Of a stretch of DNA of 64,000 nt, positions 1-64,000 are shown one piece after another; positions within the stretch are counted from its first letter, which is position 1; every line of letters begins with the position of its first letter. Position numbers and translations under genes: made by a program. Source of the stretch: Lachnoclostridium sp. UBA3262 (lineage in GTDB: Bacteria > Bacillota > Clostridia > Lachnospirales > Lachnospiraceae). The stretch lies in contig DEUM01000009.1 of NCBI GenBank assembly GCA_002362575.1, positions 43,639-107,638 on the forward strand, read 5' to 3'. The notes under the pieces were generated by a model. It did not search any database. It had not been told where the DNA came from and was given only the letters and a program-made list of their open reading frames with translations.

Positions 1-1248
1 AACCGTGCCTGCCAGTTAATTGAGGAGCTTGGTGCAGGCGAGGTTGTCGGCGGCTGTGTCGATGTATATCCAGAAAAGAAAGAGCCGATAACCGTTTCCT
101 ATGATGTGGAACGAATCAATGCCCTGCTTGGTATTCAGGTATCTGAGGATGAAATGTGTGACTACTGGGATAAAGTAGAGCTAACGCCGGACAAGGAAAA
201 GAAATGTGTTTACGTGCCGACGTGGAGACAGGACATTTTATGCCTTGCGGATTTGGCAGAGGAAGTGGCAAGGTTTTATGGATATGATAAGATTCCGACC
301 ACACTGCCAAGCGGGGAGGCGACACAGGGAGGCCTGTCGTATCAGACGACGATTCAGAATATTGCGAGAAATGTAGTAGAACAGTTCGGCTTTTCGGAGG
401 GAATGACATATTCCTTTGAGAGTCCAAAAGTATTTGATAAGCTATTGCTTCCGTCTGACAGTGAACTTCGGAAATGTATCGAAATTTCGAATCCTCTTGG
501 CGTGGATTACAGCGTTATGAGAACATCTCCGGTAAATGGCATGCTGACTTCCCTTGCTACAAATTATAATCACCGCAATAAGGATGTAAGGCTGTATGAG
601 CTCGCCAATATTTATCTGCCAAAGGCATTGCCGCTTACCGAGCTTCCGGAGGAAAAAATGCAGCTAACCCTTGGTATGTATGGAAAAGGCGACTTTTTCG
701 AGATGAAGGGCTGCGTGGAGGCTATCTTTGAAAAGCTGGGCATTGACGGTATCAGAACCTATCAGCCGGAGGACAGCCGTACTTATCTGCATCCGGGGAG
801 ACGGGCAGATATTATCATGGATAATGAGACAATCGGCTATCTGGGAGAGGTGCATCCGGAGGTGGCTGACAATTATAATATTGGAACAAAAGCATATATT
901 GCAGTATTAGATATAGAAAAGCTTGCGAAAAGAGCATCCTTTGATGTAAAATATAAAGGGGTTGCCAAATTCCCGGCAGTTACCAGAGATATTTCTCTTG
1001 TAATGAAAAAGTCGGTTCTTGCTGGACAGGTTGAGGAGATTATCCGTGAAAACGGAGGCAGGCTTTTGGAGACATATCATTTATTTGATATATATGAGGG
1101 AGAGAATGTAGGGGCAGATGAGAAGTCGCTTGCCTACTCGATTCGTTTCCGCGCGGCGGACCGTACACTGGAGGATAAGGATGTAACTGCTGTTATGAAT
1201 AAAATACTTACGAAGATGGAAACGTTAGGTGTATCACTTAGGCAGTAG
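1..1248 (+). CDS. pheT: Phenylalanine--tRNA ligase beta subunit, 5'-truncated by the window edge
   Basis: Frame is open from base 1. Motifs LAEEVARFYGY, NPLGVDYSVMRTS and YLHPGRRA, plus the C-terminal FDX-ACB segment KFPAVTRDISL...KSLAYSIRFR. Confidence 0.95.
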   Translation, partial: NRACQLIEELGAGEVVGGCVDVYPEKKEPITVSYDVERINALLGIQVSEDEMCDYWDKVELTPDKEKKCVYVPTWRQDILCLADLAEEVARFYGYDKIPTTLPSGEATQGGLSYQTTIQNIARNVVEQFGFSEGMTYSFESPKVFDKLLLPSDSELRKCIEISNPLGVDYSVMRTSPVNGMLTSLATNYNHRNKDVRLYELANIYLPKALPLTELPEEKMQLTLGMYGKGDFFEMKGCVEAIFEKLGIDGIRTYQPEDSRTYLHPGRRADIIMDNETIGYLGEVHPEVADNYNIGTKAYIAVLDIEKLAKRASFDVKYKGVAKFPAVTRDISLVMKKSVLAGQVEEIIRENGGRLLETYHLFDIYEGENVGADEKSLAYSIRFRAADRTLEDKDVTAVMNKILTKMETLGVSLRQ

Positions 1249-1251
1249 GAG

Positions 1252-1746
1252 TTGGTTGTATTGAAAAAATTCATCAGTAACATTCTGACAGTGTGTTTTA
1301 TCTGTTACATGATACTGCTTGTATATTTTTTATTCTTTAGTGAGGAGTATGGACGCAATGAAGTATACTCCACATACCAGTATAATTTTAGGCTGTTCCG
1401 GGAGCTGGGACGCTACATTGAATACCGCGAGAAAATTGGGTTTACCTATTTTCTTATTAACGTAGTAGGCAATGTAGTGGCATTTATGCCGTTTGGCTTT
1501 CTCGTGCCGGTCATGTACCGGGAACAGCGCAGGGAAGTTGTTTTCCGCGGTCATTATTTCCGCAGCTTTTTATTTGTGACAATGCTTGGTTTTTCATTTA
1601 GTCTGGGTGTAGAGACCGTGCAGCTTGTGACAAAGGTTGGGTGCTTTGATGTGGACGACTTATTCTTAAATACTGTTGGTGTTATTTTGGGATATATGAT
1701 TTACTATTTCTGCAAAAAGATTATTGGTGTATTTGGAAAACGTTGA
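1252..1746 (+). CDS. VanZ-family membrane protein
   Basis: NVVGNVVAFMPFG and ETVQLVTKVGCFDVDDLFLNTVG match the VanZ pattern; several hydrophobic segments. Confidence 0.8.
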   Translation: MVVLKKFISNILTVCFICYMILLVYFLFFSEEYGRNEVYSTYQYNFRLFRELGRYIEYREKIGFTYFLINVVGNVVAFMPFGFLVPVMYREQRREVVFRGHYFRSFLFVTMLGFSFSLGVETVQLVTKVGCFDVDDLFLNTVGVILGYMIYYFCKKIIGVFGKR

Positions 1747-1759
1747 AAGGGGATAACTG

Positions 1760-2089
1760 ATGAATATTCGAATCGGAAGCCGGAAACGAATCCAGTTTAC
1801 GGACAAGACACATCCGGCGCTTGGAATTATTTCGGTTGTATTAGGTTTTTGTTCCTTTGTTCTCCTTCTAGTACTCTGTATTTTTTCTGGTAAGGCAAGG
1901 GGAATGTCAGGAATAGAGGCTGGAGTATTAGGAATACTGGACTTTATCATCAGCATGGTAGGTTTTATTATGGCAGTAAAATGTTACCGGAAAGAAGATA
2001 TTTACCTTTTGATGCCTTCGATTGGAGCAGCCCTCAATGGTGTTCTTGTCATATTTTGCATGATTTTGTATGTTATAGGCGCGGCGTAA
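1760..2089 (+). CDS. Small 3-TM membrane protein (DUF6142-like)
   Basis: FTDKTHP N-terminal motif followed by three hydrophobic helices; RBS aggggata. Confidence 0.55.
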   Translation: MNIRIGSRKRIQFTDKTHPALGIISVVLGFCSFVLLLVLCIFSGKARGMSGIEAGVLGILDFIISMVGFIMAVKCYRKEDIYLLMPSIGAALNGVLVIFCMILYVIGAA

Positions 2090-2864
2090 GGTTTTTCAGT
2101 CGCGGTGACACGGATATGTTCTTGTAAATCTCATGATATTGTGCATCCGACAGTTCTTCAATGTAATTGACGGGATACTCCTTTTCGTATCCCTTTGTAA
2201 TCAATATGGAAGCGGCCTTGTTATATGCAATGGCTGCTTCTATTTCTTTGTCATAGCGTCCGACAAGAAAGTCGCCGTTCCAATGAATTTTTGTCTCGTA
2301 GTATACCGTTCCTTTTCTTTCTTTACGAAATACCCCGTGGTAGTGGTTGATGATTTCAATATTTTCATAACGGAAATCCCGGCTGTCTCCATTGACAAAA
2401 CGAAAATCCCGTCCGGCAACGGCATAATTTTTAATGCCATACCGTGACAGAATATTTATCTGCATCCCATAATCGGCGACAAAGAGGTGTCCGCCGCGGC
2501 GGCTGATACTGCGTGTAGAATAATAAAACAAATCTTCAATGTCAAAGGTCAGGAAGTCGTGTTCGGCAAAATAGTAGTGAAAGAAGCGTTCCTTTAGATA
2601 GATGGGAGTCTTTATGTACATGCCGTTGTCCCGAAAATTCAGGAGTATAACCCATTTTTTAAAAGGAAGGACGCTCGTCCCGGATGAAAACATATCCAGT
2701 GAAATGGTATTGTCATAGAGTAATTTGCCAGCAAGCTGATAAGCGCTGGAAGCGGATTGTTCATCGGGATAGCTTCCAAGGCTGATGTGTTTGCCGGAAA
2801 AGGTAATGGAACTCCGGTAGTAGGTTGTCCCGTCTTTCTTTTTTGCAGAATACACTCCCGGTAA
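2073..2864 (-). CDS. Protein with two AP2-like domains flanking a degenerate HNH-like segment
   Basis: Start placed at MLPGVY after RBS aaggagg. AP2-like PGVY...HISLGSYPDEQSASSAY and YHGV...LVGRYDKEIEAAIAYN; central VNGDSRDFRYENI. Confidence 0.6.
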   Translation of the reverse strand, partial: LPGVYSAKKKDGTTYYRSSITFSGKHISLGSYPDEQSASSAYQLAGKLLYDNTISLDMFSSGTSVLPFKKWVILLNFRDNGMYIKTPIYLKERFFHYYFAEHDFLTFDIEDLFYYSTRSISRRGGHLFVADYGMQINILSRYGIKNYAVAGRDFRFVNGDSRDFRYENIEIINHYHGVFRKERKGTVYYETKIHWNGDFLVGRYDKEIEAAIAYNKAASILITKGYEKEYPVNYIEELSDAQYHEIYKNISVSPRLKNLTPRL

Positions 2865-2985
2865 CATAGCAGCCTCCTTTCCCTCTGAATCGCAAACTTT
2901 GCTAAATTTATTAGAATATATTATTTTATACAATTAAATTTATTTTAGAATAGAAAAACATAGATTGCAAGAAATTTAATTCGTT

Positions 2986-3002
2986 TGTAACAATTTTGTA
3001 AT
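2986..3002 (+). promoter_or_regulatory. WalR-type box TGTAAC-N5-TGTAAT
   Basis: Exact match to the TGTWAH-N5-TGTWAH consensus, upstream of a cell-wall hydrolase gene. Confidence 0.55.
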
Positions 3003-3060
3003 AAAACTGAAAAAGTCGCATATACTTTTTATAACAGAAGAATTGTTTTAAACGACAAAG

Positions 3061-3777
3061 GTGGTGCAATTTATGAAAGAACATTGGAACAAAAATCATG
3101 TTAGTAAGAATCATTGGAACAAAAATCATTGGGGAAGATACATGTATTGCCTGTATGTGCTTCTGGCGGCTTCGCTGACGGTCGGGTGGTATCCGGAAAG
3201 TCAGGCAAAGAGCTTAAATATGGTTATGGGCAGTACATTACAGAAGATGGAGACAATTTGTCTGCTGAACGAGAATAACCGGCTGTTTCTGCAGGGAATC
3301 GCAGAGACGGAAGTGACGGAGCGCAGGCAAAGCGAGCAGATGGATGAGTACCAAAGACGGGCGGTTAAAACAATTCAAAAGAAAAAGGTAAAGGCAGCCT
3401 CTGGAGTGTCAGCCGGAAGCCGGAGGATTCTTGAGAGAATTGTGGAGGCGGAAGCGGGCGATCAGGATCTAAAAGGAAGGCTCCTTGTCGCCAATGTTGT
3501 GTTAAACCGTGTGAAATCGAAGAAGTTTCCAAACACAGTAAAGGGTGTAGTGTTTGCACACAGGCAGTTTTCTCCGATATCCAATGGAAGCTATTACCGG
3601 GTTCACGTTTCTGGGAAGACAAAGCGGGCGGTTCGAAAAGCCCTTCAGGGCGAAGACCATTCGCGGGGAGCCTTGTATTTTATGTGCCGGAGCGCTTCCA
3701 GTGCAAGGAATGTTGCGTGGTTTGATAGAGACTTAAAGCGACTTTTTAAATATGGATGCCATGAGTTCTTTCGGTAG
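3061..3777 (+). CDS. Cell wall hydrolase (Hydrolase_2/SleB/CwlJ-like); true start may be downstream (MYCLYV)
   Basis: LERIVEAEAG, LLVANVVLNRV, FPNTVKGVVF, QFSPI, GALYF and GCHEFF motifs; N-terminal hydrophobic segment. Confidence 0.85.
   Translation: MVQFMKEHWNKNHVSKNHWNKNHWGRYMYCLYVLLAASLTVGWYPESQAKSLNMVMGSTLQKMETICLLNENNRLFLQGIAETEVTERRQSEQMDEYQRRAVKTIQKKKVKAASGVSAGSRRILERIVEAEAGDQDLKGRLLVANVVLNRVKSKKFPNTVKGVVFAHRQFSPISNGSYYRVHVSGKTKRAVRKALQGEDHSRGALYFMCRSASSARNVAWFDRDLKRLFKYGCHEFFR
3082..3132 (+). repeat. 15-bp tandem repeat, about 3.4 units (cattggaacaaaaat)
   Basis: cattggaacaaaaat / catgttagtaagaat / cattggaacaaaaat / cattgg. Confidence 0.8.
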
Positions 3778-3780
3778 CTG

Positions 3781-3907
3781 TGACTATATTGCAAGGGTAA
3801 GGGAATGACGGCGGTATCGACTCGGTTCTTGGTAATTCGCTGCGCAAATTGATAGAACCTCACTGATACCGCCGTCATTCCCCTTGGCTACCCTGCAATA
3901 TTAGTCG
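3781..3907. repeat. Long imperfect inverted repeat (REP-like hairpin element)
   Basis: Arm gggaatgacggcggtatc pairs with gataccgccgtcattccc; outer gacta..ttgca pairs with tgcaa..tagtc; core gtaattcgctgcgcaaattgatag. Confidence 0.75.
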
Positions 3908-3991
3908 CCTGCCGCTGCAAAAATGGTTTACTAATGGGGAGGGTACTACTGCCAGCGAGTTTGGATAAAAAAGGGGATAGAAAAAGAGTTG

Positions 3992-4083
3992 GTGAAAAGA
4001 GAGGGACAGAAAGCAGCGAGCACCTATCAATTCGCGAAGCGAATTACTATGGTGCGAGTCGGTTTCTGTTCCTCTCTTTTCAC
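3992..4083. repeat. Second long hairpin element carrying the same core in inverted orientation
   Basis: gtgaaaagagagggacagaaa pairs with tttctgttcctctcttttcac; core ctatcaattcgcgaagcgaattac. Confidence 0.75.
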
Positions 4084-4230
4084 TTCTCTGTTTTCAGCGT
4101 TTCTTTTTTACCACAACCCGCTATTGTAAAATAAAGCAAAACATGATATTCTAATCTATAACTGTGGGAAACTAGATTTCCGATAATAAGCCGCAAGGTT
4201 ATGTAAATTTACAGTAAAGGATGGTTTATC

Positions 4231-5715
4231 ATGAATATTATGTATAAGAGTACGAGAAGCAATAACGAGAAGGTAACAGCGTCACAGGCAATACTCAAAG
4301 GCCTTGCAGAGGATGGAGGGCTGTTTGTGCCAGAGGAGATACCGGCATTGGATGTAGAACTGGAGACGCTTTCTTCCATGACATATCAGGAAACAGCGTA
4401 TGAGGTGATGAAACTGTTTCTCAGTGACTTTAGTGAAGAAGAACTGAAGGCATGTATTCGGGGAGCCTATGATGAAAAATTTGATACAGATTTGATTGCA
4501 CCTCTTGTTAAAAAAGATGGGGCATATTATCTTGAACTCTTTCACGGAAAGACAATTGCATTTAAGGATATGGCACTTTCTATTCTGCCTTATCTGATGA
4601 CGACGGCGGCAAAGAAAAATGGTGTAAAAAATGAAATCGTTATTTTGACGGCCACCTCAGGAGATACCGGAAAGGCTGCCCTTGCCGGATTTGCCGATGT
4701 GCCGGGAACGAGTATTATTGTATTTTACCCAAAGGACGGCGTCAGCCCGATACAGAAAAAGCAGATGCTGACGCAGAAGGGGAAAAATACAAATGTAGTA
4801 GGTATTATCGGAAATTTTGATGATGCGCAGACTGGTGTGAAGAAGATGTTTAACTCGAAGGAGCTGGCAGAGCGTATGGATAAGAAGGGATATCAGTTCT
4901 CCTCGGCTAATTCCATTAACATTGGCCGTCTGGTTCCTCAGATTGTCTACTATGTTTATGCGTATGGACAGCTATTAAAACAAGGTGAGATTTCCGTCGG
5001 AGAGAAGATGAATGTCGTTGTGCCGACGGGAAATTTTGGAAATATTTTGGCGGCATATTATGCAAAAAATATGGGGCTTCCGATTGATACCCTGTATTGT
5101 GCATCGAACGAAAATAAAGTGTTGTTTGATTTCTTCCAGAGTGGCAAGTATGACAGAAAGAGGGAGTTTATACTTACATCCTCCCCTTCTATGGATATTT
5201 TGATTTCAAGTAATCTTGAGCGGCTGATTTACCGAATTGCCGGAGAGGATGCGGATAAGACAAAAGCTCTGATGGAGGCGCTCGTAAAGGAAGGAAATTA
5301 TGAAATTACGCCGGAAATGCAGGAAAAGCTGACCTGTTTTCAGGCGGGGTATGCGTCGGAGGGGGAGACGGCGGCTGCGATTCGAAAGGTCTATGAAGCT
5401 GCCGATTATGTGATGGATACACATACCGCAGTAGCTTCCCACGTGTATTATGAGAAAGCAGCACAGAGTGGGACAAAGACAGTAATCGCTTCCACGGCAA
5501 GCCCTTATAAATTTACAAGGAGCGTTATGGACGCCATTGACAAAGAGAAATATGACAGTATGACGGACTTTGAGCTTGTAGATGAACTGAACCGGATTTC
5601 TGGTGTTACCGTTCCAAATGCAATCGAAGAGATTCGGACGGCGCCGATTCTTCACAATACCGTTTGTGATAAGAGTGAAATGCAGGACACAGTGGAGAAA
5701 ATTCTGGGCTTATAG
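4231..5715 (+). CDS. thrC: Threonine synthase
   Basis: GLAEDGGLFVP, ELFHGKTIAFKD (PLP lysine), ATSGDTG, SANSINIGRL, VPTGNFGN and SPSMDILISSNLER motifs. Confidence 0.95.
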   Translation: MNIMYKSTRSNNEKVTASQAILKGLAEDGGLFVPEEIPALDVELETLSSMTYQETAYEVMKLFLSDFSEEELKACIRGAYDEKFDTDLIAPLVKKDGAYYLELFHGKTIAFKDMALSILPYLMTTAAKKNGVKNEIVILTATSGDTGKAALAGFADVPGTSIIVFYPKDGVSPIQKKQMLTQKGKNTNVVGIIGNFDDAQTGVKKMFNSKELAERMDKKGYQFSSANSINIGRLVPQIVYYVYAYGQLLKQGEISVGEKMNVVVPTGNFGNILAAYYAKNMGLPIDTLYCASNENKVLFDFFQSGKYDRKREFILTSSPSMDILISSNLERLIYRIAGEDADKTKALMEALVKEGNYEITPEMQEKLTCFQAGYASEGETAAAIRKVYEAADYVMDTHTAVASHVYYEKAAQSGTKTVIASTASPYKFTRSVMDAIDKEKYDSMTDFELVDELNRISGVTVPNAIEEIRTAPILHNTVCDKSEMQDTVEKILGL

Positions 5716-5759
5716 CATGTACTTTGAAATAAAATTTCAGAGAAAAACGGAGGTGCAGA

Positions 5760-6551
5760 ATGGAATTCCGTCCGTGTATTGACATTCATAATGGTAAGGT
5801 AAAGCAGATTGTCGGGGGAAGTCTGACAGATAAGGATAATTATGCCAAGGAAAATTTTGTTTCTGAAATGGGAGCCGGAGATTATGCTCGTTTATATAGG
5901 AAGAAAGGGCTCCGGGGCGGACACATTATTCTTTTAAATAAGAAAGAAAGTGAATATTATGCGGCAGATCTGGCGCAGGCAGAGGAGGCACTTGCTGTCT
6001 GGCCGAGGACTTTACAGGTCGGAGGAGGTATCACGGCAGAAAATGCGGCGGACTTTATCCGAAAAGGGGCGAGTCATGTAATCGTGACCTCTTATGTGTT
6101 TCAGGATGGCGAAATCCGTTTTGACCGGCTTGAAAAGCTTGTGAAGGAAATTGGAAAGGAACATTTGGTGCTTGATTTGAGCTGCCGGAAAAAGGAAAAT
6201 ACCTATTATATCGTGACAGACCGCTGGCAGAAGTTTACGAAACAGATGTTGGACGTCAGGCTTATGGAAAAGCTGGCAGATTATTGTGATGAATTTCTTG
6301 TGCATGCGGTGAACGTGGAAGGGACCGGAACCGGTGTTGACGCAGAACTGCTTGCTTTGCTTGCCGGACAGTGTACTGTTCCGGTAACTTATGCGGGGGG
6401 AGTCGGAACAATGGAGGATATTGAGAAAATTCGTAATATTGGAAAGGGTAAAATAAATTTTACTGTTGGAAGTGCCTTGGATTTGTTTGGTGGTTCTTTG
6501 GCATTTGATGAAATTATTAACAAATTTTGTAAAAAATATATCAATATGTAA
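5760..6551 (+). CDS. hisA: Phosphoribosylformimino-5-aminoimidazole carboxamide ribotide isomerase, His6-like (eukaryotic-type) subfamily
   Basis: FRPCIDIHNGKVKQIVGGSL, LQVGGGIT, GASHVIVTSYVF, LVLDLSCR and TVGSALDLFGG are typical of the His6-type HisA. Confidence 0.9.
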   Translation: MEFRPCIDIHNGKVKQIVGGSLTDKDNYAKENFVSEMGAGDYARLYRKKGLRGGHIILLNKKESEYYAADLAQAEEALAVWPRTLQVGGGITAENAADFIRKGASHVIVTSYVFQDGEIRFDRLEKLVKEIGKEHLVLDLSCRKKENTYYIVTDRWQKFTKQMLDVRLMEKLADYCDEFLVHAVNVEGTGTGVDAELLALLAGQCTVPVTYAGGVGTMEDIEKIRNIGKGKINFTVGSALDLFGGSLAFDEIINKFCKKYINM

Positions 6552-6576
6552 AAATAATTACATAGAAAAAATAACG

Positions 6577-6615
6577 AAAAATCGCTATTTCTTTAAGGAA
6601 TTGGCGATTTTTTTT
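6577..6615 (+). terminator. Intrinsic terminator after hisA
   Basis: aaaaatcgcta pairs with tggcgattttt, followed by a T-run. Confidence 0.7.
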
Positions 6616-6654
6616 GTTTTAGGGGTTGATTTTTGTAAATTATATGATACAATT

Positions 6655-6671
6655 ATTACATAAATGTTACA
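6655..6671 (-). promoter_or_regulatory. WalR-type box TGTAAC-N5-TGTAAT (minus strand)
   Basis: The + strand reads attaca-taaat-gttaca, upstream of the second cell-wall hydrolase gene. Confidence 0.55.
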
Positions 6672-6741
6672 AAATACAGCTTAAAAATGTTACAAAACAA
6701 AGACAAGTTGTTAAAACAATTATGTAAGGAGTTATTGAGTT

Positions 6742-7227
6742 ATGAGTTTAAAAAAAGTAGTAGTGTTATTGCTGGCGGTCAGTATGTTAATTGGTGCTGC
6801 ATCGGTTAGTACATCAGCAGAGGCTGCGAAAAAAAAGTATACAAATAGAGAGGTAAAGCTGTTAGCTTCTATTATTTTCTGTGAAGCAGGAAACCAGAGC
6901 TACGCAGGAAAGCTTGCTGTTGGGTGTGTTGTGATGAACCGGAAACGTTCTCGTTCCTTCCCAAATACAGTAGAGGGCGTTATTCGTCAGAAAGGACAGT
7001 TTGGTCCGGTTTCTTCCGGTAAGTTTAAAAGAGAATTAAAAAAGTATAAAAAGGGAGCTTATAAGAAGGGAGCAAGAAAGCAGTGCGTGAAGGCGGCAAA
7101 AGAAGCCTTGTCCGGTCAGGGATATGTTAAGACTCGCGGGAAAAAGGTGAATATGAGAAGATATCATTTCTTTAACGGACATCTGCGACGTGCCAAACTT
7201 CGTATTGGAGGACATGATTTTAAGTAA
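6742..7227 (+). CDS. Secreted cell wall hydrolase (Hydrolase_2 family)
   Basis: Signal peptide ending AEA; LLASIIFCEAG, AVGCVVMNR, FPNTVEGVIRQKGQF and IGGHDF motifs. Confidence 0.85.
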   Translation: MSLKKVVVLLLAVSMLIGAASVSTSAEAAKKKYTNREVKLLASIIFCEAGNQSYAGKLAVGCVVMNRKRSRSFPNTVEGVIRQKGQFGPVSSGKFKRELKKYKKGAYKKGARKQCVKAAKEALSGQGYVKTRGKKVNMRRYHFFNGHLRRAKLRIGGHDFK

Positions 7228-7228
7228 A

Positions 7229-7299
7229 CTTCAGCCCAATTAGTTCTGAAGCTTTGCTTCAGCTCAATTAGTTCTGAAGCTTTGCTTCAGCTCAATTAG
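7229..7299 (+). repeat. 28-bp tandem repeat, about 2.5 units (cttcagctcaattagttctgaagctttg)
   Basis: Directly adjacent units with no spacers; each contains a cttcag/ctgaag inverted pair. Confidence 0.85.
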
Positions 7300-7440
7300 C
7301 CATGAAGCCCGGACTGTCATGTGAAATCACATGACAGTCCGGGCTTTGGCTAAGCGCCACATACAAAAAAAGAAGGTTAGTCAGCCTTTTGTGTGCAAGC
7401 ACCCAACGGCTGACCAACCTTTTTTTTTGTGCATGGCTAA
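7296..7440. repeat. 145-bp nested palindromic element (MITE/REP-like)
   Basis: 9-bp terminal inverted repeat ttagccatg/catggctaa enclosing the hairpin agcccggactgtcatgtg-aaat-cacatgacagtccgggct and a second hairpin aaaaaaagaaggttagtcagcc...ggctgaccaaccttttttt. Confidence 0.7.
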
Positions 7441-7518
7441 ATAGTTATAAAAATTTTGCTTTTCTAAAGGGCGTCTTTGTGGTATGATGAAAGAAGATAT
7501 GCTAAGGAGGCTTTTTTA

Positions 7519-9189
7519 ATGTCAGAAATACAGGAAGAAATTACAGTAAAGAATTTTATAGAGAATGAAATTGATAAAGACCTTCAAGAAGGAATTTACG
7601 ATAAAGTTATGACGCGTTTTCCTCCGGAACCGAACGGATATCTTCATATTGGTCATGCTAAGTCTATCATTTTGAATCAGGGGCTGGCAAAAAAATATGG
7701 TGGTACATTTAACCTACGGTTTGATGACACGAATCCCCAGAAGGAGAAGGAGGAGTTTGTCCATTCCATTTTAGCGGATGTCGAATGGATCTGCGGCGAG
7801 AAGCCGCCGGTGTATTTTGCGTCAGATTATTTTGATAAAATGTATGAATGTGCGGTAAAGCTAATTGAGAAAGGGAAAGCGTTTGTTTGTGATTTGTCGC
7901 CGGAAGAAATGAGAGAATACCGGGGTACGCTGACAGAGCCGGGAAAGAATAGCCCATACCGTGACCGTTCTGTGGAAGAAAATTTAAAGCTGTTTGAGGA
8001 GATGAAGAACGGAAAGTGCGAGGATGGTTCCCGTGTGCTTCGTGCCAAGATAGATATGGCTTCTCCGAATATTAACATGAGGGATCCGATTCTTTACCGT
8101 GTTGCTCATCTTCATCATCACAATACAGGGGATAAATGGTGTATTTACCCAATGTATGACTTTGCCCACCCGATTGAAGATGCAGTGGAGGGAATCACAC
8201 ACTCGATTTGTACACTTGAGTTTGAGGACCACAGACCGCTTTATGACTGGGTGGTGCGGGAATGTGAGTTTGAGATACCGCCGCGCCAGATTGAGTTTGC
8301 GAAAATGTATCTGACAAATGTGATTACCGGTAAACGATATATTAAGAAGCTGGTAGAGGACGGCATTGTGGATGGCTGGGATGATCCGCGGCTTGTCACG
8401 GTAACGGCATTGCGCCGAAGGGGATATACGGCATCTTCCATTCGGAAGTTTATGGAATTATGCGGGGTGTCTAAGTCGAACAGCTCGGTTGACTATGCTA
8501 TGCTTGAGTATTGCATCCGGGAAGATTTGAAAATGACACAGCCCCGTATGATGGCAGTGTTAAATCCGATAAAATTGATTATTGACAACTACGAGGAAGG
8601 TAAGATAGAGTATCTCGATGTGCCGAATAATCAGGAAAATCCGGAGCTTGGGACGAGAAAAGTTCCATTTGCACGAGAACTTTATATTGAGCGGGAGGAT
8701 TTTATGATTGAGCCTCCCAGAAAATATTTCCGTCTGTTTCCCGGCAATGAGGTCCGCTTGATGAGTGCTTATTTTGTAAAGTGCGTGGACTATAAGACCG
8801 ATGAGGAGGGAAATGTAACGGAAGTGCATTGCACATATGATCCGGAGACAAAGAGTGGTTCCGGATTTACCGGACGAAAAGTAAAGGGGACGATTCACTG
8901 GGTGGCTGCGCCTACTGCTGTGACGTCAGAGGTTCGTCTTTATGAAAACATAGTAGATGAGGAAAAAGGTGTGTACAATGAGGATGGGACAGTAAATGTC
9001 AATCCAAATTCGCTGACAGTGCTGACAAATTGTTATATGGAGCCGGCATTGGCAGAGGCAAAGCCGGAAGATAAGTTCCAGTTTATGCGCACTGGATTTT
9101 TCTGTGTGGATTCAAAAGATACGACAAAGGAGCATCTGGTGTTTAACCGGATTGTATCACTGAAAAGTTCGTATCGTCCAAATAAATAG
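7519..9189 (+). CDS. glnS: Glutamine--tRNA ligase
   Basis: [18 protein letters not shown] (HIGH), [30 protein letters not shown] and KGTIHWV motifs; start placed after RBS aaggagg. Confidence 0.95.
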
Positions 9190-9223
9190 AACTGGAAACT
9201 GTAGATTTAAAAAAGAAAGGAAT

Positions 9224-10066
9224 TTGATGATGGGAAATATTTTTGCTGGTCTTGAGAGTTTCGGGCTAAAGGGTGTTGAGGAAGTTGATGTTTTTCAGGA
9301 GAATGGAAATGAAAAGGGAGAAGCCTCTGACAAAAATGAACAGAAGAAGGAGTTTACCGAGGAGGATTTTATTTTTGAGAAGCATTATACCTGCCCGGTT
9401 TGTGATAATGAGTTTAAAAGTAAAATGGTTCGTACCGGAAAAGTACGTCTGATTGGAGCAGATTCGGATTTGCGTCCGCGTTATCAGGGAGTCGACTCTC
9501 TGAAATATGATGCTATTTTATGTCCGAAATGTGGTTATGCAGCATTGAACCGGTATTTCAATTTTGTTATGGCTGGTCAGGCGAAAAGCATCAAAGACAA
9601 GATTTCTACTAATTTTAAATATCAGCCGGAAGAAGGCAAGATATACACGTATGATGACGCCATTGCCAGACATAAAATGGCACTGCTGAATACGGTAGTA
9701 AAGAGCGGAAAGAACAGCGAACGCGCTTATACCTGCCTGAAGCTGGCGTGGCTGTGCCGTGGTAAGCGGGAACTGCTTATGCAGGGCGAGCATACCAAGG
9801 AAGAACTTACAGATTTGACGTCAGAGGAAAAAGAATTGTTAGTAAATGCCTTTGAGGGATTTGAGGTTGCTTTCGGTAAGGAAGATTTTCCGATGTGCGG
9901 TATGGACCAGTACACGATGATGTATCTGCTGGCAGAGATGGCAAGACGAATCGGACGTGTGGATGAGGCAAAGCGTTATGTGTCTAAGGTACTGGTAGCA
10001 CGGGATGCACAGCAGAGAATTAAAGATAAAGCGTTTGACTTGAAAGAGAAATTGCAAGGCAAATAG
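9224..10066 (+). CDS. DUF2225-family protein (two CxxC pairs, helical C-terminus)
   Basis: YTCPVCDNEF...DSDLRPRY...ILCPKCGYAAL pattern. Confidence 0.75.
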   Translation: MMMGNIFAGLESFGLKGVEEVDVFQENGNEKGEASDKNEQKKEFTEEDFIFEKHYTCPVCDNEFKSKMVRTGKVRLIGADSDLRPRYQGVDSLKYDAILCPKCGYAALNRYFNFVMAGQAKSIKDKISTNFKYQPEEGKIYTYDDAIARHKMALLNTVVKSGKNSERAYTCLKLAWLCRGKRELLMQGEHTKEELTDLTSEEKELLVNAFEGFEVAFGKEDFPMCGMDQYTMMYLLAEMARRIGRVDEAKRYVSKVLVARDAQQRIKDKAFDLKEKLQGK

Positions 10067-10092
10067 AGTGCGGCTGAAAAGCGCGCACTCTT
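10065..10092. terminator. Hairpin between convergent genes, probable terminator
   Basis: agagtgcg pairs with cgcactct. Confidence 0.5.
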
Positions 10093-10116
10093 GAAGAACG
10101 GCAGAGCCGTTCTTGC

Positions 10117-10848
10117 TTATTTGGAGCCACTGTCATCCGGCAGTATTCCGTTTACTTTTGTCATAGCCCGCGGCAGGGCGTCCTTTGAGGTTTTCCATGG
10201 GGCGTCTGTGTTGCGGTAGTCAAATTTGTCGATGAACCACGAAACCTCATCCTGCATCCGCTTAAAGTTATCAAGAAAGATTTTATTCAAGTCCGTGGTA
10301 AAATCCTTCAGAGTCTGTCCGCTCAAATAGCGTGGAGCCATTTCAAATAGCAGTCCATAATGTTCTAAGCAGAATCCTCTGCAGTTTTTAAATTTCTTTC
10401 GGAACTCCATATCTTTTTCGTACAGATGCAGAGTAGTAACCAGATAGCGCTCAAAGGTGTTTTTGATGCGCTCGCAGATAAAGCAGGAATGAGATGTTTT
10501 CTCTGTATATTCGTACAGGGCGGAACCCGTTTTTTTGGAAAACAGTCCGCTAGAGGAAGAACGCCCTTTTTTCTGTAGTTTCTCGATTTCTTTTATTATA
10601 TGCTGCATATGAGTATTTAAAATCAGAGCAAGTCCGAGTCGGTTTTCAAAATCATACATCATCTGCATGTGTTCTTTGCAGAATCCGACTTTGTCCGTTG
10701 TCAGCCGGATATCGTCCTCCATGTAGCTTGGACCCATGGCAAAGGCAACATTGTCATCTGCCAGTTTTTTCTTCATCGCGCAGATGGGACATTCGCAGGG
10801 AATATCAAATATATCGTTGACGGGTATATCATACAGAATTTCTTTCAT
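10117..10848 (-). CDS. DUF6062-family protein (Cys-rich)
   Basis: CECPIC, GFCKEH, SCFIC and GFCLEH duplicated halves; DKFDYRN...PW motif. Confidence 0.7.
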   Translation of the reverse strand: MKEILYDIPVNDIFDIPCECPICAMKKKLADDNVAFAMGPSYMEDDIRLTTDKVGFCKEHMQMMYDFENRLGLALILNTHMQHIIKEIEKLQKKGRSSSSGLFSKKTGSALYEYTEKTSHSCFICERIKNTFERYLVTTLHLYEKDMEFRKKFKNCRGFCLEHYGLLFEMAPRYLSGQTLKDFTTDLNKIFLDNFKRMQDEVSWFIDKFDYRNTDAPWKTSKDALPRAMTKVNGILPDDSGSK

Positions 10849-11012
10849 AGACAGCCTCCATTTATATTAAGTATTATTTTGATATCATTATCTTTATCAT
10901 AGCATAAGAGATAAAAAATTGAAACAAGTTAAAAATTTAAGAAAAAGAGAGAATAAATGAGTAATAATGAGAATATATTATAAAATACTAGGATATTGAA
11001 AAAGAAGAGACT

Positions 11013-11041
11013 TTGCATTTCTATTCATTATTGCATATTAT
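11013..11041 (+). promoter_or_regulatory. SigA-type promoter of groESL
   Basis: TTGCAT-17-TATTAT immediately upstream of the CIRCE element. Confidence 0.55.
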
Positions 11042-11053
11042 AGAGCCAATGGG

Positions 11054-11080
11054 TTAGCACTCAATATCAAGGAGTGCTAA
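11054..11080. promoter_or_regulatory. CIRCE element (HrcA operator)
   Basis: Exact TTAGCACTC-N9-GAGTGCTAA upstream of groES. Confidence 0.97.
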
Positions 11081-11395
<315 letters not shown>

Positions 11396-11413
11396 GCATT
11401 AGGAGGGAAATGA

Positions 11414-13039
<1,626 letters not shown>

Positions 13040-13042
<3 letters not shown>

Positions 13043-13223
13043 CCACCTGATGAAAAAACGCAGTTTTTTCATCTGCACCGTACCGTATGGTACGGTGCAG
13101 GAAAATCGCTTCAAAGAGAATATGAAGCACCCCGATAGGGGTGGTTCATATTCTCGTGCGATTTTTCAGGTGGTTATGAGCACGAACCGAAGGGGAGTGC
13201 GAATAACAGGTGGTTATGAGCAC
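13040..13223. repeat. Nested palindromic element with a 17-bp direct repeat at its right end
   Basis: 11-bp inverted repeat taaccacctga (13040)/tcaggtggtta (13176) enclosing two hairpins; caggtggttatgagcac occurs at 13167 and 13207. Confidence 0.7.
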
Positions 13224-13252
13224 AACTACGAAAACAGATAGGAGAGTTCTTA

Positions 13253-13750
13253 ATGGAACAATCATACGCAGAAGCAAATGCGAAAAAGAAAACGACAGCA
13301 GCTACCGTTGCACTAAAAATTATTTTAGTCCTTATTGTTATCATAATCTTTATGGCTTCATTTTTGAGCCGGTTTGTACTGTTAGCCGGCGTGGCAGCAG
13401 GAGTTGCCCTCATCTGGTATTGGCCAAGATTTAAGGTAGAATGGGAATATGTTTATTGCGACGGACAGCTTGATTTTGATATGATACAGGGCGGAGAAAA
13501 GCGCAAGCATATATTGCGGCTGGAGATTGAGGACGCCGATGTCATCGCTCCATGGGACTCGCCAAAGATGGATGGATACCGGCATCTTCCGGTCAAAGAC
13601 TATTCTTCCCTCAGACAGGAAGCGAATGTGTACGCGCTGGCAACCAGAATGGAAGGACAGGAGGAAAAGGTTGTCATCAAGTTTGAGCCGACTGACCGGA
13701 TGCTTGACATGATGTACACGAAATGTCCGAATATTGTAGAAAAGAAATAG
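13253..13750 (+). CDS. DUF6106-like membrane protein
   Basis: Two TM segments followed by EWEYVYCDGQLDFDMI and a C-terminal FEPTDRML. Confidence 0.65.
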   Translation: MEQSYAEANAKKKTTAATVALKIILVLIVIIIFMASFLSRFVLLAGVAAGVALIWYWPRFKVEWEYVYCDGQLDFDMIQGGEKRKHILRLEIEDADVIAPWDSPKMDGYRHLPVKDYSSLRQEANVYALATRMEGQEEKVVIKFEPTDRMLDMMYTKCPNIVEKK

Positions 13751-13949
13751 TTAAAATAATAGACAGAAAAAATATATTATTAAAAATCTTCCCTTTATAA
13801 TCTTTAGAGTGAAAACAGTTAAACAGTTTGTTTTGCAATTTGTTTGTGGGTTATTCAGGGGAGATTTTGTGATTTTTAATATACAAAATTTCCTGTTTGG
13901 AAATCCTCTGTCTGTGTGGTATAATGAATATCAATATGTAAAACAGGAG

Positions 13950-16619
13950 ATGAAAGAATTGGAAAAAAGACTGGCGATTACTCTTATTTTTATACTTTTT
14001 ATGGGAATTGTTTTTCCATATATGCCTTCTGTGGCAGAGGAAACAGGGGCAGAGCGTATTACGATGACAGAGCTTTACAATAAAAGGGCTTCACTGATGG
14101 CAGAACAGGGAATGACTGTGACGATTTCATCTGCTGAAGAGATGGATATGTGGTCTAAATACTCAAATAGTAGAACGGCAAAAAATCCCAGTCTGTCAGG
14201 GGTAACAGTAGAGCTTTTGCAGGATATAAGATATTCTCCATATACATTTTCTTATAATGAAATGTCTGGACGGTTTGGCATTTATTCTTATGGGGAGTTA
14301 AAGGCGGCTTACGATGTAGAACGGGGGGTGTTCCGTTCTGATTTTTCGTCTGATGATGAGATAAATTTACCTAAAGATTGGAAGTTTTGGGATCCGATTA
14401 CCCAATTTGACGGAACCTTTGATGGAAATGGTCATTATATTGCCGGTTTACAGCAGAATGATGATGCTAGCTATTTTAAGACAGGGATGCTTTTTATTAA
14501 GCTGGGTGGTTGTGTGAAAAATCTGAAGCTGTCACAGTGTTATCTTAGTGGGCTACAAGACTACATAGGTGGCTATGGGGGTGCAATCTGTGGTGTTTTA
14601 CATGGCACAATAGAAAATTGCCATACTTCTGATATGTATATCAGTAGTAATAATTATATGGGTATAATTGGCGGATTAGTGGGAGTAATACAGGACGGAG
14701 GTATGGTAACAGTTTGTTCAGCAGAAACGTATATGCATGGTAACGGTGGGGATGTGGAGACCAATGGAGGTGCGATGGGCGGACTGGTGGGAGAAATATA
14801 TAATGGGGGTACGGTAACGGATTGTTCGGCAGAAACACATATGTATGGTACAAGAGCATGTGGGATGGGTGGACTGGTTGGAATAATATATACAGATCTG
14901 GATACGAATACAGATAGCGGTATTGAAATAAAAAGGAATTATGTATCAGGATTGATTCATAGTAATCCTAGTTTAGTTGAGTGTACGGGCGGGATAATTG
15001 GGAAAATCGCAGTTTCGAATTCCGCTTACAAGGGAGTGCATGAAGAAATAGAAGACTGTGTAAGTGAGATGGATATACAGTGGCAGCGGTGGGATTCGCT
15101 TGTGGAGGAAGATTATAGGTATAGGGGGGGATATAATGGTGGGATTGTTGGGTATTGTGAATCGGGAGACTGGTCTATTCTAAACTGCGAGAACCGGGGG
15201 ACACTATCAGGAGGAGTTTGGTTAGGGGGGATTGCGGGAAAGGTAGACAGTATGTTTATTAACCAGTGCAGAAATGCGGGAAATATAAGAGGAAACTGTA
15301 CTATAGGCGGTATTGTGGGGGAGTCATCGAACCTTGTGGCAATTGCAAATACAGAAAACATGGGAGACGTCACATGGGAAATAAAGAAAGGGTATAAAAA
15401 TACTGGAAGAGCATATCTTGGGGGAATGGTAGGAAATAGTGAGGGGAAACTGAAGGTTTCCAATAGCTTTGTTGATGGGAATGTTACGGTCAATGCAGAT
15501 AAGATAAATGATGTAATGGCGGGAGGCATTATAGGCTATTTTTGTAATTTTGAGGATGATTCGATTTCAAATAATCTCTGTGCTTATATGACGGTTGACG
15601 GGGAGAACGGTAACATTCTTTGCGGCTCTGCAAACATAGATGATCCTTTAAAATTGGTGGATGTCTATTATCCGGGAGAGAATGTGGATTCACAGTGTGA
15701 GAGTTTAAATGAGTGGGTAAGGACAAAATGTGAAGGAGAGTATAATTATGCTTATATAGACGGGAAGGAAACTTTCCCCTATGTGAAATGGATTTTGAAA
15801 CAGGGAGTTCCGAGACTACAGTTAGAGTATCTCACCAAACCGGAAAAGCCGGATCCGATTGTATTGCCTGAGCTGACGCCGCCTCCAACGGTAACTCCAA
15901 AGCCTGCAACTCCGACTCCAACGATAACTCCAAAGCCGACCGTACCTGCAACGCTGGCGCCAACACAAACATCGACTGCGCCGGATTCGACACGGACGCC
16001 GCTGCCAATAACAGAGACAAAAAAGCCGGCGCCATCCGCCATACCGGCTGTGACGGGAATTAAAATAAAGGTAACGAGAGACGCCGCCCTGACCATTCAA
16101 TGGAAACCGACGGCAGGAGTGTCCGGCTATTCGGTTTATCGCTCAAACAAGAAAAAATCAGGATACCGGGAGATTTCAAGCGTACCGTCCGGAAAACAAA
16201 AATGGCGGGACAGGTCAGTGAAAGAGAAGCATACCTATTATTATCGTGTGGCTGCCTATCGGATAGTTCAGGGAAGGAAAGTGTACGGAGTCAATTCTAA
16301 TCCTCAGAAAATCAAAGTGAAGCTGCGGGCTCCGGTAATTTCACTTAAAAAGAAAAAAAGCGGGAGCGGGCAGCGGTATATACAGATAAAGATAAGAAAG
16401 AAACGGGTTTCACAGGTGGAACTGTGGGTTAAAAAGGGAAAGAAGCCATTCCGGCGGATGAAGCTGCATGGAGTGGCGAAAAAGAAGAAAACGAATACAA
16501 TTAACCTGCGGTATAAACCGGAGGGTAAGAAGCTGCATGTTCGAGCCAGAATCATTCAAAAAAAGAAGAAAAAGCGGTATAAGAGTTACTATTCAAAAAC
16601 GAAAAGGATTCGGATATAA
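13950..16619 (+). CDS. Secreted/surface protein with GLUG-motif repeats, Pro/Thr linker, FN3-like domain and Lys-rich C-terminal domain
   Basis: Start placed at MKELEK after caggag; signal-like segment; FDGTFDGNGHYIAGL; about 9 GG(L/I)(V/I)G repeats; PTVTPKPATPTPT linker; LTIQWKP...YSVYRS...WRD...TYYYRVAAY. Confidence 0.8.
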   Translation: MKELEKRLAITLIFILFMGIVFPYMPSVAEETGAERITMTELYNKRASLMAEQGMTVTISSAEEMDMWSKYSNSRTAKNPSLSGVTVELLQDIRYSPYTFSYNEMSGRFGIYSYGELKAAYDVERGVFRSDFSSDDEINLPKDWKFWDPITQFDGTFDGNGHYIAGLQQNDDASYFKTGMLFIKLGGCVKNLKLSQCYLSGLQDYIGGYGGAICGVLHGTIENCHTSDMYISSNNYMGIIGGLVGVIQDGGMVTVCSAETYMHGNGGDVETNGGAMGGLVGEIYNGGTVTDCSAETHMYGTRACGMGGLVGIIYTDLDTNTDSGIEIKRNYVSGLIHSNPSLVECTGGIIGKIAVSNSAYKGVHEEIEDCVSEMDIQWQRWDSLVEEDYRYRGGYNGGIVGYCESGDWSILNCENRGTLSGGVWLGGIAGKVDSMFINQCRNAGNIRGNCTIGGIVGESSNLVAIANTENMGDVTWEIKKGYKNTGRAYLGGMVGNSEGKLKVSNSFVDGNVTVNADKINDVMAGGIIGYFCNFEDDSISNNLCAYMTVDGENGNILCGSANIDDPLKLVDVYYPGENVDSQCESLNEWVRTKCEGEYNYAYIDGKETFPYVKWILKQGVPRLQLEYLTKPEKPDPIVLPELTPPPTVTPKPATPTPTITPKPTVPATLAPTQTSTAPDSTRTPLPITETKKPAPSAIPAVTGIKIKVTRDAALTIQWKPTAGVSGYSVYRSNKKKSGYREISSVPSGKQKWRDRSVKEKHTYYYRVAAYRIVQGRKVYGVNSNPQKIKVKLRAPVISLKKKKSGSGQRYIQIKIRKKRVSQVELWVKKGKKPFRRMKLHGVAKKKKTNTINLRYKPEGKKLHVRARIIQKKKKKRYKSYYSKTKRIRI

Positions 16620-18034
16620 TGAAAGAAAAGGAACTGCAAAAGGGAGCGATAGTGAGGGAGCGCTACCGGATTGAGAAAATTCTAGGACAGGGTGGTTTCA
16701 GCATTACATATCTTGCCACAGATGAGCGGATGAATGTTCCTGTCGCATTAAAGCAGTATGATATGTCTAAATTACTGACTGGGGATGAGGCGAAAAGGGA
16801 AGCACAGCTCGCTGCCTGTTTTTATGATTTGGAAGGAATCGCGGCAGCGAGAGATTATTTTGAAGAACAGGGAATCTTTTTTATCGTCATGGAATATGTA
16901 GACGGAATCAATATTACGGATTTTGTGAAACATCATGGCAGTATGAACGGACAGGATGTTTTAGAAAAGATGAGACCGATTCTGCATAGTCTGAGCCGGA
17001 TTCATGAAAAGGGCGTAATTCACCGGGATATTAGTGGAGATAATCTGATTTTATCAGCAGATGGAAAATTGAAACTGATTGATTTTGGTGCCGCCAGACA
17101 GCGGATTCAAGATGATGAAAAGCCATATACCCTGATTTATAAGAGGGGCTTTGCGCCTATCGAACAGTGCCAGAGCCACGGTGTTCAGGGACCGTGGACG
17201 GATGTGTATGCAGTCTGCGCTACGATGTATTTTATGCTGACTGGTATTATTCCGGATGATGCGGTTGACCGTATGATACACGACCGTGTGCGCCCGCTGG
17301 AGGATTTTGTGGGAATCGGACTTAATCGGGAGGAAGCCGCTGCTATTATGAAGGGAATGGCGGTAGAAGTAAAGAAACGGTATTCTTCAGTGCGTGATTT
17401 GTATTCTGATTTGTATGGTGAGAAGCTGGTTCAGAGTGAGATTTCAACAGAAGCAAACTGGACGTATCGGGAAGATAGAAAAAACAGAAAACAGAATACA
17501 ACCTATCTTGCCAGACAGGTAGAACGGTTTTATAGAAAGAAATATATAAAAAAGAAATATCTGATAGCGGTGATTCTGGTATTATTATTGATAGTGACTG
17601 GTTTTATGTTTTGGAGAAATACTTCGGCGGGCAACCAGACAGAACGAATAGCCAGAGCTACCGGGCAGCCGGTGAAACCGAAGAAGCCGGAGAAGTCTGA
17701 GAAGCCAAGTCAGGTAAAGGTAGGAGAATATACCGGAAAAAACCAAAAGGACATACAGAAGGAGCTGAAATTCTATCAGAAAAAGGGAATGAGGCTTCAG
17801 ATTATTAAAAAGTATAGCAGGAAGAAGAAGGGCAGAGTGCTCTCACAGAAGCCTTCCTCAGGCAGTGTTTATACTTCATGGAAGGAGGTAACGCTGACAC
17901 TGATTGTCAGCAGAGGGGAAAAGCCGGAAAGAACACCAGAGCCTACGCCTAAGAAAACTTCGAAACCAAAACAGGAGAAGGGAAAAAGCGAAAAAGGGAG
18001 CGTGACATTTCATGGAAATCTGGATGAACTCTGA
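16619..18034 (+). CDS. Hanks-type Ser/Thr kinase with one TM segment and one PASTA domain
   Basis: GQGGFS, VALK, HRDISGDN, DFG, APIE and DVY motifs; TM YLIAVILVLLLIVTGFMFW; PASTA-like VGEYTGKN...GRVLSQKPSSG...LIVSRG. Start overlaps the upstream stop (taatg). Confidence 0.9.
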   Translation: MKEKELQKGAIVRERYRIEKILGQGGFSITYLATDERMNVPVALKQYDMSKLLTGDEAKREAQLAACFYDLEGIAAARDYFEEQGIFFIVMEYVDGINITDFVKHHGSMNGQDVLEKMRPILHSLSRIHEKGVIHRDISGDNLILSADGKLKLIDFGAARQRIQDDEKPYTLIYKRGFAPIEQCQSHGVQGPWTDVYAVCATMYFMLTGIIPDDAVDRMIHDRVRPLEDFVGIGLNREEAAAIMKGMAVEVKKRYSSVRDLYSDLYGEKLVQSEISTEANWTYREDRKNRKQNTTYLARQVERFYRKKYIKKKYLIAVILVLLLIVTGFMFWRNTSAGNQTERIARATGQPVKPKKPEKSEKPSQVKVGEYTGKNQKDIQKELKFYQKKGMRLQIIKKYSRKKKGRVLSQKPSSGSVYTSWKEVTLTLIVSRGEKPERTPEPTPKKTSKPKQEKGKSEKGSVTFHGNLDEL

Positions 18035-18082
18035 TAGCAAACTGATTTGGCCGGAATGTTGACGCTTTAGTAGAATGGAGAA

Positions 18083-19381
18083 ATGATGGAGAATTCAAGT
18101 TATTATACGTTTGAACATTTTTTACTGGAGAAATGGGGAAAGCCGGGAGAGGGAGATACCGAAGAAAAAAGGCGGGAAAAAGCGTTTCAGCGATTCTCAC
18201 ATGCAGTCAGAAATAAACATATTGCTTCAAAACAGACCATGCGGAAATGGTTTTCACTAAATGGTTGTTCACTGCCTTCCAGAGAGCATATTTTGCGTCT
18301 TGGGCTGGAACTGGGTATGTCGGTGAAAGAAACGGAAGAATACCTGACTTATGGGATTTCTGAGCCTCAGCTTCAGGTCAACGACTATATGGAGTTTGCG
18401 GCGATGTACTGTCTTGAGCACAAGCTGGGATATTTGGAGTACGAATCAATCATAGAATTTTATGAGCTGGAAACGGAGAACGATACAGAAATTCGCCAGA
18501 CAAACCATACGGAACGGATGCTGAATCTGTATCAAGAGGTAAAGGACTATGAGAAGAAAGCTTTTATGATATGGATGTGCCAGAATTCAGAGTTATTTAA
18601 GGGTTATAGTAAGACAACCTATGACTGCTTTTGTTCGCTGGTGGAGGAGTGTCTTTTGTCCTTCCGTGAACAGAATAAGAATGCGTTAGAGAATACTCTG
18701 TTAAAAACAGATTTTTCCGAATGGGCGGCTGCGCAGGAGATTCCGGAGGAGGACAGGCTTCAGGCGATTCCCCGCTACGTTAAGAACCGGAAACGAGGGA
18801 AGCGTCATACGCTGTCAAAGGAGCTTCAGCGGGAAATACGGGAGGACTACCTGTTTGCTTATTCTTCGCAGGACCGTCTCTGCGATTTGCTTATCGTTTT
18901 GTGGGAGGAGCGGATACCAAAAAAGATCGATATGCAGGAAATCCGTCTGACAAACCGGAAATATATTTCAGAGCTTCTTTCGATATCACTTCAGAAAAAA
19001 AGGCAAATGGAGATGAAACGGGAGTTGATCCGTCTAAAAAAGCGTGAGGAGGCTGGAGAAGTGGTGTCAGAGGAGCGAAAAATGCTGCGCCGGGCGTTGA
19101 CAATGCAGACTCAGCGGGTACGGATGATTACCCGTTCTGATTTACTTTTGCTGACTCAGTATGTAGCCGGTGAGCGTTACAACGAGGAAATAAACGAACA
19201 GGCAAAGGAGTTTGACAGGGAGGAGGCAAAGGAGTACTTTATCTATTTTGCCAACACGATTTTGTCAAGCTGTAAAATGAGGCTGCTGGATGAACGGTAC
19301 CGTCTAGATAATGAGTTGTTGTCCTGCTTCAGAGAGGACGAGATGATTCTTCTCTCGAAATTATTGCAGGGGGATTTTTGA
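18083..19381 (+). CDS. Hypothetical protein with two HTH-like modules
   Basis: PSREHILRLGLELGMSVKETEEYL near the N-terminus and a related ITRSDLLLL...CKMRLLDERYRLD near the C-terminus. Confidence 0.55.
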   Translation: MMENSSYYTFEHFLLEKWGKPGEGDTEEKRREKAFQRFSHAVRNKHIASKQTMRKWFSLNGCSLPSREHILRLGLELGMSVKETEEYLTYGISEPQLQVNDYMEFAAMYCLEHKLGYLEYESIIEFYELETENDTEIRQTNHTERMLNLYQEVKDYEKKAFMIWMCQNSELFKGYSKTTYDCFCSLVEECLLSFREQNKNALENTLLKTDFSEWAAAQEIPEEDRLQAIPRYVKNRKRGKRHTLSKELQREIREDYLFAYSSQDRLCDLLIVLWEERIPKKIDMQEIRLTNRKYISELLSISLQKKRQMEMKRELIRLKKREEAGEVVSEERKMLRRALTMQTQRVRMITRSDLLLLTQYVAGERYNEEINEQAKEFDREEAKEYFIYFANTILSSCKMRLLDERYRLDNELLSCFREDEMILLSKLLQGDF

Positions 19382-19419
19382 CAGGGGATTTGAGTGGCAA
19401 AATTGAATCGTGGGACTGG

Positions 19420-19451
19420 AAAACATCTGTTAGTGTGACAGGTGTTTTTTT
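19420..19451 (+). terminator. Intrinsic terminator
   Basis: aaaacatctgt pairs with acaggtgtttt, followed by a T-run. Confidence 0.7.
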
Positions 19452-19588
19452 GATGGAAAATGTTGAAACTTGTTCTGTCTTGCGGGTGGTATAGTGAGTG
19501 AAAGGCGGTGGCAATTTCCAGCAAGGAAAGGAAGCGGAAAAGACTATTTTGTAGATGCATGGGGAAATGTGTTGATATATTTTTCGAG

Positions 19589-19607
19589 ATGGACGTATTG
19601 TGTCCAT
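19589..19607. promoter_or_regulatory. Candidate operator palindrome ATGGAC-N7-GTCCAT
   Basis: Inverted repeat just upstream of an extended -10-like tgatataa, ahead of the HTH gene. Confidence 0.45.
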
Positions 19608-19675
19608 GCTGTCTGATAAAATTATGATATAAAACAGAGAAGGGTAGAATGTTATATTATTAGGGGTAATGAGTC

Positions 19676-19915
19676 TTGAAGGAAGTAAGCAAAGTTACAC
19701 GGGTGCTTAGCATTTACAATAAACTGGTCGGAGGGGAAATTGTAAATAAAGTATTTGAGGCGAATCGATTTGGTGTGAGTGAGAAATCAATTCAACGGGA
19801 TATTGACGAGATTCGAACATATTTATCGCAATCAATTGTTGATGGATATGGAATAGTTGGCGAAGTAGTTTATGATCAAGCGAAAAAGGGATATCGCCTG
19901 AAGCAGATTGTTTGA
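19676..19915 (+). CDS. Stand-alone winged HTH resembling the N-terminus of WYL-domain regulators (no WYL domain)
   Basis: RVLSIYNKLVGGEIVNK..EANRFGVSEKSIQRDIDEIRTYL...YDQAKKGYRL, followed by a stop codon. Confidence 0.7.
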   Translation: MKEVSKVTRVLSIYNKLVGGEIVNKVFEANRFGVSEKSIQRDIDEIRTYLSQSIVDGYGIVGEVVYDQAKKGYRLKQIV

Positions 19916-19998
19916 GGGGGAGTGCCTTTTTTGTGAGGCAATCACTAAGTATGGTTTCATACAAAAAGATGTAAATTGTTTGTTTTTGCCATTGTGAG

Positions 19999-20952
19999 GT
20001 GGTGACAATAGTGAGTATAGTAATTGGTTCATTTAATATTAGGGATTTGAATTTTTCGAATGAAAGTAAAGATGGAGAAACACAAAAAAGAGATTTTCCA
20101 CTTATAGCAGATATGATAATTAAAGAAGGGTTTGATGTAGTTGCTATTCAAGAAGTAAATGCTCCCATGGCTTTGGAGAGAATAGTATTTTATTTAAATA
20201 AAAAGAAAAACCTTTTACATGAATGGGAATGCGACGCAAGTGGTAAAGCTGCAACTACCAATAATGATCCGGAAGGTTATGGATTTATTTGGAATAAAAA
20301 AAGAATTAGACTAATGGATATTTCAAGGAAAAATAATCCTACTTTTTATAATTGTGCTGGGGGAAAGAATGTCATCCGACCTCCATATTATGGCAGATTT
20401 ACAACAAGAGGTTTGCCTGGCGGTTCTAATTGTGAGATTAGGCTGGTCAATACGCATATTCATGATGCTAGTAGAGAACTTGAGCGTATTGCAGAATTCG
20501 ACGTTTTGGTCAAGCAGGTTTTGCCAAGGATATGTGATCATAATGAATTGCCAGTATTTAATGAGATGATGCCAGCATATACATTTTTACTTGGTGATTA
20601 CAATCTTAGGCTTGATAAGGGCGAGAGAGCCGATGTAAGAATAGAAAGTATCACACCAACCTTATATACAAACAAAAAGCGATATTATAAAACAGTACAA
20701 GAGGAGAAAACTTCCTTAAAAACGATTAAGATGATTGATCAAGATGCCGACTTGCGAGATTGTTATAAAAGCAATTATGATCATTTCACATATGAGTTTG
20801 ACTTGATTAGAAAACTAAAGCTACATGAAGAACGTGTTGAGGCTCTGGGGAAGTATTTTGGAAAAGAAAAGTCGGCACAAGAAATTCTGCAGTTATATAG
20901 GGAAAAAGTTTCTGACCATGTGCCAATAAAAATGACTGTGGACTTAAAATAA
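19999..20952 (+). CDS. Endonuclease/exonuclease/phosphatase (EEP, DNase I-like) family protein
   Basis: Complete catalytic motif set: SFNI, DVVAIQEV, VNTH, LGDYN, YDH and SDHVPI. The start could be the GTG at 20011. Confidence 0.85.
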   Translation: MVTIVSIVIGSFNIRDLNFSNESKDGETQKRDFPLIADMIIKEGFDVVAIQEVNAPMALERIVFYLNKKKNLLHEWECDASGKAATTNNDPEGYGFIWNKKRIRLMDISRKNNPTFYNCAGGKNVIRPPYYGRFTTRGLPGGSNCEIRLVNTHIHDASRELERIAEFDVLVKQVLPRICDHNELPVFNEMMPAYTFLLGDYNLRLDKGERADVRIESITPTLYTNKKRYYKTVQEEKTSLKTIKMIDQDADLRDCYKSNYDHFTYEFDLIRKLKLHEERVEALGKYFGKEKSAQEILQLYREKVSDHVPIKMTVDLK

Positions 20953-20973
20953 AAATGAAAGGATAAGCTAAGG

Positions 20974-23559
20974 ATGCATAACGAGGTACTCGGGATTGAT
21001 AAACATACTGAAATGGAAAAACGACAGGCTGCTTACGCATTGAATATGTGTACTGTTTCGGTTTCTCAAATTGTGGATTATAACGATGCCTATATTATGG
21101 AACAGGAATATGAAGCGATTTTGAATAATTTGAATCTTAAACAGATGCCCAAAGACGAGGCACTACTAAGAATATTGTCTGAAATCATGAATACAATTAC
21201 ATTTTTCCGTATTCAGGATATTAGAAAAAAACAAATAGAAAAGAAATATGAATCACGTATGAAGAATGCAATCTGGTCGGCTGTGCCAAGTCTAAATGTA
21301 GTAGTTTCGGGGAACCCCGTAGCAATTGCATTGGCATTAGTTACACAAATAGGCTCAGGATATATGAATTATAGAAAAGAAAAAGCTAGTGCTGGAACCG
21401 ATAAAGAAGATGCTGAAATAGAACTGGAAATTACTGCAATTGAGCAATTGAATTCATTAAAAAGAGAACTTTTTACTACAGCTTGGAGATTGGCAGATGA
21501 ATATGATTTCGAGGATGAATGGAGACTGACAGAAAAACAAATAAAACAATATAATGATATTTTGATTGATTATGATGAATTAAGAAAATATGAACGGTTA
21601 GATGCAATGAAAGAGAATTTTTCTGCATATCCTCCATTTTGGTATTATATTGGAAATGCAGCCAACAATATTGCCAAAAGCCACGAACTTGAGTTGAGTG
21701 TTGAGACCAGGCAGAAGTATAAAGAAATTGCATTAGCTCATTTTGAAAAGTATGAGGAAGTGAGTGAGAACAGTATTCTTCGTCAGGATCAATTAAATTC
21801 ATCATGTGCTTTGGAGCATGTTGAATTATTGCTAGAAGACAATAATTTTGACAGAGATAAGGTGGTAAAACTAATTACTAAAGCTGCAAAAATGTCTGGC
21901 AATGCATTTGATGTTCTGCAGGTATGCTCAATTGCATTTTTGAAAATAAATGAATTAGAAGGTGCAAGTAGAATTCTGAGAATTCTTGTAAATGAAGATT
22001 ATAACAAAACTGTAAATGCTCAATTATTAAGTGGAATATATGTAAGAGAAAAAAATAAAATTGATTATGATATTCTTACAACTAGAGTTGCACCTCAATA
22101 TCTTTATCCTCTGCCTTTGCAAGGAGAGGATGAAGCTGTTTTAGAAGCAAAATTTGAACAACAACAAAAGAAGGTACTAAAAGGGAAATATAAAAAAGTC
22201 CTTGAGAAGACTATTGATAAGTATTCAATGGAATTGTATAGAGAGATTTCTATTTTTGACTTAGATGAAGAATATTCCGATGATTTTTTTGAAAATAGTA
22301 AAAGGGCTAAGAAAACCCGTATTATGTCGGCAAAGAGAATGTTTCTAGATGATTCCAAGCGCGATTATTATCTTGAAAGAATGAGTTCAATTAATCTTCC
22401 GACAGAATATGTTGATATATTAGAGAATATGTTTGGGGCATTATTTAAAACATCAATTTATTCAGATCCTGTTCTTCAAGGAGAGGCTTTAGATAGGACA
22501 AGCAATGCGATTGTTACTTATCGAGATGCTATTAATTCAATTCAGGAAGATATTAAGAACCAATCATTTTCATTGAAAGATTACGAAAGGATTCAGAGGG
22601 TGGGTATATATCATTTTGTGAAAGATGCATTTAACATGTTATATCATCAGACGTGTAAAATGATTGACGGTGCTGTAATGAACGATTTATTATCAATGGA
22701 AGGTGATTTGTTATCTTACTGTGATAGAGTAGGGATTGCAATGCCAGAAATTTCCTTGGGTGGAGAGTGCAGTAATAAAGATTTTGATGAACCGAAGGAA
22801 TTGTTTGATGTGAGTATGTTTGGAGCCAAGGCAATATCTGTTAAGCGTGATTTGGACTATATTAACAATATGCTCGCTTTTATTGAGAATAAGATGAATG
22901 ATGCAAATGCAGGAGAAAACTTGGTTATTTTATACAGAGGTAATGTAGAATTTGAGCGATATTTCAATGATGTAGCATTTGAAAAATATCCTTCACTCAA
23001 GTCAAATTCATTAATGATAATAAAAAGTAATGGAAAGACAAGGACTGACTTAATCTATACAACGGAAGGTATTGTTTATGTTCAGAAGGGCAAGGTTAAG
23101 AAGAAAACACCATATGCAGATGTTATATATGCACAAGATAATTTGGTGTTATTCGGAACAAAGTATAAGAACGACTCAATCAACATTGCAGTTTTATATG
23201 ACATTGTAAAGGGAATTGACAAGAAGTTTATCAACGTCAACGATTTAGAACAGAAAATTGAGTATGTAGGAAAAATTGATGCTAAATCATTAAATGAATG
23301 GTTTAAGAGTCGCCCAGATGCTATGGATGATAGTGTAACAAGGGTTTATGCTTGGCCAAATAAGGAATTATTTAATGGATTAGGCTATTGCTTGCAGGAA
23401 GATTTAGACAGTGAAAGGTATTTGCTTCAGTTTTATTATGATAATGAATCAAATGATATTATTGGATTACGAATTGTAGAGTTTGATGCAATTGATGAAT
23501 CATTAAAGTCTAAACTGAACGGTGCAGGTGGTGTAATTCAATTGGAAAAAGGGGGGTGA
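20974..23559 (+). CDS. Large hypothetical protein: hydrophobic segment plus coiled coil, TPR-like helices, PH-like segment and a C-terminal module shared with the downstream genes
   Basis: 861-aa ORF with RBS aagga. The domain reading is by eye only. Confidence 0.75.
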   Translation: MHNEVLGIDKHTEMEKRQAAYALNMCTVSVSQIVDYNDAYIMEQEYEAILNNLNLKQMPKDEALLRILSEIMNTITFFRIQDIRKKQIEKKYESRMKNAIWSAVPSLNVVVSGNPVAIALALVTQIGSGYMNYRKEKASAGTDKEDAEIELEITAIEQLNSLKRELFTTAWRLADEYDFEDEWRLTEKQIKQYNDILIDYDELRKYERLDAMKENFSAYPPFWYYIGNAANNIAKSHELELSVETRQKYKEIALAHFEKYEEVSENSILRQDQLNSSCALEHVELLLEDNNFDRDKVVKLITKAAKMSGNAFDVLQVCSIAFLKINELEGASRILRILVNEDYNKTVNAQLLSGIYVREKNKIDYDILTTRVAPQYLYPLPLQGEDEAVLEAKFEQQQKKVLKGKYKKVLEKTIDKYSMELYREISIFDLDEEYSDDFFENSKRAKKTRIMSAKRMFLDDSKRDYYLERMSSINLPTEYVDILENMFGALFKTSIYSDPVLQGEALDRTSNAIVTYRDAINSIQEDIKNQSFSLKDYERIQRVGIYHFVKDAFNMLYHQTCKMIDGAVMNDLLSMEGDLLSYCDRVGIAMPEISLGGECSNKDFDEPKELFDVSMFGAKAISVKRDLDYINNMLAFIENKMNDANAGENLVILYRGNVEFERYFNDVAFEKYPSLKSNSLMIIKSNGKTRTDLIYTTEGIVYVQKGKVKKKTPYADVIYAQDNLVLFGTKYKNDSINIAVLYDIVKGIDKKFINVNDLEQKIEYVGKIDAKSLNEWFKSRPDAMDDSVTRVYAWPNKELFNGLGYCLQEDLDSERYLLQFYYDNESNDIIGLRIVEFDAIDESLKSKLNGAGGVIQLEKGG

Positions 23560-23563
23560 TCGT

Positions 23564-23941
23564 ATGGGAATAGGTGCAATGATAGTATCATTGGTAGTTG
23601 CTGGGCTGATTGTTACAACTGTAATTACAATTGTTTACTTGACTGCTAAAAAACTTAAAGAATTAATTCAAAAAAGAAAAGAAAAGAATAGAAAATCCAA
23701 GGTTGCATTTGGAGAAACGAGAAAAATTGTAAAAGAAAATGCTAGGGAAATTCTAAAGAATGCGCCGTCAATGACGATGGATGATCTTGAGAGAACATGT
23801 GAAGAGACTCCATATTTTGTTGTTGACTATGACTCTGAAACCGATGAGGTGTCGGATTATGCAACAATAAAAACTGACAGCACTGACGAAAAGATTGAAA
23901 GTATTATGAACCAGAATGATGGTATTATTTTATTTGATTAG
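23564..23941 (+). CDS. Small single-pass membrane protein (shared-module family)
   Basis: N-terminal TM; C-terminus YDSETDEV...DEKIESIMNQNDGIILFD. Confidence 0.75.
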   Translation: MGIGAMIVSLVVAGLIVTTVITIVYLTAKKLKELIQKRKEKNRKSKVAFGETRKIVKENAREILKNAPSMTMDDLERTCEETPYFVVDYDSETDEVSDYATIKTDSTDEKIESIMNQNDGIILFD

Positions 23942-23950
23942 GAGGAAAAA

Positions 23951-24337
23951 ATGGTAAGAGAAATATTAATTGGAACAGGTGGAGTAATTATTGTTGCGGC
24001 TATTATTGCGGCGATAAAATATAAGATGGCTCATCAAGATGATGGTGAAATTGAAAGAATTTTTGTTGATGAGTTGAATATGGGTGAAATTAAGAAATGG
24101 TTTGTTGATAAGATGACTAATGATTCGATGATAGGTATTGTTTTTCTTCCTACAAAAGAGAATGTTAATAAGTGGAAAGTAAAAATGCCTGAGCAAAACA
24201 ATGTTTTAATTCAACTTATTTATAGTAAAGCTAATGACAAGATGATTTCATACAGAGAAGTAGGATATGCTGAAATTAGTGAAAAGGTAAAGAATCTTTT
24301 GGATATGAATGGCGGAACTATAGTAATCGAAAAATAA
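23951..24337 (+). CDS. Small single-pass membrane protein (shared-module family)
   Basis: RBS ggagg; N-terminal TM; EIKKWF...LIQLIY...SEKVKNLLDMNGGTIVIEK. Confidence 0.8.
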   Translation: MVREILIGTGGVIIVAAIIAAIKYKMAHQDDGEIERIFVDELNMGEIKKWFVDKMTNDSMIGIVFLPTKENVNKWKVKMPEQNNVLIQLIYSKANDKMISYREVGYAEISEKVKNLLDMNGGTIVIEK

Positions 24338-24356
24338 GTGATAATGGAGGTGCGAT

Positions 24357-24623
24357 ATGCTTGGGTGGTTATTACTTGGAGCATTGTTCACAGCAGCGGT
24401 AATTATAATATGTGTTTCATATTTAGATAAAAAAACGGCAATGAATAAGCTTAGAGAGAAGAGTATCCATAAAGGCGTAGTGAGGGATATTTTTCAATCA
24501 GGAAATGTTACACATATAAAACTTGACGCTATAGATACAGATGGTAATGAGAAAGAAGTTGAGTTTGAGGCAGATGCTTACAACTCCTATGAAATTAGAA
24601 AAGGAATGACAATAGTAGCATAA
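24357..24623 (+). CDS. Small single-pass membrane protein
   Basis: RBS ggaggtg; TM LGWLLLGALFTAAVIIICVSYL followed by a short beta-rich tail. Confidence 0.75.
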   Translation: MLGWLLLGALFTAAVIIICVSYLDKKTAMNKLREKSIHKGVVRDIFQSGNVTHIKLDAIDTDGNEKEVEFEADAYNSYEIRKGMTIVA

Positions 24624-24637
24624 AGGAGAAAAACGAA

Positions 24638-25027
24638 ATGTCTGAAAGTTTATCTAAATTGTCAAAAGCTGTAGAGGCATTTACAGATGTATTGACAGAA
24701 GGTATAGATTCAAAGAAGAATATTGGAATATATAAATACGAGGATTTTATTAAGTTTTTTAGAGAAAACAGAAAAGAGTATTCTATTATCAAAAAATGTA
24801 CTATTTCTGTGACAAATGTTAATGAATTTGATGGAGTTAGGTTTCCAGAGAAAAAATTTCTTATTAGAATTGTTTTATTGGATAAAAATAATAGTCCCAT
24901 TTCAATTAATGGTAAAGACGATGAAATCTTGGGAAATATAACAATTGCTAACTCGATTGACAATAAATTAGTAGAATTTATGGGTAAAAGAACAGAGAAG
25001 ACTGTTGTCTGGAAGGGAGAAAAATAG
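24638..25027 (+). CDS. Small soluble or peripheral protein, probably a divergent member of the shared-module family
   Basis: RBS aaggag; YEDFIKFF...FLIRIVLLDKNN...SIDNKLVEFM. Confidence 0.7.
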   Translation: MSESLSKLSKAVEAFTDVLTEGIDSKKNIGIYKYEDFIKFFRENRKEYSIIKKCTISVTNVNEFDGVRFPEKKFLIRIVLLDKNNSPISINGKDDEILGNITIANSIDNKLVEFMGKRTEKTVVWKGEK

Positions 25028-25354
25028 ATGTTGCCATTAATACCAATTATAGCCTTGATAGGTCCTGCTCTAGCTATGGGAGCGGTAGTATATTTAGCGG
25101 TAAAACTTACTATTTCTTTTTTAAAAAAATATAAACAAAAGAAAAATTCAAAGATAATGGCTGCTTATGTTGGGGACTTGATGAAAAATGCTCCAACGAT
25201 GTCTTTAGACGGTTTGGATGATGAGGATGTTGTTCTTGCTGAGTATGATGAAGACGAGGATGAATTAGTCCAGGATATTAGTATTTCGAGAGATACTGAT
25301 GAAAAGGTATCCGGAATAATCAAAAATAATGGTGGAATCGTGGTGTTTGAATAA
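25028..25354 (+). CDS. Small single-pass membrane protein, paralog of 23564-23941
   Basis: KNAPTMSLD vs KNAPSMTMD; DEKVSGIIKNNGGIVVFE; start abuts the upstream stop (tagatg). Confidence 0.8.
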   Translation: MLPLIPIIALIGPALAMGAVVYLAVKLTISFLKKYKQKKNSKIMAAYVGDLMKNAPTMSLDGLDDEDVVLAEYDEDEDELVQDISISRDTDEKVSGIIKNNGGIVVFE

Positions 25355-26697
25355 TGTTAGTTTATTTATACTTTTCAAAAAATAAAATATCCCAAATAAA
25401 TAATCTTGATTATGTGAAAGAAAATGTTGCAAAGAGTATAACGAAAGCTTTTAATATGTCTGCAACTATTAAGCGCTCTGATATAAGTGTACGATGTGGC
25501 AAAATATCAAAGGGTATTGATGTGTTTTTAGTAATAGATTCGAATCCATTTGCTGGAAATAGTGAAACTGCGATTGCAATGACTAAAATAAAGGAGTTAA
25601 TTAAGACTATTATTCAGACGGATCAATCTAGTCAGCTCGAATATAAAATTACATATAAGATTGAGAAAAACCATTCACCTATGGGGATAGAATATATGGG
25701 AGGTGGTGTTTTGCAAGGTAATGAGTCTGTTCACCAATTCGATAATGATGAAGAGGTGTCTGAACTTGATTATGCAAGTAGAGCTCAAGCATATGTCCCA
25801 GTAGCCCCAGCATATTCTTTTGATAGAGTAATTCTTCCCGAAGATGTTCTAGAAAAAATTGACTCTGCAATTAATATCCTTAGATATGAAAGAAGAGTTT
25901 TTCAAGAGTGGGGATTGTATGAAATCCAACCGAACCCATCCTCATCATTAAGTTTTTATGGACCATCTGGAACTGGAAAAACTATGGCGGCCGAAGCTAT
26001 AGCAGATAAACTTAGAAAGAAAATACTTAAAGTGAGTTATGCTGACGTTGAAAGTAAGTACCATGGCGAGGGACCTAAAATGGTTAAAGCTATTTTTTGG
26101 GCAGCAGAAAAAGAAGATGCGGTTTTGTTTTTTGATGAGGCGGATTCTTTGCTGTCAAAAAGATTAACTAATGTTTCGCAAGGATCTGAACAAGCAATTA
26201 ATTCGATGAGAAGTCAACTATTGATTTGCCTAGAGGAATTTAAGGGTATCGTGATTTTTGCTACTAATTTGGTTGTGAACTATGATAATGCATTCTTAAC
26301 ACGTTTGATTAGTGTTGAATTTAAATATCCGGATGCACCAACTAGAAAAAGAATATGGGATGTTCACGTTAAGTCTTCTGCAAATAAAAAATTAAATATA
26401 CCATTGGCAGATGATGTTGATACTGAAGAATTGGCGGGAAAATACGACTTTGCAGGGCGAGAAATCAGAAATGCTGTTATCTCAGCCTGTGTTAATGTTG
26501 CTATGAATGAACGTGAAATTGTAAAACAAGAAGATTTTATAAAAGCCTGCGATAAAATTGTTGAAGAAAAAGCGGGGGTTGCTAGTGCTAGTGATCATAC
26601 AACAATGAGTGAAAAAGAGAAGGAAGCTCTTAAGCAAGCGTTAATTTCAAAGATAAAAGAAGGAGGTATTACTAATGTTTCTACGACCACTGAGTAA
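25354..26697 (+). CDS. Classic-clade AAA+ ATPase with a novel N-terminal domain
   Basis: Walker A GPSGTGKT, pore loop SKYHGEG, Walker B VLFFDEAD, SRH IFATNL..NYDNAFLTR, lid FAGREIRNAV. Confidence 0.9.
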   Translation: MLVYLYFSKNKISQINNLDYVKENVAKSITKAFNMSATIKRSDISVRCGKISKGIDVFLVIDSNPFAGNSETAIAMTKIKELIKTIIQTDQSSQLEYKITYKIEKNHSPMGIEYMGGGVLQGNESVHQFDNDEEVSELDYASRAQAYVPVAPAYSFDRVILPEDVLEKIDSAINILRYERRVFQEWGLYEIQPNPSSSLSFYGPSGTGKTMAAEAIADKLRKKILKVSYADVESKYHGEGPKMVKAIFWAAEKEDAVLFFDEADSLLSKRLTNVSQGSEQAINSMRSQLLICLEEFKGIVIFATNLVVNYDNAFLTRLISVEFKYPDAPTRKRIWDVHVKSSANKKLNIPLADDVDTEELAGKYDFAGREIRNAVISACVNVAMNEREIVKQEDFIKACDKIVEEKAGVASASDHTTMSEKEKEALKQALISKIKEGGITNVSTTTE

Positions 26698-27076
26698 TGA
26701 TCAAAAAGAGTTGTTTTTGAATTTGGCTTTAGCCGCAGCATCGGCAAATAATCTAATTGAAGATTCTGAGAGACTTTTGCTTGTTGCATATGCAGATGAA
26801 ATGTCTATTGATGTTAATAAGGCATCAATGATGCAGATGGATGAAATATGCAGAAAATTAAAACAAATTTCTAATTCAAAAGAGTTAAATCAGATAGCTT
26901 TTGAGATTGTTGGCATGATGATGATCGACAATGAATATGACAAAGAGGAGAAAACATTTATTTTGAAGATGGCTGAAATTTTTGAAATTCCACAAAGTCG
27001 AATAGATAAAATGTTTAGTTGTGCTAATGAGTATTCGGCGTTGATAAAGAAAATTAATGTTTTAATGTATGAGTAA
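26675..27076 (+). CDS. TerB-like (tellurite-resistance TerB fold) protein
   Basis: Two helical halves: ELFLNLALAAASANNLIEDSE and MMMIDNEYDKEEKTFILKMAEIFEI. Confidence 0.7.
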   Translation: MFLRPLSNDQKELFLNLALAAASANNLIEDSERLLLVAYADEMSIDVNKASMMQMDEICRKLKQISNSKELNQIAFEIVGMMMIDNEYDKEEKTFILKMAEIFEIPQSRIDKMFSCANEYSALIKKINVLMYE

Positions 27077-27096
27077 TCAGATTTAATTCAAGATTG

Positions 27097-27128
27097 AAGG
27101 TGCGAAGAAATTCGCGCCTTTTGTATTT
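27097..27128 (+). terminator. Intrinsic terminator closing the AT-rich operon
   Basis: aaggtgcgaa-gaaa-ttcgcgcctt followed by ttgtattt. Confidence 0.75.
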
Positions 27129-27444
27129 ATGGACTTTGGGCTGTTGACTACGAGCGAGTTTCTCAAAAAAGAAACGAAGCCGTAGGAAACAAAAAACTAC
27201 CTGCTATGTGGGTGGAAGATAAGGCGCTATACAAAAAAATACCTTTCCAGTTTATCTCACACGAAATGGATGTGTAAATACTGATGACGAAGAAAATCTG
27301 GGAAAGATATTGTTGTATGAGTCTTTATTATGTATAGGTTATTGTTGGAGAAGATGGAATTTTAAAATTCTTATAAAGTGTGAAAGATAACCACAATATA
27401 TAAATTAGGAATAAGCTAGAGAAGTAAAAAATACCATATTAGCC

Positions 27445-27548
27445 TTGATATATCACATGTTATGCTATATAATACAATTAAAAGAGGCATAATGCGCCAA
27501 AAACAGCGCAAAACGAAGCTTGACACAGCAGTCTTTTGTTGTTATATT
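27445..27548 (+). promoter_or_regulatory. Two tandem SigA-type promoters in the Rpn copy 1 leader
   Basis: TTGATA-17-TATAAT (27445-27473) and TTGACA-17-TATATT (27520-27548). Confidence 0.6.
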
Positions 27549-27743
27549 TAACCTATCAGAAGCTTCTAAATTCAATTGAGTCCTAAAAACTCGAATCATT
27601 CATTTTGGGAAAAATCGGTAAGCAGTCGAGAAAAATTCCAGTGAGAGAAGAAAAAACTGACAGGCAGCAATGAAAGACAGAGTGTATTTCTATCTGCCTG
27701 TAAAAATAGGAAGGGAGAAATACATATGCTGAAAATTGAAACA

Positions 27744-27785
27744 GTGTACTGTATCATTTAACTAAAAACGTATGATACAGTACAC
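27744..27785. mobile_element. 42-bp palindromic insertion (MITE or IS-end remnant-like)
   Basis: Perfect 14-bp inverted repeat gtgtactgtatcat/atgatacagtacac; absent from copy 2. Confidence 0.55.
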
Positions 27786-27823
27786 ATAAAGACTTGAACC
27801 TGACAGATGATTTTCTAATCAAT

Positions 27824-27853
27824 TGTTACTATTTACAGCTATATGGAATAACA
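27824..27853. mobile_element. 30-bp imperfect palindrome flanked by a duplicated atcaat
   Basis: atcaat-[tgtta...taaca]-atcaat in copy 1 versus a single atcaat in copy 2. Confidence 0.55.
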
Positions 27854-28685
27854 ATCAATCGTGTGATGTCAGATGCTACTTATGGAGAGGAGTTTGCCAA
27901 AATTCTTTTGGGAACTATTTTCCATAGAGAAATAGGACCGTTGGTTGTCATCCCACAGAAGGTAGAGTATGGGATAGAGACAGAATGTCACGGTATCCGG
28001 TTAGATGTATATATGGAGGAAAAAGATGCCGGTATTTTTGACATGGAAGCAGACCAGAACTGGTCATTAAAAGACAGACAGTCACTGCCAAAGAGAGTAA
28101 GGTTATACCATGCAAAGATAGACGCCGGGGTTTTGGAAAGCGGAGGCGAGTATAGAGACTTGCGGAATGTCTGTGTCATCTTTATTACAACCTATGATCC
28201 ATTTGATAAGAAACGTATGGTTTACACGATTAAGAATTGCTGCACAGAGGAGCCGGACCTCCCCTACGAGGATGGTGCAAGGACAATTTTTCTCTATACA
28301 AGGGGAGTGAATGGGAATCCGCCTGCAGATTTGGCAGAATTGCTCCGGTATATGGAGGACACGACGGAGAAAAATGTGTGCAACGAAAGCATTAGAAGAC
28401 TTCATGAGATGGTTCAGCATACAAAACAGGATGCGAAAGCGGGGTTGGCTTATATGAAGTGGTATGAGATTGAGACAATGTGCAGGGAGGAAGGGGAATT
28501 TTTATTTGCTATTAAGATGGTAAGGAAGTTATTGCAGGAGCAGCAGACAATAGATAAGATTTCCCAGCTTACAGAACTGCCATATACCTTGATAGAGAAA
28601 ATCATGGAACAACTTAATCTTCATCCGGAATGGGATAACGAACAGATATTAGAGAAGATAGAAAAGTAAAATCATTAGGAATTGT

Positions 28686-28729
28686 AAAAGGCATTATTCA
28701 TCACAGCAGGTGGGTGGATGATGTCTTTT
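28686..28729 (+). terminator. Terminator after Rpn copy 1 (equivalent site at about 31921-31964 after copy 2)
   Basis: aaaaggcattattcatc pairs, with wobble pairs, with ggtggatgatgtctttt. Confidence 0.6.
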
Positions 28730-28851
28730 CTATATGTGAAAATGTTGAAAAAGGATAAGCCGATCAGGTGTTATACTAGCACTGTATAAGGATATTGTTT
28801 TGAAATAGAGAAGATTTAGAAAGCTTTATGAGATAAAGGAGGAGCAGGTTT

Positions 28852-29427
28852 ATGATATGTCCAAATTGTGGAACAAACATAGAGGATAATGCAGAGGAGT
28901 GCGAGTACTGCGGAGCGAATTTAGAGACAGAGCCTCAATATGTAACTGGAAAGAATCCATCATTGACAAATATAGCAGTAGGCTTTATTGTTGGACTTAT
29001 TATTATTTTAGCTATTGTGTTCGGAATTGTCCTCTATCAAAATTATGAAAAAAATAAGATAGATAAAAAGTACTCAGAAATTTCAGATAATTATGGATTG
29101 ACTGATATGGAGATAGAAAATAATATTAGTAGTTATTATTACAAAACTTGGTACATGGTTTCAGGAGATACTCTGACAATTACGGAAGACGAGATGATTT
29201 ATAATAAAGGTGAAGAAAAAGATAGTTACAAGGTCACAAGAATTTACAGAAGCAGTAATGATGAGATATTTACTATGATTATATTTTGCAATGGTAAATA
29301 CGGAAGAATTGAACCATATACAAAAAGAAATTATGCTGGCGAAAAGGAATATGATTATATTAAAGTTTATGACGGAGCCTCAGGCGATGGGGAACATGAA
29401 TTGTTATATGACAGACCGTCGGACTAA
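28852..29427 (+). CDS. Zinc-ribbon / single-TM / extracellular-domain protein A1
   Basis: MICPNCG...ECEYCG; TM IAVGFIVGLIIILAIVFGIVLY; RBS aaggaggag. Confidence 0.8.
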   Translation: MICPNCGTNIEDNAEECEYCGANLETEPQYVTGKNPSLTNIAVGFIVGLIIILAIVFGIVLYQNYEKNKIDKKYSEISDNYGLTDMEIENNISSYYYKTWYMVSGDTLTITEDEMIYNKGEEKDSYKVTRIYRSSNDEIFTMIIFCNGKYGRIEPYTKRNYAGEKEYDYIKVYDGASGDGEHELLYDRPSD

Positions 29428-29456
29428 ATATTTGAATGAGTAGGAGGGAAAAGTCT

Positions 29457-29849
29457 ATGAAAGAATTTACAAAGATTGCAATGGCAATTATTTTGATGCT
29501 TACAATGTGCATCACAATGATTCCGGCAGAGAAAGCGGACGCAAAAAGTAAAAATCTCTACTTTGCAGGAGAGTACCGGAAGAAAATAGGCAAGGGCGAA
29601 TATTATGTATTAAAGACAAATCAATTTTCTTCACGGAAGGGTAAGGTAAAGGGAACTTTCACAATTTACTATTATTATAAGCTGTCTGGTGGAATGAATG
29701 TATGGAAAAAGGGAAACATGAAACAAGTTAGTAAAAACAAATATAAATCTGGTAAGATGAGACTTCGGGTTTATAAAAAGAAAATTGTCATCACAAAAGG
29801 TGGTGAATATAATGGTATCTACAAATTAAAGAAACGCCATTATTCGTAA
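29457..29849 (+). CDS. Small, very basic secreted protein
   Basis: Signal peptide ending ADA; Lys/Tyr/Gly-rich mature part; RBS ggaggg. Confidence 0.7.
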   Translation: MKEFTKIAMAIILMLTMCITMIPAEKADAKSKNLYFAGEYRKKIGKGEYYVLKTNQFSSRKGKVKGTFTIYYYYKLSGGMNVWKKGNMKQVSKNKYKSGKMRLRVYKKKIVITKGGEYNGIYKLKKRHYS

Positions 29850-30033
29850 ACCTACAGTTTTACTATATTTAAAGAAGAATTGTTTATATGAATAAAAGAA
29901 AGACCATTAAAAGTATTTATTTAATATTTTTGATTTGCTTTGATTACTGACTTAACTAAGTTTTCAAATCTTGTTTTAAATTACTGTCACATATTGAGTT
30001 AAAATAATTTTGCAAAAGAGAGGAAAGAATAAA

Positions 30034-30708
30034 ATGATATGCTCAAGGTGCGGAACAAATATAGATGATAATGCAACCGAGTGTGAGTATTGTGGGCTCA
30101 AATTCAAGATAGATAAGCCTCAAGCTATGTTTGATGGAAACAATAACAATTGGCAGAAAACGGCGGTAACCAATACTTATATCATTCCGGATTCATCTGA
30201 CAGTGAAGAAAAAACGGAAAAGATGTGTATTATTGCAGTTGTTTGCATAATTGTTACACTTATAATTGGGGCTGCCGGCTATTACTTTTATGAGAATTAC
30301 AAATTAGGTGAAAAGTATTCAAGTATAGTAGATAAGTATGGACTGACAAATCAGCAAATAGAAGACAGCATTAGTGAAAGCTATTATAAAAAATGGTATT
30401 CTTCTTCCAAAGATACGATAACATTTACAAAGGACAAGATCATTCAAGAGAATGGAGAGGAGAAGGACATAAGGTTTGATTATAGAATAAAGAATATTTA
30501 TAGAAAAGAGATAACTCATAAATTTACTATAACAGTAGTTGTGGACGATTTTTATTACAAATTTGAACCACGGGCAAGATTTGATGAAAATGGCAACATA
30601 GAATATACTTGTTTATATATTTATTTTGGTGGTACAGAAGGTGATTTTTCCAATTTAGATTATAGAATTGTGTACGATACAGATCCTCAATATATAAATC
30701 AGGAATAA
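30034..30708 (+). CDS. Zinc-ribbon / single-TM / extracellular-domain protein A2 (paralog of A1)
   Basis: MICSRCG...ECEYCG; TM; KYSSIVDKYGLTNQQIEDSIS.SYYKKWY aligns with A1. Confidence 0.8.
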   Translation: MICSRCGTNIDDNATECEYCGLKFKIDKPQAMFDGNNNNWQKTAVTNTYIIPDSSDSEEKTEKMCIIAVVCIIVTLIIGAAGYYFYENYKLGEKYSSIVDKYGLTNQQIEDSISESYYKKWYSSSKDTITFTKDKIIQENGEEKDIRFDYRIKNIYRKEITHKFTITVVVDDFYYKFEPRARFDENGNIEYTCLYIYFGGTEGDFSNLDYRIVYDTDPQYINQE

Positions 30709-30738
30709 GCTAGAGAAGTAAAAAATACCATACCGGTC

Positions 30739-30767
30739 TTGACATATCACATGTTATACCATATAAT
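30739..30767 (+). promoter_or_regulatory. Consensus SigA promoter in the Rpn copy 2 leader
   Basis: Exact TTGACA-17-TATAAT; a second TTGACA-17-TATATT follows downstream. Confidence 0.75.
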
Positions 30768-31019
30768 ACAATTAAAAGAGCCGTAATGCGCCAAAAACAG
30801 CGCAAAACGAAGCTTGACACAGCAGCCTTTTGTTGTTATATTTAACCTATCAGAAGCTTCTAAATTCAATTGAGTCCTAAAAACTCGAATCATTCATTTT
30901 GGAAAAAATCGGTAAGCAGTCGAGAAAAATTCCAGTGAGAGAAGAAAAAACTGACAGGCAGCAATGAAAGACAGGGTGTATTTCTATCTGCCTGCAAAAA
31001 TAGGAAGGGAGAAATACAT

Positions 31020-31904
31020 ATGCTGAAAAGGACACTAAAAGACTTGAACCTGACGGATGATTTTCTAATCAATCGTGTGATGTCAGATGCTACTTATGGA
31101 GAGGAGTTTGCCAAGATTCTTTTGGGAACTATTTTCCATAGAGAAATAGGACCGTTGGTTGTCATCCCACAGAAGGTAGAGTATGGGATGGAGACAGAAT
31201 GTCATGGTATTCGGTTAGATGTATATATGGAGGAAAAGGATGCCGGTATTTTTGACATGGAAGCAGACCAGAACTGGTCATTAAAAGACAGACAGTCATT
31301 GCCGAAGAGAGTAAGGTTTTACCATGCCAAGATAGATTCCGGGGCATTGGAGAGCGGAGGCGAGTACAGGGATTTGCGGAATGTCTGCGTCATCTTTATT
31401 ACAACCTATGATCCATTTGATAAGAAACGTATGGTGTACACGATTAAGAATAGTTGCACAGAGGAGCCGGACCTTCCCTACGAGGATGGTGCGAGAACGA
31501 TTTTTCTCTATACAAGGGGCGTGAATGGGAATCCGCCTGCGGATTTGTCAGAATTACTCCGGTATATGGAGGATACCACGGAGAAAAATGTGTGCAACGA
31601 AAGCATTAGAAGACTTCATGAGATGGTTCAGCATACGAAGCAGGATGCGAAAGCGGGGTTGGCTTATATGAAGTGGTATGAGATTGAAAGTATGTGCAGG
31701 GAGGAAGGCAGAGAAGAAGGCAGAAAAGAGAGGCAATTGTTTACGATTAAAATCATAAAGAACTTAGTAAGCCGGAATGAGTCAACAGAAGAAATATCTA
31801 AGCTTATCGAATTGCCATATGCGTCGGTAGAGGAAATCGTGAAACAATTCAAACTTCATCCGGAATGGGATAACGAACAGATATTAGAGAAAATAGAAAA
31901 GTAG
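31020..31904 (+). CDS. Rpn family recombination-promoting nuclease / putative transposase (PD-(D/E)XK_2), intact copy
   Basis: LTDDFLINRVM, GIRLDVY, DMEADQ, RVRFYHAKID, VCVIFITTYDPF, IFLYTRG and REEGREEG motifs. Confidence 0.85.
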   Translation: MLKRTLKDLNLTDDFLINRVMSDATYGEEFAKILLGTIFHREIGPLVVIPQKVEYGMETECHGIRLDVYMEEKDAGIFDMEADQNWSLKDRQSLPKRVRFYHAKIDSGALESGGEYRDLRNVCVIFITTYDPFDKKRMVYTIKNSCTEEPDLPYEDGARTIFLYTRGVNGNPPADLSELLRYMEDTTEKNVCNESIRRLHEMVQHTKQDAKAGLAYMKWYEIESMCREEGREEGRKERQLFTIKIIKNLVSRNESTEEISKLIELPYASVEEIVKQFKLHPEWDNEQILEKIEK

Positions 31905-32067
31905 AATCATTAGAAAATGTAAAAGGCATTATTCATCACGGCAAGTGAGTGGATGATGTCTTTTATATATGTGAAAAATGTTGAAATCAGATAAGCCGGG
32001 CAGGTGTTATACTAATACATCGGGTAATAACTTGAACATAGTCAATTTCAACTAAACGGAGGTAATT

Positions 32068-32868
32068 ATGTCAGAAGGATACGATAATACACAAAATGGA
32101 GGCAGTCAGGAACAGGTAACTATTTTAGAGTGCGGAGATGGCACAATTACATTTCCTGAGTGTAGTCTGGACTCGGAATTGTTATCAACAAATTTGTTAC
32201 TAAAGCAATATCTCCAAGCAGATGCGTATTCGCCCGGGGTGTGCCTTGAAGAAATCAACGCCAGACCGAAGAATGATTTTTTGGCGACAGTGAAAGGTAA
32301 TATGGATTTGATAAATAAGGTGGTAGAAAGGGTAACGTCAAAGGTATCTTTGCAAAAAGGAGAGAGGATTTTCTTGTTTTGTAGCAGGGGAGAGATTAAC
32401 TCCGTATACGGCATCAGCAGTCTGATAGGGAATGGCTATCTTGTGACGAGTAAAAGGATATTATTCTGGGACGGAGAAAATATTCTTGTACTTCCAATGA
32501 CAGAGATTCAGTCATTGACAGTAAATACTCATTCATATCAATGGTGTCTGAATGGAGTACGGGACGCAAATTTGTACCGGAGAAATCAGAATAAAGAAGA
32601 ACTGGCGCTGATTCTTGGTCTGATATTTTTACTTGTCAATGGAGAGAGTGGGGAAAAAGTAGTAGCTGACACGAGAGGGACTGCCTTTTCTGAAGAAACG
32701 CGGGACAGAGCAGGACAACCACAAATGCAACCACAAGCGCAAACTGCGAAGCAGACGCTTTCTCTGACAGACCGGTTACGTGAGGCAAAAGCCCTGTATG
32801 ATGAAGGTCTGGTTACAGAGTCGGAATATGCAGGGTTGAGAGAGAAGATTTTAGAGAAATTTGTGTGA
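32068..32868 (+). CDS. Protein with a PH-like segment and a C-terminal SHOCT domain
   Basis: GYLVTSKRILFW (bacterial PH-like); DRLREAKALYDEGLVTESEYAGLREKIL (SHOCT); RBS ggaggt. Confidence 0.75.
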   Translation: MSEGYDNTQNGGSQEQVTILECGDGTITFPECSLDSELLSTNLLLKQYLQADAYSPGVCLEEINARPKNDFLATVKGNMDLINKVVERVTSKVSLQKGERIFLFCSRGEINSVYGISSLIGNGYLVTSKRILFWDGENILVLPMTEIQSLTVNTHSYQWCLNGVRDANLYRRNQNKEELALILGLIFLLVNGESGEKVVADTRGTAFSEETRDRAGQPQMQPQAQTAKQTLSLTDRLREAKALYDEGLVTESEYAGLREKILEKFV

Positions 32869-32886
32869 TAAAGGAGAAGCAGATTT

Positions 32887-34017
32887 ATGATATGTCCAAA
32901 TTGTGGAACGAATATAAATGGCAATTCAAAGGAATGTGAGTACTGCGGAGCCAATTTAGAAATCGATAATCTCAAAAAAATTTTTGAGGAAAACCGTCCT
33001 CAGGAAAAAGAAGTCACTAAAGTCGATAGTAACGCCGTCTCAATTGGCTGGGTGGGACCTAGGAGAATTGTCCATGTTATTGCTATATTAACGGGAATTG
33101 GGATGACGTATCAGGGCTGGTTGCTACATAAGACGATTGATAGTATTAGCACAGTGGATTCCGATATGGGAGCAGGTGTGTGGTGTATTTTATACGGAGT
33201 TATTTTAATAGCACTTGGAATTATTGGATTGGTCAAGATTTATTCTACTGTATGCAGTTTTGTTTTGCCTATATTGTATGTAGTTGCCTTGTTGCCATTT
33301 ATCCTCAACGAAAGTTATAGGGATGTTGTGATGTTTTATGCGCCTATATTTTATGGTATCGTCAATTCTTTCTTAGCAATTGGAGTGTGCGGTAGCGCAA
33401 TTACTGTCAGGAGAGACAGTGTTGCGATGGGGTGGATTATATTTGCGCTTTTTTTCGTTATCTGCATTGCTATCAATGTCAATTATGAGAAAATTCAAAC
33501 GGAATTTTTTAATCAAATGGTAAATGAATTGTCACAAAACGAAAGTTACCATGAAAATGGCGGATTAGCGCAGGTGCAGGCGACAGAAACGCCGGTTCCG
33601 ACGGAGGCGCCCTCGTCGGTCTACAATGGACAGGATTTATTATATTCTGACTATGACGAGGAGGAATCTGAAGACAGCGAGGAGGAAGAAGATGATGATG
33701 CTTATGACGATTATGAAGACGATGAGGGGGATTCCGGTTATATATTCTCAGGTAGCGATTCAGAATATCTGACAAAAGCAGATGTAAAGGGAATGTCGGC
33801 AAAGGAATTGAATCTGGCAAAGAATGAACTCTATGCCAGACACGGCAGGATTTTTGACAGGGAAGATTTGCAGGAATATTTTGAGTCCTGTAGTTGGTAT
33901 GAGCCTCTTTATACAAGAGAGGAGTGGGATGAGAAAGGCGATAAATACTTTTTCAATGAAGTGGAGATAAAGAACCGGAACTTTCTTGTAAAGCGGGAGA
34001 GGAAGGCGAAAAAGTAA
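32887..34017 (+). CDS. Zinc-ribbon / multi-TM / acidic linker / YARHG-domain protein
   Basis: MICPNCG...ECEYCG; about 5 TM segments; D/E-rich tract; LAKNELYARHGRIF...YFESCSWY. Confidence 0.85.
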   Translation: MICPNCGTNINGNSKECEYCGANLEIDNLKKIFEENRPQEKEVTKVDSNAVSIGWVGPRRIVHVIAILTGIGMTYQGWLLHKTIDSISTVDSDMGAGVWCILYGVILIALGIIGLVKIYSTVCSFVLPILYVVALLPFILNESYRDVVMFYAPIFYGIVNSFLAIGVCGSAITVRRDSVAMGWIIFALFFVICIAINVNYEKIQTEFFNQMVNELSQNESYHENGGLAQVQATETPVPTEAPSSVYNGQDLLYSDYDEEESEDSEEEEDDDAYDDYEDDEGDSGYIFSGSDSEYLTKADVKGMSAKELNLAKNELYARHGRIFDREDLQEYFESCSWYEPLYTREEWDEKGDKYFFNEVEIKNRNFLVKRERKAKK

Positions 34018-34038
34018 AGGAAGGAGTAAGGATATAGT

Positions 34039-34968
34039 ATGTTATGTCCAAATTGCGGAACAGTATTAGAGGATGATGTGACGGAATGTCAGTATTGTGG
34101 ATGCCAGCTTGCAGAAAGTCATTCTCTTGTTCATATTGTACAGGAAAGAGACACCAGAGGAAATGCGAGAGGAGATATTTTAAACGATTTGAATAGGGCG
34201 CTTAGTGTTATCCGGCAGTTGGAAGCAATAGAAGAAAGGGAAATTGAATTTTCACAGCGCAGGGAAGATATTGAGCAGAAAAGGCAGGAGATACTGGATG
34301 ACGATATGCCGGGAGCGCTTGCGGTACTTTCTTTGCTTGTTATAATTGTTGCCGGAGGTTTTGGTTCCGTGGATGGTATTATAGGGATGATTGTCGCAGT
34401 TATTATAGCAGTGATTGTGTTGGGGCTCATTTATTCCGCATATAGCGCGCTCACAAAGGATTCTCGTGCGGCAAAGGCAAATGATTATTATAGTTTCCAG
34501 ATAGGTAGTCTGGAAAAGGAAGAAAAGGCGCACAATCAGAAAGTAAAAGCATTTTATAATAAAACAGATGTTGCCATGACGTTAGATTTCCTGCCTGAAA
34601 AATATCGCAGTAGTGGAACGATTTCATGCCTTATAAAGCTTTTTAGTGAGCGCAGGGCGGATACATTAAAAGAAGCCATCAACTTATATGAGGATGAGTC
34701 ACATAAAGAAAGGATGGAAGAAATGCAGGAAGCCCAGCTTCAGGAGCAGGAGTCGAGGATGCAGTGCCCGAATTGCGGTGGACGAAACTGTACCCTTATG
34801 ACAGAGACGACAACGAAAAAGGATGGGTACTCGGCGGCAGACGGATGTTGTGGACTTGTGTTGTTTGGACCTCTTGGACTGCTCTGTGGGGCGTGCGGTT
34901 CGGGGGAGGAGACAAAAACGAAAACATATTGGGTGTGTCAAAGCTGTGGAAAGAAATTCAATGCTTAA
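34039..34968 (+). CDS. Zinc-ribbon membrane protein with a second, C-terminal split zinc ribbon enclosing a Gly-rich hydrophobic segment
   Basis: MLCPNCG..CQYCG; two TM segments; CPNCGG...GCCGLVLFGPLGLLCGACG...WVCQSCG. Confidence 0.8.
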   Translation: MLCPNCGTVLEDDVTECQYCGCQLAESHSLVHIVQERDTRGNARGDILNDLNRALSVIRQLEAIEEREIEFSQRREDIEQKRQEILDDDMPGALAVLSLLVIIVAGGFGSVDGIIGMIVAVIIAVIVLGLIYSAYSALTKDSRAAKANDYYSFQIGSLEKEEKAHNQKVKAFYNKTDVAMTLDFLPEKYRSSGTISCLIKLFSERRADTLKEAINLYEDESHKERMEEMQEAQLQEQESRMQCPNCGGRNCTLMTETTTKKDGYSAADGCCGLVLFGPLGLLCGACGSGEETKTKTYWVCQSCGKKFNA

Positions 34969-35334
34969 AAAAAGTGACCGTAGGTGGCTCCGGATTATGA
35001 ATATCGGAAAACGGATTGGATGCCACCAGAGGGCAGACAGGAGCTTTTTTGTAAAAGGCTATCAGTTTCCGGTCTGCGCCAGATGTACGGGAGTTATTTT
35101 ATCTTCCGTTCTGGCAATGATTGTATTTTTTATCTATCCGCTCAGTGCATGGGCTTCTCTTGTGCTGAGCTTTCTTATGTTTCTCGACTGGTTTATACAG
35201 CGGATAGGAGTAAAGGAGTCCAATAACATAAGAAGACTTATCACCGGTCTGCTCGGCGGTTATGGATGTATGACGCTGCAAATGTATGGTTACCGTTTTT
35301 TATTTTTTTCTTTTTATCACCTGTTTAAAACTGG

Positions 35335-35338
<4 letters not shown>
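34961..35338 (+). CDS. DUF2085-family membrane protein
   Basis: GCHQRADRSFF..GYQFPVCARCTG and SNNIRRLITGLLGG; the start overlaps the upstream stop. Confidence 0.8.
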
Positions 35339-37511
<2,173 letters not shown>

Positions 37512-37526
<15 letters not shown>

Positions 37527-37547
37527 CAATATTGCGGGGGAGCTTTT
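37512..37547. terminator. Bidirectional terminator
   Basis: aagctcctccgc pairs with gcgggggagctt, between convergent genes. Confidence 0.7.
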
Positions 37548-37585
37548 GCTATGCAAATTCCGGAAAATGATTCTATAAGGAAAAA

Positions 37586-38068
37586 TTATAATTCAAGTAC
37601 GGTCTGTCTGCCAGAACTGACATATTTCCGATAGGTAATTCCGGCTGTTTTCATCATTTTTTTGGCGGCAATGACAGACGGAGTGTCAGAATATTTATCT
37701 TCCCTATAAATGACCTCATGGATTCCTGACTGGATGAGTGCCTTTGTACACTCATTGCAGGGAAACAGGGTAGTGTAAACACGTGCGCCTTTGAGATTTG
37801 TTCCCGTATAATTGAGCAGTGCGTTTAATTCCGCATGGCAAACATAAAGGTATTTTGTATCCAGTGGATTTTCGCTGTCCCTGTCCCATGGGTATTCGTC
37901 GTCAGAACAGCCATGTGGCATACCATTATAACCGACCGATAGTATTTTATTGTCGGTGCCAACGATACAGGCGCCAACGCTTGTATTTGGATCTTTGCTT
38001 CTCATGGAAGAAAGCTCGGCAATTCCCATGAAATATTGGTCCCATGATAGATAGTCCTGTCTTTTCAT
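37586..38068 (-). CDS. dCMP deaminase (ComEB-like)
   Basis: RSKDPNTSVGACIV, GYNG, CHAELNA and FPCNEC motifs. Confidence 0.9.
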   Translation of the reverse strand: MKRQDYLSWDQYFMGIAELSSMRSKDPNTSVGACIVGTDNKILSVGYNGMPHGCSDDEYPWDRDSENPLDTKYLYVCHAELNALLNYTGTNLKGARVYTTLFPCNECTKALIQSGIHEVIYREDKYSDTPSVIAAKKMMKTAGITYRKYVSSGRQTVLEL

Positions 38069-38245
38069 ATTTACCTCCATATTGCTGTAAAAGCAGTATT
38101 TTGTATGGTTTTCCTAATTGCCAAAAAAGACCTTGTACTGCGTGAAGTGCTTCACGAGGAACAAAGTCTTTTCCAGACGCATATTTTTGCGCCTTTTATA
38201 TATGACGGGTAGAATTGTAGTAACAGTACGACTGCCTTCTACATA

Positions 38246-38509
38246 TTATGCAATTTTGTTTACGGCAATAGTTAAGCGTGAAACTTTTCTTGCACAGGTA
38301 TTTTTGTGATAAACACCTTTTTTCGTAGCCTTATCAAGTTCAGAAATAGCTACTTTAAGTGCAGCCTCTGCAGCAGCTTTATCATTTGCTGCAATCGCAG
38401 CCTCTACCTTTTTGATAGTAGTTTTAACCTTAGAACGAACTGCTTTGTTCTTTGCTGCGCGCTTCTCAGAAACAAGAATTCTTTTCTTTGCAGATTTAAT
38501 ATTTGCCAA
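38246..38509 (-). CDS. rpsT: 30S ribosomal protein S20
   Basis: TTG start after ggaggtg; ANIKSAKKRI...KGVYHKNTCARKVSRL. Confidence 0.97.
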   Translation of the reverse strand: MANIKSAKKRILVSEKRAAKNKAVRSKVKTTIKKVEAAIAANDKAAAEAALKVAISELDKATKKGVYHKNTCARKVSRLTIAVNKIA

Positions 38510-38587
38510 TTCTAGCACCTCCATCGTATTTTTGATATTCATTGTCTGGCTGAACGGACACGGACGCCAACACAAACATACTTATTT

Positions 38588-38616
38588 ATAATATTATACA
38601 ATCCTGTTTCTGTCAA
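38588..38616 (-). promoter_or_regulatory. SigA promoter of rpsT
   Basis: TTGACA-17-TATTAT on the minus strand. Confidence 0.6.
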
Positions 38617-38740
38617 GCAATTTGTGAGAAATTGGCAAAAACAACTACAAAAATGGATAAAAGCAGGCAAATAGGAGATAGTATGGGAAGAACATGAACA
38701 CTGGTAATATCTGTGTCGTTTTGAAATGGAGGGGTGCGCC

Positions 38741-39646
38741 GTGGCAGAAAAACGTACGGACTTAGCTTTAGAGGCGAGAGAGAGTTTTCCTCACAATCAT
38801 GTAGAGGTTCAGGGGGTGATTTTAGAGAAACATTATTGTCGGGAGGGAAAGGCTAAAATAACGAGGGTGGAAATCAAGGATGACGCCGGCAGTAAGGCAA
38901 TGAAAAAACCAAAGGGAACGTATATTACAATTGAGTCGGACTTATTTCTGCAGGAGGAGGAAGACAGAGAGCCGTTGCTGCTCTGCATTTGCGAGCAATT
39001 GGAAAAAATGATTCATGGCATGAAACAAAAGTCAGTTCTCATTGTTGGGCTGGGAAACAGGGAAGTAACATCGGATTCCTTAGGGCCCAAAATGACAGAA
39101 CATCTTTTCATTACCAGACATCTGGAAAAGGAACTCGGAAAAGATTTTATGCGAAAGAATGAGTACGGCTGTGTCAGTGCGATTGCCCCCGGTGTTATGG
39201 CGCAGACCGGAATGGAGGCGAGTGAGCTGCTAGAGGGTGTAGTAAAGAAGACAAAACCAGATTTGGTAATCGTCATAGATGCACTGGCAGCGAGAAGTGT
39301 GAAAAGGCTTTGCACGACGGTTCAGATTACTAATACAGGTATCGCACCGGGAGCAGGAGTTGGTAACAGGAGAAAGGAGCTGACAAAGAAAACGCTCGGT
39401 GTGCCGGTAGTGGCAATCGGTGTACCGACGGTAGTGGATGCGGAAACGATAATTGGCGACCATTTAGAGCATGTGCTGGAAAAGCAGGGGTATTCCGAGC
39501 AGGAGATTGAACAGTTTCTATGTGAAATACTGACTTCTGATACGGAAAATGTCATGGTTACACCAAAAAATATTGACGCCTCCGTTGGAAGAATCAGTAA
39601 AGATTTGGCAGATATATTGAATCACTGCTTTCAGAAAAAGGGATAA
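38741..39646 (+). CDS. gpr: Germination protease GPR
   Basis: RTDLALEA, GTYITIE, VGLGNREVTSDSLGP, IDALAAR, PGAGVGN, GVPTVVD and MVTPKNID motifs; divergent from rpsT. Confidence 0.95.
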   Translation: MAEKRTDLALEARESFPHNHVEVQGVILEKHYCREGKAKITRVEIKDDAGSKAMKKPKGTYITIESDLFLQEEEDREPLLLCICEQLEKMIHGMKQKSVLIVGLGNREVTSDSLGPKMTEHLFITRHLEKELGKDFMRKNEYGCVSAIAPGVMAQTGMEASELLEGVVKKTKPDLVIVIDALAARSVKRLCTTVQITNTGIAPGAGVGNRRKELTKKTLGVPVVAIGVPTVVDAETIIGDHLEHVLEKQGYSEQEIEQFLCEILTSDTENVMVTPKNIDASVGRISKDLADILNHCFQKKG

Positions 39647-39692
39647 TCGAGAAAGGCTGTTCATATATTGGTAAAGGACTGGGGGAGAGAAG

Positions 39693-40859
39693 ATGAACAG
39701 ACTTTTTGGCAAAATATTTGGCGGAATCGGCGTGGCAGCATTTGCCGGCAGTCTTTTTATGGTAGGTGATATTCCACAAATGGATGGGATGACACGAACC
39801 GGGGAGTGGTTGCTTCATCAATCCGGTGTTGCTTACCACGATGGACAAGGCGGGGCAGGGGTGCTTGCAGAAGTTCTTGGCGGGCAGCTATATTTTCATG
39901 ACGAGGGACGGCAGAACAATGAGCAGAAGCTCGTTCTGGCAGAAAATAATGGGCAGTTTGATACGGACAGTGCAGGGGACAGGCAGGCAGATATAGAGGA
40001 CAGGGTAATAGGAGATGTCTACAATCAAAAAACAGTAGAAGCGCTCGGGCAGTCCGGTGCGTCCGGCATCCGAAAAAATAATGTCTATGTTGATAAGCTT
40101 CGTAATTCGCTGGATGTCGAGTATTTATGGAAAAAGTTTTATATTATAGATTCCACGACTTCTGTGACGAAGGGAATTTTTGATGTAAAGAAGCTGCTGG
40201 GAGAAGACATGAGGCTGCCGAAAAAAAAGGGAAAAAAACAAATTCTAATTTACCATACACACGGAGGTTCGGAGGCATTTTCTGACAGCCGTTCTGGTAA
40301 AATAGAAGATTCTGTTGTCGGGGTGGGGACGGAACTGACGAAGGAATTAGAAAAGAGAGGCTATGGTGTCTATCATGATAAGCACCGGTATGATTTAATC
40401 AATGGGAGGCTAGAGCGGAGTGTCGCCTATAATAAAGCACTCGATGGAATTCAGGCGGTTCGAAGTGCAAACAGGGATATTGAAGTCATCATTGATTTAC
40501 ACAGGGATTCTGTCGGAAAGGGAAAGCATACCTATACAATGATTAACGGAAAGAGGACGGCAATCGTAATGTTTTTTAATGGGATGAGCCGCACAAGATC
40601 TGGAAAGATAGCGTATTTATATAATCCGAACCTTCAGGGAAATCTGGCGTTCAGCCTACAGATGAAGTGTAAAGCGATGGAATATTACGATGGGTTTACA
40701 AAGCCGATTTATTTGAAAGGATATAGGTACAACCTTCACTTGAAAAAACGTTCTCTGTTGATTGAATTGGGAAATGAAAATAATACGGTTGAGGAGGCAA
40801 AGAATGCGGCAGCTCCATTAGCGGACGTCTTAGATAAGGTTTTGTCCGGACGGGGTTAA
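39693..40859 (+). CDS. spoIIP: Stage II sporulation protein P
   Basis: ILIYHTHGGSEAF, VVGVG..L, IDLHRD, MFFNG, RYNLH and LIELGNENNT motifs; lies downstream of gpr. Confidence 0.92.
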   Translation: MNRLFGKIFGGIGVAAFAGSLFMVGDIPQMDGMTRTGEWLLHQSGVAYHDGQGGAGVLAEVLGGQLYFHDEGRQNNEQKLVLAENNGQFDTDSAGDRQADIEDRVIGDVYNQKTVEALGQSGASGIRKNNVYVDKLRNSLDVEYLWKKFYIIDSTTSVTKGIFDVKKLLGEDMRLPKKKGKKQILIYHTHGGSEAFSDSRSGKIEDSVVGVGTELTKELEKRGYGVYHDKHRYDLINGRLERSVAYNKALDGIQAVRSANRDIEVIIDLHRDSVGKGKHTYTMINGKRTAIVMFFNGMSRTRSGKIAYLYNPNLQGNLAFSLQMKCKAMEYYDGFTKPIYLKGYRYNLHLKKRSLLIELGNENNTVEEAKNAAAPLADVLDKVLSGRG

Positions 40860-41218
40860 TCTTTTTTATTTCCTTTTGCAAAAATATGAGCGGTGTTACA
40901 TATATTATTGAATTGCTCCGGGGACAGCTGATGACAATAGTCAAATAAACGCAGATAGTCGTACTCAAGGATAGAGGCTGGAGAATTGTCGGGACAGTTT
41001 TCGGATTCTCTTGCCAGCCGGCTGATAGATATATTAAGCCCGGTAGCAATTTTGTCAATAGTAGATAGGCGGGAATCCGTTTCTCCGCGTTCAATCTTCC
41101 CGATTGTATTTTTATCACACTCAGTGAGTCCGCTCAGTTCTTCCTGACTGAGCCCGGCAAGTGTTCTGTATTTTCTTACAGAAAGGCCGATATGATGTAA
41201 AAATTCATTTTTTTCCAT
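40856..41218 (-). CDS. XRE-family HTH regulator
   Basis: RTLAGLSQEELS...TIGKIERGETDSRLSTIDKIA. Confidence 0.85.
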   Translation of the reverse strand: MEKNEFLHHIGLSVRKYRTLAGLSQEELSGLTECDKNTIGKIERGETDSRLSTIDKIATGLNISISRLARESENCPDNSPASILEYDYLRLFDYCHQLSPEQFNNICNTAHIFAKGNKKD

Positions 41219-41497
41219 ATTTAATCTCCATTTCATTTTAATCTTTAGTATTGCTTATTTTCTATTTTAAGAGAAATAAGGGATAACTCAACACACTAAA
41301 ATAGTTATCTTTCATAGAGAAAAAACTATTATAATGGCCCGGATTAAAAAATGGGAAAAAAAGTTGGCTGGGAAATCCCCCAAGAAACGGTAAATCGTCG
41401 TTTTGCGCCGAAAAAAGTTGTGTCGCGAGCTTTTCTTTTTCTTGTGGAATTGGTATGATATAGGGGTGGTATACGTTACGAGGAAAGGAGGAGACAT

Positions 41498-41824
41498 ATG
41501 GTATATGTGGAAAACGAGTTAATCGGGAAACGGCTAAAGCAGATACGACGGCAGGCGGGGCTGAATTATACAGATATGGCAGAAGTGCTGGAAATCAGCG
41601 AGGGACATTATCGTAAGTTAGAGCGGGGTGTGTACGGTCTGGATGTCAAAAAGATACTTATGCTGTACACGAAAATGGATGTGGATCCGCTCTATCTTCT
41701 GCTCGGAAAGAGGAGCATGGATTTTCAGTATAATCTGGAAGAAGGTAAGACGGACCGGAACGCATTAGTATGCGAGTTGTTAGATTACTGTAAGCAGCAG
41801 CTGGCAGATACGACGGAGGACTGA
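41498..41824 (+). CDS. XRE-family HTH regulator
   Basis: IGKRLKQIRRQAGL..TDMAEVLEISEGHYRKLERG...VDPLYLLLG. Confidence 0.85.
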   Translation: MVYVENELIGKRLKQIRRQAGLNYTDMAEVLEISEGHYRKLERGVYGLDVKKILMLYTKMDVDPLYLLLGKRSMDFQYNLEEGKTDRNALVCELLDYCKQQLADTTED

Positions 41825-41825
41825 G

Positions 41826-42530
41826 TTGGCGGATATATTAGTTTTTCAGAAACAGGGAGAAAATACAGATAAATTCGAAACAGCGGGGAAGACCGGGCAG
41901 GCAGAACATGTGATGCGTATCGTTACGGAAGAAAAGGGAGCAGAAGAAGCGGTGCAGACAAAAACTTACCGATTTATTCTTATTGATTTGGAGGGGATGG
42001 AGGAGAGCGGAATTGCATTTGCTTTTTTTGTGAGAGGATTAAAGGAGTATCGGATGACTCCTATTTTGTTTTTTGCTAAAGATAAAAAATATGAACAGAT
42101 GGCATTTCATGATATCCATTGTTATGATTATATGGTAAAGCCAATCTGTACGGAGGAAATGCTCCGGATTGTGTATTTGTATCTGACACATTCCCCCAAT
42201 TTGGTGGAGGACAGTCAGATAAGATTTCAGGTATATGGAGAAGACTATATGATTTCGGTTCAGGATATTATATATATGGAAGCGTTGAACCGCAGTGTCT
42301 TTGTACATACGGTAAATTATATTTTGGAGGTTCCCTATATGAAACTGCGTGACTGCGTATCATACGGAGAGGGAGCGTTTCTCCAGTGTCACCGTTCCTA
42401 TATCGTAAACCGGAGATATATACGAAAGATAGATTATGTAAATCATCAGATAGAATTAAAGGATGCAAAAGAGAAAATTTTTATGGGGAGAAAGTATGAA
42501 AGACTGCTCCGGCATAAATTTGACGATTGA
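41826..42530 (+). CDS. LytTR-family response regulator with a degenerate receiver domain
   Basis: LIDL...YDYMVKPI receiver remnant; DIIYMEA...FLQCHRSYIVN LytTR domain. Confidence 0.85.
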   Translation: MADILVFQKQGENTDKFETAGKTGQAEHVMRIVTEEKGAEEAVQTKTYRFILIDLEGMEESGIAFAFFVRGLKEYRMTPILFFAKDKKYEQMAFHDIHCYDYMVKPICTEEMLRIVYLYLTHSPNLVEDSQIRFQVYGEDYMISVQDIIYMEALNRSVFVHTVNYILEVPYMKLRDCVSYGEGAFLQCHRSYIVNRRYIRKIDYVNHQIELKDAKEKIFMGRKYERLLRHKFDD

Positions 42531-42581
42531 TAACGAAAGCAGTATACTGTGAATATTCGCAAAAGAGAGGAAAGAGATGGG

Positions 42582-43235
42582 ATGAAAGATATTTTTTTGA
42601 TACGTCATGGCAGACAGTGCAGTAAGCTTTGCAATGTGGATGTGGAGCTGGATGAGACAGGGTGCAGACAGGCGGAGTTACTAGGCAGGCGGCTGGCATC
42701 CTATGGGCTGGAAAAGCTGTATTCATCTGACTTACTCCGCGCAAGGGAGACAGCGGAAATTATCAATCGGGCACTGGCTGTGCCATATGAGATATTACCG
42801 GATATCCATGAAATTAACTTTGGTTGTTTTACCGGAAAAACAAATGAGGAAATTCGTGAGAGCTATGCCGATTTCCAGATTGAGAGGGCGAAACATACGG
42901 CGGATTTAAAATACCCGGGGGGAGGCGAGTGCGGCACGGACGTAGTAGAGCGTGCAATGCCTCAGCTCAAAAAGCTGTGCGAGAGACCGGAAGACCGTGT
43001 GGGTGTTGTAACTCATGGGGGAGTCATTCGCTCTCTTTGTGCGCATGTTTTACAGACTGGACAAAAGAATAAGCTAAAGTTTGGGATCGACTTAGAAAAT
43101 ACCAGCCTGACGCACCTTATCTATGATAAGGAGAGAGATTTATTCTTTCTGGAACGTTTTAATGATTTTGCTCATCTGGAGGGGAGACCGGAGCTTTTGC
43201 GGAGGGGCTGGAAGACGTCCTTGGAGCGGTGTTGA
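42582..43235 (+). CDS. Histidine phosphatase superfamily protein
   Basis: LIRHG, SSDLLRARETA, EINFG and VVTHGGVIR motifs. Confidence 0.9.
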   Translation: MKDIFLIRHGRQCSKLCNVDVELDETGCRQAELLGRRLASYGLEKLYSSDLLRARETAEIINRALAVPYEILPDIHEINFGCFTGKTNEEIRESYADFQIERAKHTADLKYPGGGECGTDVVERAMPQLKKLCERPEDRVGVVTHGGVIRSLCAHVLQTGQKNKLKFGIDLENTSLTHLIYDKERDLFFLERFNDFAHLEGRPELLRRGWKTSLERC

Positions 43236-43426
43236 TAGTCTCCCCACCTTTACATTGTACGGCAGAACCCTCAAAAGCAAACTCTGGCATGGTAAAAAAA
43301 AGAGAAACTGGCAGTTTTCACACTACCAGTTTTTTTATATGATATAGAAAATGTAAATACAGTTGTAATACAAGCAGCAAAGTAACTTAACAATGTACTA
43401 AAATTTTTACCGAATGGAGGAAGAAG

Positions 43427-43993
43427 ATGAACACAAATATAAAAACAACTGCCCGGAAATCGAGTCTGGGAAAGAGCAGGGAGAATATAACGGAGATGGC
43501 TTTATGCGGTGTATTTACGGCACTTGTCTGCCTGCTTACGATGTATGTTCAGGTACAGATTATCCCGTCAAAGGGAGGTCTTGTTCATATCGGAAATGTG
43601 CCACTCTTTTTTGCCGCCGCCTTTTTTGGGAAAAAAATCGGGGCATTATGCGGTGGACTTGGTATGGCACTGTCTGACCTTTTGACGCCGTGGGCGATTT
43701 ATGCGCCAATCAGTTTCGTCGTTGTCGGGGCAATGGGTTTTGTTTTTGGACTTATTGTAAATAAAAAACCTACGCTTGTACGTCTTGTACTGGCTACCGT
43801 GGCGGCACTGGCAATCAAGCTGGCAGGATATTATATCGGGGAAGTCATACTGTATAGAAGTTTTGCTGTACCGCTTGCTTCAATTCCGGGAAACACTATT
43901 CAGATTGTGACGGGTGCGATTATTGCCATTCCGGTTATTTTAGTTACGAAGGGTGCAATGGCGACGTTCCGAAAGGAGGACGAACATGTATAA
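43427..43993 (+). CDS. ECF transporter S component (PdxU2/HmpT-like)
   Basis: GLVHIGN...FG...GALCGGLGMALSDLL..W..YAPISF; several TM segments. Confidence 0.85.
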   Translation: MNTNIKTTARKSSLGKSRENITEMALCGVFTALVCLLTMYVQVQIIPSKGGLVHIGNVPLFFAAAFFGKKIGALCGGLGMALSDLLTPWAIYAPISFVVVGAMGFVFGLIVNKKPTLVRLVLATVAALAIKLAGYYIGEVILYRSFAVPLASIPGNTIQIVTGAIIAIPVILVTKGAMATFRKEDEHV

Positions 43994-45125
43994 AATGATG
44001 ACACCGGGGCCGACTATGGTGGCGGATTCTGTTATGCAAGCACGGAGCCGTAAGTTTGGGAATCCGGATGTAGACGGTGATTTTTGTGAAGAATATCATC
44101 AGGTCTGCCGTTCACTGGCAGAGCTGTTACATACGGACAATGAAGTGTACATTCTTGGCGGGGAGGGAATCCTTGCGCTGGAAGCTGCCTGCGCCTCTCT
44201 TACGGAGCCGGGAGATAAGGTCCTTGTCATAGATAACGGAATCTTTGGGAAAGGATTTGCTGACTTTGTAACGATATATGGCGGGTGTCCGGAGCTTTAT
44301 ACCGTAGATTACCATAAGCCGGTAGAGGTGGATGAACTGCGCCGTTTTCTGGAGAAGCATCACGATTATAAATATGCTACGGTCGTACATTGTGATACGC
44401 CTAGCGGTGTGCTGAATGATATCCGCTCCATATGTCCTTTGCTCAAGGAATATGGAATATTGACTGTAGTGGATTCTGTGGCGGCAATGTTTGGTGAGGA
44501 GGTTCGTGTCGACGACTGGGAAATTGATGTGATATGCGGCGGCTCACAGAAAGCATTGTCAGCGCCGCCGGGACTTGCCTTTGTGACGGTCAGTGAAGCT
44601 GCCATGCAGGCAATGGAACAGAGAAAACAGCCGATTGCATCCTTTTACTGCAATCTTCTTACCTTTAAAAATTATTACCGGGATAAATGGTTTCCATATA
44701 CAATGCCAATCAGCGATATATATGGACTGGCAGAAGCGGTGCGTTTAGTGAGAGAGGATAAAAATCGAATCGAAAGGCATCAGAGAATCGCGGCGGCGGT
44801 CAGGGAAACCATGAAAAAGGCAGGGTTATCACTGTATCTAGAATACGGGGATGCGGCTACCGTAACGGTAATCCGTGTTCCGTCCGGTATAAGAGATACG
44901 GAAATTATAGAGACAATGAAAGAAAAATACGGCATACTCATATCCGGAAGTTTCGATGTGCTGGCGGGGAAGGTGATTCGGCTTGGGCACATGGGGAATA
45001 ATGCAAAGGTAGAAGATGTTGCAGATATGCTTTCTGCACTGACAAAAACCTTGAATGAACTTGGATTTGTTTGTCAGTGTGAAATGGGGCATATGTTTCA
45101 AAGTCAGTATAGTACTCAAGAATAA
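43986..45125 (+). CDS. Class V aminotransferase (AGT / pyridoxamine-pyruvate aminotransferase-like)
   Basis: MTPGPT, VHCDTPSG, VDSV, GSQKALSAPPG (catalytic Lys) and IRLGHMG motifs; overlaps the ECF gene stop. Confidence 0.85.
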   Translation: MYKMMTPGPTMVADSVMQARSRKFGNPDVDGDFCEEYHQVCRSLAELLHTDNEVYILGGEGILALEAACASLTEPGDKVLVIDNGIFGKGFADFVTIYGGCPELYTVDYHKPVEVDELRRFLEKHHDYKYATVVHCDTPSGVLNDIRSICPLLKEYGILTVVDSVAAMFGEEVRVDDWEIDVICGGSQKALSAPPGLAFVTVSEAAMQAMEQRKQPIASFYCNLLTFKNYYRDKWFPYTMPISDIYGLAEAVRLVREDKNRIERHQRIAAAVRETMKKAGLSLYLEYGDAATVTVIRVPSGIRDTEIIETMKEKYGILISGSFDVLAGKVIRLGHMGNNAKVEDVADMLSALTKTLNELGFVCQCEMGHMFQSQYSTQE

Positions 45126-45252
45126 AAAACTGAAAATCCCGCAACTTTACTTTGACCTGCCAATATGATACACTGTTTCCATATTGCGGTATTCAGGACG
45201 AGCGTTAGAAAGGAGTTAAGGTGATATGCCGGATAGTGATAAAAGGAGTACC

Positions 45253-47694
45253 ATGCGGAAAGATTTTAAACAACTTTTGAATAAAGGTTTTGTGATTCTT
45301 GATGGGGCAACCGGTTCAAACCTGCAGAGGGCGGGAATGAAAAGTGGAGAATGTCCGGAGCAGTGGATTGTAGAACACCCGGATATTTTCATTGAATTAC
45401 AGAAAAAATATATAGAAGCAGGTTCCGATGTGCTATACACACCTACGTTTACCTGTAACCGGATAAAGTTGGAGGAATATGGTCTGGCAGACAGGCAGGC
45501 AGAGTTGACGAGAAAACTTGTCGGGTTGACAAAGGAAGCGATTCGTGAGAGTAATACGGAGCGGAACATTTATATCGCCGGAGATATTTCTATGACAGGA
45601 CAGCAGTTAGAACCAGTGGGAAGCCTGCCATTTGAAGCGCTCGTTGATATATATAAAGAACAAGTCAGTCTGCTTGCGAAGGAGGGCGTGGATGTTTTTG
45701 CAATTGAAACGATGATGAGCCTTCAGGAATGTCGTGCGGCTTTGCTGGCGGTTAAGGAAACCTGCGATATTCCGGCTATGGTAACTCTGACTTATCAGGA
45801 GGATGGACGTACTTTGTATGGAACGAACCCGGAAACGGCAGTCGTTGTTTTACAGGCAATGGGTGCGGCGGCCGTCGGGATTAACTGTTCGACGGGGCCG
45901 AATCAGATGACAGAGGCGGTAAAGAAAATGGCAGAGTACGCATCCGTGCCGATTGTTGTCAAGCCAAATGCAGGGCTGCCAACACTGGTAGACGGTGTGA
46001 CCTGCTACGATATGAAGGCAAAGGAATTTGCTGATTCCATGACAGAACTGATTCAGGCAGGGGCAACTGTGCTGGGTGGCTGCTGTGGCACGACGCCGGA
46101 GCATATACGAAAACTTTCAGAGGCGGTTTCCGGATGTCCGGTGCCAAAGAGGGAGAAAAAGAGTATCCGGGTACTGACAACGGAGAGAAACATTACCCCG
46201 ATTTCTCTAGATGGCAATTTCATGATTGTCGGGGAGCGCATTAACCCGACTGGGAAAAAGGCGCTGCAGGAGGAATTAAAAGCGGGCAGTCTGGATATGG
46301 TAACGGACATGGCGGAGGAGCAGGCCGCATGTGGTGCAAAGGTACTGGACGTCAATATGGGGATGAATGGCATTGACGAAAAAGAGATGATGAAAAAAGT
46401 GGTAGACGAACTGACAATGACAGTAGATTTACCGCTCAGCATCGATTCCAGTTATGTCGAGGTTGTGGAGAGCGCCCTGCGCATTTATCCGGGGCGGGCC
46501 CTTATCAATTCGATTTCGTTAGAAAAGGATAAGTTCGAGAAGCTGATTCCGGTGGCAAAGAAATATGGGGCAATGTTTATTCTGCTTCCGCTGTCTGGCG
46601 AAGGGCTTCCAAAAAATATAGAAGAAAAAAAGAAGATTATTCATACGATACTGGCAGAGGCAAAACGGCAGGGATTGTCAGAGGAGGATGTGATCGTAGA
46701 CGGACTGGTGGCGACGATTGGAGCAGATAAGAGAGCGGCGCTGGAAGTGATGGAGACGATACGGTACTGTAAAAATGAACTGCATGTAGCGACGATATGC
46801 GGTCTGTCAAATATTTCCTTCGGACTGCCGGAGCGTGCTTTTGTCAACACTGCCTTTCTGACGCTGGCAATCGGGGAAGGACTGACTATGGCAATTGCCA
46901 ATCCGTCACAGACACTTCTGACAAATGCGGCGCTTGCAGCGGATTTGTTGTTGAATAAACAGGAGGCCGATATCCGGTATATAAACGGAGTGTCTCCGGC
47001 AACTCTGACACAGGCACAGCCGAAACAGGGGGAGGGAAAAGCAGGGACAGAAGCAGAAGGACATCCTCTTTATATGGCGGTCGTGAAGGGAAAGAGCGGA
47101 CATGTTCTGGAACTTGTGGAAAAGGAGTTAGCGCAGGGGGCAAAGCCGGCAGAGCTGATTGATACACATATGATTCCGGCTATCAACTACGTGGGGGAAC
47201 TGTTTGAACAGAAAAAATATTTTCTGCCACAGCTCATTGCCAGTGCGGAGACAATGGAAAAGGCAATCACACGTCTGGAACCGCTTCTCGAGGCAGAAAG
47301 AGGGAATGAAAAGCTGGATACCGTTATCATGGCTACGGTGAAAGGGGATATCCATGATATTGGAAAGAATCTTGTCGTACTGATGTTAAAAAACTATGGC
47401 TATGATGTCATTGACTTAGGAAAAGATGTGGAGGCGCAGGATATTCTGGATGAGGCAAAGAGGACAAAGGCTGCTGTAATTGGACTATCCGCCCTGATGA
47501 CGACAACGATGATGGAGATGAAGCAGGTGATTGATATGGCAAAGGAACAGGGTGTGGAGTCAAAAATTATTGTCGGCGGCGCCGTTGTGACAGAGAGCTT
47601 TGCAGAGGAAATTGGAGCAGATGGGTACTCGTCGGATGCCAGAGAGGCAGTGAAGTTAGTCAACCGCCTATTGCACAATGAAAGGAATCAGTGA
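45253..47694 (+). CDS. metH: Cobalamin-dependent methionine synthase (Hcy-, pterin- and B12-binding domains; no reactivation domain)
   Basis: ILDGATG, GINCS, GGCCGTTP, VGERINPTGKK, SIDS, GLSNISFG and GDIHDIGKN motifs; ends at GADGYSSDA. Confidence 0.88.
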   Translation: MRKDFKQLLNKGFVILDGATGSNLQRAGMKSGECPEQWIVEHPDIFIELQKKYIEAGSDVLYTPTFTCNRIKLEEYGLADRQAELTRKLVGLTKEAIRESNTERNIYIAGDISMTGQQLEPVGSLPFEALVDIYKEQVSLLAKEGVDVFAIETMMSLQECRAALLAVKETCDIPAMVTLTYQEDGRTLYGTNPETAVVVLQAMGAAAVGINCSTGPNQMTEAVKKMAEYASVPIVVKPNAGLPTLVDGVTCYDMKAKEFADSMTELIQAGATVLGGCCGTTPEHIRKLSEAVSGCPVPKREKKSIRVLTTERNITPISLDGNFMIVGERINPTGKKALQEELKAGSLDMVTDMAEEQAACGAKVLDVNMGMNGIDEKEMMKKVVDELTMTVDLPLSIDSSYVEVVESALRIYPGRALINSISLEKDKFEKLIPVAKKYGAMFILLPLSGEGLPKNIEEKKKIIHTILAEAKRQGLSEEDVIVDGLVATIGADKRAALEVMETIRYCKNELHVATICGLSNISFGLPERAFVNTAFLTLAIGEGLTMAIANPSQTLLTNAALAADLLLNKQEADIRYINGVSPATLTQAQPKQGEGKAGTEAEGHPLYMAVVKGKSGHVLELVEKELAQGAKPAELIDTHMIPAINYVGELFEQKKYFLPQLIASAETMEKAITRLEPLLEAERGNEKLDTVIMATVKGDIHDIGKNLVVLMLKNYGYDVIDLGKDVEAQDILDEAKRTKAAVIGLSALMTTTMMEMKQVIDMAKEQGVESKIIVGGAVVTESFAEEIGADGYSSDAREAVKLVNRLLHNERNQ

Positions 47695-47695
47695 A

Positions 47696-48628
47696 ATGAT
47701 AGATGTAATAATTCCGGTTTACCGGCCGGATGAGAAGCTGGAACACCTGATTGAAAAACTGAATTGCCAGACCATAGAACCGGAGCATATATTTTTCATG
47801 CAGACGACAACAGGAGAAGCAGAGGAAGATAAAAGGGTTCATAAATTACTGGAAAAGGCAAAGCATGCAGTAATTACGGAGATTGCGAAAAAGGACTTTG
47901 ACCACGGCGGGACAAGGAATCAGGGAGCTTCGATGTCACAGGCAGAGTTTATGCTCTTTATGACGCAGGATGCTGTGCCGACAGATGAATACTTAATTGA
48001 AAATTTTCTGCATGCGATGCAGCGGGATGAGAAGATAGGAACAGCTTACGGAAGACAGCTTCCAAATGATGAGGTCGGTGTAATTGAACGCTATACAAGG
48101 CAGTTTAATTATCCGGATGAGAGCAGTGTGAAGTCAAAAGAGGATATTGACAGGCTTGGCATTAAGACCTATTTCTGTTCGAATGTGTGTGCCATGTACC
48201 GCAGGACAGTATATGAAGAAATGGGAGGCTTTGTCCTGCATACAATTTTTAATGAAGATATGATAATGGCAGCCGGGGTAATACAGGCGGGCTACAGGAT
48301 TGCCTATGTAGCCGAGGCGAGTGTCGTCCATGCCCATAAATACACATATCGGCAGCAGTTTACCAGAAATTTTGATTTGGCAGTGTCCCAGCGCCAGTAC
48401 CATGAAATTTTTGATGGGATAAAGTCTGAGACAGAAGGAATACGGCTCGTGAAAGATACAATGAAATACCTGTTTTCACATGGGAAATGGTACCTTGTGC
48501 CAGATTTGATTTTTCAGAGCGGTTTCAAGTTTCTAGGCTACCGTTTTGGGAAAATGTACGATAAACTGCCGCGTTTTCTCGTGCTGCGATTTACATGGAA
48601 CAAGGCGTATTGGAATAAAAATGGATGA
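47696..48628 (+). CDS. GT2 glycosyltransferase, rhamnosyltransferase-like
   Basis: DVIIPVY, FDHGGTRN, FMTQDA, FCSNVCAMY, EDM and VVHAH motifs. Confidence 0.85.
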   Translation: MIDVIIPVYRPDEKLEHLIEKLNCQTIEPEHIFFMQTTTGEAEEDKRVHKLLEKAKHAVITEIAKKDFDHGGTRNQGASMSQAEFMLFMTQDAVPTDEYLIENFLHAMQRDEKIGTAYGRQLPNDEVGVIERYTRQFNYPDESSVKSKEDIDRLGIKTYFCSNVCAMYRRTVYEEMGGFVLHTIFNEDMIMAAGVIQAGYRIAYVAEASVVHAHKYTYRQQFTRNFDLAVSQRQYHEIFDGIKSETEGIRLVKDTMKYLFSHGKWYLVPDLIFQSGFKFLGYRFGKMYDKLPRFLVLRFTWNKAYWNKNG

Positions 48629-48642
48629 AAGGTTGAATAAAG

Positions 48643-49560
48643 ATGGCACAAATTCATATTGTACTGGCGACCTATAATGGTGAAAAATATTTACGGGAGC
48701 AGCTCGATTCCCTGCTTGCGCAGACGTATTCGGACTTTGATATTGAAATCTGTGATGACGGCTCGACGGATAGCACGATAGACATTGTAAATGAATATAT
48801 GGAGAAGGACAGCCGTATTTCATTACACCGGAATGAAGAAAATCTCGGCTATGTGAAAAATTTTTTATATGGGGTAAGACGTAGCAAATCTTCTTATACT
48901 ATGCTCTGTGATCAGGATGATATATGGAACCCGGATAAGATTTCGGTGACACTGGAAGCGATGCAGAAGGCGGAAAAAGAGAATCCGGATGTACCGCTGC
49001 TTGTATTTACGGATGCGATGAATTATGACAGCGATTCCGGCTTGGAAACAGGACGGTTTCAGGAAAGCAGTCATCTAAATATAAAAAAGGTTGACAGTGC
49101 GCACCTTTTTATGGAAAATAAGTGTATCGGGTGTACGGTCATGGTAAATCAGAAGATTTTACCGTATTTAGATGAAATACCTGATGGTATACGGGTACAT
49201 GACTGGTGGCTGGCATTGATTTGCAGCCATTTTGGAAATGTGGTATACTTGGACAGACCTACCCTGCGTTACCGCCAGCACAGTGGCAATATGATTGGGG
49301 GCGGTTCGTTTTCCGATTATATAAAGAGCCGGCTGACCTCTGTCTCAGAGCAGAGAAAGGCGCTGAAACAGACCTACCGTCAGGGTGAAGCATTTTATTC
49401 CGTATTTCGGGATAGGATGAATGATAAACAGCGAAAGACGGCTGAGTGTTTTGCGGCGATGGAGCAGGCAGGCTGGTTTTTGCGCAGAGCAAATATGATT
49501 CGGTATGGATTTACAAAAAGCGGGTGGCTGCGGAATATCGGTCTGTTTTTTCTGATTTAA
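48643..49560 (+). CDS. GT2 glycosyltransferase (RgpB-like)
   Basis: LATYNGEKYL..QLDS, DDGSTD, CDQDDIW, GCT, HDWWL and YRQH motifs. Confidence 0.85.
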   Translation: MAQIHIVLATYNGEKYLREQLDSLLAQTYSDFDIEICDDGSTDSTIDIVNEYMEKDSRISLHRNEENLGYVKNFLYGVRRSKSSYTMLCDQDDIWNPDKISVTLEAMQKAEKENPDVPLLVFTDAMNYDSDSGLETGRFQESSHLNIKKVDSAHLFMENKCIGCTVMVNQKILPYLDEIPDGIRVHDWWLALICSHFGNVVYLDRPTLRYRQHSGNMIGGGSFSDYIKSRLTSVSEQRKALKQTYRQGEAFYSVFRDRMNDKQRKTAECFAAMEQAGWFLRRANMIRYGFTKSGWLRNIGLFFLI

Positions 49561-49609
49561 GGTTAAAGTAAAGCGGCAATAGTGAAAAACTACAGAAAAG
49601 AGGGAGATA

Positions 49610-50641
49610 ATGGGAAAGACAAAGAAAAAAGGAAAAGGAAGAATTGTAGCCAGAGTATTTTTTGTTCTAGGATTACTTTTGTCCATATCAATTGGCAGTT
49701 TTGCGGCAGCAGTTGTGCACAAGAGCGATAGTATGCTTGGACTCATGAACTACGATAATAAGAATACATTATCGGAAGTGGATATGTCTAAATATCAGCT
49801 CGACAGTGATACGGAGGTTGTCAATATTCTGTTAGTCGGTGCGGATAAAAACAATGATGAACAGGATAAAAAGGGCGTGGAGCGTCGTTCGGATTCGATG
49901 ATGATTGCCACCCTTGACATTAAGCACAGTAAATTGAAAGTGACATCGCTGATGAGGGACATGTATGTGGAAATTCCGGGACATGGGAAGAACAAACTGA
50001 ATGCCGCATATATGTTTGGTGGTATCAAGCTGTTGTATAAGACGATTGCAAATAACTTCAATGTAAAAATGGATGGTTATGCGGAAGTGAATTTTGACGC
50101 CTTTGTCAATGTGATTGACCAGATTGGCGGGGTTGAGGCGAACTTAACGGAATCCGAGGCAAAGCACTTGAACGCGACAAATTATATCAAGCGTAAAAAG
50201 TACCGGAACGTAAAAGTTGGAAAGCAGACGCTTAACGGTTATCAGGCACTTGGCTACTGCCGTATCCGGCATGGAAAGAAACAGCCGGACGGGCATTATC
50301 CGGGCGTATATACGGCGAGCGGCAAGGGAGATGATTATGGGCGTACGGAACGCCAGCGGTTGACGATTGCCGCTATATTGAAGAAGGTAAAAACATTGTC
50401 CATTAACGAGTGGATGGAGTTAGTGGAGATTGTCATGCCAAATGTCACAACTGATTTATCAAAGAAAAAAATATATTCTTATCTGATGGCAGTTGTCCAG
50501 ATGGGAACGACGGAGCTGCATCAGTTCAGCCTGCCAATACAGGGGGGATATTCGTCGCAGATGATAAATGGAGCAGACTGTCTTGTGCCGGATTTGGCAG
50601 CGAACAAGTCAGCGCTTAAAAAATTCATCTTCAAGAGTTGA
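49610..50641 (+). CDS. LCP (LytR-CpsA-Psr) family protein
   Basis: N-terminal TM; NILLVG.D, RSDSMM, SLMRD, KLNAAY, YCRIR and GRTERQR motifs. Confidence 0.9.
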   Translation: MGKTKKKGKGRIVARVFFVLGLLLSISIGSFAAAVVHKSDSMLGLMNYDNKNTLSEVDMSKYQLDSDTEVVNILLVGADKNNDEQDKKGVERRSDSMMIATLDIKHSKLKVTSLMRDMYVEIPGHGKNKLNAAYMFGGIKLLYKTIANNFNVKMDGYAEVNFDAFVNVIDQIGGVEANLTESEAKHLNATNYIKRKKYRNVKVGKQTLNGYQALGYCRIRHGKKQPDGHYPGVYTASGKGDDYGRTERQRLTIAAILKKVKTLSINEWMELVEIVMPNVTTDLSKKKIYSYLMAVVQMGTTELHQFSLPIQGGYSSQMINGADCLVPDLAANKSALKKFIFKS

Positions 50642-50666
50642 CAATGAGGATTGATGTTGCTAAAAT
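50638..50666 (+). promoter_or_regulatory. SigA promoter of ilvN-ilvC
   Basis: TTGACA-17-TAAAAT with a TG extension. Confidence 0.6.
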
Positions 50667-50719
50667 GAAAACAACGTTTTTAGGAATGATTTCTATGATT
50701 ATAAAGGGGGAAAGGACTC

Positions 50720-51223
50720 ATGAGTAAAGTAGTTCTATCCATATTAGTAAATAATACCTCTGGTGTGTTAAGCCGTGTGGCTGGTCTGTTCAGCCGTCGA
50801 GGTTACAATATCGACAGCCTGACGGTAGGAGAAACCGAAAATTCGGCATTTTCGCGAATGACCGTATCCGTCACAGGGGATGACATTATTTTAGAGCAGA
50901 TAGAGAAACAGGTAAATAAACTGGAGGATGTAAAATCCGTAAAACAGTTGACAGGAGAGGCCTCGGTATGCCGTGAGTTGATTCTTGTCAAGGTGGAGGC
51001 GAAGAGGGAGGACCGCCCGGCTATCAATGCTATAGTAGAAATATTCCGCGCAAAGATAGTGGATGTGGCGGATACTTCGATGATGATTGAGCTGACGGGA
51101 AATCAGGCGAAGCTGGACGCTTTTATAAAGCTGATTGAGGGCTATGAAATTAAGGAGCTGGTGCGTACCGGAATCTCCGGCCTTGCAAGAGGATTTCATG
51201 ACGAGGAGACAGCAAATAATTGA
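50720..51223 (+). CDS. ilvN: Acetolactate synthase small subunit
   Basis: LVNNTSGVLSRVAGLFSRRGYNIDSL and ELVRTG motifs. Confidence 0.95.
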   Translation: MSKVVLSILVNNTSGVLSRVAGLFSRRGYNIDSLTVGETENSAFSRMTVSVTGDDIILEQIEKQVNKLEDVKSVKQLTGEASVCRELILVKVEAKREDRPAINAIVEIFRAKIVDVADTSMMIELTGNQAKLDAFIKLIEGYEIKELVRTGISGLARGFHDEETANN

Positions 51224-51274
51224 AAACCACCCACGGGTATTTCCCGGAGAGGCTTTAAATACAAAATAAAATAG

Positions 51275-52309
<1,035 letters not shown>

Positions 52310-52330
52310 TTTGTAAAACGATTTCATTGG

Positions 52331-52386
52331 GGGACTGTTGCTTTAGCAGAAAGGATGATGTTTCTGCTATAAGCGGCAGTCCTTTT
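52331..52386 (+). terminator. Long hairpin terminator after ilvC
   Basis: ggactgttgctt pairs with aagcggcagtcc; inner agcagaaa pairs with tttctgct; followed by tttt. Confidence 0.65.
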
Positions 52387-52411
52387 ACAATAATACAGAG
52401 GTTTAAAGAGC

Positions 52412-53206
52412 ATGATTAAATTGATTGTTTCCGATATTGACGGAACATTAGTGGGAGACGGACAGGGGGAGGGTGCGTTAAACCCGGAATACTATAAGGT
52501 GGTTCATGAACTTTCAGAAAGAGGGATTAAGTTTATGGCTTGCAGCGGCAGGCAGCGGCTGAGCATTGCCAAGCTGTTCCGCCCGGTTGAAGATGAAATC
52601 TATTATGCCTGTGACGGTGGAAGCATGGTCTTTGATTCGGAGAAGCTATTGTTTGCAAAGGTTCTGGATCGAGAGACGGCAAACGGGATTATACGGGACG
52701 CCGCTGAAATACCACAGTGCGATATTATGGTATGCGGCACGAAACGGGCTTACTGCCGGAGTGAAGACAGCGAACTGTACCGCTGGATGGTAAATGGCTA
52801 TGGATATGATATACAGGCTGTTGGGAGTCTTATAGATAATGTGGAAGATGATATTGTGAAGGTGTCCATCTATCATCACGATAAAGCGGAGGAACTGACG
52901 AATCCATGGTTTCGCCCTAAATGGCAGGATAAGGTAAAGCTGACACTGGCCGGAATACAGTGGCTGGACTGTGTGCCGCCGGAGGCAGGGAAGGGTTCTG
53001 CCGTTTCTTTTATGCAGAAAAAATTTCATATCCGGGCAGAAGAGACCATCGTTTTTGGCGATAACCAGAATGATATAGAGATGTTTTCGCTGGCGGGAAA
53101 AAGTTATGCTGTTTCCAATTCGAGAGAGGAAGTAAGGCAGGCGGCAAGCCATGTGTGTGATAGTTATATGAAAGATGGTGTGTTAAAAGTCTTGCAAAAT
53201 ATATAG
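52412..53206 (+). CDS. Cof-type HAD hydrolase
   Basis: SDIDGTL, CSGR, GKG, FGDNQNDIEM and AVSN motifs. Confidence 0.9.
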   Translation: MIKLIVSDIDGTLVGDGQGEGALNPEYYKVVHELSERGIKFMACSGRQRLSIAKLFRPVEDEIYYACDGGSMVFDSEKLLFAKVLDRETANGIIRDAAEIPQCDIMVCGTKRAYCRSEDSELYRWMVNGYGYDIQAVGSLIDNVEDDIVKVSIYHHDKAEELTNPWFRPKWQDKVKLTLAGIQWLDCVPPEAGKGSAVSFMQKKFHIRAEETIVFGDNQNDIEMFSLAGKSYAVSNSREEVRQAASHVCDSYMKDGVLKVLQNI

Positions 53207-53364
53207 AAATATGCTATCATGACAAAATGTGACAAATATTAACGAATGATAAAAATTTTAAGAATTATTTTGTTCTAAAACGGAATATGTCCTCATATAT
53301 ATACTTATGTATAGAAGAAGTCTGACTATTTATCAGACGAATAAACAAAGGGGGTCATATTTCA

Positions 53365-54075
53365 ATGACAGATAAGATTTTAGGAAACAATCAGGTTAAT
53401 ATTTATGGTGAAGTGGTAAGTGAGTTTACTTACAGCCACGAGGTATACGGCGAAGGATTTTATATGGTTCAGCTTTCTGTAAAGCGGCTGAGCAGGGTTT
53501 ATGATAATATTCCGCTTATGATTTCCGAGCGTTTAGTAGATGTAACCAAGGATTATAGAGGTTGTTTTATGGAGGCGAGTGGACAGTTCCGCTCTTATAA
53601 CCGCCATGAAGCGAACCATAACCGATTGGTGTTATCGGTGTTTGTCAGAGATTTACATATTGATGAGACGGAGCAGGACAGTGAAAAGCCAAACTACATT
53701 TTCTTAGATGGGTATTTGTGCAAACCGCCTGTTTATCGTAAAACTCCGCTGGGACGCGAAATTGCAGATCTTTTGATGGCAGTAAACCGTCCGTACGGAA
53801 AGTCAGATTATATTCCTTGTATATGCTGGGGGAGAAATGCCAGATATGCAGATGGTTTTGAGGTAGGGGAACACGTGCAGCTCTGGGGAAGGATTCAGAG
53901 TCGCGAATATCAAAAACAGATAGCCGAGGAACAGTATGAGACGAGAGTGGCATATGAAATCTCGGTAAGCAAGCTGGAATGTGTAGAAGACAGCAGCGAA
54001 ATCATAGCAGCTTCGGAAATTCCAGAGGAATCGTCAGAGGAACCGATGGAGAATCATATTAATACTATGCTATAA
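53365..54075 (+). CDS. Single-stranded DNA-binding protein-like, two OB folds
   Basis: FTYSHEVYGEGFY, GQFRSYN, YRKTPLGREIADL, SDYIPCICWGRNA and GRIQSREY motifs. Confidence 0.8.
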   Translation: MTDKILGNNQVNIYGEVVSEFTYSHEVYGEGFYMVQLSVKRLSRVYDNIPLMISERLVDVTKDYRGCFMEASGQFRSYNRHEANHNRLVLSVFVRDLHIDETEQDSEKPNYIFLDGYLCKPPVYRKTPLGREIADLLMAVNRPYGKSDYIPCICWGRNARYADGFEVGEHVQLWGRIQSREYQKQIAEEQYETRVAYEISVSKLECVEDSSEIIAASEIPEESSEEPMENHINTML

Positions 54076-54148
54076 TGTTCTCCGTATTTATATAAAGTGA
54101 TTTTACGGATATTTTACAGATAAGATATCGAGAAAGGAATTACACAAA

Positions 54149-54643
54149 ATGAATACACGGATTGTGCAGGCGTTTTACGGTCAGGGCAAGGGAAAAACTT
54201 CAGCGGCTGTGGGGCAGGCATTGAGAGAAGCAGGACAGGGACAGCATATTACCATTATTCAGTTTCTGAAAGGAAAGGTAGCAGACGAATTTCAAATTTT
54301 AACGCAGTTAGAGCCGGATGTGCAGATTTTCCGCTTTGACCAGTCAGCAGTCAATTACTGTGAACTGTCAATTCAGGAGAAGGAAAAAGAGAAGCAGAAT
54401 ATCCTGAATGGGTTTAATTTTGCCAAGAAGGTAATTGAAACCGGAGAAAGTGATATTATTATTCTGGACGAATTGCTGGGGCTCGTAGATTTAGGCATCA
54501 TCCATATCAATGATGTGATTGAGCTGCTTCAGTCAGAGGGTGATTACAAAAAACTGTATATCACAGGCAATAATCTGGCTGAGCCTTTAGTTCCATACAT
54601 AGATGTCATTTGTGAAATTTCATTACAAAAAGATAACACTTGA
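54149..54643 (+). CDS. CobO/BtuR-type corrinoid adenosyltransferase-like protein (short form)
   Basis: GQGKGKTSAAVG, IIQFLKG and IILDEL motifs. Confidence 0.7.
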   Translation: MNTRIVQAFYGQGKGKTSAAVGQALREAGQGQHITIIQFLKGKVADEFQILTQLEPDVQIFRFDQSAVNYCELSIQEKEKEKQNILNGFNFAKKVIETGESDIIILDELLGLVDLGIIHINDVIELLQSEGDYKKLYITGNNLAEPLVPYIDVICEISLQKDNT

Positions 54644-54668
54644 CCTTTTAATATGAGAGTGTTATCCT
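54640..54668 (+). promoter_or_regulatory. SigA-like promoter upstream of the lysine riboswitch
   Basis: TTGACC-17-TATCCT. Confidence 0.45.
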
Positions 54669-54671
54669 AAA

Positions 54672-54845
54672 ATATGAAGGTAGAGGTGCGGACTTTATCA
54701 GTAAGATGCCAGACATAGTCAGGTATGGGGGAAGGTCTCTGAAAGGAAAGTCTGCCGAAGATAGGAAACCCCTGATGTTTTTCTGTCTGGGCATATAGTG
54801 AAGAACTATATGACTGTCATCTGTAAGATGGAGTGCTACTCATAT
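54672..54845 (+). ncRNA. Lysine riboswitch (L-box)
   Basis: AGAGGTGC...AGTA...GAAAGG...GCCGAA...CTGTCA...GGAGTGCT; P1 atatga..gtag pairs with ctac.tcatat; lies directly upstream of dapA. Confidence 0.9.
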
Positions 54846-54913
54846 GATTGAGCTTATAGAAGGAGTTGGCGCTATGCCGGCTCCTCTTTATTTTAGCGGA
54901 AAGGATGGAAAAT

Positions 54914-55804
54914 ATGTCAATATTTACAGGAGCGGGTGTGGCTCTTATTACACCAATGAACGAGGATGGCAGTGTAAACTATAGCAAGCTGGAGGAAATT
55001 ATTGAATTTCAGATTGCAAACCATACGGATGCAATTATTATCTGTGGGACAACAGGAGAGGCGTCAACTTTATCGGAGGAGGAACATCTGGAATGTATCC
55101 GTTATACCTGCGAGGTAGCAAAAAAGAGAATTCCTGTGATTGCCGGAACAGGTTCCAATTGTACAGAAGCGGCGGCCTATCTTTCTGAGGAGGCAGAAAA
55201 AGGCGGTGCAGACGGTCTTTTACTGGTAACGCCGTATTATAATAAAGCAACACAGAACGGATTGAAGGTTCATTTTAAGAAAATATTAGAAAATGTAAAG
55301 ATTCCGGCGCTGCTTTATAATATACCGGGACGAACCGGAACAAAAATTTTGCCACAGACATTAATGGATATGTGGAAAGAGATACCGAATGTAGTCGGAG
55401 TAAAGGACGCAACCGGGGATATTTCTGAGGTGGCAGAGGTGATGAATCTTTCAGACGGAAAGATAGATTTGTATTCCGGAAACGATGACCAGATTACGCC
55501 AGTTCTCTCTCTTGGTGGAAAGGGTGTTATCTCGGTTCTCTCCAACATTTTGCCACAGGAGACGCATGATATCGTTGCCTCCTACATGGATGGAGATGTA
55601 GTTCGGAGCAGAGAACTGCAGTTGAAGTATTTGAATCTGATTAAAGCTTTATTCTGTGAGGTAAATCCGATTCCAGTAAAGAAGGCGATGAACCTGATGG
55701 GAATGAATGTGGGCAGTCTGCGTCTGCCGTTGACGGAGATGGAGGAAGCAAATGCCAAAAATTTGGCAGAGCAGATGAAATTGGCAGGTATTACATTAAA
55801 ATAA
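54914..55804 (+). CDS. dapA: 4-hydroxy-tetrahydrodipicolinate synthase
   Basis: ALITP, CGTTGEA, IAGTG, PYYNK, YNIPGRTG, GVKDA, SGND and NPIPVK motifs. Confidence 0.97.
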   Translation: MSIFTGAGVALITPMNEDGSVNYSKLEEIIEFQIANHTDAIIICGTTGEASTLSEEEHLECIRYTCEVAKKRIPVIAGTGSNCTEAAAYLSEEAEKGGADGLLLVTPYYNKATQNGLKVHFKKILENVKIPALLYNIPGRTGTKILPQTLMDMWKEIPNVVGVKDATGDISEVAEVMNLSDGKIDLYSGNDDQITPVLSLGGKGVISVLSNILPQETHDIVASYMDGDVVRSRELQLKYLNLIKALFCEVNPIPVKKAMNLMGMNVGSLRLPLTEMEEANAKNLAEQMKLAGITLK

Positions 55805-55830
55805 TGTGTATTACAGACTAGGAGGAAAAG

Positions 55831-56592
55831 ATGACCAGAATTATTATGAGCGGATGCAACGGCATGATGGGAAGGACAATTACCAATATTGTAAAAGAGG
55901 ATGCAGAGGCAGAAATTGTGGCGGGCATTGATTTAGTGGACAATGGGGAAAATTCATACCCGGTATTTAAAAGTATTACAGATTGTACTGTGGAGGGGGA
56001 TGTTGTCATTGATTTTTCTACGCCAAAAGTCCTCGACAAGCTGTTAGCGTATGGAGAGAAAAATAATGTACCGCTTGTTTTATGCGCAACCGGATACAGT
56101 GAGGAACAGCTGGCAGAGATTGAAGCGGCGTCTGAGAAGGTTGCTGTGCTGAAATCGGCAAATATGTCACTTGGAATCAATACCTTGCTGAAGCTCGTTC
56201 AGGATGCAGCCAAAGTGTTAGCGGCCGAGGGGTTTGATGTAGAGATTGTGGAGAAACACCATAATCAGAAGCTGGATGCTCCTTCCGGGACAGCATTGGC
56301 GTTGGCAGATTCTGTCAATGAGGCAATGGGAAACCAGTACGAATATATATATGACCGTTCCCAGAGACGGGAAAAAAGAGATAAGAAAGAATTGGGAATC
56401 TCTGCTGTGCGTGGCGGTACGATTGTCGGCGACCATGATGTGATTTTCGCCGGTACGGACGAGGTTATTACCTTTTCCCATATGGCGTACAGCAAGGCGG
56501 TATTTGGAAAAGGTGCGGTATCAGCGGCGAAGTTCCTGAAAGGGAAAGAAGCTGGACGCTATGAAATGGCAGATGTGATTGCGGCAAATTAA
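55831..56592 (+). CDS. dapB: 4-hydroxy-tetrahydrodipicolinate reductase
   Basis: GCNGMMG, IDFS, SANMSLG, EKHHNQKLDAPSGTA and RGGTIVGDH motifs. Confidence 0.97.
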   Translation: MTRIIMSGCNGMMGRTITNIVKEDAEAEIVAGIDLVDNGENSYPVFKSITDCTVEGDVVIDFSTPKVLDKLLAYGEKNNVPLVLCATGYSEEQLAEIEAASEKVAVLKSANMSLGINTLLKLVQDAAKVLAAEGFDVEIVEKHHNQKLDAPSGTALALADSVNEAMGNQYEYIYDRSQRREKRDKKELGISAVRGGTIVGDHDVIFAGTDEVITFSHMAYSKAVFGKGAVSAAKFLKGKEAGRYEMADVIAAN

Positions 56593-56604
56593 AATGGAGA
56601 TAGT

Positions 56605-58023
56605 ATGAAACCGATTAAAATAAAAAATATTGCAGAGGCAGTGTCCGGTACTCTGGTATGGGGTGACGGAGAGGCAGAAGTCACAAGTGTTGTGACCGAT
56701 TCGAGAGAAGCAGGGGCGGGGGTGCTGTTCGTTCCTATTATTGGAGAGAGAGTAGATGCGCACCGTTTTATACCTGAGGTGCTTGAAAAGGGAGCTGCCT
56801 GTGTATTTTCGTCGCAGGCGGCAGACACAGAAGCGTACTCCCATGACGCTAAGGGAGCGTGCATTTATGTAAAGGATACGCTCCGTGCCTTGCAGGATTT
56901 TGCAGGCTGGTACCGGGCGCAGTTTGCCCTTCCGGTGATTGGCATTACGGGAAGTGTAGGAAAGACGACGACAAAGGAAATGATTGGAGCGGTTCTGGAG
57001 AGGAAATACGAGACGCTGAAAACGATTCGGAACCTGAACAGCCAGATCGGAGTCGCCCTGATGATGTTTCATCTGGAGGAAACGACGGAAATGGCAGTAT
57101 TTGAAATGGGAATCAGTATGCCGGGGGAGATGGACCGGCTGGTAGAAATAGCGAAGCCATCGACTGCTGTTATGACAAATATTGGTGTATCTCACATTGG
57201 GAACCTTGGCTCAAGGGAAAATATATGTGCAGAAAAGGGAAAGATTCTGATGCGGTTTGGTAAAGACGGAAGGCTGTATGTTTGCGGAAATGGGGATTTA
57301 AAGGAGCTTTCCAAAGCCAATATTCCTTATGGGAAGTGTCAGGGAAATTGTGAGACGATTTATTACGGAACAGAAAAGGATTGTCTATATTACGGGGATA
57401 ATATCCATACCGATGGGACAGGGCAGACATTTACCTTTCATTATCCGGAAGGCGAGGAAGACATAGAGCTGTCCGTTATGGGGGCTCACAATGTAAACAA
57501 TGCCATTGTTGCACTTGCTCTCGCCCTGCAGTACGATGTTCCACTTTCCGAGGCAAAAAAGGCGTTAAAAGCATATCAGCCGATTGCCATGCGGGGCGTG
57601 GTAAAGGAAGTGGCAGGAGTCCACATCATTGATGACACATATAATGCCAGCCCGGATTCGGTAAATAGCAATCTGGATGCGTTATTTGACTATAGTGGGA
57701 AGGGAAAGAAGGTTGCCGTACTGGCCGACGTGCTGGAACTGGGCGAGCGTTCCCGCGAACTTCATGAGGAAATGGGAGCCTTCATTCTTGCAGAGATGGA
57801 GAAGGGGAAAAAACTTTCTCTTCTTGTTACCGTAGGAGAAATGGCAGAGTACATAAGCCGCTATGTAGCGAACCGCACGGATATTCCGGTTATCCATTGC
57901 AGGGATAATAAAGCGGCAGCGGAGGCGGTCAGAAAACATATGACAGCCGGGGACTGGATACTCGTGAAGGGTTCCCGCGGCATGCACATGGATGAAGTGG
58001 TAGAGCAATTGACAAAGGAGTGA
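56605..58023 (+). CDS. murF: UDP-N-acetylmuramoyl-tripeptide--D-Ala-D-Ala ligase
   Basis: TDSR, GITGSVGKTTTKEM, EMG, TNIG.SH, DDTYNASPDS and LVKGSRGM motifs. Confidence 0.93.
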   Translation: MKPIKIKNIAEAVSGTLVWGDGEAEVTSVVTDSREAGAGVLFVPIIGERVDAHRFIPEVLEKGAACVFSSQAADTEAYSHDAKGACIYVKDTLRALQDFAGWYRAQFALPVIGITGSVGKTTTKEMIGAVLERKYETLKTIRNLNSQIGVALMMFHLEETTEMAVFEMGISMPGEMDRLVEIAKPSTAVMTNIGVSHIGNLGSRENICAEKGKILMRFGKDGRLYVCGNGDLKELSKANIPYGKCQGNCETIYYGTEKDCLYYGDNIHTDGTGQTFTFHYPEGEEDIELSVMGAHNVNNAIVALALALQYDVPLSEAKKALKAYQPIAMRGVVKEVAGVHIIDDTYNASPDSVNSNLDALFDYSGKGKKVAVLADVLELGERSRELHEEMGAFILAEMEKGKKLSLLVTVGEMAEYISRYVANRTDIPVIHCRDNKAAAEAVRKHMTAGDWILVKGSRGMHMDEVVEQLTKE

Positions 58024-60284
58024 CAGACAGGGTGTTTGCGGATGTGATTGTAGATATTTCAGTGGATGCCCTTGACAGGACATTCCAATACAAGATTCCA
58101 GAGCCGATGAGGGATTCCGTATCGGTCGGTACGCGTGTGACGATTCCCTTTGGCAGGGGAAACCGGAGGATGTCCGGTTTTGTCATAGGAATTTCAGATA
58201 CGCCGCTGTGGCCGGTAGAGAAGATGAAGGAATTGCTCACTGTGGAGGAAAAAGAGCTCCCGGTGGAGGGGCAGCTCATTAAGCTGGCGGCGTGGATTCA
58301 TGAGCGTTATGGAGCGACAATGAATGAGGCACTGAAGACGGTGCTGCCAATAAAAAAACAGGTTAAGTCAGTGGAGGAGCACTGGCTTAATTTTGTCGTT
58401 TCGGAAGCTGAGGCAAGGAGGGAACTGGATAAATGCCGGCTGAAGCATTTTAAGGCAAAGGCAAGGCTCTTGCAGGGAATGTTGGAAGAAGGCGGGGAGA
58501 TGACGGCACAGACTGCCGCCAAAAAGTACGGGGTTACAAAATCAGTGATTGACGGTATGGTGAAGAATAAAATTATTTCCGTGACAGATAAACGCCGTTA
58601 CCGGAATCCGATACAGCAGACACCGGACAAGACGGAAAATAATCCTGTCATTTGTCTGAATCAGGAACAGCAGGGGATTGTCGATGATTTCTCAGAGGAA
58701 TACGGGCAGGGAATCCGGCGTACCTATTTGCTATACGGAGTAACGGGAAGCGGCAAGACAGAAGTATATATGGAAATGATACAGCAGACACTAAGACAGG
58801 GGAAACAGGTTATTGTACTGATTCCTGAAATTGCTCTTACTTATCAGACTGTAAAACGGTTTCAAGGCCGTTTTGGTGACCGGGTGTCTATATTGAATTC
58901 CCGTATGTCGGACGGGGAGCGCTATGACCAGTATGAACGCGCCAAAAAGGACGAAATAGATATAATAGTAGGGCCCCGCTCTGCTTTATTTATTCCGTTT
59001 TCTGCATTGGGACTGATTATAATGGATGAGGAGCATGAGACAAGTTATAAGAGTGAAAATCCACCGAAGTACCATGCGAGGGAGGTTGCCATACAGAGGG
59101 CGAAAATGTCGGGGGCCAGTGTGGTGCTCGGTTCCGCAACCCCTTCGGTGGAGAGCTATTATGCGGCAGAACAGGGGGAATATAAGCTGTACCGCATGGA
59201 AAAGAGGGCTGGGGAGGCTGTATTTCCGACTGTGCACACGGTGGATTTGCGGAATGAGTTAAAAGAGGGAAACCGTTCAGTATTCAGCCGTCTGTTACAG
59301 GAAAAGATAGAGGAGCGGCTGCGACGGGGAGAGCAGACCATCCTTTTTCTGAACCGTCGTGGTTATGCTGGGTTTGTTTCTTGCCGTAGCTGTGGTTATG
59401 TGTTAAAATGTCCTCATTGTGAGGTTTCCATGACAGCACATAAAAACCACGTAGGTGATGTGGATACGCTTGTCTGCCATTACTGCGGGCACAGCGTGTA
59501 TATGCCGGAAAAATGTCCAGAGTGTGGTTCTCCGTATATCGCTTCATTCGGACTTGGAACGCAGAAGGTAGAAGATATGCTGCACCGCCGTTTCCCGCAG
59601 GCACAGGTGCTTCGGATGGATGGAGATACAACGACGGGAAAAAATGGGCATGAGTCAATATTAAAACGTTTCCGGGAAGGAGAGGCGGATATCCTGCTTG
59701 GCACACAGATGATAGTAAAGGGCCATGATTTCCCGAATGTCACACTAGTTGCCGCGCTGGCAGCGGACCTCAGTATGTATGCCGGAGACTACCGGAGCAG
59801 TGAGAGGACATTCCAGCTTCTGATGCAGGCGAGCGGGCGTGCCGGACGTGGCGTAAAGCAGGGAGAAATGGTAATTCAGACATACAATCCCGAGCAGTAT
59901 TGTGTGGAGGCAGTCAAAAATCAGCAGGCAGAGTTTTTTTATAAAAATGAACTGGCATATCGCAGGCTTTCCTCGTATCCTCCCTTTTCATCCATGCTTG
60001 CCATACTGGTTCTGTCGGAGGAGAAGAATAAGGCAGAGGAATGTATCCGGAATCTGGCAGACAGTGTTACCTGCATGAGAGACGGAGGCGTTGTGGTGAT
60101 AGGGCCATCTGAGGCGGGATTGAGCCGGGCGAGAGACCGTTACCGGTATATTTTATATATAAAATGTACCGAGGAGGATACCATACAGAAAGTAAAAAAC
60201 AATATCGAGAAGATTAGCCGGAATCCAAAATGGGAAAAATGCTGTAGTGTACAGTATGATTTGAATCCATTATCCGGTTATTGA
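58020..60284 (+). CDS. priA: Primosomal protein N'
   Basis: GVTGSGKTEVY, VLIPEIALT, DEEHE, GSATPS, LNRRGY, two Zn-binding Cys clusters, GTQMIVKG and QASGRAGR motifs. Confidence 0.97.
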   Translation: MTDRVFADVIVDISVDALDRTFQYKIPEPMRDSVSVGTRVTIPFGRGNRRMSGFVIGISDTPLWPVEKMKELLTVEEKELPVEGQLIKLAAWIHERYGATMNEALKTVLPIKKQVKSVEEHWLNFVVSEAEARRELDKCRLKHFKAKARLLQGMLEEGGEMTAQTAAKKYGVTKSVIDGMVKNKIISVTDKRRYRNPIQQTPDKTENNPVICLNQEQQGIVDDFSEEYGQGIRRTYLLYGVTGSGKTEVYMEMIQQTLRQGKQVIVLIPEIALTYQTVKRFQGRFGDRVSILNSRMSDGERYDQYERAKKDEIDIIVGPRSALFIPFSALGLIIMDEEHETSYKSENPPKYHAREVAIQRAKMSGASVVLGSATPSVESYYAAEQGEYKLYRMEKRAGEAVFPTVHTVDLRNELKEGNRSVFSRLLQEKIEERLRRGEQTILFLNRRGYAGFVSCRSCGYVLKCPHCEVSMTAHKNHVGDVDTLVCHYCGHSVYMPEKCPECGSPYIASFGLGTQKVEDMLHRRFPQAQVLRMDGDTTTGKNGHESILKRFREGEADILLGTQMIVKGHDFPNVTLVAALAADLSMYAGDYRSSERTFQLLMQASGRAGRGVKQGEMVIQTYNPEQYCVEAVKNQQAEFFYKNELAYRRLSSYPPFSSMLAILVLSEEKNKAEECIRNLADSVTCMRDGGVVVIGPSEAGLSRARDRYRYILYIKCTEEDTIQKVKNNIEKISRNPKWEKCCSVQYDLNPLSGY

Positions 60285-60313
60285 TAAAAGCAGAAAAAAT
60301 GGAGGTTATAACA

Positions 60314-60799
60314 ATGGCAATAAGAAATATTCGCATTATGGGTGACGACATTTTGACGAAAAAATGCAAACCGGTAAAAGAGATGACAGAGAAGAACAGG
60401 GAACTGATACAGGATATGTTTGACACGATGTATGATGCGGACGGAGTCGGGCTTGCCGCTCCGCAGGTCGGAATTTTAAAACGAATCGCTGTCGTGGATA
60501 TCACAGAAGACCACAGCCAGCCGATTGTCATTATTAACCCGGAGATTGTTTATACAGAGGGAGAACAGCGGGGGAGCGAAGGGTGTCTGAGTGTGCCGGA
60601 CAAGGTCGGCATCGTGACAAGACCAAACTTTGTACGGATAAAGGCGCTGGATATGGATATGAATCCGATTGAGATAGAAGGGGAAGAACTGTTAGCGCGC
60701 GCCCTGATTCATGAGACGGAGCATTTGGATGGTATCCTTTATGTCAGCAAGGCGGAGGGAAGACTTTATGATGTAGAGGAGTTTCAGGATGAAGAATGA
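60314..60799 (+). CDS. def: Peptide deformylase
   Basis: GVGLAAPQVG, EGCLS and HETEH motifs. Confidence 0.95.
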   Translation: MAIRNIRIMGDDILTKKCKPVKEMTEKNRELIQDMFDTMYDADGVGLAAPQVGILKRIAVVDITEDHSQPIVIINPEIVYTEGEQRGSEGCLSVPDKVGIVTRPNFVRIKALDMDMNPIEIEGEELLARALIHETEHLDGILYVSKAEGRLYDVEEFQDEE

Positions 60800-60820
60800 T
60801 GTCCGGAAGGGAGGAATAGC

Positions 60821-61756
60821 ATGAACGTTATATTTATGGGAACGCCGGACTTTGCCGTACCAGTCCTGAAGGCACTCATTGATTCTGACAGGCACGAGGT
60901 AACGGCTGTTGTGACGCAGCCGGATAAGGCAAGGGGAAGAAGCGGTAAGCTTGTCTATACCCCGGTAAAGGAAACGGCATTGGAAAACGGGATTCCTGTT
61001 CATACGCCGGAACGCATAAAAGCGCCGGAGTTTGTGGAGGCGCTAAAGAAAATTCCCTGTGATGTAATCGTTGTTGTGGCGTTTGGGCAGATTTTGTCAC
61101 AGGAGATATTAGATATTCCCCAGTACGGCTGTATCAATGTACACGCCTCCCTTCTTCCAAGATGGCGGGGAGCGGCCCCGATGCAGTGGGCGATACTGGA
61201 AGGGGATAAAAAAACAGGGATTACGACAATGCAGATGGACGCCGGATTAGATACCGGGGATATGCTTATGCAGACAGAGATAGAAATTCTGCCGGATGAG
61301 ACGGGAGAGAGCCTGCATGATAAGATGGCATTATCTGGCGGCAGACTGCTTTTAGAGACATTAGAGGCTGTCGGAAAAGGAGAACTTCATCCGGTTCCAC
61401 AGGATGGAGAAAAGAGCACGTATGCCAAAATGCTGACCAAAGAGCTGGGAAGGCTGGATATGACATGGGAGGCAGAAAAGCTGGAGCGTTATATCCGCGG
61501 GCTGAATTCATGGCCGAGCGCTTATACAAAATATAAAGGAAAGACTCTGAAGCTGTGGAGGGCAGAGGTCGTTTTGGAAGAAACCGGAGAAAAGCCGGGA
61601 ACGGTAGTCGGTGTGGAAAAGGACAGCATAATGGTACAGACAGGGAAAGGGTGCCTCCGGCTGCTTGAGGTTCAGTTAGAAGGTAAAAAAAGAATGGATG
61701 CCGCCAGCTTTCTGCGCGGCGTCAGAATAGAAAAGGGTGATATGTTATGTATTTAG
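60821..61756 (+). CDS. fmt: Methionyl-tRNA formyltransferase
   Basis: FMGTPDFA, VTQPD, VVAFGQIL, NVHASLLPRWRGAAP and LDTGD motifs. Confidence 0.97.
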   Translation: MNVIFMGTPDFAVPVLKALIDSDRHEVTAVVTQPDKARGRSGKLVYTPVKETALENGIPVHTPERIKAPEFVEALKKIPCDVIVVVAFGQILSQEILDIPQYGCINVHASLLPRWRGAAPMQWAILEGDKKTGITTMQMDAGLDTGDMLMQTEIEILPDETGESLHDKMALSGGRLLLETLEAVGKGELHPVPQDGEKSTYAKMLTKELGRLDMTWEAEKLERYIRGLNSWPSAYTKYKGKTLKLWRAEVVLEETGEKPGTVVGVEKDSIMVQTGKGCLRLLEVQLEGKKRMDAASFLRGVRIEKGDMLCI

Positions 61757-62466
61757 GTGGATTTGGTCGGGGAATGTATCTTATGTGGGATCCGACTTAT
61801 ATTTTAATTCTCGCAGGCGTTGTCTTGTCTATGCTGGCGTCGCTAAAGGTAAAGAGTACCTTTTCGAGATACAGCACTGTGAGAAGTGCGAGTGGCATGA
61901 CAGGAGAGCAGGTGGCACACCGGATTTTATCTTATGCCGGTATTTCTGATGTGACAGTAACCCATATATCCGGGCAGTTGAATGACCACTATAATCCGAA
62001 AACAAAGGTGGTTGCTTTATCGGATGCGGTGTACGGGAGCAATTCTGTGGCGGCAATCGCAGTGGCCGCCCATGAGTGCGGACATGTGATTCAGCATGCG
62101 AAGGCGTATAAACCACTGTCGATAAGGACAGCACTGGTACCGGTTGCCAACTTTGGCTCCGGGGCTTCATGGTTTGTAATTCTTGCCGGAATCATTTTTA
62201 GTATTCCGTCCTTAGTAACGGCTGGTATTGTCCTGTTCAGTGCGGCTGTTTTATTTCAGATTGTGACGCTGCCGGTAGAGTTCAATGCCTCTGGGCGCGC
62301 TCTGCGCATTTTACAGGAAACAGGTATACTTGGACATAATGAAGGCCGTGATGCGGGGAAGGTGCTCCGTGCGGCGGCATTGACTTATGTAGCTGCCGCT
62401 GCAGCTTCAATTTTACAATTACTGAGATTGATACTATTGTTTGGAAGGAATCGGAACGACGGATGA
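61747..62466 (+). CDS. Membrane zinc metallopeptidase (YugP-like)
   Basis: DHYNP, VAAHECGHVIQH, VTLPVEFNAS.RA and AAALTYVA motifs. Confidence 0.88.
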   Translation: MYLGGFGRGMYLMWDPTYILILAGVVLSMLASLKVKSTFSRYSTVRSASGMTGEQVAHRILSYAGISDVTVTHISGQLNDHYNPKTKVVALSDAVYGSNSVAAIAVAAHECGHVIQHAKAYKPLSIRTALVPVANFGSGASWFVILAGIIFSIPSLVTAGIVLFSAAVLFQIVTLPVEFNASGRALRILQETGILGHNEGRDAGKVLRAAALTYVAAAAASILQLLRLILLFGRNRNDG

Positions 62467-63773
62467 GAGAGCTTGCCTACGAGATTGTATTCGGAACACT
62501 GGAAAAGGGAAAACACAGTGACTTTCTGCTCCATGCCATACAGGAGCGGGAGAAAACGCTGACTGTTCATCAAAAAAGTTATCTGAAGCGTCTGGCATAC
62601 GGTACGATAGAGAGGGCAGTGGAGCTGGATGCGGTTCTGAACCAGTTTTCCAAAACAAGAGTCTGTCGGATGGATGCGGCGGTCCGGACTGTGCTTCGGA
62701 TGGCGTTATATGAAATCCGGTATATGGAACAGGTGCCGGATGCGGCGGCATGCAATGAGGCGGTAGAGCTTGTCAGAAAAAAGGGAGTGGGGAAATACGC
62801 CGGTTTTGTCAACGGTGTTTTGAGAAATATTGTGAGGCAAAAGGACAGGATACGTTTAGAGGAAGAATGGGTTAATCTTTCCCTGCCAGAGCCATTGTTT
62901 CAGCACCTTGTATCACAGTACGGAAAGAAGACGGCAGAGAAAATTGGCAGGGCATTTCTGGAAAAGGAGAATGTTCTTACGATTCATGTAGATACAAACC
63001 GGATTCCGCTCAAGGAGTACGCCGGATTGTTAGAGGAAAAAAGCATTTCCTTCCGTCATGGATATTATATGGAAAATGCTCTGCTGCTTTCCGGAGTAAG
63101 TGATGTCTGCGCCCTGCCGGGGTATAGGGAAGGCTTCTTCTTTGTTCAGGATGAGAGCTCCATGCTTCCGGTTGTATGTGCAGGGATTAGGCCGGGGGAT
63201 ACGGTGATTGATGTGTGTGCAGCGCCGGGAGGAAAGACACTGCATGCGCTCCATATGTTAAATGGGGATGGGCATGTAAGTGCCCGCGACGTCAGCAGTA
63301 AAAAAGTAAATCTTCTAAGGGAAAATATCCAGAGGATGCAGTATAAAAATGTGGAAAGTAAGGTGTGGGATGGTGTAAAACCGGATGATGAATGGAGAGA
63401 ACGGGCAGACGTGCTTCTGGCAGATGTGCCATGTTCCGGTATCGGGATTATTGGAAAAAAGCCAGAAATCAAATACCATGCACTGGAACAGGCAGAGAGA
63501 CTGGTACCGTTGCAGAGGAAAATCTGTGAAGCGTCGGTAACGATGCTGAAACCGGGCGGTGTATTTATTTACAGCACCTGCACGATAAACCATGCCGAGA
63601 ATGAAGAAAATGCAGCATGGCTGGAGGAGCATCTGGGGCTTAGGCGGGACAGTATAGATAAGTTTCTCCCAGCGGTGCTCCGAAACAGAATGACAGAACA
63701 GGGAATGTTGCAGATGCTTCCCGGCGTACAAAAGACCGACGGCTTTTTTGTAGCGCGTTTTATAAAGGTCTGA
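62463..63773 (+). CDS. rsmB: 16S rRNA m5C967 methyltransferase
   Basis: NusB-like N-terminus; VQDESS, DVCAAPGGKT, DVPCSGIG, YSTCT and DGFFVARF motifs. Confidence 0.92.
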   Translation: MRELAYEIVFGTLEKGKHSDFLLHAIQEREKTLTVHQKSYLKRLAYGTIERAVELDAVLNQFSKTRVCRMDAAVRTVLRMALYEIRYMEQVPDAAACNEAVELVRKKGVGKYAGFVNGVLRNIVRQKDRIRLEEEWVNLSLPEPLFQHLVSQYGKKTAEKIGRAFLEKENVLTIHVDTNRIPLKEYAGLLEEKSISFRHGYYMENALLLSGVSDVCALPGYREGFFFVQDESSMLPVVCAGIRPGDTVIDVCAAPGGKTLHALHMLNGDGHVSARDVSSKKVNLLRENIQRMQYKNVESKVWDGVKPDDEWRERADVLLADVPCSGIGIIGKKPEIKYHALEQAERLVPLQRKICEASVTMLKPGGVFIYSTCTINHAENEENAAWLEEHLGLRRDSIDKFLPAVLRNRMTEQGMLQMLPGVQKTDGFFVARFIKV

Positions 63774-63803
63774 CAGGGCGGCACAGTACAAGGAAGGTTC
63801 AGT

Positions 63804-64000
63804 ATGGATATAAGAAACTGTAATGAAGAAGAAATGAAAGAGATTGCGAAAGAATTCGGCGAAAAAGAATTCCGTGGAAAGCAGATGTTTGAATGGATAC
63901 ATGGAAAACAGATACAGGATTTGGATGAGATGACAAATCTTTCGGCGGAGTTCCGCCGCCGTCTGAAGGAAAAGTACCGGATATCCGGGATGGAAGTCTT
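63804..64000 (+). CDS. rlmN: Dual-specificity RNA methyltransferase RlmN, N-terminal part (runs off the window)
   Basis: My translation reads MDIRNCN...GEKEFRGKQMFEWIH...DEMTNLS..FR; position after rsmB is the conserved one. Confidence 0.8.
   Translation, partial: MDIRNCNEEEMKEIAKEFGEKEFRGKQMFEWIHGKQIQDLDEMTNLSAEFRRRLKEKYRISGMEV

Follow-up and report, generated by a model that had tools for sequence, protein, structure and literature searches.

The operon described here is most likely a candidate anti-phage defence, and it matches no described system. We see about an even chance that a more specific reading is correct, namely that the operon is a membrane-associated defence of the abortive-infection type that has not been described so far: a single mobile conflict system of several genes, directed against phages or other invading DNA. 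It lies in a stretch of 64,000 nucleotides, which is called the window throughout. The conserved core of the system is a pair of genes, one encoding an enzyme of the endonuclease/exonuclease/phosphatase fold (EEP) and the other a large helical protein of no described family (BIG). The remaining components, that is, the small proteins (S1–S5 in the window), an AAA ATPase and a TerB-fold protein, are an add-on limited to BIG proteins with a C-terminal module. The nine genes from EEP to TerB form a horizontally acquired operon, and a remnant of a helix-turn-helix (HTH) gene is the tenth ORF of the unit (Table 1).

The ten ORFs had earlier been described as co-oriented, tightly packed and closed by one terminator. 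All of them were indeed recovered on the + strand between positions 19676 and 27076, with a single terminator-like hairpin at the end, the stem of which has 11 pairs, five of them GC. Intergenic gaps range from 0 to 83 nt, the S5 and AAA genes meet in a TAATG overlap, the AAA and TerB genes overlap by 23 nt, and a GGAGG-type ribosome-binding site lies ahead of each start inspected at the operon junctions. The reported AT-richness extends to every gene of the operon, with a GC content of 0.28–0.38 per gene vs 0.42–0.50 in the flanks.

Table 1. Features of the operon and of the region upstream of it in the window
Feature	Position	Strand	Basis
Promoter-like hexamers (19572-19601) overlapping the palindrome ATGGAC-N7-GTCCAT (19589-19607)	19572..19607	+	consensus scan and regex
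HTH remnant, 79 aa, winged HTH only, of a WYL-family regulator	19676..19915	+	PADLOC WYL match, alignment
EEP, DNase I-like endonuclease/exonuclease/phosphatase-fold enzyme, 317 aa, predicted effector	19999..20952	+	NCBIfam MnuA, catalytic set, PDB profile search
BIG, 861 aa	20974..23559	+
BIG residues 1-185, most conserved domain: two very long helices and hydrophobic tip	20974..21528	+	alignment, AF2
BIG residues 186-645, TPR-like repeats (about 190-370), then all-helical region	21529..22908	+	AF2
BIG residues 646-755, PH-like beta-sandwich	22909..23238	+	second AF2 model, pLDDT 92.6
BIG residues 756-861, C-terminal alpha/beta module ending GGxIxxE, long-form BIG only	23239..23556	+
S1, 125 aa, N-terminal TM helix (1-29) and module, S1/S5 subfamily	23564..23941	+	clustering, hhalign
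S2, 128 aa, N-terminal TM helix (1-27) and module nearest to the BIG C-terminus	23951..24337	+	phmmer, alignment
S3, 88 aa, N-terminal TM helix (1-25) and short C-terminal domain	24357..24623	+	hydropathy, orthologues
S4, 129 aa, without TM, optional, in A-order loci only	24638..25027	+	hydropathy, hhalign
S5, 108 aa, N-terminal TM helix (1-33) and module, S1 paralogue	25028..25354	+	clustering, hhalign
AAA ATPase, classical clade, 447 aa	25354..26697	+	PF00004
TerB-fold protein, 133 aa, translationally coupled to the AAA gene	26675..27076	+	PF05099, 2ou3
Intrinsic-terminator-like hairpin with T-run (27096-27121), then tail; closes the operon	27096..27128	+

The EEP gene had been proposed to encode a nuclease or phosphodiesterase effector. 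Its product matches Pfam only weakly (PF03372 superfamily; E = 0.018, 15.3 bits, below the cut-off of 24.5), yet it matches the NCBIfam model MnuA with E = 2.8e-17 (63.7 bits, below that model's cut-off of 185 bits). In an alignment of 26 members, residues N13, E52, H153, D200, N202, D261, H262, D306 and H307 are invariant, and the catalytic and metal-binding set of EEP/DNase I enzymes (N, E, H, D-x-N, D-H and S-D-H motifs) is complete. Searched against the PDB, the family profile finds DNase I and DNase gamma at E values between 2e-7 and 9e-7 (2.4e-7 for DNase I); at E <= 0.01 these are its only matches, with no sphingomyelinase and no inositol phosphatase. The catalytic set together with the DNase I profile matches supports the EEP assignment and argues for a nuclease-type effector. 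Because the protein falls below the curated thresholds and represents a divergent branch, its family membership holds at the superfamily level only. A hydropathy scan revealed no TM segment, and no signal peptide, lipobox or secretion motif is evident by eye; the enzyme is predicted to be cytoplasmic and, with its complete catalytic set, looks active. It resembles the DNase I and MnuA nucleases in its fold, its full catalytic set and its best solved-structure matches, but differs from them in being cytoplasmic, in scoring far under the MnuA cut-off and in always being paired with BIG.

The EEP fold also includes lipid phosphodiesterases and phosphatases. In the same system, the enzyme might instead act on membrane lipids or phosphorylated small molecules, as a sphingomyelinase/phospholipase C-like enzyme or a phosphatase, with killing or signalling taking place at the membrane. 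Such an activity would be in keeping with the membrane link of every other component and with a Pfam match that is to generic EEP, but we regard it as decidedly unlikely, given that the structural matches are confined to the two DNases and that the best NCBIfam model describes a nuclease family. Moreover, the conserved stretches EGYAF and IRxPYYARF resemble, by eye, the bovine DNase I segments containing E78 and the DNA-contacting R111.

The partner of this enzyme, BIG, is most conserved at its N-terminus. In the AF2 model, this domain features the long helices H62–103 and H115–176, and the hydrophobic tip (residues 103–135) has an invariant GxGYMNYR motif in the alignment; a marginal hydrophobic window is found at residues 106–127 (KD 1.69). 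Foldseek matches of BIG are to TPR proteins only (E from 1.6e-3 to 3e-2), and 5 of 35 BIG homologues match TPR_19 (PF14559). The best PDB match of the PH-like region is 3b77, a bacterial PH-domain protein, at a weak E value of 0.024, with the FERM and myosin PH subdomains ranking below it. The marginal hydrophobic segment and the weak PH-fold match suggest that BIG may associate with the membrane.

The EEP gene adjoins BIG in 74 of 79 related loci, which span four phyla (Bacillota, Actinomycetota, Spirochaetota and Bacteroidota). Most of these relatives consist of the pair only, with or without a WYL regulator, and have no TM proteins. The window represents a rarer long form, in which BIG carries the C-terminal module of about 100 aa and is joined by three to five small proteins (five in the window, four of them TM-anchored), the AAA ATPase and the coupled TerB protein. 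The BIG C-module, small TM proteins, AAA and TerB occur together in the long-form genome loci L011, L012 and L014 and in the metagenome loci L006, L008, L010, L093 and L096–L098; in L095 the set lacks TerB, and L036, a further long-form genome locus, is cut by a contig end. None of these four elements was detected in about 70 short-form loci. Overall, at least 12 other loci carry the gene set, with BIG proteins only 42–82% identical, a recurrence far beyond chance. The ten genes, earlier taken as one system, are not an indivisible unit, most relatives having EEP and BIG only.

The almost obligatory and translationally close pairing of the nuclease with BIG would also fit an addiction module resembling toxin–antitoxin systems, in which EEP is a DNase toxin, BIG is a protein antitoxin, the cassette mainly stabilises the island carrying it and any anti-phage effect is incidental. 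The location of the cassette on islands next to integrases and IS elements is compatible with this possibility, as is an effector that never swaps. However, a multidomain protein of 860 aa, with its TPR and PH domains, would be an atypical antitoxin for an addiction module, and equally atypical would be a WYL regulator and the seven extra genes of the long form, including an ATPase. We consider this explanation rather unlikely; it overlaps with the anti-phage reading because known toxin–antitoxin modules often act in defence. In the loci examined, the EEP position is never occupied by another enzyme class. Many defence families built of a sensor and an effector do swap their effectors, an observation that speaks against the anti-phage reading.

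Membrane association of the system, as claimed earlier, is supported by the predicted N-terminal TM helices of four small proteins. Lys/Arg-rich stretches follow the TM helices of S1, S2, S3 and S5, and we infer that the module copies on S1, S2 and S5 lie on the cytoplasmic side. The idea that the small proteins and the BIG C-terminus share this module holds for BIG, S1, S2 and S5. With TM segments removed, S2 is linked to the BIG C-terminus at E below 1e-8 (phmmer), and the S2/BIG modules align with those of S1/S5 at 93.5% probability (hhalign, E = 2.3e-7). In contrast, the same module is not demonstrable in S3 (hhalign, E = 0.23), and the relation of S4 to it is unproven (hhalign, E = 0.023 over 90 columns). 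S3 is kept in every long-form locus, with orthologues in L006, L093, L095, L100 and the loci of B-type gene order. The module fold has no match in the PDB or BFVD. Its family comprises 316 representatives at E <= 1e-3 among 1.84 billion proteins; the 150 matches listed are mostly small proteins, the rest being BIG-length proteins or their fragments, and among these matches the family is limited to small TM proteins and BIG.

The self-sufficiency of EEP and BIG in most genomes raises the question of whether two independent systems merely lie side by side, EEP with BIG and a membrane-protein/AAA/TerB system with a function of its own, for instance in membrane-protein quality control or envelope stress. 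One locus, L100, indeed keeps S2–S5 and AAA in the absence of EEP and BIG; however, its TerB is broken and the locus looks like a decayed remnant. The BIG C-module shares homology with the small proteins and is limited to loci that also have these proteins, AAA and TerB. Neither the AAA N-domain nor the module was met outside this setting in the searches. In addition, the B-type order puts S2 and S3 between EEP and BIG, so that the parts are interleaved. Two separate systems therefore appear highly improbable.

The AAA protein matches PF00004 with E = 3.8e-24 (86.1 bits; cut-off 21.2). Walker A (GPSGTGKT), Walker B (FFDEAD), the pore loop (KYHG), ATN, R317 and GREIRN vary little or not at all across 30 homologues. 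The protein thus has the pore-loop aromatic residue, sensor-1 Asn, SRH arginine and sensor-2 of the classical clade along with a score above the cut-off, and its nearest PDB relatives are VAT, Cdc48, p97 and Rpt. All this agrees with the earlier assignment to AAA+ ATPases of the unfoldase type; the protein is of the Cdc48/PAN type and, judging by its motifs, looks active. While the ATPase core is nearly invariant, the N-domain (residues 1–135) is fast-evolving and specific to this system. Its family comprises 80 proteins, almost all of them about 447 aa long, and no match covering the domain was found in 400 other genomes of the phylum. As for TerB, the window protein alone scores 18.8 bits against PF05099, below the cut-off of 24.4, and the assignment is supported at the family level: six of seven orthologues match PF05099 (best E = 2.6e-7), and the family profile finds 2ou3 in the PDB at 2.3e-5. 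A hydropathy scan revealed no TM segment in TerB. The overlap or abutment of the AAA and TerB genes is kept in L006, L008, L010, L014, L093 and L097.

Several described systems share individual traits with the long form. As in IetAS (Gao_Iet), a stand-alone classical-clade AAA of about 400 aa is found in a candidate defence operon, and IetA is the best PADLOC match of the window AAA (5.2e-24), which reflects the shared AAA core. We rejected this identification: the protein scores 71.8 bits against the 510-bit cut-off of NF042959 (the NCBIfam IteA equivalog), and the ten window proteins include neither an IetS subtilisin-type serine protease nor any other protease family. A different N-domain and seven further operon components also set the window system apart from IetAS. 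Type III CBASS with TRIP13/HORMA (Cap6/Cap7) offers a possible analogy, a hexameric AAA+ acting on small adaptors to switch a nuclease, and the AAA matches PADLOC TRIP13 weakly (6.2e-10). However, PADLOC and Pfam searches of the ten proteins found no HORMA protein and no CD-NTase, a cyclic-nucleotide-activated effector is likewise absent, and the putative substrates in the window differ in being membrane-anchored and sharing a domain with the sensor. TerB proteins also occur in Bunzi and Shango, two defence systems with a proposed role in membrane surveillance (Millman et al. 2022, 10.1101/2022.05.11.491447). The window likewise encodes a TerB-fold protein together with an ATPase in a defence-type operon, but here TerB is small, soluble, unlike the TM-bearing TerB protein of Bunzi, and translationally coupled to a Cdc48-like AAA; among the PADLOC matches of the ten proteins there is no Sng or Bunzi model, and a helicase as in Shango is absent.

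If the anti-phage reading is correct, BIG would be positioned at the membrane's inner face and keep the nuclease inactive, acting as a sensor/scaffold or else as a stoichiometric inhibitor, and in relatives a WYL-type repressor would control the EEP–BIG pair. An infection-linked cue would free or activate the nuclease, DNA would be degraded, and the invader would be stopped at the cost of the cell. In the long form, the module would be displayed cytoplasmically on the TM-anchored S1, S2 and S5, and module–module contacts would tether BIG and the nuclease. The variable N-domain of the AAA ATPase would recognise module proteins and, with the coupled TerB partner, extract or unfold them, a step that might either trigger or reset the system. 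By analogy, nuclease release would in this way be linked to membrane surveillance. The proposed relation between the ATPase and its substrates is purely inferential, and the complex remodelled by an AAA+ unfoldase and its anti-phage or envelope-stress role, as suggested earlier, are likewise putative. Several small TM proteins and an ATPase could also constitute an export or competition device, a conduit delivering the nuclease to neighbouring cells, and L008 does lie near EssC/WXG100 type VII secretion genes. However, those genes lie beyond IS66 fragments, the nuclease is without an evident secretion motif, the TM proteins are single-pass and their domains are predicted to lie in the cytoplasm, no gene for cognate immunity can be recognised, and most EEP–BIG loci have no TM proteins. 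Such a device is the least probable of the explanations considered here.

The claim of an HTH/WYL-type regulator stood as regards the family and failed as regards an intact protein. The HTH remnant matches positions 2–60 of the PADLOC WYL model (E = 3.9e-5), can be aligned by eye with the N-terminal region of the complete WYL regulators from L006 and L093, and ends just past the shared motif KGY(K/R)L. At its position, relatives have WYL genes of 317–325 aa (PF13280), and about 25 loci have a full WYL regulator. Of the winged HTH, WYL and C-terminal dimerisation domains that define such regulators, only the 79-aa winged HTH is left in the window; judging from the sequence, the gene is a truncated WYL regulator with the WYL and C-terminal domains deleted. 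As the regulator has been cut to its HTH, control of the operon in the window is probably altered. The hexamers and palindrome upstream of the remnant are a candidate promoter and operator, identified by pattern match only. The truncation could also mean that the copy in the window is misregulated or decaying. WYL-regulated defence operons of the BrxR/CapW type that combine a nuclease effector with a repeat-domain sensor resemble the system in several respects: relatives have a full WYL regulator directly upstream, a predicted DNA-cutting effector is combined with a large TPR-type non-enzymatic partner, and the genes are island-borne and horizontally spread across phyla. They differ in that the window regulator is HTH only, BIG belongs to no described family, and no NTPase is fused to the sensor of the window system.

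Horizontal acquisition, which had been suggested earlier, is supported by both the locus and its distribution. The cassette lies within a 21.6-kb island at a variable hotspot, which is empty or has other cargo in relatives; three same-genus genomes lack the island and join window positions ~13742 and ~35393 with only 165–370 bp between them. Window and L093, from another assembly, are colinear from EEP to TerB at 80.5% DNA identity, and the shared stretch extends exactly from EEP to TerB, beginning at the EEP gene and not at the HTH. In several loci, integrases and IS elements adjoin the cassette on islands. BIG was absent from the plasmids and phages searched, with one occurrence in IMG/VR, and the system is thus without the prophage/plasmid hotspot signature that many defence systems show, a point against the anti-phage reading. 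Of 36 other genomes of the same genus, one was found to carry BIG; among 400 other genus representatives of the family the number was 4 (about 1%).

So patchy an occurrence, extending over four phyla, is hard to reconcile with a host housekeeping or stress function such as membrane repair, competence-related DNA processing or envelope stress. TerB and AAA proteins do act in stress responses, and many neighbourhoods consist of housekeeping genes; these neighbourhoods, like the heterogeneous Pfam tally of neighbours, also weigh against the anti-phage reading. However, in view of the anomalous GC content, the island at a hotspot, the WYL regulator and the defence-gene neighbours, we find such a function very unlikely.

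The earlier note recognised no named system and proposed a PADLOC check, which, like the literature searched, gave no matching system. In PADLOC-DB v2.0.0, EEP, BIG, S3, S4, S5 and TerB had no match and S1 and S2 only chance-level ones; for 26 EEP homologues, a single chance-level match to AbiEii was obtained. No description of the operon was found in the PADLOC models or the literature searched, nor did PADLOC v2 or this literature contain a DNase I-like EEP effector of a defence system. The suspected link to defence neighbourhoods is supported by other loci. In a PADLOC scan of 131 ORFs flanking 22 loci, 136 families were matched, many with very strong E-values, whereas 40 core genes used as a control matched three families, all weakly. 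Matches in the flanks include DrmA, DrmD, type I restriction-modification, retron-type RT, AbiGi, SoFic and PDC candidates; genes of DISARM, restriction-modification, retron, Abi and SoFic type are thus among the neighbours at other loci. Individual loci adjoin CRISPR-associated cas6/cas2 genes, a Schlafen/AlbA_2 protein with helicases, or a STAND NTPase with an integrase.

The ten genes that the earlier note had read as one multi-component system do not form a fixed unit: the conserved core comprises only a DNase I-like nuclease gene (EEP) and the gene for an 861-aa protein (BIG), and most loci lack the small proteins, the AAA ATPase and TerB. A pattern scan of species-representative genomes yielded 79 BIG loci, hosted by Lachnospiraceae, Oscillospiraceae, Veillonellales, Erysipelotrichales-type Solobacterium and Eggerthellaceae, and also by Treponema and other Spirochaetota and by Prevotella and other Bacteroidales. 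The EEP gene adjoins BIG in 74 of these loci; two are cut by contig ends and three seemed to be without it. BIG is the obligate large partner of EEP. Effector swapping upstream of BIG was considered and dismissed, as divergent EEPs are present in L045, L050 and L063, the loci that had appeared to be EEP-less. The majority of BIG proteins match only residues ~15-750, and small proteins, AAA and TerB are missing from their loci. This short form includes the only other same-genus genome with the BIG family and four matches among 400 genus representatives of the host family.

The window operon represents a long form, in which BIG with its C-terminal module, the small proteins (S1-S5 in the window), AAA and TerB occur together. 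The same combination was found in the genomic loci L011, L012 and L014 (L036 is cut by a contig end) and in the metagenome loci L006, L008, L010, L093 and L095-L098, so that conserved co-occurrence elsewhere was borne out for the long-form gene set, which recurs in two gene orders. Order A is EEP-BIG-S1-S2-S3-S4-S5-AAA-TerB; in order B (EEP-S2-S3-BIG-S1-AAA-TerB) the add-on genes are interleaved with the core, and the minimal long-form set is S1, S2, S3, AAA and TerB. Joint occurrence, the interleaved order B and the confinement of the AAA N-domain to a small protein family (see below) speak for a single integrated system and against two adjacent ones. The sole candidate for an independent S/AAA/TerB module, locus L100 (ena:ERZ14864788 NODE_185), is a decayed remnant that keeps S2, S3, S4, S5 and AAA intact but has no EEP, BIG or S1 and carries a TerB gene with an internal deletion and a frameshift. 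Genes for a kinase-NB-ARC STAND protein and a DnaJ protein adjoin it, and a WYL regulator is encoded 6 kb downstream. Locus L095, of order A and otherwise complete, is the sole long-form exception in having no TerB gene after AAA; this may mean that TerB is dispensable or that it was lost from that locus. The window EEP shares 54-61% identity with its counterparts in four short-form loci (L013, L016, L058 and L085) but only 35% with that of long-form L011, whose BIG and the window BIG are 56% identical. This disagreement between the EEP and BIG phylogenies suggests recombination between the two genes.

The operon itself is real and non-random. All ten plus-strand open reading frames were recovered at exactly the coordinates first proposed, with successive gaps of 83, 21, 4, 9, 19, 14 and 0 nt; beyond these, S5 and AAA overlap by TAATG, and AAA and TerB by 23 nt. 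A GGAGG-type ribosome-binding site precedes each start inspected at the operon junctions, and the operon is closed by a single terminator-like hairpin with a T-run. The AT-richness of the region also held up, the genes having 28-38% GC versus 42-50% in the flanks.

Coordinates of the operon, its surroundings and features of related loci
Locus	Position	Feature	Remark
Window	13742-35393	accessory island	21.6 kb
Window	13809-19381	surface-protein/PASTA-kinase/double-HTH trio	in island
Window	19676-19915	HTH	+ strand
Window	19999-20952	EEP	+ strand
Window	20974-23559	BIG	+ strand
Window	23564-25354	S1-S5	+ strand
Window	25354-26697	AAA	+ strand
Window	26675-27076	TerB	+ strand
Window	27096-27128	terminator	
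Window	20001-27075	segment colinear with L093	
Window	27794-28669	Rpn-type PD-(D/E)xK gene	in island
Window	31020-31904	Rpn-type PD-(D/E)xK gene	in island
L006	5421-5756	XRE-family HTH gene	divergent to operon
L008	4070-4390	XRE-family HTH gene	divergent to operon
L093	8369-8704	XRE-family HTH gene	divergent to operon
L100	7707-8036	XRE-family HTH gene	divergent to operon
L010	3492-4640	extra gene	382 aa
L023	9492-9962	apparent DUF697-type ORF	
L030	12395-13033	apparent DUF697-type ORF	
L095	14442-16018	order A, no TerB gene after AAA	
L100	8247-11570	decayed S/AAA/TerB remnant	

The family assignments differed in how directly they could be upheld. That of AAA is unambiguous (PF00004, 3.8e-24). 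For EEP it stands with a qualification, the match being weak in Pfam and reaching 2.8e-17 with the NCBIfam model MnuA. However, residues N13, E52, H153, D200, N202, D261/H262 and D306/H307 are kept in 26 homologues, and a profile of these homologues matches the solved structures of DNase I and DNase gamma (2e-7 to 9e-7). Judged by its sequence, EEP is a DNase I-like enzyme whose catalytic set appears intact; a hydropathy scan revealed no transmembrane segment, and no signal peptide is evident by eye. The TerB protein of the window remains below threshold on its own, but the assignment is clear for the family, six of seven orthologues matching and PDB entry 2ou3 being found at 2e-5. Its gene is coupled to that of AAA.

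The homologues of BIG number more than 1,800; none has a name, and they show virtually no Pfam domain. Pfam, NCBIfam and PADLOC scans returned no family for BIG, and its profile has no match among PDB sequences. In the AlphaFold model (mean pLDDT 78.6; 92.6 in a second model of residues 645-861), residues 1-640 are all-helical. The first 185 residues, the most conserved part, are modelled as two very long helices with a hydrophobic tip that carries an invariant GxGYMNYR motif. TPR-like repeats follow at ~190-370, generic TPR proteins being the sole Foldseek matches of the full model, and residues 650-753 form a PH-like sandwich whose best, weak match is a bacterial PH protein (E 0.024). The C-terminal end is the module. 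Since no catalytic domain is evident, we infer that BIG acts as a scaffold or sensor, possibly seated at the membrane.

Sharing of this module with the small proteins, as proposed in the earlier note, was upheld for part of them. In S1, S2, S3 and S5 the N-terminus is a strongly hydrophobic helix, after which comes a Lys/Arg-rich stretch; by the positive-inside rule, this would place their C-terminal domains in the cytoplasm. S4 has no transmembrane segment. When small proteins from 12 loci were clustered after removal of the transmembrane segments, S2 grouped with the last ~105 residues of BIG (phmmer <1e-8), and S1 and S5 formed a second family that hhalign relates to S2 and the BIG C-terminus (93.5% probability, E 2.3e-7, 90 columns). 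S3 and S4 did not qualify: S4 reached only an hhalign E of 0.023, and S3, likewise not supported by hhalign, has a small domain of another kind. The module profile, run against 1.84 billion representative proteins, matched 316 at E ≤ 1e-3. Among the 150 matches listed, the majority are small proteins and the others are of BIG length or of longer or odd length; those of the latter kind that were inspected proved to be mostly BIG fragments or small transmembrane proteins with a longer N-terminus, apart from one mis-joined ORF and one unexplained 331-aa protein. This confinement to small proteins and BIG suggests that the module is specific to this system. Foldseek with a model of the PH-like domain plus module matched nothing to the module part, whether in the PDB or in BFVD, a viral library, and Pfam, NCBIfam and PADLOC scans returned no family for S1-S5. 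The number of small proteins varies from three to seven per locus. L010 has duplicated S1- and S2-type genes and, between the WYL regulator and EEP, an extra gene of no named family.

The AAA protein is an intact classical ATPase that has a pore loop and is closest to VAT, Cdc48 and Rpt. Its N-domain (residues 1-135) evolves fast, with 27-63% identity versus 78-92% in the ATPase core. The core (residues ~150-400) hardly varies among homologues with BIGs of only 42-55% identity, whereas the N-domain exists in two types that cannot be aligned with each other and that follow gene orders A and B. The N-domain family numbers only 80 proteins, nearly all of ~447 aa, and 400 other genomes of the phylum contain no match covering it. 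A relation of the N-domain to the module families was not found by hhalign.

Horizontal acquisition, suggested in the earlier note, is supported. The flanks at ~13742 and ~35393 are joined by 165-370 bp in three same-genus genomes, and two others have a different insert of 5-6 kb at that site; the operon therefore lies within an accessory island at a variable hotspot. The island also carries the trio and the two Rpn-type genes listed in the table, together with zinc-ribbon membrane proteins. The window and the metagenome/MAG locus L093 are colinear at 80.5% identity over precisely the stretch that begins at the EEP start and finishes at the TerB stop; the flanks are unrelated, and these limits define the mobile cassette. 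Neighbours of L093 are a UvrD helicase, a 1,509-aa SF1 helicase and a Schlafen/AlbA_2 protein; those of L010 are cas6 and cas2, and those of L098 a STAND NTPase and an integrase. The proposed enrichment near defence genes is rough but clear: 131 ORFs immediately flanking 22 loci matched 136 PADLOC families at E ≤ 1e-10, among them DrmA, DrmD, type I R-M, type II MTase, retron-type RTs, AbiGi, SoFic and PDC candidates, versus three, all weakly, for 40 core genes of the window. Other loci are embedded among housekeeping genes. BIG has no match in plasmid and phage collections and one truncated match in IMG/VR.

The system is undescribed and horizontally mobile. PADLOC v2 has no models for EEP, BIG, the small proteins or TerB, and literature searches on WYL+TerB+AAA, on EEP/DNase I-like defence and on PF03372 yielded no description, in line with the novelty first claimed; Kaur et al. 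2020 (eLife 52696) mention neither TerB nor EEP. The window AAA scores 71.8 bits with IetA against an equivalog cut-off of 510 bits, a match due to the shared ATPase core, and unlike IetAS the operon has no IetS protease. It also differs from type III CBASS in lacking HORMA and CD-NTase, and from Shango and Bunzi in lacking components of either. TerB proteins do occur in Bunzi and Shango, where membrane surveillance has been suggested (bioRxiv 10.1101/2022.05.11.491447).

Defence is the most plausible reading of the function, and we give it an even chance; the system would then belong to the known nuclease-effector defence operons, here with an unusual membrane-tethered module array. BIG would hold the nuclease in check at the membrane until a cue frees it to degrade DNA, leading to abortive infection. 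The module array of the long form would tether BIG. In AAA, the variable N-domain would provide recognition; together with TerB, AAA would extract or unfold module proteins and thereby trigger or reset the system. That the long form is an immune machine of a kind not seen before, in which a Cdc48-like segregase and TerB act in this way on membrane-tethered module paralogues with a domain in common with the sensor BIG, so that a membrane event (for instance, phage DNA entry or membrane damage) releases the sequestered nuclease onto the nucleoid, is a speculative and rather improbable proposal. A defence role would add a DNase I-type effector and a wholly unannotated sensor family to the bacterial immune repertoire. 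The long form would be a natural experiment, presenting one nuclease-sensor core with or without a membrane-anchored adaptor array and a Cdc48-like unfoldase, and could reveal in what way immunity makes use of AAA+ segregases and TerB proteins and what keeps a dangerous nuclease from harming the cell that contains it. The BIG family is common in gut and rumen anaerobes, whose defence repertoires are poorly charted.

The first gene of the operon does encode a WYL-type regulator sequence, as the HTH call implied, but a truncated one of 79 aa. Its match to the PADLOC WYL model spans the initial ~60 positions of that model. By eye, it aligns with the N-terminal portion of the complete WYL regulators encoded in L006 and L093 and ends just past the shared KGY(K/R)L motif, leaving 83 bp before EEP. 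We read it as a truncated regulator, and operon regulation may be lost or altered in the window copy. A full WYL regulator lies nearby in ~25 of the 79 loci. DUF697-type membrane-associated proteins, counted three times among the immediate neighbours of loci, may be another optional membrane-linked add-on; judged from sequence starts, L023 and L030 appear to carry two such ORFs, one of them between EEP and BIG. In several long-form loci, a divergent XRE-family HTH gene (106-111 aa), absent from the window, lies immediately upstream of the operon, besides the WYL regulator.

What the first reader, a model, noticed from the sequence alone, without database searches (positions are those of the whole stretch)
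23254..25354. One unnamed C-terminal module repeated in four or five consecutive gene products
Sequence, aligned by eye. 861-aa protein: SLNEWF..VYAWPNKE..YLLQFYYDNESNDIIGLRIVEFDAIDESLKSKLNGAGGVIQLEK. 128-aa protein: EIKKWF..IVFLPTKE..VLIQLIYSKANDKMISYREVGYAEISEKVKNLLDMNGGTIVIEK. 125-aa protein: YFVVDYDSETDEV..DSTDEKIESIMNQNDGIILFD. 108-aa protein: VVLAEYDEDEDEL..RDTDEKVSGIIKNNGGIVVFE. The 129-aa protein is a weaker match (DFIKFF..FLIRIVLLDKNN..SIDNKLVEFM). Three of these also have an N-terminal TM helix. Inference: diverged paralogous subunits that co-assemble into a hetero-oligomer at the membrane, with a conserved C-terminal strand (GG-h-h-x-h-E/D) that could be the polymerisation element or the AAA+ recognition tag.
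Basis: partly seen in the sequence, partly recalled or inferred. Interest (0 to 1): 0.85.

Follow-up and report, generated by a model that had tools for sequence, protein, structure and literature searches.

The report
Shared C-terminal coupling domain, defence-like operon
Four neighbouring proteins (not five) end in the same unnamed ~95-residue domain, which appears only where a nuclease-plus-large-protein candidate phage-defence operon also carries small membrane proteins and a protein-unfolding ATPase, so it most likely couples these parts.

Summary
p861 (C-terminus), p128, p125 and p108 share one homologous ~95-aa C-terminal domain. Independent family profiles align at 99.3%, 95.7% and 80.3% probability. 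A profile built without any window sequence hits exactly these four of 779 frames (E 7e-29 to 1e-15). The fifth candidate (p129) is not supported, and p88 belongs to a different class.

The domain has no match in Pfam or NCBIfam, by PDB sequence search, or by Foldseek against PDB and BFVD. AlphaFold2 gives a confident β-α-β-α-β-β-α-β fold for p128, and the p861 C-terminus shows the same element order.

In 88 related loci the domain is all-or-none:
- When the ~870-aa protein carries it, small membrane proteins with it (19/19), a Cdc48/PAN-like AAA+ ATPase (19/19) and usually a TerB protein (16/19) are present.
- When the large protein lacks it, all of these are absent (0/29).

It nearly always sits at the extreme C-terminus. 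Its last helix and strand evolve in concert among the paralogues.

Best reading (0.55): a system-specific adaptor that joins the large protein, the membrane anchors and the AAA+ ATPase. This follows the logic of effector-associated domains. A defence role is inferred, not shown. I found no published description. The same scan had noted this operon on this same stretch only.

The parts
19676..19915 (+). 79-aa winged-HTH protein. It is the N-terminal remnant of the WYL regulator, which is full length (307-335 aa) in related loci.
   Evidence: An HMM built from the WYL regulators of related loci hits this ORF. Related loci carry PF13280 WYL proteins directly upstream of the EEP gene.
19999..20952 (+). 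EEP (DNase I-like) nuclease/phosphatase-fold protein, 317 aa. It is a core gene of the system in both the minimal and the extended architecture.
   Evidence: NCBIfam MnuA-family membrane nuclease E 2.8e-17, below the family cut-off. Pfam Exo_endo_phos is weak here and on record without a weak mark for one orthologue (L013). The motifs IQEV, GDYN and SDH can be read in the sequence. The gene is present next to the large protein in 52/56 minimal and 19/27 extended loci; the rest are mostly cut by contig ends.
20974..23559 (+). p861, the large core protein. It has N-terminal long helices with a hydrophobic hairpin (~residues 106-127), a TPR-like solenoid (~187-590), a beta-rich PH-like domain (~650-731) and the C-terminal module.
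   Evidence: AlphaFold2 mean pLDDT 80.6. Foldseek finds only TPR proteins, E about 5e-3. Hydropathy. More than 1,156 homologues, none named and essentially none with a Pfam domain (one TPR hit).
23257..23550 (+). Module copy 1: the C-terminal domain of p861 (residues ~762-859).
   Evidence: Leave-window-out profile E 7e-29. hhalign 99.3% with the p128 family. Secondary-structure order beta-alpha-beta-alpha-beta-beta-alpha-beta, as in p128.
23564..23941 (+). p125: short-class single-pass membrane protein. N-terminal TM helix, K-rich flank, then the module (residues ~24-125) with an inserted 'MTMDDLE..CEETPY' segment.
   Evidence: Profile E 1e-22. hhalign short vs long class 95.7%. TM helix and flank.
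23951..24337 (+). p128: long-class single-pass membrane protein. N-terminal TM helix, then the module (residues ~33-128).
   Evidence: AlphaFold2 pLDDT above 90 for most of the module (10-residue block means 91-96 from residue 41). Profile E 5e-17. BLASTP E 7e-9 to the p861 C-terminus.
24357..24623 (+). p88: a third class of N-anchored membrane protein with a small beta-rich C-terminal domain. It does not carry the module. It always follows the long-class gene.
   Evidence: Its own family (c88) is present in 17/19 extended loci. hhalign similarity to the module families is limited to the TM region. The same small domain is fused to DUF1232 in L008 and L025.
24638..25027 (+). p129: soluble protein of unknown family. 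It is an optional extra gene, always followed by a p108-type short-class gene where the contig continues. Homology to the module is not supported.
   Evidence: hhalign probability 2-9%. Not hit by the module profile. Found in only 5 loci: the window, L006, L020, L030 and L031.
25028..25354 (+). p108: second short-class membrane protein with the module (residues ~20-108). Its stop codon overlaps the AAA+ start codon.
   Evidence: BLASTP E 4e-14 to p125. Profile E 1e-15. Gap of -1 nt to the AAA+ gene. A short-class gene sits immediately before the AAA+ gene in 22/22 loci.
25354..26697 (+). Classical-clade AAA+ ATPase (447 aa) with an unrecognised ~190-aa N-terminal domain.
   Evidence: Pfam AAA E 3.8e-24. 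PADLOC IetA E 5e-24. NCBIfam PAN/CDC48/FtsH/IteA hits, all below their cut-offs. The nearest solved structures are VAT, p97 and Rpt2. The N-domain has no Pfam hit.
26675..27076 (+). TerB-domain protein (133 aa), overlapping the AAA+ gene by 23 nt.
   Evidence: Pfam TerB at 18.8 bits here, below the gathering score. Orthologues score 27-31 bits against a cut-off of 24.4.
27096..27121 (+). Terminator-like hairpin that closes the operon.
   Evidence: 11-bp stem followed by a T-rich tail, 20 nt after the TerB stop codon. Gene gaps from the EEP gene to the TerB gene range from -23 to +21 nt.

Best explanation
The repeated segment is a real, unnamed, non-catalytic alpha/beta domain of about 95 residues. 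Its element order is beta-alpha-beta-alpha-beta-beta-alpha-beta, and it nearly always lies at the extreme C-terminus.

It marks the extended form of a two-gene core made of an EEP nuclease and a ~800-aa protein with a TPR region and a PH-like domain. Many relatives are preceded by a WYL regulator. In the extended form the large protein gains the domain at its C-terminus. The operon also gains:
- N-terminally anchored single-pass membrane proteins that carry the same domain on the cytoplasmic side (a 'long' and a 'short' class);
- a third small membrane protein without the domain;
- a Cdc48/PAN-like AAA+ unfoldase, encoded directly after a short-class gene;
- usually a TerB-domain protein.

I read the domain as a coupling adaptor. 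Through contacts made mainly by its last helix and terminal strand, it ties the large cytoplasmic protein to the membrane anchors and brings the set within reach of the AAA+ ATPase, which remodels or releases it.

Shown: homology, the shared predicted secondary-structure order, the C-terminal position, the all-or-none co-occurrence, and the concerted evolution of the tail.
Inferred: physical contact, cytoplasmic topology, the action of the AAA+, and an anti-phage role of the whole operon.
For: Homology: see the observation check.

Shared predicted structure: p128 module pLDDT above 90 for most of its length. The same order of secondary-structure elements is predicted at p861 residues 762-857.

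No catalytic signature: only one Gly is invariant across the three classes. W, Q and R are conserved only in the long class and in the large protein.

Restricted to this system: a search of 1.84 billion representatives finds 262 at E<=1e-3. Those listed are small proteins, ~860-890-aa proteins, or fragments of these. The own genome holds only the four copies.

Position: 134 of 139 representatives end within 3 residues of the module. 108 of 123 small ones have a TM-like segment before it.

Co-occurrence in loci with at least 2.5 kb downstream:
- Large protein with the module: 19/19 small module proteins, 19/19 AAA+, 16/19 TerB, 17/19 c88.
- Large protein without the module: 0/29 for each.

Tree: the extended form is one clade (SH-like support 0.89). 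A nested 7-tip subclade has lost the module and all accessory genes together (nesting support about 0.8).

Minimal extended locus L054: large protein with module, one short-class gene, AAA+ and EEP only.

Gene order: a short-class gene immediately precedes the AAA+ gene in 22/22 loci. The window operon is tightly packed and has one terminator.

Concerted evolution of the last 21 columns:
- Paralogues within a lineage are 0.44 and 0.34 identical.
- Orthologues between lineages are 0.23 (large protein) and 0.28 (long class).
- The rest of the module shows the opposite pattern.
- Same-locus against other-locus permutation gives 0 of 5,000 for the tail, and p=0.07 and 0.49 for the other segments.

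Precedent for the logic: effector-associated domains (PMC7159879).
Against: - No direct evidence of binding exists.
- The co-occurrence rests on few evolutionary events: one gain, plus one moderately supported loss.
- The concerted-evolution signal is dominated by one lineage split. Within lineage 1 p=0.01; within lineage 2 there is no signal.
- The copies outside the large protein are fused only to TM helices, not to recognisable effector domains. What is being coupled to what therefore remains open.
- The mirror-tree correlation between the tail and the AAA+ N-domain (partial r 0.5-0.65) is matched by equally strong correlations with c88 and with the PH-like domain, so it carries no specific information.
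- The defence role is circumstantial. It rests on the WYL regulator, the low-GC island, the sporadic distribution, the nuclease, and defence-like neighbours in some loci.
Confidence: 0.55

Rival explanations
1. The module is mainly a docking or recognition element for the AAA+ N-domain. The module-bearing proteins are clients or adaptors of the unfoldase. They are engaged from their free C-termini and extracted, unfolded or disassembled. This would work like ESCRT-III subunits and Vps4, Msp1 and membrane proteins, or the C-terminal docking tails of ClpX adaptors. Contact between paralogues is not required.
For: - Strict co-occurrence of the module with the AAA+ (19/19 against 0/29).
- A short-class gene always lies directly upstream of, and is often translationally coupled to, the AAA+ gene (22/22).
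- The module ends at the extreme C-terminus in 96% of representatives.
- The ATPase is of the substrate-threading classical clade, nearest VAT, p97 and Rpt, and the pore-loop sequence KYHG can be read in it.
- Parallel change of the tail in all classes is what a shared partner would produce.
- L054 keeps only the large protein with module, one short-class gene and the AAA+.
Against: - No specific covariation with the AAA+ N-domain could be shown.
- The N-domain matches no known substrate- or adaptor-binding domain.
- The module is never fused to the AAA+ itself.
- This reading is not exclusive of the best explanation.
Confidence: 0.25
2. The module is a ligand- or target-binding sensor domain, for example for a phage component, a lipid or a nucleotide. 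It has been duplicated onto several membrane anchors and onto the large protein, and the copies act in parallel without touching each other or the AAA+.
For: - The number of short-class copies varies from 1 to 4 per locus, and their sequences diverge strongly. This is typical of diversifying recognition parts.
- No known fold match constrains the function.
Against: - Nothing resembling a conserved binding-site residue set is shared by the three classes. Only one Gly is invariant.
- Parallel, identical changes of the tail across paralogues in one locus are hard to explain by independent sensors.
- The invariant adjacency to the AAA+ gene is unexplained.
Confidence: 0.15
3. The resemblance is chance or compositional similarity among small low-GC ORFs, and the small ORFs are not real genes.
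For: - The region has about 33% G+C.
- Pairwise identities are low, at 15-30%.
Against: - The profile built without window sequences hits only these four frames, at E 1e-15 or better.
- Profile-profile probabilities are 80-99%.
- Orthologues of each small gene are conserved in dozens of loci.
- A confident AlphaFold2 model exists.
Confidence: 0.02

Closest known systems
Effector-associated domains (EADs) and bacterial Death-like domains of NTP-dependent conflict systems (Kaur, Burroughs, Iyer, Aravind 2020, PMC7159879)
   Same: - A small non-enzymatic domain, with one copy fused to a terminus of a core protein.
- Further copies lie in proteins encoded by adjacent genes of the same operon.
- Copies within a locus resemble each other more than expected, here in the last helix and strand only.
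- An NTPase belongs to the system.
- For EADs, the published interpretation is coupling through homotypic contacts.
   Different: - No sequence match to any Pfam family, the named EADs included.
- The partner copies are fused only to a transmembrane helix, not to enzymatic effector or signalling domains.
- The domain is strictly C-terminal.
- The NTPase is a classical AAA+ unfoldase, not a MoxR/vWA, STAND or GTPase core.
- The hosts are unicellular gut Clostridia.
ESCRT-III subunits with Vps4 (also Msp1/ATAD1, and ClpX adaptors with C-terminal docking tails)
   Same: Several paralogous, membrane-associated small proteins carry a conserved element at the extreme C-terminus and are encoded with a substrate-threading AAA+ ATPase that has a separate N-domain. 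This is a 'works like' analogy, from established knowledge of those systems.
   Different: - The module is an alpha/beta domain, not an ESCRT-III/PspA helical hairpin.
- No MIT or other known domain is detected in the AAA+ N-terminus.
- The ATPase domain is nearest to VAT, p97 and Rpt.
- No homology is claimed.
IetAS (Gao et al. 2020 defence system: IetA ATPase plus IetS protease)
   Same: The AAA+ matches the PADLOC IetA models (E 5e-24, covering residues 77-444) and the NCBIfam anti-phage ATPase IteA model (E 6e-20).
   Different: - The score of 71.8 bits is far below the 510-bit equivalog cut-off.
- No IetS-like protease is in the operon.
- The partners are an EEP nuclease, a TPR protein, membrane proteins and TerB.
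TerB-containing defence and stress systems (the Ter cluster; Shango)
   Same: A TerB-domain protein is encoded with an ATPase in a defence-like operon.
   Different: There is no helicase and there are no TerB-N or TerB-C partner domains. TerB is dispensable in 3/19 extended loci.

Membership tests
Effector-associated domain (EAD) class, as defined in PMC7159879 | [quoted passage not shown] | tested here: met
   The module lies at the C-terminus of the large core protein in all 27 extended loci.
Effector-associated domain (EAD) class, as defined in PMC7159879 | Further copies are fused to effector or signalling domains, usually enzymatic, and are often encoded by adjacent genes | tested here: inconclusive
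   The copies are in adjacent genes. They are fused only to an N-terminal TM helix (108/123). It is unknown whether that helix is an effector.
Effector-associated domain (EAD) class, as defined in PMC7159879 | A small domain without enzymatic features | tested here: met
   About 95 residues. Only one Gly is invariant across the classes. No enzyme family matches.
Effector-associated domain (EAD) class, as defined in PMC7159879 | [quoted passage not shown] | tested here: inconclusive
   True for the last 21 columns only (0.445 same locus against 0.339 other loci; 0 of 5,000 permutations). Not true for the rest of the domain, where orthologues are closer.
Effector-associated domain (EAD) class, as defined in PMC7159879 | Sequence membership in one of the named EAD families | tested here: not met
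   No Pfam family is hit consistently by the 25 module sequences or by the whole proteins.
IetAS defence system | IetA-type AAA+ ATPase at family level | tested here: not met
   PADLOC IetA E 5e-24, but NCBIfam IteA_antiphage scores 71.8 bits against a cut-off of 510. PAN and CDC48 models score higher.
IetAS defence system | IetS subtilisin-like protease partner | tested here: not met
   No protease domain is found in any operon gene.
ESCRT-III / Vps4 | Subunits with the ESCRT-III/PspA helical-hairpin fold | tested here: not met
   The predicted module is a mixed alpha/beta domain. No Snf7 or PspA hit.
ESCRT-III / Vps4 | AAA+ with an N-terminal MIT domain that binds C-terminal motifs | tested here: not met
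   The N-terminal 190 residues have no Pfam hit at E<=0.05. Binding itself cannot be tested here.
TerB domain (PF05099) | Score above the Pfam gathering threshold | tested here: inconclusive
   p133 scores 18.8 bits against 24.4. Its orthologues in L006, L011 and L013 score 27.4-30.7 bits.
EEP / DNase I-like superfamily (PF03372) | Family score, plus the catalytic motifs (metal-binding Glu in 'QE', GDxN, SDH) | tested here: inconclusive
   Pfam 15.3 bits against 24.5 for p317. NCBIfam MnuA E 2.8e-17, below its cut-off. Orthologues have Exo_endo_phos hits on record. The motifs IQEV, GDYN and SDH are present in the sequence.
Known anti-phage defence systems (PADLOC-DB v2) | Core proteins match a system model | tested here: not met
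   The EEP protein, p861, p88 and p129 have no hit. p125 and p128 have only marginal unrelated hits at E above 1e-3. Only the AAA+ matches, to the IetA and TRIP13 models.

The most novel reading that the evidence does not exclude
The extended operon builds a membrane-bound hetero-oligomer of paralogous single-pass proteins and the large TPR protein, held together by the shared C-terminal domain. A dedicated AAA+ unfoldase assembles it or dismantles it from the free C-termini. This would be an ESCRT-III/Vps4-like or Msp1-like remodelling cycle used as the switch of a bacterial immune system: release of the nuclease, or membrane damage, on infection. The fold of the domain would have no solved relative.
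Probability: 0.2. Interest if true: 0.8.

Novelty: new variant of a known kind. Interest (0 to 1): 0.6.

Why it matters
The finding defines a protein domain family that has no name, no solved relative and no Pfam model. About 260 clusters at 50% identity carry it.

It also gives that domain a testable role. Nature has run the control experiment: the same nuclease-plus-TPR core exists with and without the domain, and the membrane proteins, the AAA+ unfoldase and TerB come and go with it.

If the coupling reading is right:
- It extends the adaptor-domain principle (Death-like domains and EADs) to membrane-anchored partners and to a classical AAA+ unfoldase.
- It points to the last ~20 residues as a swappable specificity element.
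- It flags a candidate multi-gene defence system of gut Lachnospiraceae that I found in no current catalogue.

Tried and rejected
1. p129 as a fifth member. A five-sequence profile against every module profile gives probability 2-9%. The alignment is co-linear but not significant.

2. p88 as a member. Only the TM region is similar. It belongs to a separate class.

3. Known domain or fold. Pfam, NCBIfam, PHROGs, PADLOC, the PDB sequence profile, and Foldseek against PDB and BFVD all gave nothing significant for the module. The best Foldseek result was E 0.075 with TM-score 0.29.

4. Recent gene conversion as the cause of the similar tails. There are no DNA-level repeats between the 3' ends of the four genes.

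5. Mirror-tree covariation of the module tail with the AAA+ N-domain. It is positive (partial r 0.50-0.65) but equally strong with c88 and the PH-like domain, so it is not specific and was not used as evidence.

6. Carriage on a plasmid or phage. There are no tblastn hits in PLSDB or INPHARED. One partial IMG/VR contig was found.

7. Close relatives among species-representative genomes. The pattern scan found only one truncated locus. HMM searches found the large protein in 1/399 genomes of the class and 5/400 genera of the family besides the own genome, all in the minimal form.

8. Literature. Three full-text searches gave no description of this operon or domain.

9. Transcription evidence.

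Full report
THE LOCUS

The finding lies in a low-GC stretch of the window, about 33% G+C against about 43% around it. One tightly packed plus-strand operon runs from 19999 to 27076. Gene gaps range from -23 to +21 nt. Most of the genes have a Shine-Dalgarno sequence. A terminator-like hairpin sits at 27096-27121.

Gene order:
- a 79-aa wHTH protein;
- an EEP-fold nuclease (317 aa);
- p861;
- p125, p128, p88, p129 and p108;
- a classical AAA+ ATPase (447 aa);
- a TerB-domain protein (133 aa).

CHECK OF THE OBSERVATION

Pairwise BLASTP inside the operon gives p108~p125 at E 4e-14. p128 matches p861 residues 738-859 at E 7e-9. p125 matches the p861 C-terminus at E 6e-4, and p108~p128 gives E 0.011. 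A six-frame search of the whole 2.67-Mb genome with p128 finds only itself and the p861 C-terminus, at E 1.8e-4.

I collected homologues of p861 (>1,156 proteins, none named), of p128 and of p125. Profile-profile alignment of the three independently built alignments gave:
- long class (p128) vs p861 C-terminus: 99.3% probability, E 1.7e-20, 99 columns;
- short class (p125/p108) vs long class: 95.7%, E 9e-9;
- short class vs p861 C-terminus: 80.3%, E 1.4e-5.

The alignment covers the whole ~95-residue unit. In the short class, the helix just after the TM segment and the 'KVAFGET' strand correspond to 'L..WFK' and 'RVYAWPN'. A ~15-residue insert ('MSMDELE..CEETPY') precedes the beta-hairpin.

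A profile built only from other loci hits exactly four of the 779 stop-to-stop frames of the window, and nothing else at E<=10:
- p861: 7e-29;
- p125: 1e-22;
- p128: 5e-17;
- p108: 1e-15.

The own genome has no further copy.

p129 fails all of these tests (probability 2-9%). p88 resembles the others only in its TM helix.

WHAT THE MODULE IS

AlphaFold2 on the p128 family alignment gives pLDDT above 90 for most of the module (10-residue block means 91-96 from residue 41). The element order is beta1-alpha1-beta2-alpha2-beta3-beta4-alpha3-beta5. The p861 model (mean pLDDT 80.6) shows the same order of elements at residues 762-857.

Nothing known matches it:
- Foldseek finds nothing significant in the PDB (best E 0.075, TM-score 0.29) or in BFVD.
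- Pfam, NCBIfam, PHROGs, PADLOC and a PDB sequence-profile search give no consistent hit.

Across the three classes only one Gly, just before the last strand, is invariant. W, Q and R are conserved only in the long class and in the large protein. There is no catalytic signature.

A profile search of 1.84 billion representative proteins finds 262 at E<=1e-3. Those listed are small proteins of 105-185 aa, proteins of ~860-890 aa, or fragments of these. In 134 of 139 representatives the protein ends within three residues of the module. 108 of 123 small ones have a TM-like segment before it.

In the window, p125, p128, p108 and also p88 begin directly with a hydrophobic helix followed by a K/R-rich flank. 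By the positive-inside rule this puts the modules in the cytoplasm. This is an inference.

THE SYSTEM AROUND IT

I collected 88 related loci that carry the large-protein gene, from gene look-ups, a metagenome scan and a representative genome. I scanned them with HMMs for each component. Two architectures appear.

- Minimal: (WYL regulator) - EEP - large protein of ~750-810 aa that ends after the PH-like domain.
- Extended: (WYL) - EEP - [long-class TM+module - c88 TM protein] - large protein with module - [1-4 short-class TM+module] - AAA+ - TerB. In the window's lineage the long/c88 pair lies downstream of the large gene instead.

Among loci with at least 2.5 kb downstream of the large gene:
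- large protein with the module: small module proteins 19/19, AAA+ 19/19, TerB 16/19, c88 17/19;
- large protein without the module: 0/29 for each.

These loci are kin, so this is not 48 independent trials. On a tree of the N-terminal 750 residues the extended form is one clade (SH-like support 0.89) nested in minimal forms. It contains a 7-tip subclade with no module and no accessory gene, whose nesting has support of about 0.8. That amounts to one gain and probably one joint loss.

Other points on gene content and order:
- A short-class gene immediately precedes the AAA+ gene in 22/22 loci. In the window the p108 stop codon overlaps the AAA+ start codon.
- Locus L054 keeps only the large protein with module, one short-class gene, the AAA+ and the EEP gene.

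THE OTHER PARTS

p861 has four regions:
- long N-terminal helices bearing a 22-residue hydrophobic hairpin with the conserved 'GxGYMNYR' motif;
- a TPR-like solenoid, which gives the only Foldseek hits (E about 5e-3);
- a beta-rich PH-like domain;
- the module.

The EEP protein keeps the IQEV, GDYN and SDH motifs. It matches the MnuA membrane-nuclease model at E 2.8e-17.

The AAA+ matches PAN, CDC48, FtsH and IetA/IteA models, all below their family cut-offs. It is nearest to VAT, p97 and Rpt2 among solved structures. Its first ~190 residues match nothing.

TerB is confirmed through orthologues that score above the Pfam threshold.

The 79-aa wHTH protein is the remnant of a WYL regulator that is full length in relatives.

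DISTRIBUTION

The large protein was found in 1 of 399 other genomes sampled from the class. It was found in 5 of 400 genus representatives of the family, all in the minimal form, and not in the same-genus relative. No PLSDB plasmid or INPHARED phage carries it. The public contigs come from a Lachnospiraceae MAG and from metagenomes, at least one of them labelled human gut.

A defence role is suggested by the sporadic distribution, the low-GC island, the WYL regulator, the nuclease, and defence-like neighbours in some loci (a STAND-type NTPase and an integrase in L012; an AAA_21-type ATPase in L008). This is circumstantial and untested.

THE C-TERMINAL HELIX AND STRAND

In the last 21 columns (alpha3-beta5), paralogues are more alike within a lineage than orthologues are between the two main lineages:
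- large protein vs long class within a lineage: 0.44 and 0.34 identity;
- large protein between lineages: 0.23;
- long class between lineages: 0.28.

In the rest of the module the opposite holds. Large-protein orthologues are 0.36-0.43 identical, and large vs long class is 0.20-0.28.

Same-locus pairs exceed other-locus pairs only in this tail (0.445 against 0.339; 0 of 5,000 permutations). Within lineage 1 p=0.01. Within lineage 2 there is no signal.

Example sequences:
- L008: 'NLQAQLEENNGIL' in the large protein and 'NLQAQLEENDGLI' in the long class.
- The window: 'ESLKSKLNGAGGVI' in the large protein and 'EKVKNLLDMNGGTI' in the long class.

The 3' ends of the four genes share no DNA repeat, so this is not recent gene conversion. 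The tail therefore evolves in concert. That is expected for a surface by which the paralogues contact each other or a common partner. The effective number of events is small.

MECHANISM

I commit to a coupling adaptor. The module ties the cytoplasmic large protein to N-anchored membrane proteins and brings the set to the AAA+ unfoldase, with alpha3-beta5 at the free C-terminus as the specificity element (confidence 0.55).

The main rival is that the module is chiefly the docking or engagement element for the AAA+. This would be like ESCRT-III/Vps4, Msp1, or ClpX adaptors with C-terminal tails. It is compatible with the same data and is not exclusive (0.25).

A parallel-sensor reading (0.15) does not explain the concerted tails or the fixed adjacency to the AAA+ gene. 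Chance is excluded.

I tried to separate the first two readings by mirror-tree covariation with the AAA+ N-domain. The signal (partial r 0.50-0.65) was equally strong for c88 and for the PH-like domain, so it is uninformative.

COMPARISON WITH WHAT IS KNOWN

The logic matches the effector-associated domains of Kaur et al. 2020: one copy on a core protein, further copies in adjacent genes, a small non-enzymatic domain, and lineage-specific similarity.

It is not one of the named EAD families. Its partner copies carry only a TM helix. It is strictly C-terminal. The NTPase is a classical AAA+.

It is not IetAS, because there is no protease and the AAA+ scores far below the family cut-off. It is not Shango, because there is no helicase. 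It is not an ESCRT-III homologue.

Three full-text literature searches found no description of the operon. That is a limit of those libraries, not proof of absence.

VERDICT

This is a real, unnamed domain family shared by four consecutive proteins. It is the hallmark of an extended variant of an uncharacterised nuclease/TPR candidate defence system. It is probably a coupling adaptor linked to an AAA+ unfoldase.

No multimer prediction was available.

Noticed in passing
window 24044-24119: p128 contains an internal tandem duplication of 39 nt (76% identical copies). It encodes 'GEIERIFVDELN' and 'GEIKKWFVDKMT', which fall on strand beta1 and helix alpha1 of the module model. The repeat is conserved in the window's lineage of long-class proteins but is not evident in the other lineage.
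   Followed up: partly
window 24638-25354; L006 14286-14978; L030 3262-3967; L031 9602-10406: The soluble p129-type gene is always followed directly by a p108-type short-class gene, as if the pair moved as a cassette. In L006 the pair lies after the TerB gene, next to another short-class gene.
   Followed up: partly
window 24357-24623; L008 6993-7667; L025 3089-3763: The small beta-rich C-terminal domain of p88 ('hDhhD...VEh.G..h..G..I') recurs at the end of a 225-aa DUF1232 membrane protein in two loci. A second, different shared C-terminal module therefore exists in the same system.
   Followed up: partly
window 19676-19915: The regulator is only a 79-aa wHTH protein, while related loci have a 307-335-aa WYL-domain protein at this position. 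The ligand-sensing WYL part is missing here, and only 83 nt separate the ORF from the EEP gene.
   Followed up: partly
L037-L044 (metagenome loci): A subclade of minimal loci (large protein of 788-796 aa) nests inside the extended clade. It has no remnant of the module and no accessory genes. This suggests that the whole accessory set was lost in one step.
   Followed up: partly
L054 5989-11374: An unusual extended locus with the order large protein+module - one short-class gene - AAA+ - EEP. It has no long-class, c88 or TerB gene, and may be the smallest working extended set.
   Followed up: no
L084 77-3553; L080 5929-8553: Some minimal-type large proteins carry other C-terminal extensions. 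One is 1,159 aa long. Another has a 'NGPVV' repeat tail. The C-terminus of this protein family seems to be a site where different appendages are added.
   Followed up: no
window 27794-28669 and 31020-31904: Two near-identical ~291-294-aa ORFs lie just downstream of the operon, interleaved with zinc-ribbon membrane protein genes. The first-stage notes also flagged these, as Rpn-like copies. They were not examined here.
   Followed up: no
P0261 (331 aa, from the representative search): One module-bearing protein has a ~230-residue soluble helical N-terminal part instead of a TM anchor, with no Pfam match. It is the only clearly different architecture seen among the proteins I read. Its genomic context was not examined.
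   Followed up: no

Follow-up and report, generated by a model that had tools for sequence, protein, structure and literature searches.

The ATPase encoded at 25354-26697 (+) of the window, by which we mean the whole 64,000-nucleotide stretch of Lachnoclostridium sp. UBA3262 DNA analyzed here, appears, at somewhat better than even chances, to be the ATP-driven motor of a multi-gene conflict system that is undescribed, moves horizontally and is probably an anti-phage system of the abortive-infection type. Judging from sequence, the core of the system would consist of the AAA+ protein and two to five paralogous small proteins with a single, unnamed alpha+beta module in common, and for most of these an N-terminal helix probably serves as anchor on the cytoplasmic side of the membrane. 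Its variable periphery would include toxic effectors, a larger protein bearing the same module, TerB and WYL-type repressors. We arrived at a conflict system because of the variable effectors, the WYL regulators, the low-GC island and the patchy distribution described below. The comparisons draw on 83 non-redundant related loci, 67 of which had enough upstream sequence for analysis of the genes preceding the ATPase. Positions of the features are given in Table 1.

Table 1. Features of the ATPase operon, with positions in the window.
Feature	Position	Strand	Basis or remark
79-aa wHTH regulator gene	19676..19915	+	ORF; profile
Candidate effector: 317-aa nuclease/phosphatase of the EEP (DNase I-like) type	19999..20952	+	NCBIfam
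861-aa protein, C-terminal ~160 aa = small-protein shared module	20974..23559	+	alignment
s125, small protein, predicted N-terminal TM helix + shared module	23564..23941	+	hydropathy, profile search
s128, small protein, predicted N-terminal TM helix + shared module	23951..24337	+	KD19 2.39, hhalign
s88, small protein (B-type), predicted N-terminal TM helix + short cytoplasmic tail	24357..24623	+	KD19 2.59
s129, small soluble protein (C-type), shared module without anchor	24638..25027	+	profile, AF2
s108, small protein (D-type), predicted TM helix + shared module	25028..25354	+	ORF list, hydropathy
AAA N-domain, residues 1-105	25354..25668	+	AF2; beta-alpha-beta-beta-alpha-beta
AAA+ core, residues 137-416	25762..26601	+	Pfam, PDB sequence and fold comparison, family alignment
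Walker A	25960-25983	+	within AAA core
Pore loop 1, KYHG	26056-26067	+	within AAA core
Walker B	26128-26145	+	within AAA core
Sensor-1	26260-26268	+	within AAA core
SRH segment with single Arg finger R317	26293-26307	+	within AAA core
Lid, then conserved DHT	DHT at 26593-26601	+	within AAA core
GGAGG Shine-Dalgarno of TerB-like gene	26662..26666	+	embedded in AAA codons K-E-G-G
Soluble 133-aa protein of the TerB superfamily; final gene of the operon	26675..27076	+	Pfam, profile vs structures
Intrinsic terminator-like hairpin + T tract closing the operon	27096..27131	+	11-pair stem, tail TGTATTTATG; hairpin itself, 3' of TerB, at 27096-27121, with 5 G-C pairs in the 11-bp stem

The ORF list gives the ATPase 447 amino acids. 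A first-pass annotation of this DNA had described a single classic-clade AAA module with an aromatic pore loop, and this description stands, the clade being set by HMM and fold scores only: the protein matches Pfam AAA (PF00004; E 3.8e-24, 86.1 bits vs a cut-off of 21.2), its closest PDB sequences are VAT and p97 (2e-35) followed by Rpt subunits, and its AF2 model superposes on the PAN and Rpt AAA domains (TM 0.83-0.85, rmsd 2.4-2.9 A), with an additional C-terminal helix past the lid. Pore loop 1 (residues 235-238) is accompanied by Walker A (GPSGTGKT, residues 203-210), Walker B (FFDEAD, residues 259-264) and sensor-1 (ATN, residues 303-305). The same annotation had called both Walker motifs and the SRH intact; the Walker motifs are, but the SRH (FLTRL) has one arginine, R317, rather than two, the first-arginine site of the classical pair being an invariant Thr or Ser in the family. 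Single-arginine SRHs are known in some classical-clade AAA members. Given the one arginine, the kinetics of the ATPase may differ from those of model unfoldases. Walker A, Walker B, sensor-1, the single SRH arginine and both pore loops are kept across the 83 loci and about nine phyla. Pore loop 1 reads [KM][YF][HQV]G in all listed variants (81/83 loci), and in about 72 of the 83 a His replaces the usual aliphatic residue. The strong retention of the pore loops bears out the proposed unfoldase-type clade, and on these motifs we take the 447-aa protein to be a classical-clade, unfoldase-type AAA+.

The genes directly upstream of the ATPase encode five small proteins, four of which have an N-terminal membrane anchor. 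In s125 the hydrophobic segment (KD19 2.69 at residues 6-24) is followed by six K/R within the next 15 residues, and a TM helix with this positive-inside pattern would place the small-protein modules in the cytoplasm. The small paralogs have one common module (hhalign 88-97%): s128 matches s108 at 95.8% probability and s129 at 88%, and the small A-type family matches s108 and s129 at 95-97%. The C-terminal part of the 861-aa protein also aligns to small proteins from other loci, and some loci encode fusions of the module with M48 or Sel1 proteins. In its AF2 model (pLDDT 81.6), s129 is globular and alpha+beta with a five-strand sheet, for which Foldseek returned no match in the PDB (best E 0.036, TM 0.25). 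The small-module profile matched none of the PDB sequences and, among 5.8 billion proteins, only unannotated ones lacking Pfam domains. We considered whether a shared C-terminal 'GG-hydrophobic' tail serves as a degron and rejected the idea, as these residues form the last beta-strand of the s129 model.

Linkage to the ATPase is tight. Of the 67 loci that reach far enough upstream, 59 have one to five small-protein genes immediately before the ATPase gene, and at least 95% of small-protein profile matches fall in the 3-kb upstream zone, which is home to 9% of candidate ORFs. As in the window, most of the small proteins upstream of family ATPases are membrane-anchored and have the one common unnamed module. 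The most widely kept partner is s129, with a strong profile match (E<1e-8) 5' of the AAA gene in 51/67 loci; orthologs of s88 occur in about 60 loci, and s125 profile matches are almost confined to sites upstream of related AAA genes. An s108-type gene adjoins the ATPase directly upstream in most loci, and in the window its stop codon overlaps the ATPase start (TAATG). The linkage bears out the earlier suggestion of a functional tie between the ATPase and the small proteins of its operon, close homologs being found mainly with such proteins rather than without them.

The first-pass annotation had gone further, likening the ATPase to Vps4 acting on ESCRT-III polymers. An ATPase that takes apart a small-protein polymer, comparable to ESCRT-III filaments on membranes, would fit the conserved link of a classical AAA+ to membrane-anchored paralogs, the conserved pore loops and the helix beyond the lid, a feature shared with Vps4/CdvC. 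The SRH without a 'PG' insert and the SKYHGEG pore-loop context presumably also recall the Vps4/spastin/katanin group. We nevertheless find this reading quite unlikely, and the analogy gains no structural backing. The ATPase has no MIT domain, its N-domain being beta-alpha-beta-beta-alpha-beta; the NCBIfam CdvC model (NF041006) scores it at 64.8 bits against a cut-off of 650, below PAN, Cdc48, FtsH and IetA; and Rpt and PAN are the closest structures. The s129 model is globular alpha+beta rather than the helical hairpin of ESCRT-III, its paralogs share the module at profile level, and four of the five small proteins carry a TM anchor. No operon protein matches Pfam Snf7 or PspA, and nothing points to polymerization.

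We next consider the N-terminal part of the ATPase, described before as an unrecognized domain of roughly 150 aa. Residues 1-135 indeed match none of the Pfam, NCBIfam or PADLOC models, but the size was overstated: AF2 predicts a domain at residues 1-105 (pLDDT ~90, beta-alpha-beta-beta-alpha-beta, ferredoxin-like topology) and a disordered linker at 118-135, and the unrecognized part is therefore about 105-135 aa. Searched alone against 1.84 billion representatives, the N-domain returned nine matches, most of them fragments from within its own family, and pointed to no further context. A fold search with the whole AAA model was swamped by the AAA module and is thus uninformative on the N-domain. 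Homology between the N-domain and the small-protein module, which would have made a homotypic link like that of effector-associated domains, was rejected (hhalign probability <1%).

The N-domain appears from the alignments to be fast-evolving: among relatives the ATPase core is 46-77% identical and the N-domain is not alignable. When the window is compared with loci L006, L011 and L014, alignments can be made for the EEP protein, the 861-aa protein, the AAA core and TerB, and none can be made for the N-domain, s88, s129 or s108. With L004, L009 and L010, where core identity is the same, the N-domain and the small proteins can both be aligned. Over all pairs, which are phylogenetically non-independent, the odds ratio for this covariation is 8-39 within core-identity bands. 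The ATPase N-domain diverges in step with the small proteins, and both swap together.

At the other end of the ATPase gene, the claimed 23-bp overlap with a TerB-like gene is confirmed by the ORF coordinates. The TerB-like identity also holds, at profile level. Taken alone, the window protein stays below the PF05099 cut-off (E 0.0021, 18.8 bits vs 24.4); its ortholog in L028 passes it (6.1e-10, 39.9 bits), and a profile of 18 TerB orthologs matches 2ou3 (1.3e-9), 2h5n (2.8e-5) and 2jxu (6e-3). Of the duplicated acidic (D...E) metal-binding motif of the superfamily, the second copy (D85...E92) is invariant; the first retains E32, and in the window protein an Asn takes the place of its Asp. A GGAGG lies 8 nt 5' of the TerB ATG, and the ATPase tail contains KEGG because this Shine-Dalgarno sequence is embedded there. 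A purine-rich, SD-like site precedes the TerB start in all nine loci with TerB just downstream.

This arrangement raises the question of a dedicated two-gene pair in which TerB is an adaptor, substrate or regulator of the ATPase. Overlaps of 14-26 bp with an embedded SD recur in five loci, the two genes are near-adjacent in four more, and TerB-ATPase combinations occur in Shango (10.1101/2022.05.11.491447). Yet we judge such a pair very unlikely. TerB is present in 18 of 83 loci, either 3' of the ATPase or at the head of the operon; in eight of the 18 it comes first, 2.1-3.8 kb upstream of the AAA gene (3.4-3.8 kb in seven loci, 2.1 kb in L036). Its presence goes with the effector (EEP 6/7, Tox-GHH 7/11, M48 peptidase 0/11), and the ATPase core is conserved equally with and without it. 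The AAA-TerB pairing that gave the first-pass entry its title does not form the conserved unit. TerB seems to track the nuclease-effector type and not the ATPase, as an accessory of nuclease-bearing subtypes rather than an obligate ATPase partner, and the coupling of its translation to the end of the AAA gene probably just happens to be a feature of this subtype. TerB has historically been tied to stress and membrane association, and a membrane-surveillance role has been proposed for it (10.1101/2022.05.11.491447); here it is perhaps a sensor of metal or membrane state.

The genes at the start of the operon vary from locus to locus. The 79-aa wHTH protein is a short relative of 317-aa WYL regulators found at the same position in related loci, its L001 ortholog being a 317-aa PF13280 WYL protein. 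A profile search found wHTH/WYL genes in 15 non-redundant loci, and WYL/WCX regulators recur among the family loci. The effectors are interchangeable between loci, being drawn from EEP, Tox-GHH, Peptidase_M48 and radical SAM/SPASM proteins. The window's set is a DNase I-like EEP nuclease and the 861-aa protein, the latter matching nothing in Pfam, NCBIfam or PADLOC; in other loci the effector is an HNH nuclease of the Tox-GHH type, or an M48 peptidase together with a radical-SAM enzyme. The EEP protein, with orthologs in seven non-redundant loci, matches the NCBIfam MnuA-family nuclease (2.8e-17) and, weakly, Pfam Exo_endo_phos. It contains FNIRDL, IQEV, GDYN and SDHVP, which we take to be the catalytic EEP motifs. 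Radical SAM/SPASM/PqqD and Hsp70-like/TPR proteins neighbor some family loci. The subtype with M48 and radical-SAM/SPASM/PqqD proteins could mean peptide maturation and not defense.

The system is found in at least 260 species-level genomes from roughly nine phyla, with hosts that include gut Clostridia, Bacteroidota, spirochaetes, Synergistota, Planctomycetota, cyanobacteria and Acidobacteriota. Near the window's host it is rare: the ATPase family is absent from the 24 same-genus and 16 same-order genomes searched and present in one of 398 same-class genomes. Such patchiness, together with high core identity, implies horizontal transfer. The GC content of the island is 0.33 vs 0.43, and a survey of flanks, confined to the family loci themselves, found relaxase, Abi_2, IS elements, RM, Mza and MADS components. 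In the plasmid collections a Planktothrix plasmid carries the one clear member of the family, and the phage collections gave only generic AAA matches. All RefSeq genes inspected are annotated only as 'hypothetical' or 'ATP-binding protein'. The literature searched contains no description of the gene set, a search with the Planktothrix accessions gave nothing, and Kaur et al. 2020 (PMC7159879) mention neither TerB nor such a cassette.

These data also bear on whether there is a conflict system at all. The ATPase might instead extract or unfold anchored proteins within an accessory module for envelope stress or for quality control of membrane proteins, or within a biosynthetic or maturation cluster. 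The membrane-anchored partners would suit that role, as would TerB's historical link to stress and membranes (10.1101/2022.05.11.491447) and the resemblance of the M48, radical SAM/SPASM/PqqD and Hsp70-like/TPR neighbors to processing or chaperone functions. What makes it unlikely in our view is that the alternative cargo consists of cytoplasmic nucleases (EEP, Tox-GHH), that WYL/WCX repressors recur, that extreme patchiness over about nine phyla with high core identity implies horizontal transfer, and that the island is low in GC with mobile elements around it. A conflict system therefore remains our preferred reading.

Several known systems resemble this one in part. Among the operon proteins only the ATPase matched PADLOC models, with IetA as its best match (5.2e-24, residues 77-444 vs 5-366 of the 374-position model). 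PMC13069673, citing Yamamoto 2009, describes IetA as an AAA-ATPase that acts as antitoxin to a protease toxin in IetAS (Gao_Iet), a system with anti-phage activity. Both ATPases are single-module classical AAA+ proteins of similar length, for which the PADLOC match shows no more than relatedness, and the logic we propose is that of IetAS, in which an ATPase antitoxin restrains a toxic enzyme. However, the IetA equivalog NF042959 of NCBIfam gives the window ATPase 71.8 bits vs a cut-off of 510, its N-domain differs and varies, and the window operon has no subtilase IetS partner or peptidase S8; the ATPase is partnered by small membrane-anchored paralogs, with a nuclease or M48 peptidase as cargo. 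PAN/Rpt1-6 and Cdc48/VAT provide the best sequence and fold matches of the AAA module and share its aromatic pore loop 1, conserved pore loop 2 and ISS-like LEEF motif. Unlike them, the window ATPase is a single AAA module without a coiled-coil/OB or double-psi-barrel N-domain, has one SRH arginine rather than two and a His at the second pore-loop position, and is accompanied by no proteasome or protease partner.

Shango (SngABC) and Bunzi likewise place a TerB-domain protein within a multi-gene defense-type operon, but no operon protein matched their PADLOC models. Shango combines SngA (TerB), SngB (ATPase) and SngC (helicase), whereas the window operon has no helicase, and TerB here is small, stand-alone, soluble and optional. 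In CBASS, Cap6 (a TRIP13-like AAA+) and Cap7 (HORMA) offer a parallel in which an AAA+ remodels small adaptors so that an immune effector pathway stays off. The PADLOC TRIP13 models match the window ATPase more weakly (6e-10), it belongs to another AAA subfamily, its partners are membrane-anchored, and there is no HORMA, CD-NTase or cyclic-nucleotide effector.

We propose that the AAA+ protein remodels a membrane-tethered adaptor complex. Its fast-evolving N-domain would dock on the cognate small-protein complex, and the hexamer would pull one partner through the conserved pore loops. This partner would be one of the small proteins, or else the module that the large effector-linked protein has in common with them. 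Threading would dismantle or reset the complex and so gate the nuclease. In uninfected cells a restraining, antitoxin-like role may be slightly favored over an activating one, because of the analogy with IetA, a single precedent. Taken jointly, the fullest version of this reading is a new class of membrane-tethered immune complex, in which paralogous anchors of a new fold retain a toxic effector (nuclease or peptidase) at the inner membrane, the co-evolving N-domain of the AAA+ reads the complex and threads one subunit to arm or disarm it, and TerB couples the nuclease variants to a metal or membrane signal; we offer this whole as a tentative possibility.

If true, an unnamed defense-type system would be present in at least 260 species-level genomes, and it would stand alongside IetAS as a second mechanistically tractable example in which a classical unfoldase gates a toxic effector. 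The small proteins would represent a new adaptor fold, joined to effectors in fusions like those of effector-associated domains. TerB, known in Shango, Bunzi and the ter operon and still without a mechanism, would gain a testable context in which it is needed only with nuclease cargo, and the co-varying pairs of N-domain and small proteins would be ready material for specificity swaps.

The ATPase belongs to an operon (table below) whose intergenic spacing runs from -23 to +21 nt, with the stop codon of the 108-aa gene overlapping the ATPase start in TAATG, and which lies on a low-GC island (0.32-0.35 against about 0.43). Its EEP nuclease contains stretches that we take to be the catalytic EEP motifs. 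The 79-aa wHTH regulator matches (49% identity over 74 aa) a full 317-aa WYL-domain regulator at the orthologous position in a related locus, L001; the version in the source genome seemingly lacks the sensor domain. Just 3' of the operon, within the same low-GC stretch, lies a pair of nearly identical genes of the Rpn family (PDDEXK_2; recombination-promoting nuclease/transposase-like), at 27794-28669 and 31020-31904 (TIGR01784, 1.7e-13).

Features of the operon, of the recurrent core and of related loci
Feature	Position	Strand	Size	Remarks
Operon		+	ten genes	closely spaced, from ORF calls; ATPase ninth
Gene 1	19676-19915		79 aa	wHTH regulator
Gene 2				EEP (DNase I-like) nuclease; NCBIfam MnuA family, 2.8e-17
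Gene 3			861 aa	without family matches
Genes 4-8			125, 128, 88, 129, 108 aa	small proteins
Gene 9, AAA	25354-26697	+	447 aa	single-module classical AAA+ ATPase
Gene 10, TerB	26675-27076	+	133 aa
Terminator	27096-27121		11-bp stem	closes operon
Core type A			about 145 aa	TM
Core type B			about 88 aa	TM
Core type C			about 129 aa	soluble
Core type D			about 115 aa	TM
M48 subtype loci				L059, L064, L065, L068, L044, L050, L057, L060, L061
M48 subtype example	L064:1915-3546 and 7179-8549
L088	NZ_LR882935.1 87362-100432			plasmid-borne cassette; Planktothrix agardhii NIVA-CYA126/8 plasmid p1, cultured cyanobacterium

The ATPase belongs to the classical AAA clade, and the first-pass description of a single module with a KYHG pore loop and Walker A and B motifs holds. 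PF00004 scores 86 bits (Pfam cut-off 21.2), among PDB sequences VAT, p97 and Rpt subunits match best (2e-35 and below), and superposition of the AF2 model (mean pLDDT 80) onto PAN/Rpt AAA domains, over ~270 residues, gives a target TM of 0.83-0.85 and an rmsd of 2.4-2.9 A. Walker A (GPSGTGKT, residues 203-210), pore loop 1 (KYHG, 235-238), Walker B (FFDEAD, 259-264) and sensor-1 (ATN, 303-305) were all located. The second region of homology, at first called intact, reads FLTRL with a lone arginine, R317; the first position of the classical arginine pair is an invariant threonine or serine in this family. In 83 non-redundant loci, in which we called ORFs and then searched with iterated profiles of the window proteins, the Walker motifs, sensor-1 and the arginine are kept, as is pore loop 1 in the form [KM][YF][HQV]G, and pore loop 2 is strikingly constant (SKRLTNV[TS]QGSEQ). 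This conservation argues for an active, threading hexamer. The source genome carries nine further PF00004 proteins (contigs C56, C38, C17, C34, C36 and C46), two of them FtsH-sized (630 and 615 aa); at E<=1e-60 there is no paralog of the ATPase among them.

More than 100 full-length homologs share 54-97% identity with the ATPase, and a further set has cores 70-73% identical with unalignable N-domains. A scan of 185,579 species (one genome per species) returned 260 relatives; hosts of the best 80 of these loci include Lachnospiraceae, Oscillospiraceae, Ruminococcus, Bacteroidota, Treponema, Synergistota, Planctomycetota, cyanobacteria, Acidobacteriota and others. At E<=1e-60 the ATPase was not found in the 24 same-genus and 16 same-order genomes searched, and was found in only one of 398 same-class genomes, so that its distribution is that of a rare, horizontally transferred accessory system. 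Neighbours of the loci include a relaxase, Abi_2 and IS elements; 64 flanking proteins, sampled with no matched control, include type I and II RM parts, MzaB, MADS components and PDC candidates. The Planktothrix cassette (L088) encodes, in order, a 699-aa Hsp70-like and TPR protein, five small hypothetical proteins, the ATPase (annotated 'ATP-binding protein') and an 884-aa DUF87 (HerA-like) protein.

One to five small ORFs matching the small-protein profiles lie directly 5' of the ATPase in 59 of the 67 loci whose upstream sequence reaches 2.6 kb or more, and the soluble 129-aa family has a strong match (E<1e-8) in 51 of the 67. These matches are specific: at least 95% fall in the 3 kb that precede the ATPase on its own strand, where only 9% of the candidate ORFs lie. 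The core genes usually run A, B, C, D, ATPase; cyanobacteria have C, D and the ATPase. In four of the five small proteins of the window, a strongly hydrophobic N-terminal helix precedes a stretch rich in Lys/Arg, an arrangement that should put the C-terminal domains in the cytoplasm; by sequence, the 129-aa protein, the ATPase and TerB are soluble. One module is common to the A, C and D types and the window's 128-aa protein (hhalign probability 88-97%), and in some loci it is fused to M48 or Sel1-repeat proteins. The 129-aa protein is modelled as a confident alpha+beta domain (AF2, pLDDT 81.6) with no significant structural neighbour and no sequence relative in the PDB; its homologs are unannotated only.

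The N-terminal domain of the ATPase was rightly described as unrecognised, residues 1-135 having no match in the Pfam, NCBIfam or PADLOC libraries. AF2 places a beta-alpha-beta-beta-alpha-beta, ferredoxin-like topology in residues 1-105 (pLDDT about 90) and a disordered linker in residues 118-135. The window's type is nearly an orphan (nine matches in 1.84 billion representatives). Homology to the small-protein module was ruled out (hhalign probability <1%). Three related loci (L006, L011 and L014) still align to the window in the EEP nuclease (31-34%), the 861-aa protein (46-48%), TerB (31-39%) and the ATPase core (72-77%), and show no BLAST match to its N-domain or its 88-, 129- and 108-aa proteins. 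Three others (L004, L009 and L010) have equal core identity, 71-75%, with alignable N-domains (27-35%) and small proteins (39-60%); L009 and L010 lack the EEP nuclease and the 861-aa protein, yet their N-domains and small proteins align to the window. Over all pairs of 63 loci, similarity of the N-domain was associated with similarity of the adjacent small proteins (odds ratios 8-39; detectable similarity within bands of core identity, with the small-protein TM region masked), the pairs being non-independent and the p-values thus overstated. Given this co-variation, we read the N-domain as a specificity element that would recognise its cognate set of small proteins.

The adjoining 133-aa protein had been called TerB-like from a gene overlapping the ATPase by 23 bp. 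Both ORFs and the overlap were confirmed, and the family assignment stands at profile level: the window protein alone scores 18.8 bits against Pfam TerB, below the cut-off of 24.4, but its L028 ortholog passes at 39.9 bits and a profile of 18 orthologs matches the TerB-family structures 2ou3 (1.3e-9), 2h5n (2.8e-5) and 2jxu (6e-3). On these profile matches, the protein is a member of the TerB superfamily. A GGAGG stands 8 nt 5' of the TerB ATG, within the ATPase codons for Lys-Glu-Gly-Gly (26656-26667, AAAGAAGGAGGT), which form the TerB Shine-Dalgarno site; a comparable purine-rich site occurs in 9/9 loci with TerB just downstream of the ATPase. This explains why KEGG is kept in the ATPase tail only where TerB follows, and since homologs without a downstream TerB (e.g. 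L004) lack it, its conservation is probably at the RNA level rather than the protein level.

TerB was found in 18 of the 83 loci. It overlaps the ATPase end by 14-26 bp in five (the window and EEP-type relatives), lies 1-36 bp downstream in four and 873 bp downstream in one, and is the first operon gene, 2.1-3.8 kb upstream of the ATPase, in eight. Its presence tracks effector type (EEP 6/7, Tox-GHH 7/11, M48 peptidase 0/11 loci). The coupling proposed at first is therefore real as translational coupling in the EEP subtype, but the two genes are not a conserved functional pair. The one EEP-type locus without TerB (L004:10347-12170) has a 335-bp gap after the ATPase; the next genes encode a 495-aa Ser/Thr protein kinase and a LysM protein.

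Three effector variants occur 5' of the core: an EEP nuclease with a ~870-aa protein; a Tox-GHH (HNH/EndoVII) nuclease of about 390-470 aa with a conserved 270-aa protein; and a Peptidase_M48-Sel1 protein with a 266-aa protein, in most cases followed by a radical SAM/SPASM/PqqD enzyme, and never with TerB. This third variant has the look of an effector module that modifies peptides, and might speak for an output other than nuclease activity. The ~270-aa protein, without a Pfam match, accompanies the Tox-GHH nuclease in 11/11 loci (e.g. L028:4823-5635) and the different ~266-aa protein the M48 peptidase in 9/11; either might serve its effector as an immunity protein or inhibitor. WYL/WCX-type regulators recur, and a wHTH is present in 15 non-redundant loci.

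Comparison with known systems separates this ATPase from Vps4/CdvC (no MIT domain; 64.8 vs 650 bits) and from IetA (71.8 vs 510 bits; no subtilase in the operon), and it scores far below the cut-offs of the PAN, Cdc48 and FtsH families. The system also differs from Shango, having no helicase and no Shango model match. The analogy to Vps4 acting on ESCRT-III captured the idea of an AAA protein acting on adjacent membrane-associated small proteins, but finds no structural support.

The ATPase would probably act on the anchored small proteins, through their cytoplasmic modules, or else on the homologous C-terminal module of the large effector-linked protein. Unfolding of one subunit would then dismantle or reset a membrane-tethered complex holding the nuclease. 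TerB, for which a part in membrane surveillance has been proposed in the Shango and Bunzi systems (10.1101/2022.05.11.491447), may modulate the nuclease-type variants only. Among characterised relatives, IetA alone comes from a defence context, and it is the antitoxin of a toxic protease (PMC13069673); by analogy, a restraining rather than activating role is slightly favoured for the ATPase.

The searchable literature, PADLOC 2.0, Pfam and NCBIfam yielded no account of this gene set, an absence that is no proof of novelty. The Planktothrix plasmid cassette offers a possible experimental entry point. Conflict systems built around an NTPase, with exchangeable effectors and an AAA antitoxin, follow a known logic; the core parts here, an AAA family with a variable N-domain and the shared small module, appear to be new.

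Follow-up and report, generated by a model that had tools for sequence, protein, structure and literature searches.

Two overlapping genes in the genome of Lachnoclostridium sp. UBA3262, one encoding the S component of an ECF transporter and the other a class V aminotransferase, raise the question of whether they form a unit for vitamin B6 salvage, as proposed in a preliminary description of this DNA. The unit has been analyzed in the window (the whole stretch of 64,000 nucleotides from contig DEUM01000009.1, to which all positions refer), in the host genome (2.67 Mb, 99.97% complete) and in its relatives, which carry the labels Lachnospiraceae, Eubacterium or Clostridium. The operon is almost certainly linked to vitamin B6, and its function would be, with a probability of about 0.6, the PdxR-induced uptake of pyridoxamine and its PLP-independent conversion into pyridoxal for salvage. 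The host had been taken for a gut anaerobe, in agreement with the presence of the stretch carrying the gene pair in rat gut sequencing runs. The features of the unit are the following:

43284-43289, plus strand: predicted PdxR operator box 1 (CTGGCA, direct repeat), outside the hairpin
43294-43307, plus strand: A-rich spacer between boxes 1 and 2, which have a 24-bp period
43305-43332, no strand assigned: terminator-like inverted repeat of boxes 2 and 3
43308-43313, plus strand: predicted PdxR operator box 2 (CTGGCA, direct repeat), immediately upstream of the -35 element
43315-43343, plus strand: predicted sigma-70 promoter (-35 TTTTCA at 43315-43320, 17 nt, -10 TATGAT at 43338-43343)
43324-43329, minus strand: predicted PdxR operator box 3, inverted (CTGGTA; taccag on the plus strand)
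43427-43993, plus strand: ECF S component, PF07155 (PdxU-type), aminotransferase-linked subfamily, 188 aa (ATG at 43427, TAA ending at 43993)
43974-43979, plus strand: ribosome-binding site AGGAGG of the aminotransferase, located in the last part of the S-component gene (translational coupling)
43986-45125, plus strand: fold-type I aminotransferase of class V whose Glu60 is PPAT-like, 379 aa (ATG at 43986)
44157-44201, plus strand: motif GGEGILALEAACASL, aminotransferase residues 58-72 (Glu60 codon at 44163-44165, equivalent to PPAT Glu68)
44550-44552: codon of the catalytic K189 of the aminotransferase, found together with D163, T138 and R332

The 8-bp overlap of the two open reading frames (ATGTATAA) was confirmed. 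A histidine phosphatase gene lies upstream (42582-43235; PF00300, CobC-like below the cut-off) and was rejected as a member of the unit, as it precedes the operator and is syntenic in only about 20 close relatives. A methionine-synthase-like open reading frame (45226-47694, 822 aa), located 100 bp downstream of the aminotransferase gene, is also syntenic in about 20 close relatives and apparently lacks the reactivation domain, as judged from its sequence alone. Farther upstream, close relatives also retain the region 40856-42530, where two divergent regulators of the XRE type precede a LytTR protein whose receiver domain is degenerate.

Two copies of ctggca (43284 and 43308) and an inverted ctggta (43324) had been recognized as a layout typical of MocR/PdxR sites that could also be read as a terminator. 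The positions are correct, the hairpin at 43305-43332 does score as a terminator, and the regulatory layout is conserved, unique in the genome and also found ahead of pdxS and kinase genes. An operator matrix trained on the relatives' aminotransferase loci only, with the window left out, gave 62.8 bits for the window site, which is the sole site above 20 bits in 5.34 million genome positions and therefore not a chance match. The same matrix finds sites upstream of pdxS in L120 (43.6 bits), L125 (24.9 bits) and L122 (19.0 bits), although scores above 14 bits were obtained in only 3 of 10 pdxS loci, and upstream of pyridoxamine-kinase operons in L134 (29.2 bits), L136 (24.2 bits), L178 (34.6 bits), L182 (33.1 bits) and L184 (44.0 bits). 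As the operator is common to pdxS, it implies salvage and not degradation. Among 82 sites selected with the matrix, the C, T and G of box 1 are kept in 91-100%; of 80 related loci, 20 have the strict form CTGG-N20-CTGG-N14-CCAG upstream, and many more have degenerate forms with equal spacing. The sigma-70 match overlaps the boxes and the hairpin and agrees at 9 of 12 positions, which alone is no better than chance; its -10 positions are conserved among the matrix-selected sites, and the register of the -35 and -10 elements to the boxes equals that of the pdxS site in L120. Contigs of RNA sequencing runs were of low depth, some of them perhaps derived from DNA, and gave no evidence of transcription or co-transcription. 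In one related locus, L156 (G383:C2:1-7500), the operator occurs twice at a distance of 1.4 kb, ahead of an S-aminotransferase pair and ahead of another S-component paralogue, which belongs to a different subfamily.

According to an alternative without any role of vitamin B6, the repeats would be an intrinsic terminator and the pair would salvage a piece of another vitamin, such as the thiamine pyrimidine. Its basis is the terminator score, the original assignment of HmpT to HMP and a distant Glu-type member found two genes from a ThiD-ThiN gene. A terminator alone is inadequate, however, because box 1 lies outside the hairpin, the 24-bp period is fixed and the motif is kept where the upstream gene is divergent; furthermore, conservation of the T-tail of the hairpin is low, pdxS and B6 kinase genes have the motif in front of them, and neither a TPP riboswitch nor any other was found in the Rfam scan. 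This explanation is thus considered very improbable. The folding of the leader is not unusual (z = -0.88), and in this lineage the hairpin may also terminate the transcript of the upstream phosphatase gene. The ThiD-ThiN fusion mentioned above belongs to L220 (enzyme P0153), an archaeal-looking contig, and its proximity may be due to chance.

The PdxR homolog that an operator of the PdxR type calls for is present in the genome (NF052282, 532.7 bits versus a cut-off of 320) as the only long GntR-family open reading frame found, encoded on contig C4 and not on that of the operon. The known PdxR regulons (B. clausii pdxST; Clostridia-3 pdxU, pdxK and pdxST; streptococcal pdxKU) show the same arrangement of repeats, two direct and one inverted, and likewise an A-rich spacer, promoter overlap and PdxR encoded in the genome. 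In B. clausii, apo-PdxR is the activator and PLP acts as anti-activator (PMC10450172, PMC5320631), and recognition involves a bent A/T-rich tract (PMC10450172). By analogy with B. clausii, PdxR would bind this operator and regulate it in the same direction. Unlike the regulons compared, the operon holds the sole operator found in this genome, and its regulator is on another contig. The Clostridia-3 PdxR rows of Suvorova and Rodionov contain PdxU, PdxK and PdxS/T only, and no COG75/COG0075, serine-pyruvate or class V entries were found in their supplement.

The S component scores 112.7 bits against PF07155 (gathering threshold 26.7), and HmpT/PdxU2 of L. brevis (4HZU) is its sole PDB relative below E 0.1 (4e-11). 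Both HmpT and the predicted PdxU (COG4720) belong to this Pfam family and are, like the S component of the window, solitary group II S components with a PdxR-type operator. The resemblance to PdxU2/HmpT that had been suggested holds at this level and only partly in the pocket, where 3 of the 6 conserved HmpT residues (E41, H84, Q87, Y120, N140, Q143) are kept, with Glu41, His84 and Gln87 replaced by Asn57, Val100 and Met103. HmpT Y120, S136, N140 and Q143 correspond to Y135, S152, N156 and Q159, and the aminotransferase-linked subfamily has its own set of invariant residues (H54, N57, D84, W89, K131, Y135, E139, N156 and Q159), of which H54, N57, K131 and E139 set it apart from HmpT and PdxU. 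The label 'PdxU2/HmpT' is too specific, and 'PdxU-type, aminotransferase-linked' is justified. The genome has one EcfAA'T module.

HmpT binds pyridoxamine (PMC4860826), which would be the most likely substrate here too, whereas the invariant Lys131 in the pocket does not favour a cationic amine ligand. When the window protein (43427-43993) was compared with PdxU-type S components of L130, L134, L139-L141 and L178-L184, the basic pocket residue was seen to alternate between position 100 (Lys/Arg, the site of HmpT His84) and position 131 (Lys), with no sequence compared having both. Lys131 was rejected as a PMP-specific signature because other S subfamilies have Lys/Arg at position 100 instead.

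A pocket unlike that of HmpT, with its Lys131, is also compatible with another vitamer or another direction of the reaction: pyridoxal or a B6-amino-acid adduct would be imported, and the enzyme would make pyridoxamine or free the vitamer for the available kinase. PPAT-type reactions are reversible (PMC9309667), the kinase adjoining the pair in some loci is named pyridoxamine kinase, and vitamer-adduct uptake has been raised as a possibility (PMC9997740). Nevertheless, the nearest characterized S component prefers pyridoxamine. Moreover, pyridoxal leads directly to PLP when pdxH is missing, and a reaction towards pyridoxamine adds a step. This variant appears quite improbable.

Concerning the second gene, its product belongs to PF00266 (class V, Pfam) and is annotated publicly in the alanine--glyoxylate aminotransferase family. 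For the pyridoxamine-pyruvate aminotransferase (PPAT) of Mesorhizobium, the preliminary description had given the motif GEPVLGLEAAAASL. The sequence of PDB 2z9u does contain it, and in the alignment it is in register with the motif of the aminotransferase in the window, Glu60 falling on PPAT Glu68. Glu68 reportedly blocks the PLP phosphate, a finding attributed to Yoshikane (2008). Residues G59-E60-G61-I62-L63 are invariant in 80 of 80 aminotransferase relatives. The numbering of PPAT was anchored on K197 and D171, Lys197 being the Schiff base residue and Asp171 that of the ring nitrogen (PMC9309667). Their equivalents here, K189 and D163, are common to all class V enzymes and so not diagnostic. 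Two arginines of PPAT, Arg336 and Arg345, bind carboxylate groups; Arg345 is kept as R332, and Arg336 is replaced by Phe323, nearly invariant in the aminotransferase family.

In a single-sequence search the best PDB match was M. loti PPAT (2z9u, 162.9 bits) followed by the AGT 1vjo (158.7 bits), and the best NCBIfam model was that of PPAT (EC 2.6.1.30; NF046070), with 245.6 bits, below its equivalog cut-off of 600. Both enzymes have the class V fold and share the signatures GE-x-[IV]L-x-LEAA, GKGF, DTPSG and FP[FY]T, together with the pairs E68/E60, K197/K189, D171/D163, T146/T138 and the second arginine (R345/R332). In contrast, identity to the annotated Rhizobium PPAT is about 30% (113/378), and Pro69, Asn196, Tyr95 and Arg336 of M. 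loti PPAT are Gly61, Gln188, Phe87 and Phe323 here. With Gly61, Gln188 and Phe323 in place of Pro69, Asn196 and Arg336, the keto-acid site is different, and two phosphate contacts of the AGT kind may be retained. PPAT is known from B6 catabolism, and the annotated Rhizobium enzyme is encoded beside a lactonase and oxidoreductases, whereas the aminotransferase of the window is found with an ECF S component in a putative PdxR salvage operon.

When the tree was built without the motif columns, the aminotransferase fell among 29 Glu-type sequences that form a supported clade, and PPAT into a different Glu-type clade, which has 8 sequences. The union of both clades was not rejected (p-AU 0.496), and FastTree with these columns included united the two (0.96). 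The AlphaFold model (pLDDT 97.3) ties the ureidoglycine aminotransferase PucG (Z 52.0) and PPAT (Z 51.2) in the fold search, which was discarded as a discriminator as PPAT could not be separated from AGT/PucG. A profile search preferring PPAT (374 versus 310 bits) was discounted as biased, because alignment A1 includes seven PPAT-side members. The PPAT-type assignment made previously thus stands for the Glu68 equivalent and falls short in the NF046070 cut-off, the separate clade of the tree without the motif columns and the missing Arg336. With about 30% identity, the failed cut-off and a separate clade in that tree on one side and the same key residues on the other, the sequence indicates that the enzyme probably works like PPAT and falls outside the PPAT family.

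Among these same data, some would fit a B6-regulated operon whose enzyme is an ordinary PLP-dependent AGT or serine-pyruvate type, or a protein buffering PLP/PMP within the PdxR regulon. The public annotation, a fold equally near AGT and PucG, and a GSQK motif as in AGT agree with this proposal, as do the inclusion of PLP-dependent aminotransferases of other families in PdxR regulons (PMC5320631) and the Glu-type orthologues of cultured C. sporogenes, C. botulinum and C. estertheticum, which adjoin no S component or B6 gene. However, Glu60 is kept in all 80 relatives, and the AGT hallmarks, i.e. the G-S/T-G-T/H/S phosphate-binding turn and the Y-H-H-T loop, are replaced by GEGI and FPYT, with Ile62 and Phe236 at the positions where AGTs have their phosphate ligands T/H and Y. 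Same-class Ser/Thr-type enzymes are found in other clades and with other neighbours (L209-L214), and there would be little reason to induce a PLP consumer at PLP shortage and to tie it to an S component of its own. An ordinary AGT is rather improbable.

The class V enzymes of the L209-L214 loci, from other Clostridia, are of the ordinary Ser/Thr type (SGTGGMEAA), in contrast to the Glu-type context, and the class V gene is followed there by a gene of about 480 aa resembling phosphoglycerate dehydrogenase, as judged from its N-terminus. Another Glu-type member (P0124; 46% identity, CGEALVGLE), located on metagenome contigs (L112-L114:5001-6113), is flanked by intron-less eukaryotic-type genes (nucleoporin, RRM, WD40) and nests among bacterial sequences in the tree, so a transfer into a gut protist is possible.

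The association of both genes extends beyond this genome. The S gene immediately precedes the aminotransferase gene in 53 of 80 loci, the flanks of which differ, and it adjoins even a 38%-identical aminotransferase with the same 8-bp overlap. Among 201 genomes of the family, the enzyme is present in 23 (about 11%) and this S subfamily in 19, and all 19 S genes adjoin the enzyme gene; the S subfamily thus depends one-way on the enzyme. Kinase-linked S components, by contrast, belong to other subfamilies (28-38% identity). The pair recurs in several further families of Clostridia, and 17 of 300 Clostridia genomes carry the enzyme at 41% identity or more. In five loci (L001, L005, L017, L019 and L020) the enzyme gene lies directly behind the operator without an S gene. 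Other B6 genes also accompany the pair: pdxR is divergent from it in L150-L152, a pyridoxamine kinase gene (above the cut-off) is divergent from it in L048, L050, L063, L071 and L078 and from the enzyme gene alone in L137, and S component, aminotransferase and pdxS form one gene run in G321/L167.

The host itself needs B6 salvage, since pdxS, pdxJ and pdxH were not found in this 99.97% complete genome. No B6 kinase was found either, only a canonical ThiD on contig C7, and a literature search on the pyridoxal-kinase activity of ThiD found nothing. Within the family, the PRK07105 kinase is present in 11 of 23 enzyme carriers versus 137 of 178 non-carriers (Fisher p ~0.005, with related genomes that are not independent); this genome is among the 12 carriers lacking it, compared with 41 non-carriers. 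A strict mutual exclusion between enzyme and B6 kinase, hinted at by the order-level sample, was discarded as it fails in those 11 carriers, and the presence of pdxS showed no link to the enzyme in the family (5/23 carriers versus 49/178; p 0.63).

Near-complete genomes without full-length ThiD or recognizable B6 kinase are G263, G264, G272, G286, G300, G323, G128, G156, G203, G230 and G026, and pdxS is also missing in at least the last five. Only G203, G230 and G026 have the enzyme, and no pdxJ was found in them. The gap is shared by the eight genomes without the enzyme, so that it is a general hole, and it points to an unfamiliar kinase or to PLP/PMP uptake in the order. In previous work, genomes with a B6 kinase and no pdxH have been assumed to salvage pyridoxal only, and several hundred had no predicted route at all (PMC9997740).

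The gap in carriers such as G203, G230 and G026 keeps alive a bypass of the kinase, in which the S component would import PMP and the enzyme would be a PMP:2-oxo-acid transaminase yielding PLP directly, so that its family would supply the gene for the orphan activity EC 2.6.1.54. This activity, described in Clostridium kainantoi (PMC9309667), is likewise a PLP-independent vitamer transaminase of an anaerobic clostridium, although it uses PMP and 2-oxoglutarate and was compared here by description only; the enzyme family is found in cultured Clostridium species. The lower frequency of PRK07105 in carriers, the AGT-like phosphate contacts kept by Gly61 and Gln188 and the Lys of the S pocket would be in line with the bypass. 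On the other hand, the invariant acidic residue at the phosphate position, with Ile62 and Phe236 in place of the AGT ligands, argues against PMP, in six loci the kinase gene is a divergent neighbour sharing the operator region, the kinase gap also affects enzyme-less genomes, and a pocket Lys/Arg occurs in kinase-linked S components too. Direct formation of PLP from PMP is therefore regarded as unlikely. If it were true, the widespread Glu-type clade, together with the S component dedicated to it, would be a kinase- and oxidase-independent PLP route in anaerobes, EC 2.6.1.54 would gain a gene, and part of the B6 salvage hole would be filled in gut Firmicutes without pdxK, pdxH and pdxST.

In the preferred reading, PdxR-controlled salvage of pyridoxamine, apo-PdxR would bind the boxes at low PLP and activate the overlapping promoter, and PLP-bound PdxR would switch it off. 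The S component would borrow the single EcfAA'T module and import a B6 vitamer in unphosphorylated form, pyridoxamine being the most likely one. Glu60 is proposed to fill the phosphate pocket, so free pyridoxamine/pyridoxal would be the substrate, forming a Schiff base at Lys189 before being released; the amino group would pass to a small 2-oxo acid, probably pyruvate, yielding pyridoxal without oxygen. The PRK07105 kinase, where present, would phosphorylate pyridoxal, and here ThiD or an unfamiliar kinase would be required. This kinase step, unexplained in this genome, is the weak point of the scheme.

Every part of the unit has a known relative, and no paper on the Glu-type aminotransferase clade was found in the literature search. 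The present analysis adds the test of the operator against pdxS and pdxK promoters, the clade structure, the kinase gap and the one-way dependence described above. If the preferred reading is true, the generic 'alanine-glyoxylate aminotransferase' label would be corrected on thousands of proteins (7309 matches at E <= 1e-20 among 8000 scored, only part of which belong to the Glu-type clade), PPAT-type chemistry would move from catabolism into cofactor supply, and an oxygen-independent vitamer transaminase in the PdxR regulon would be a missing salvage step of gut anaerobes.
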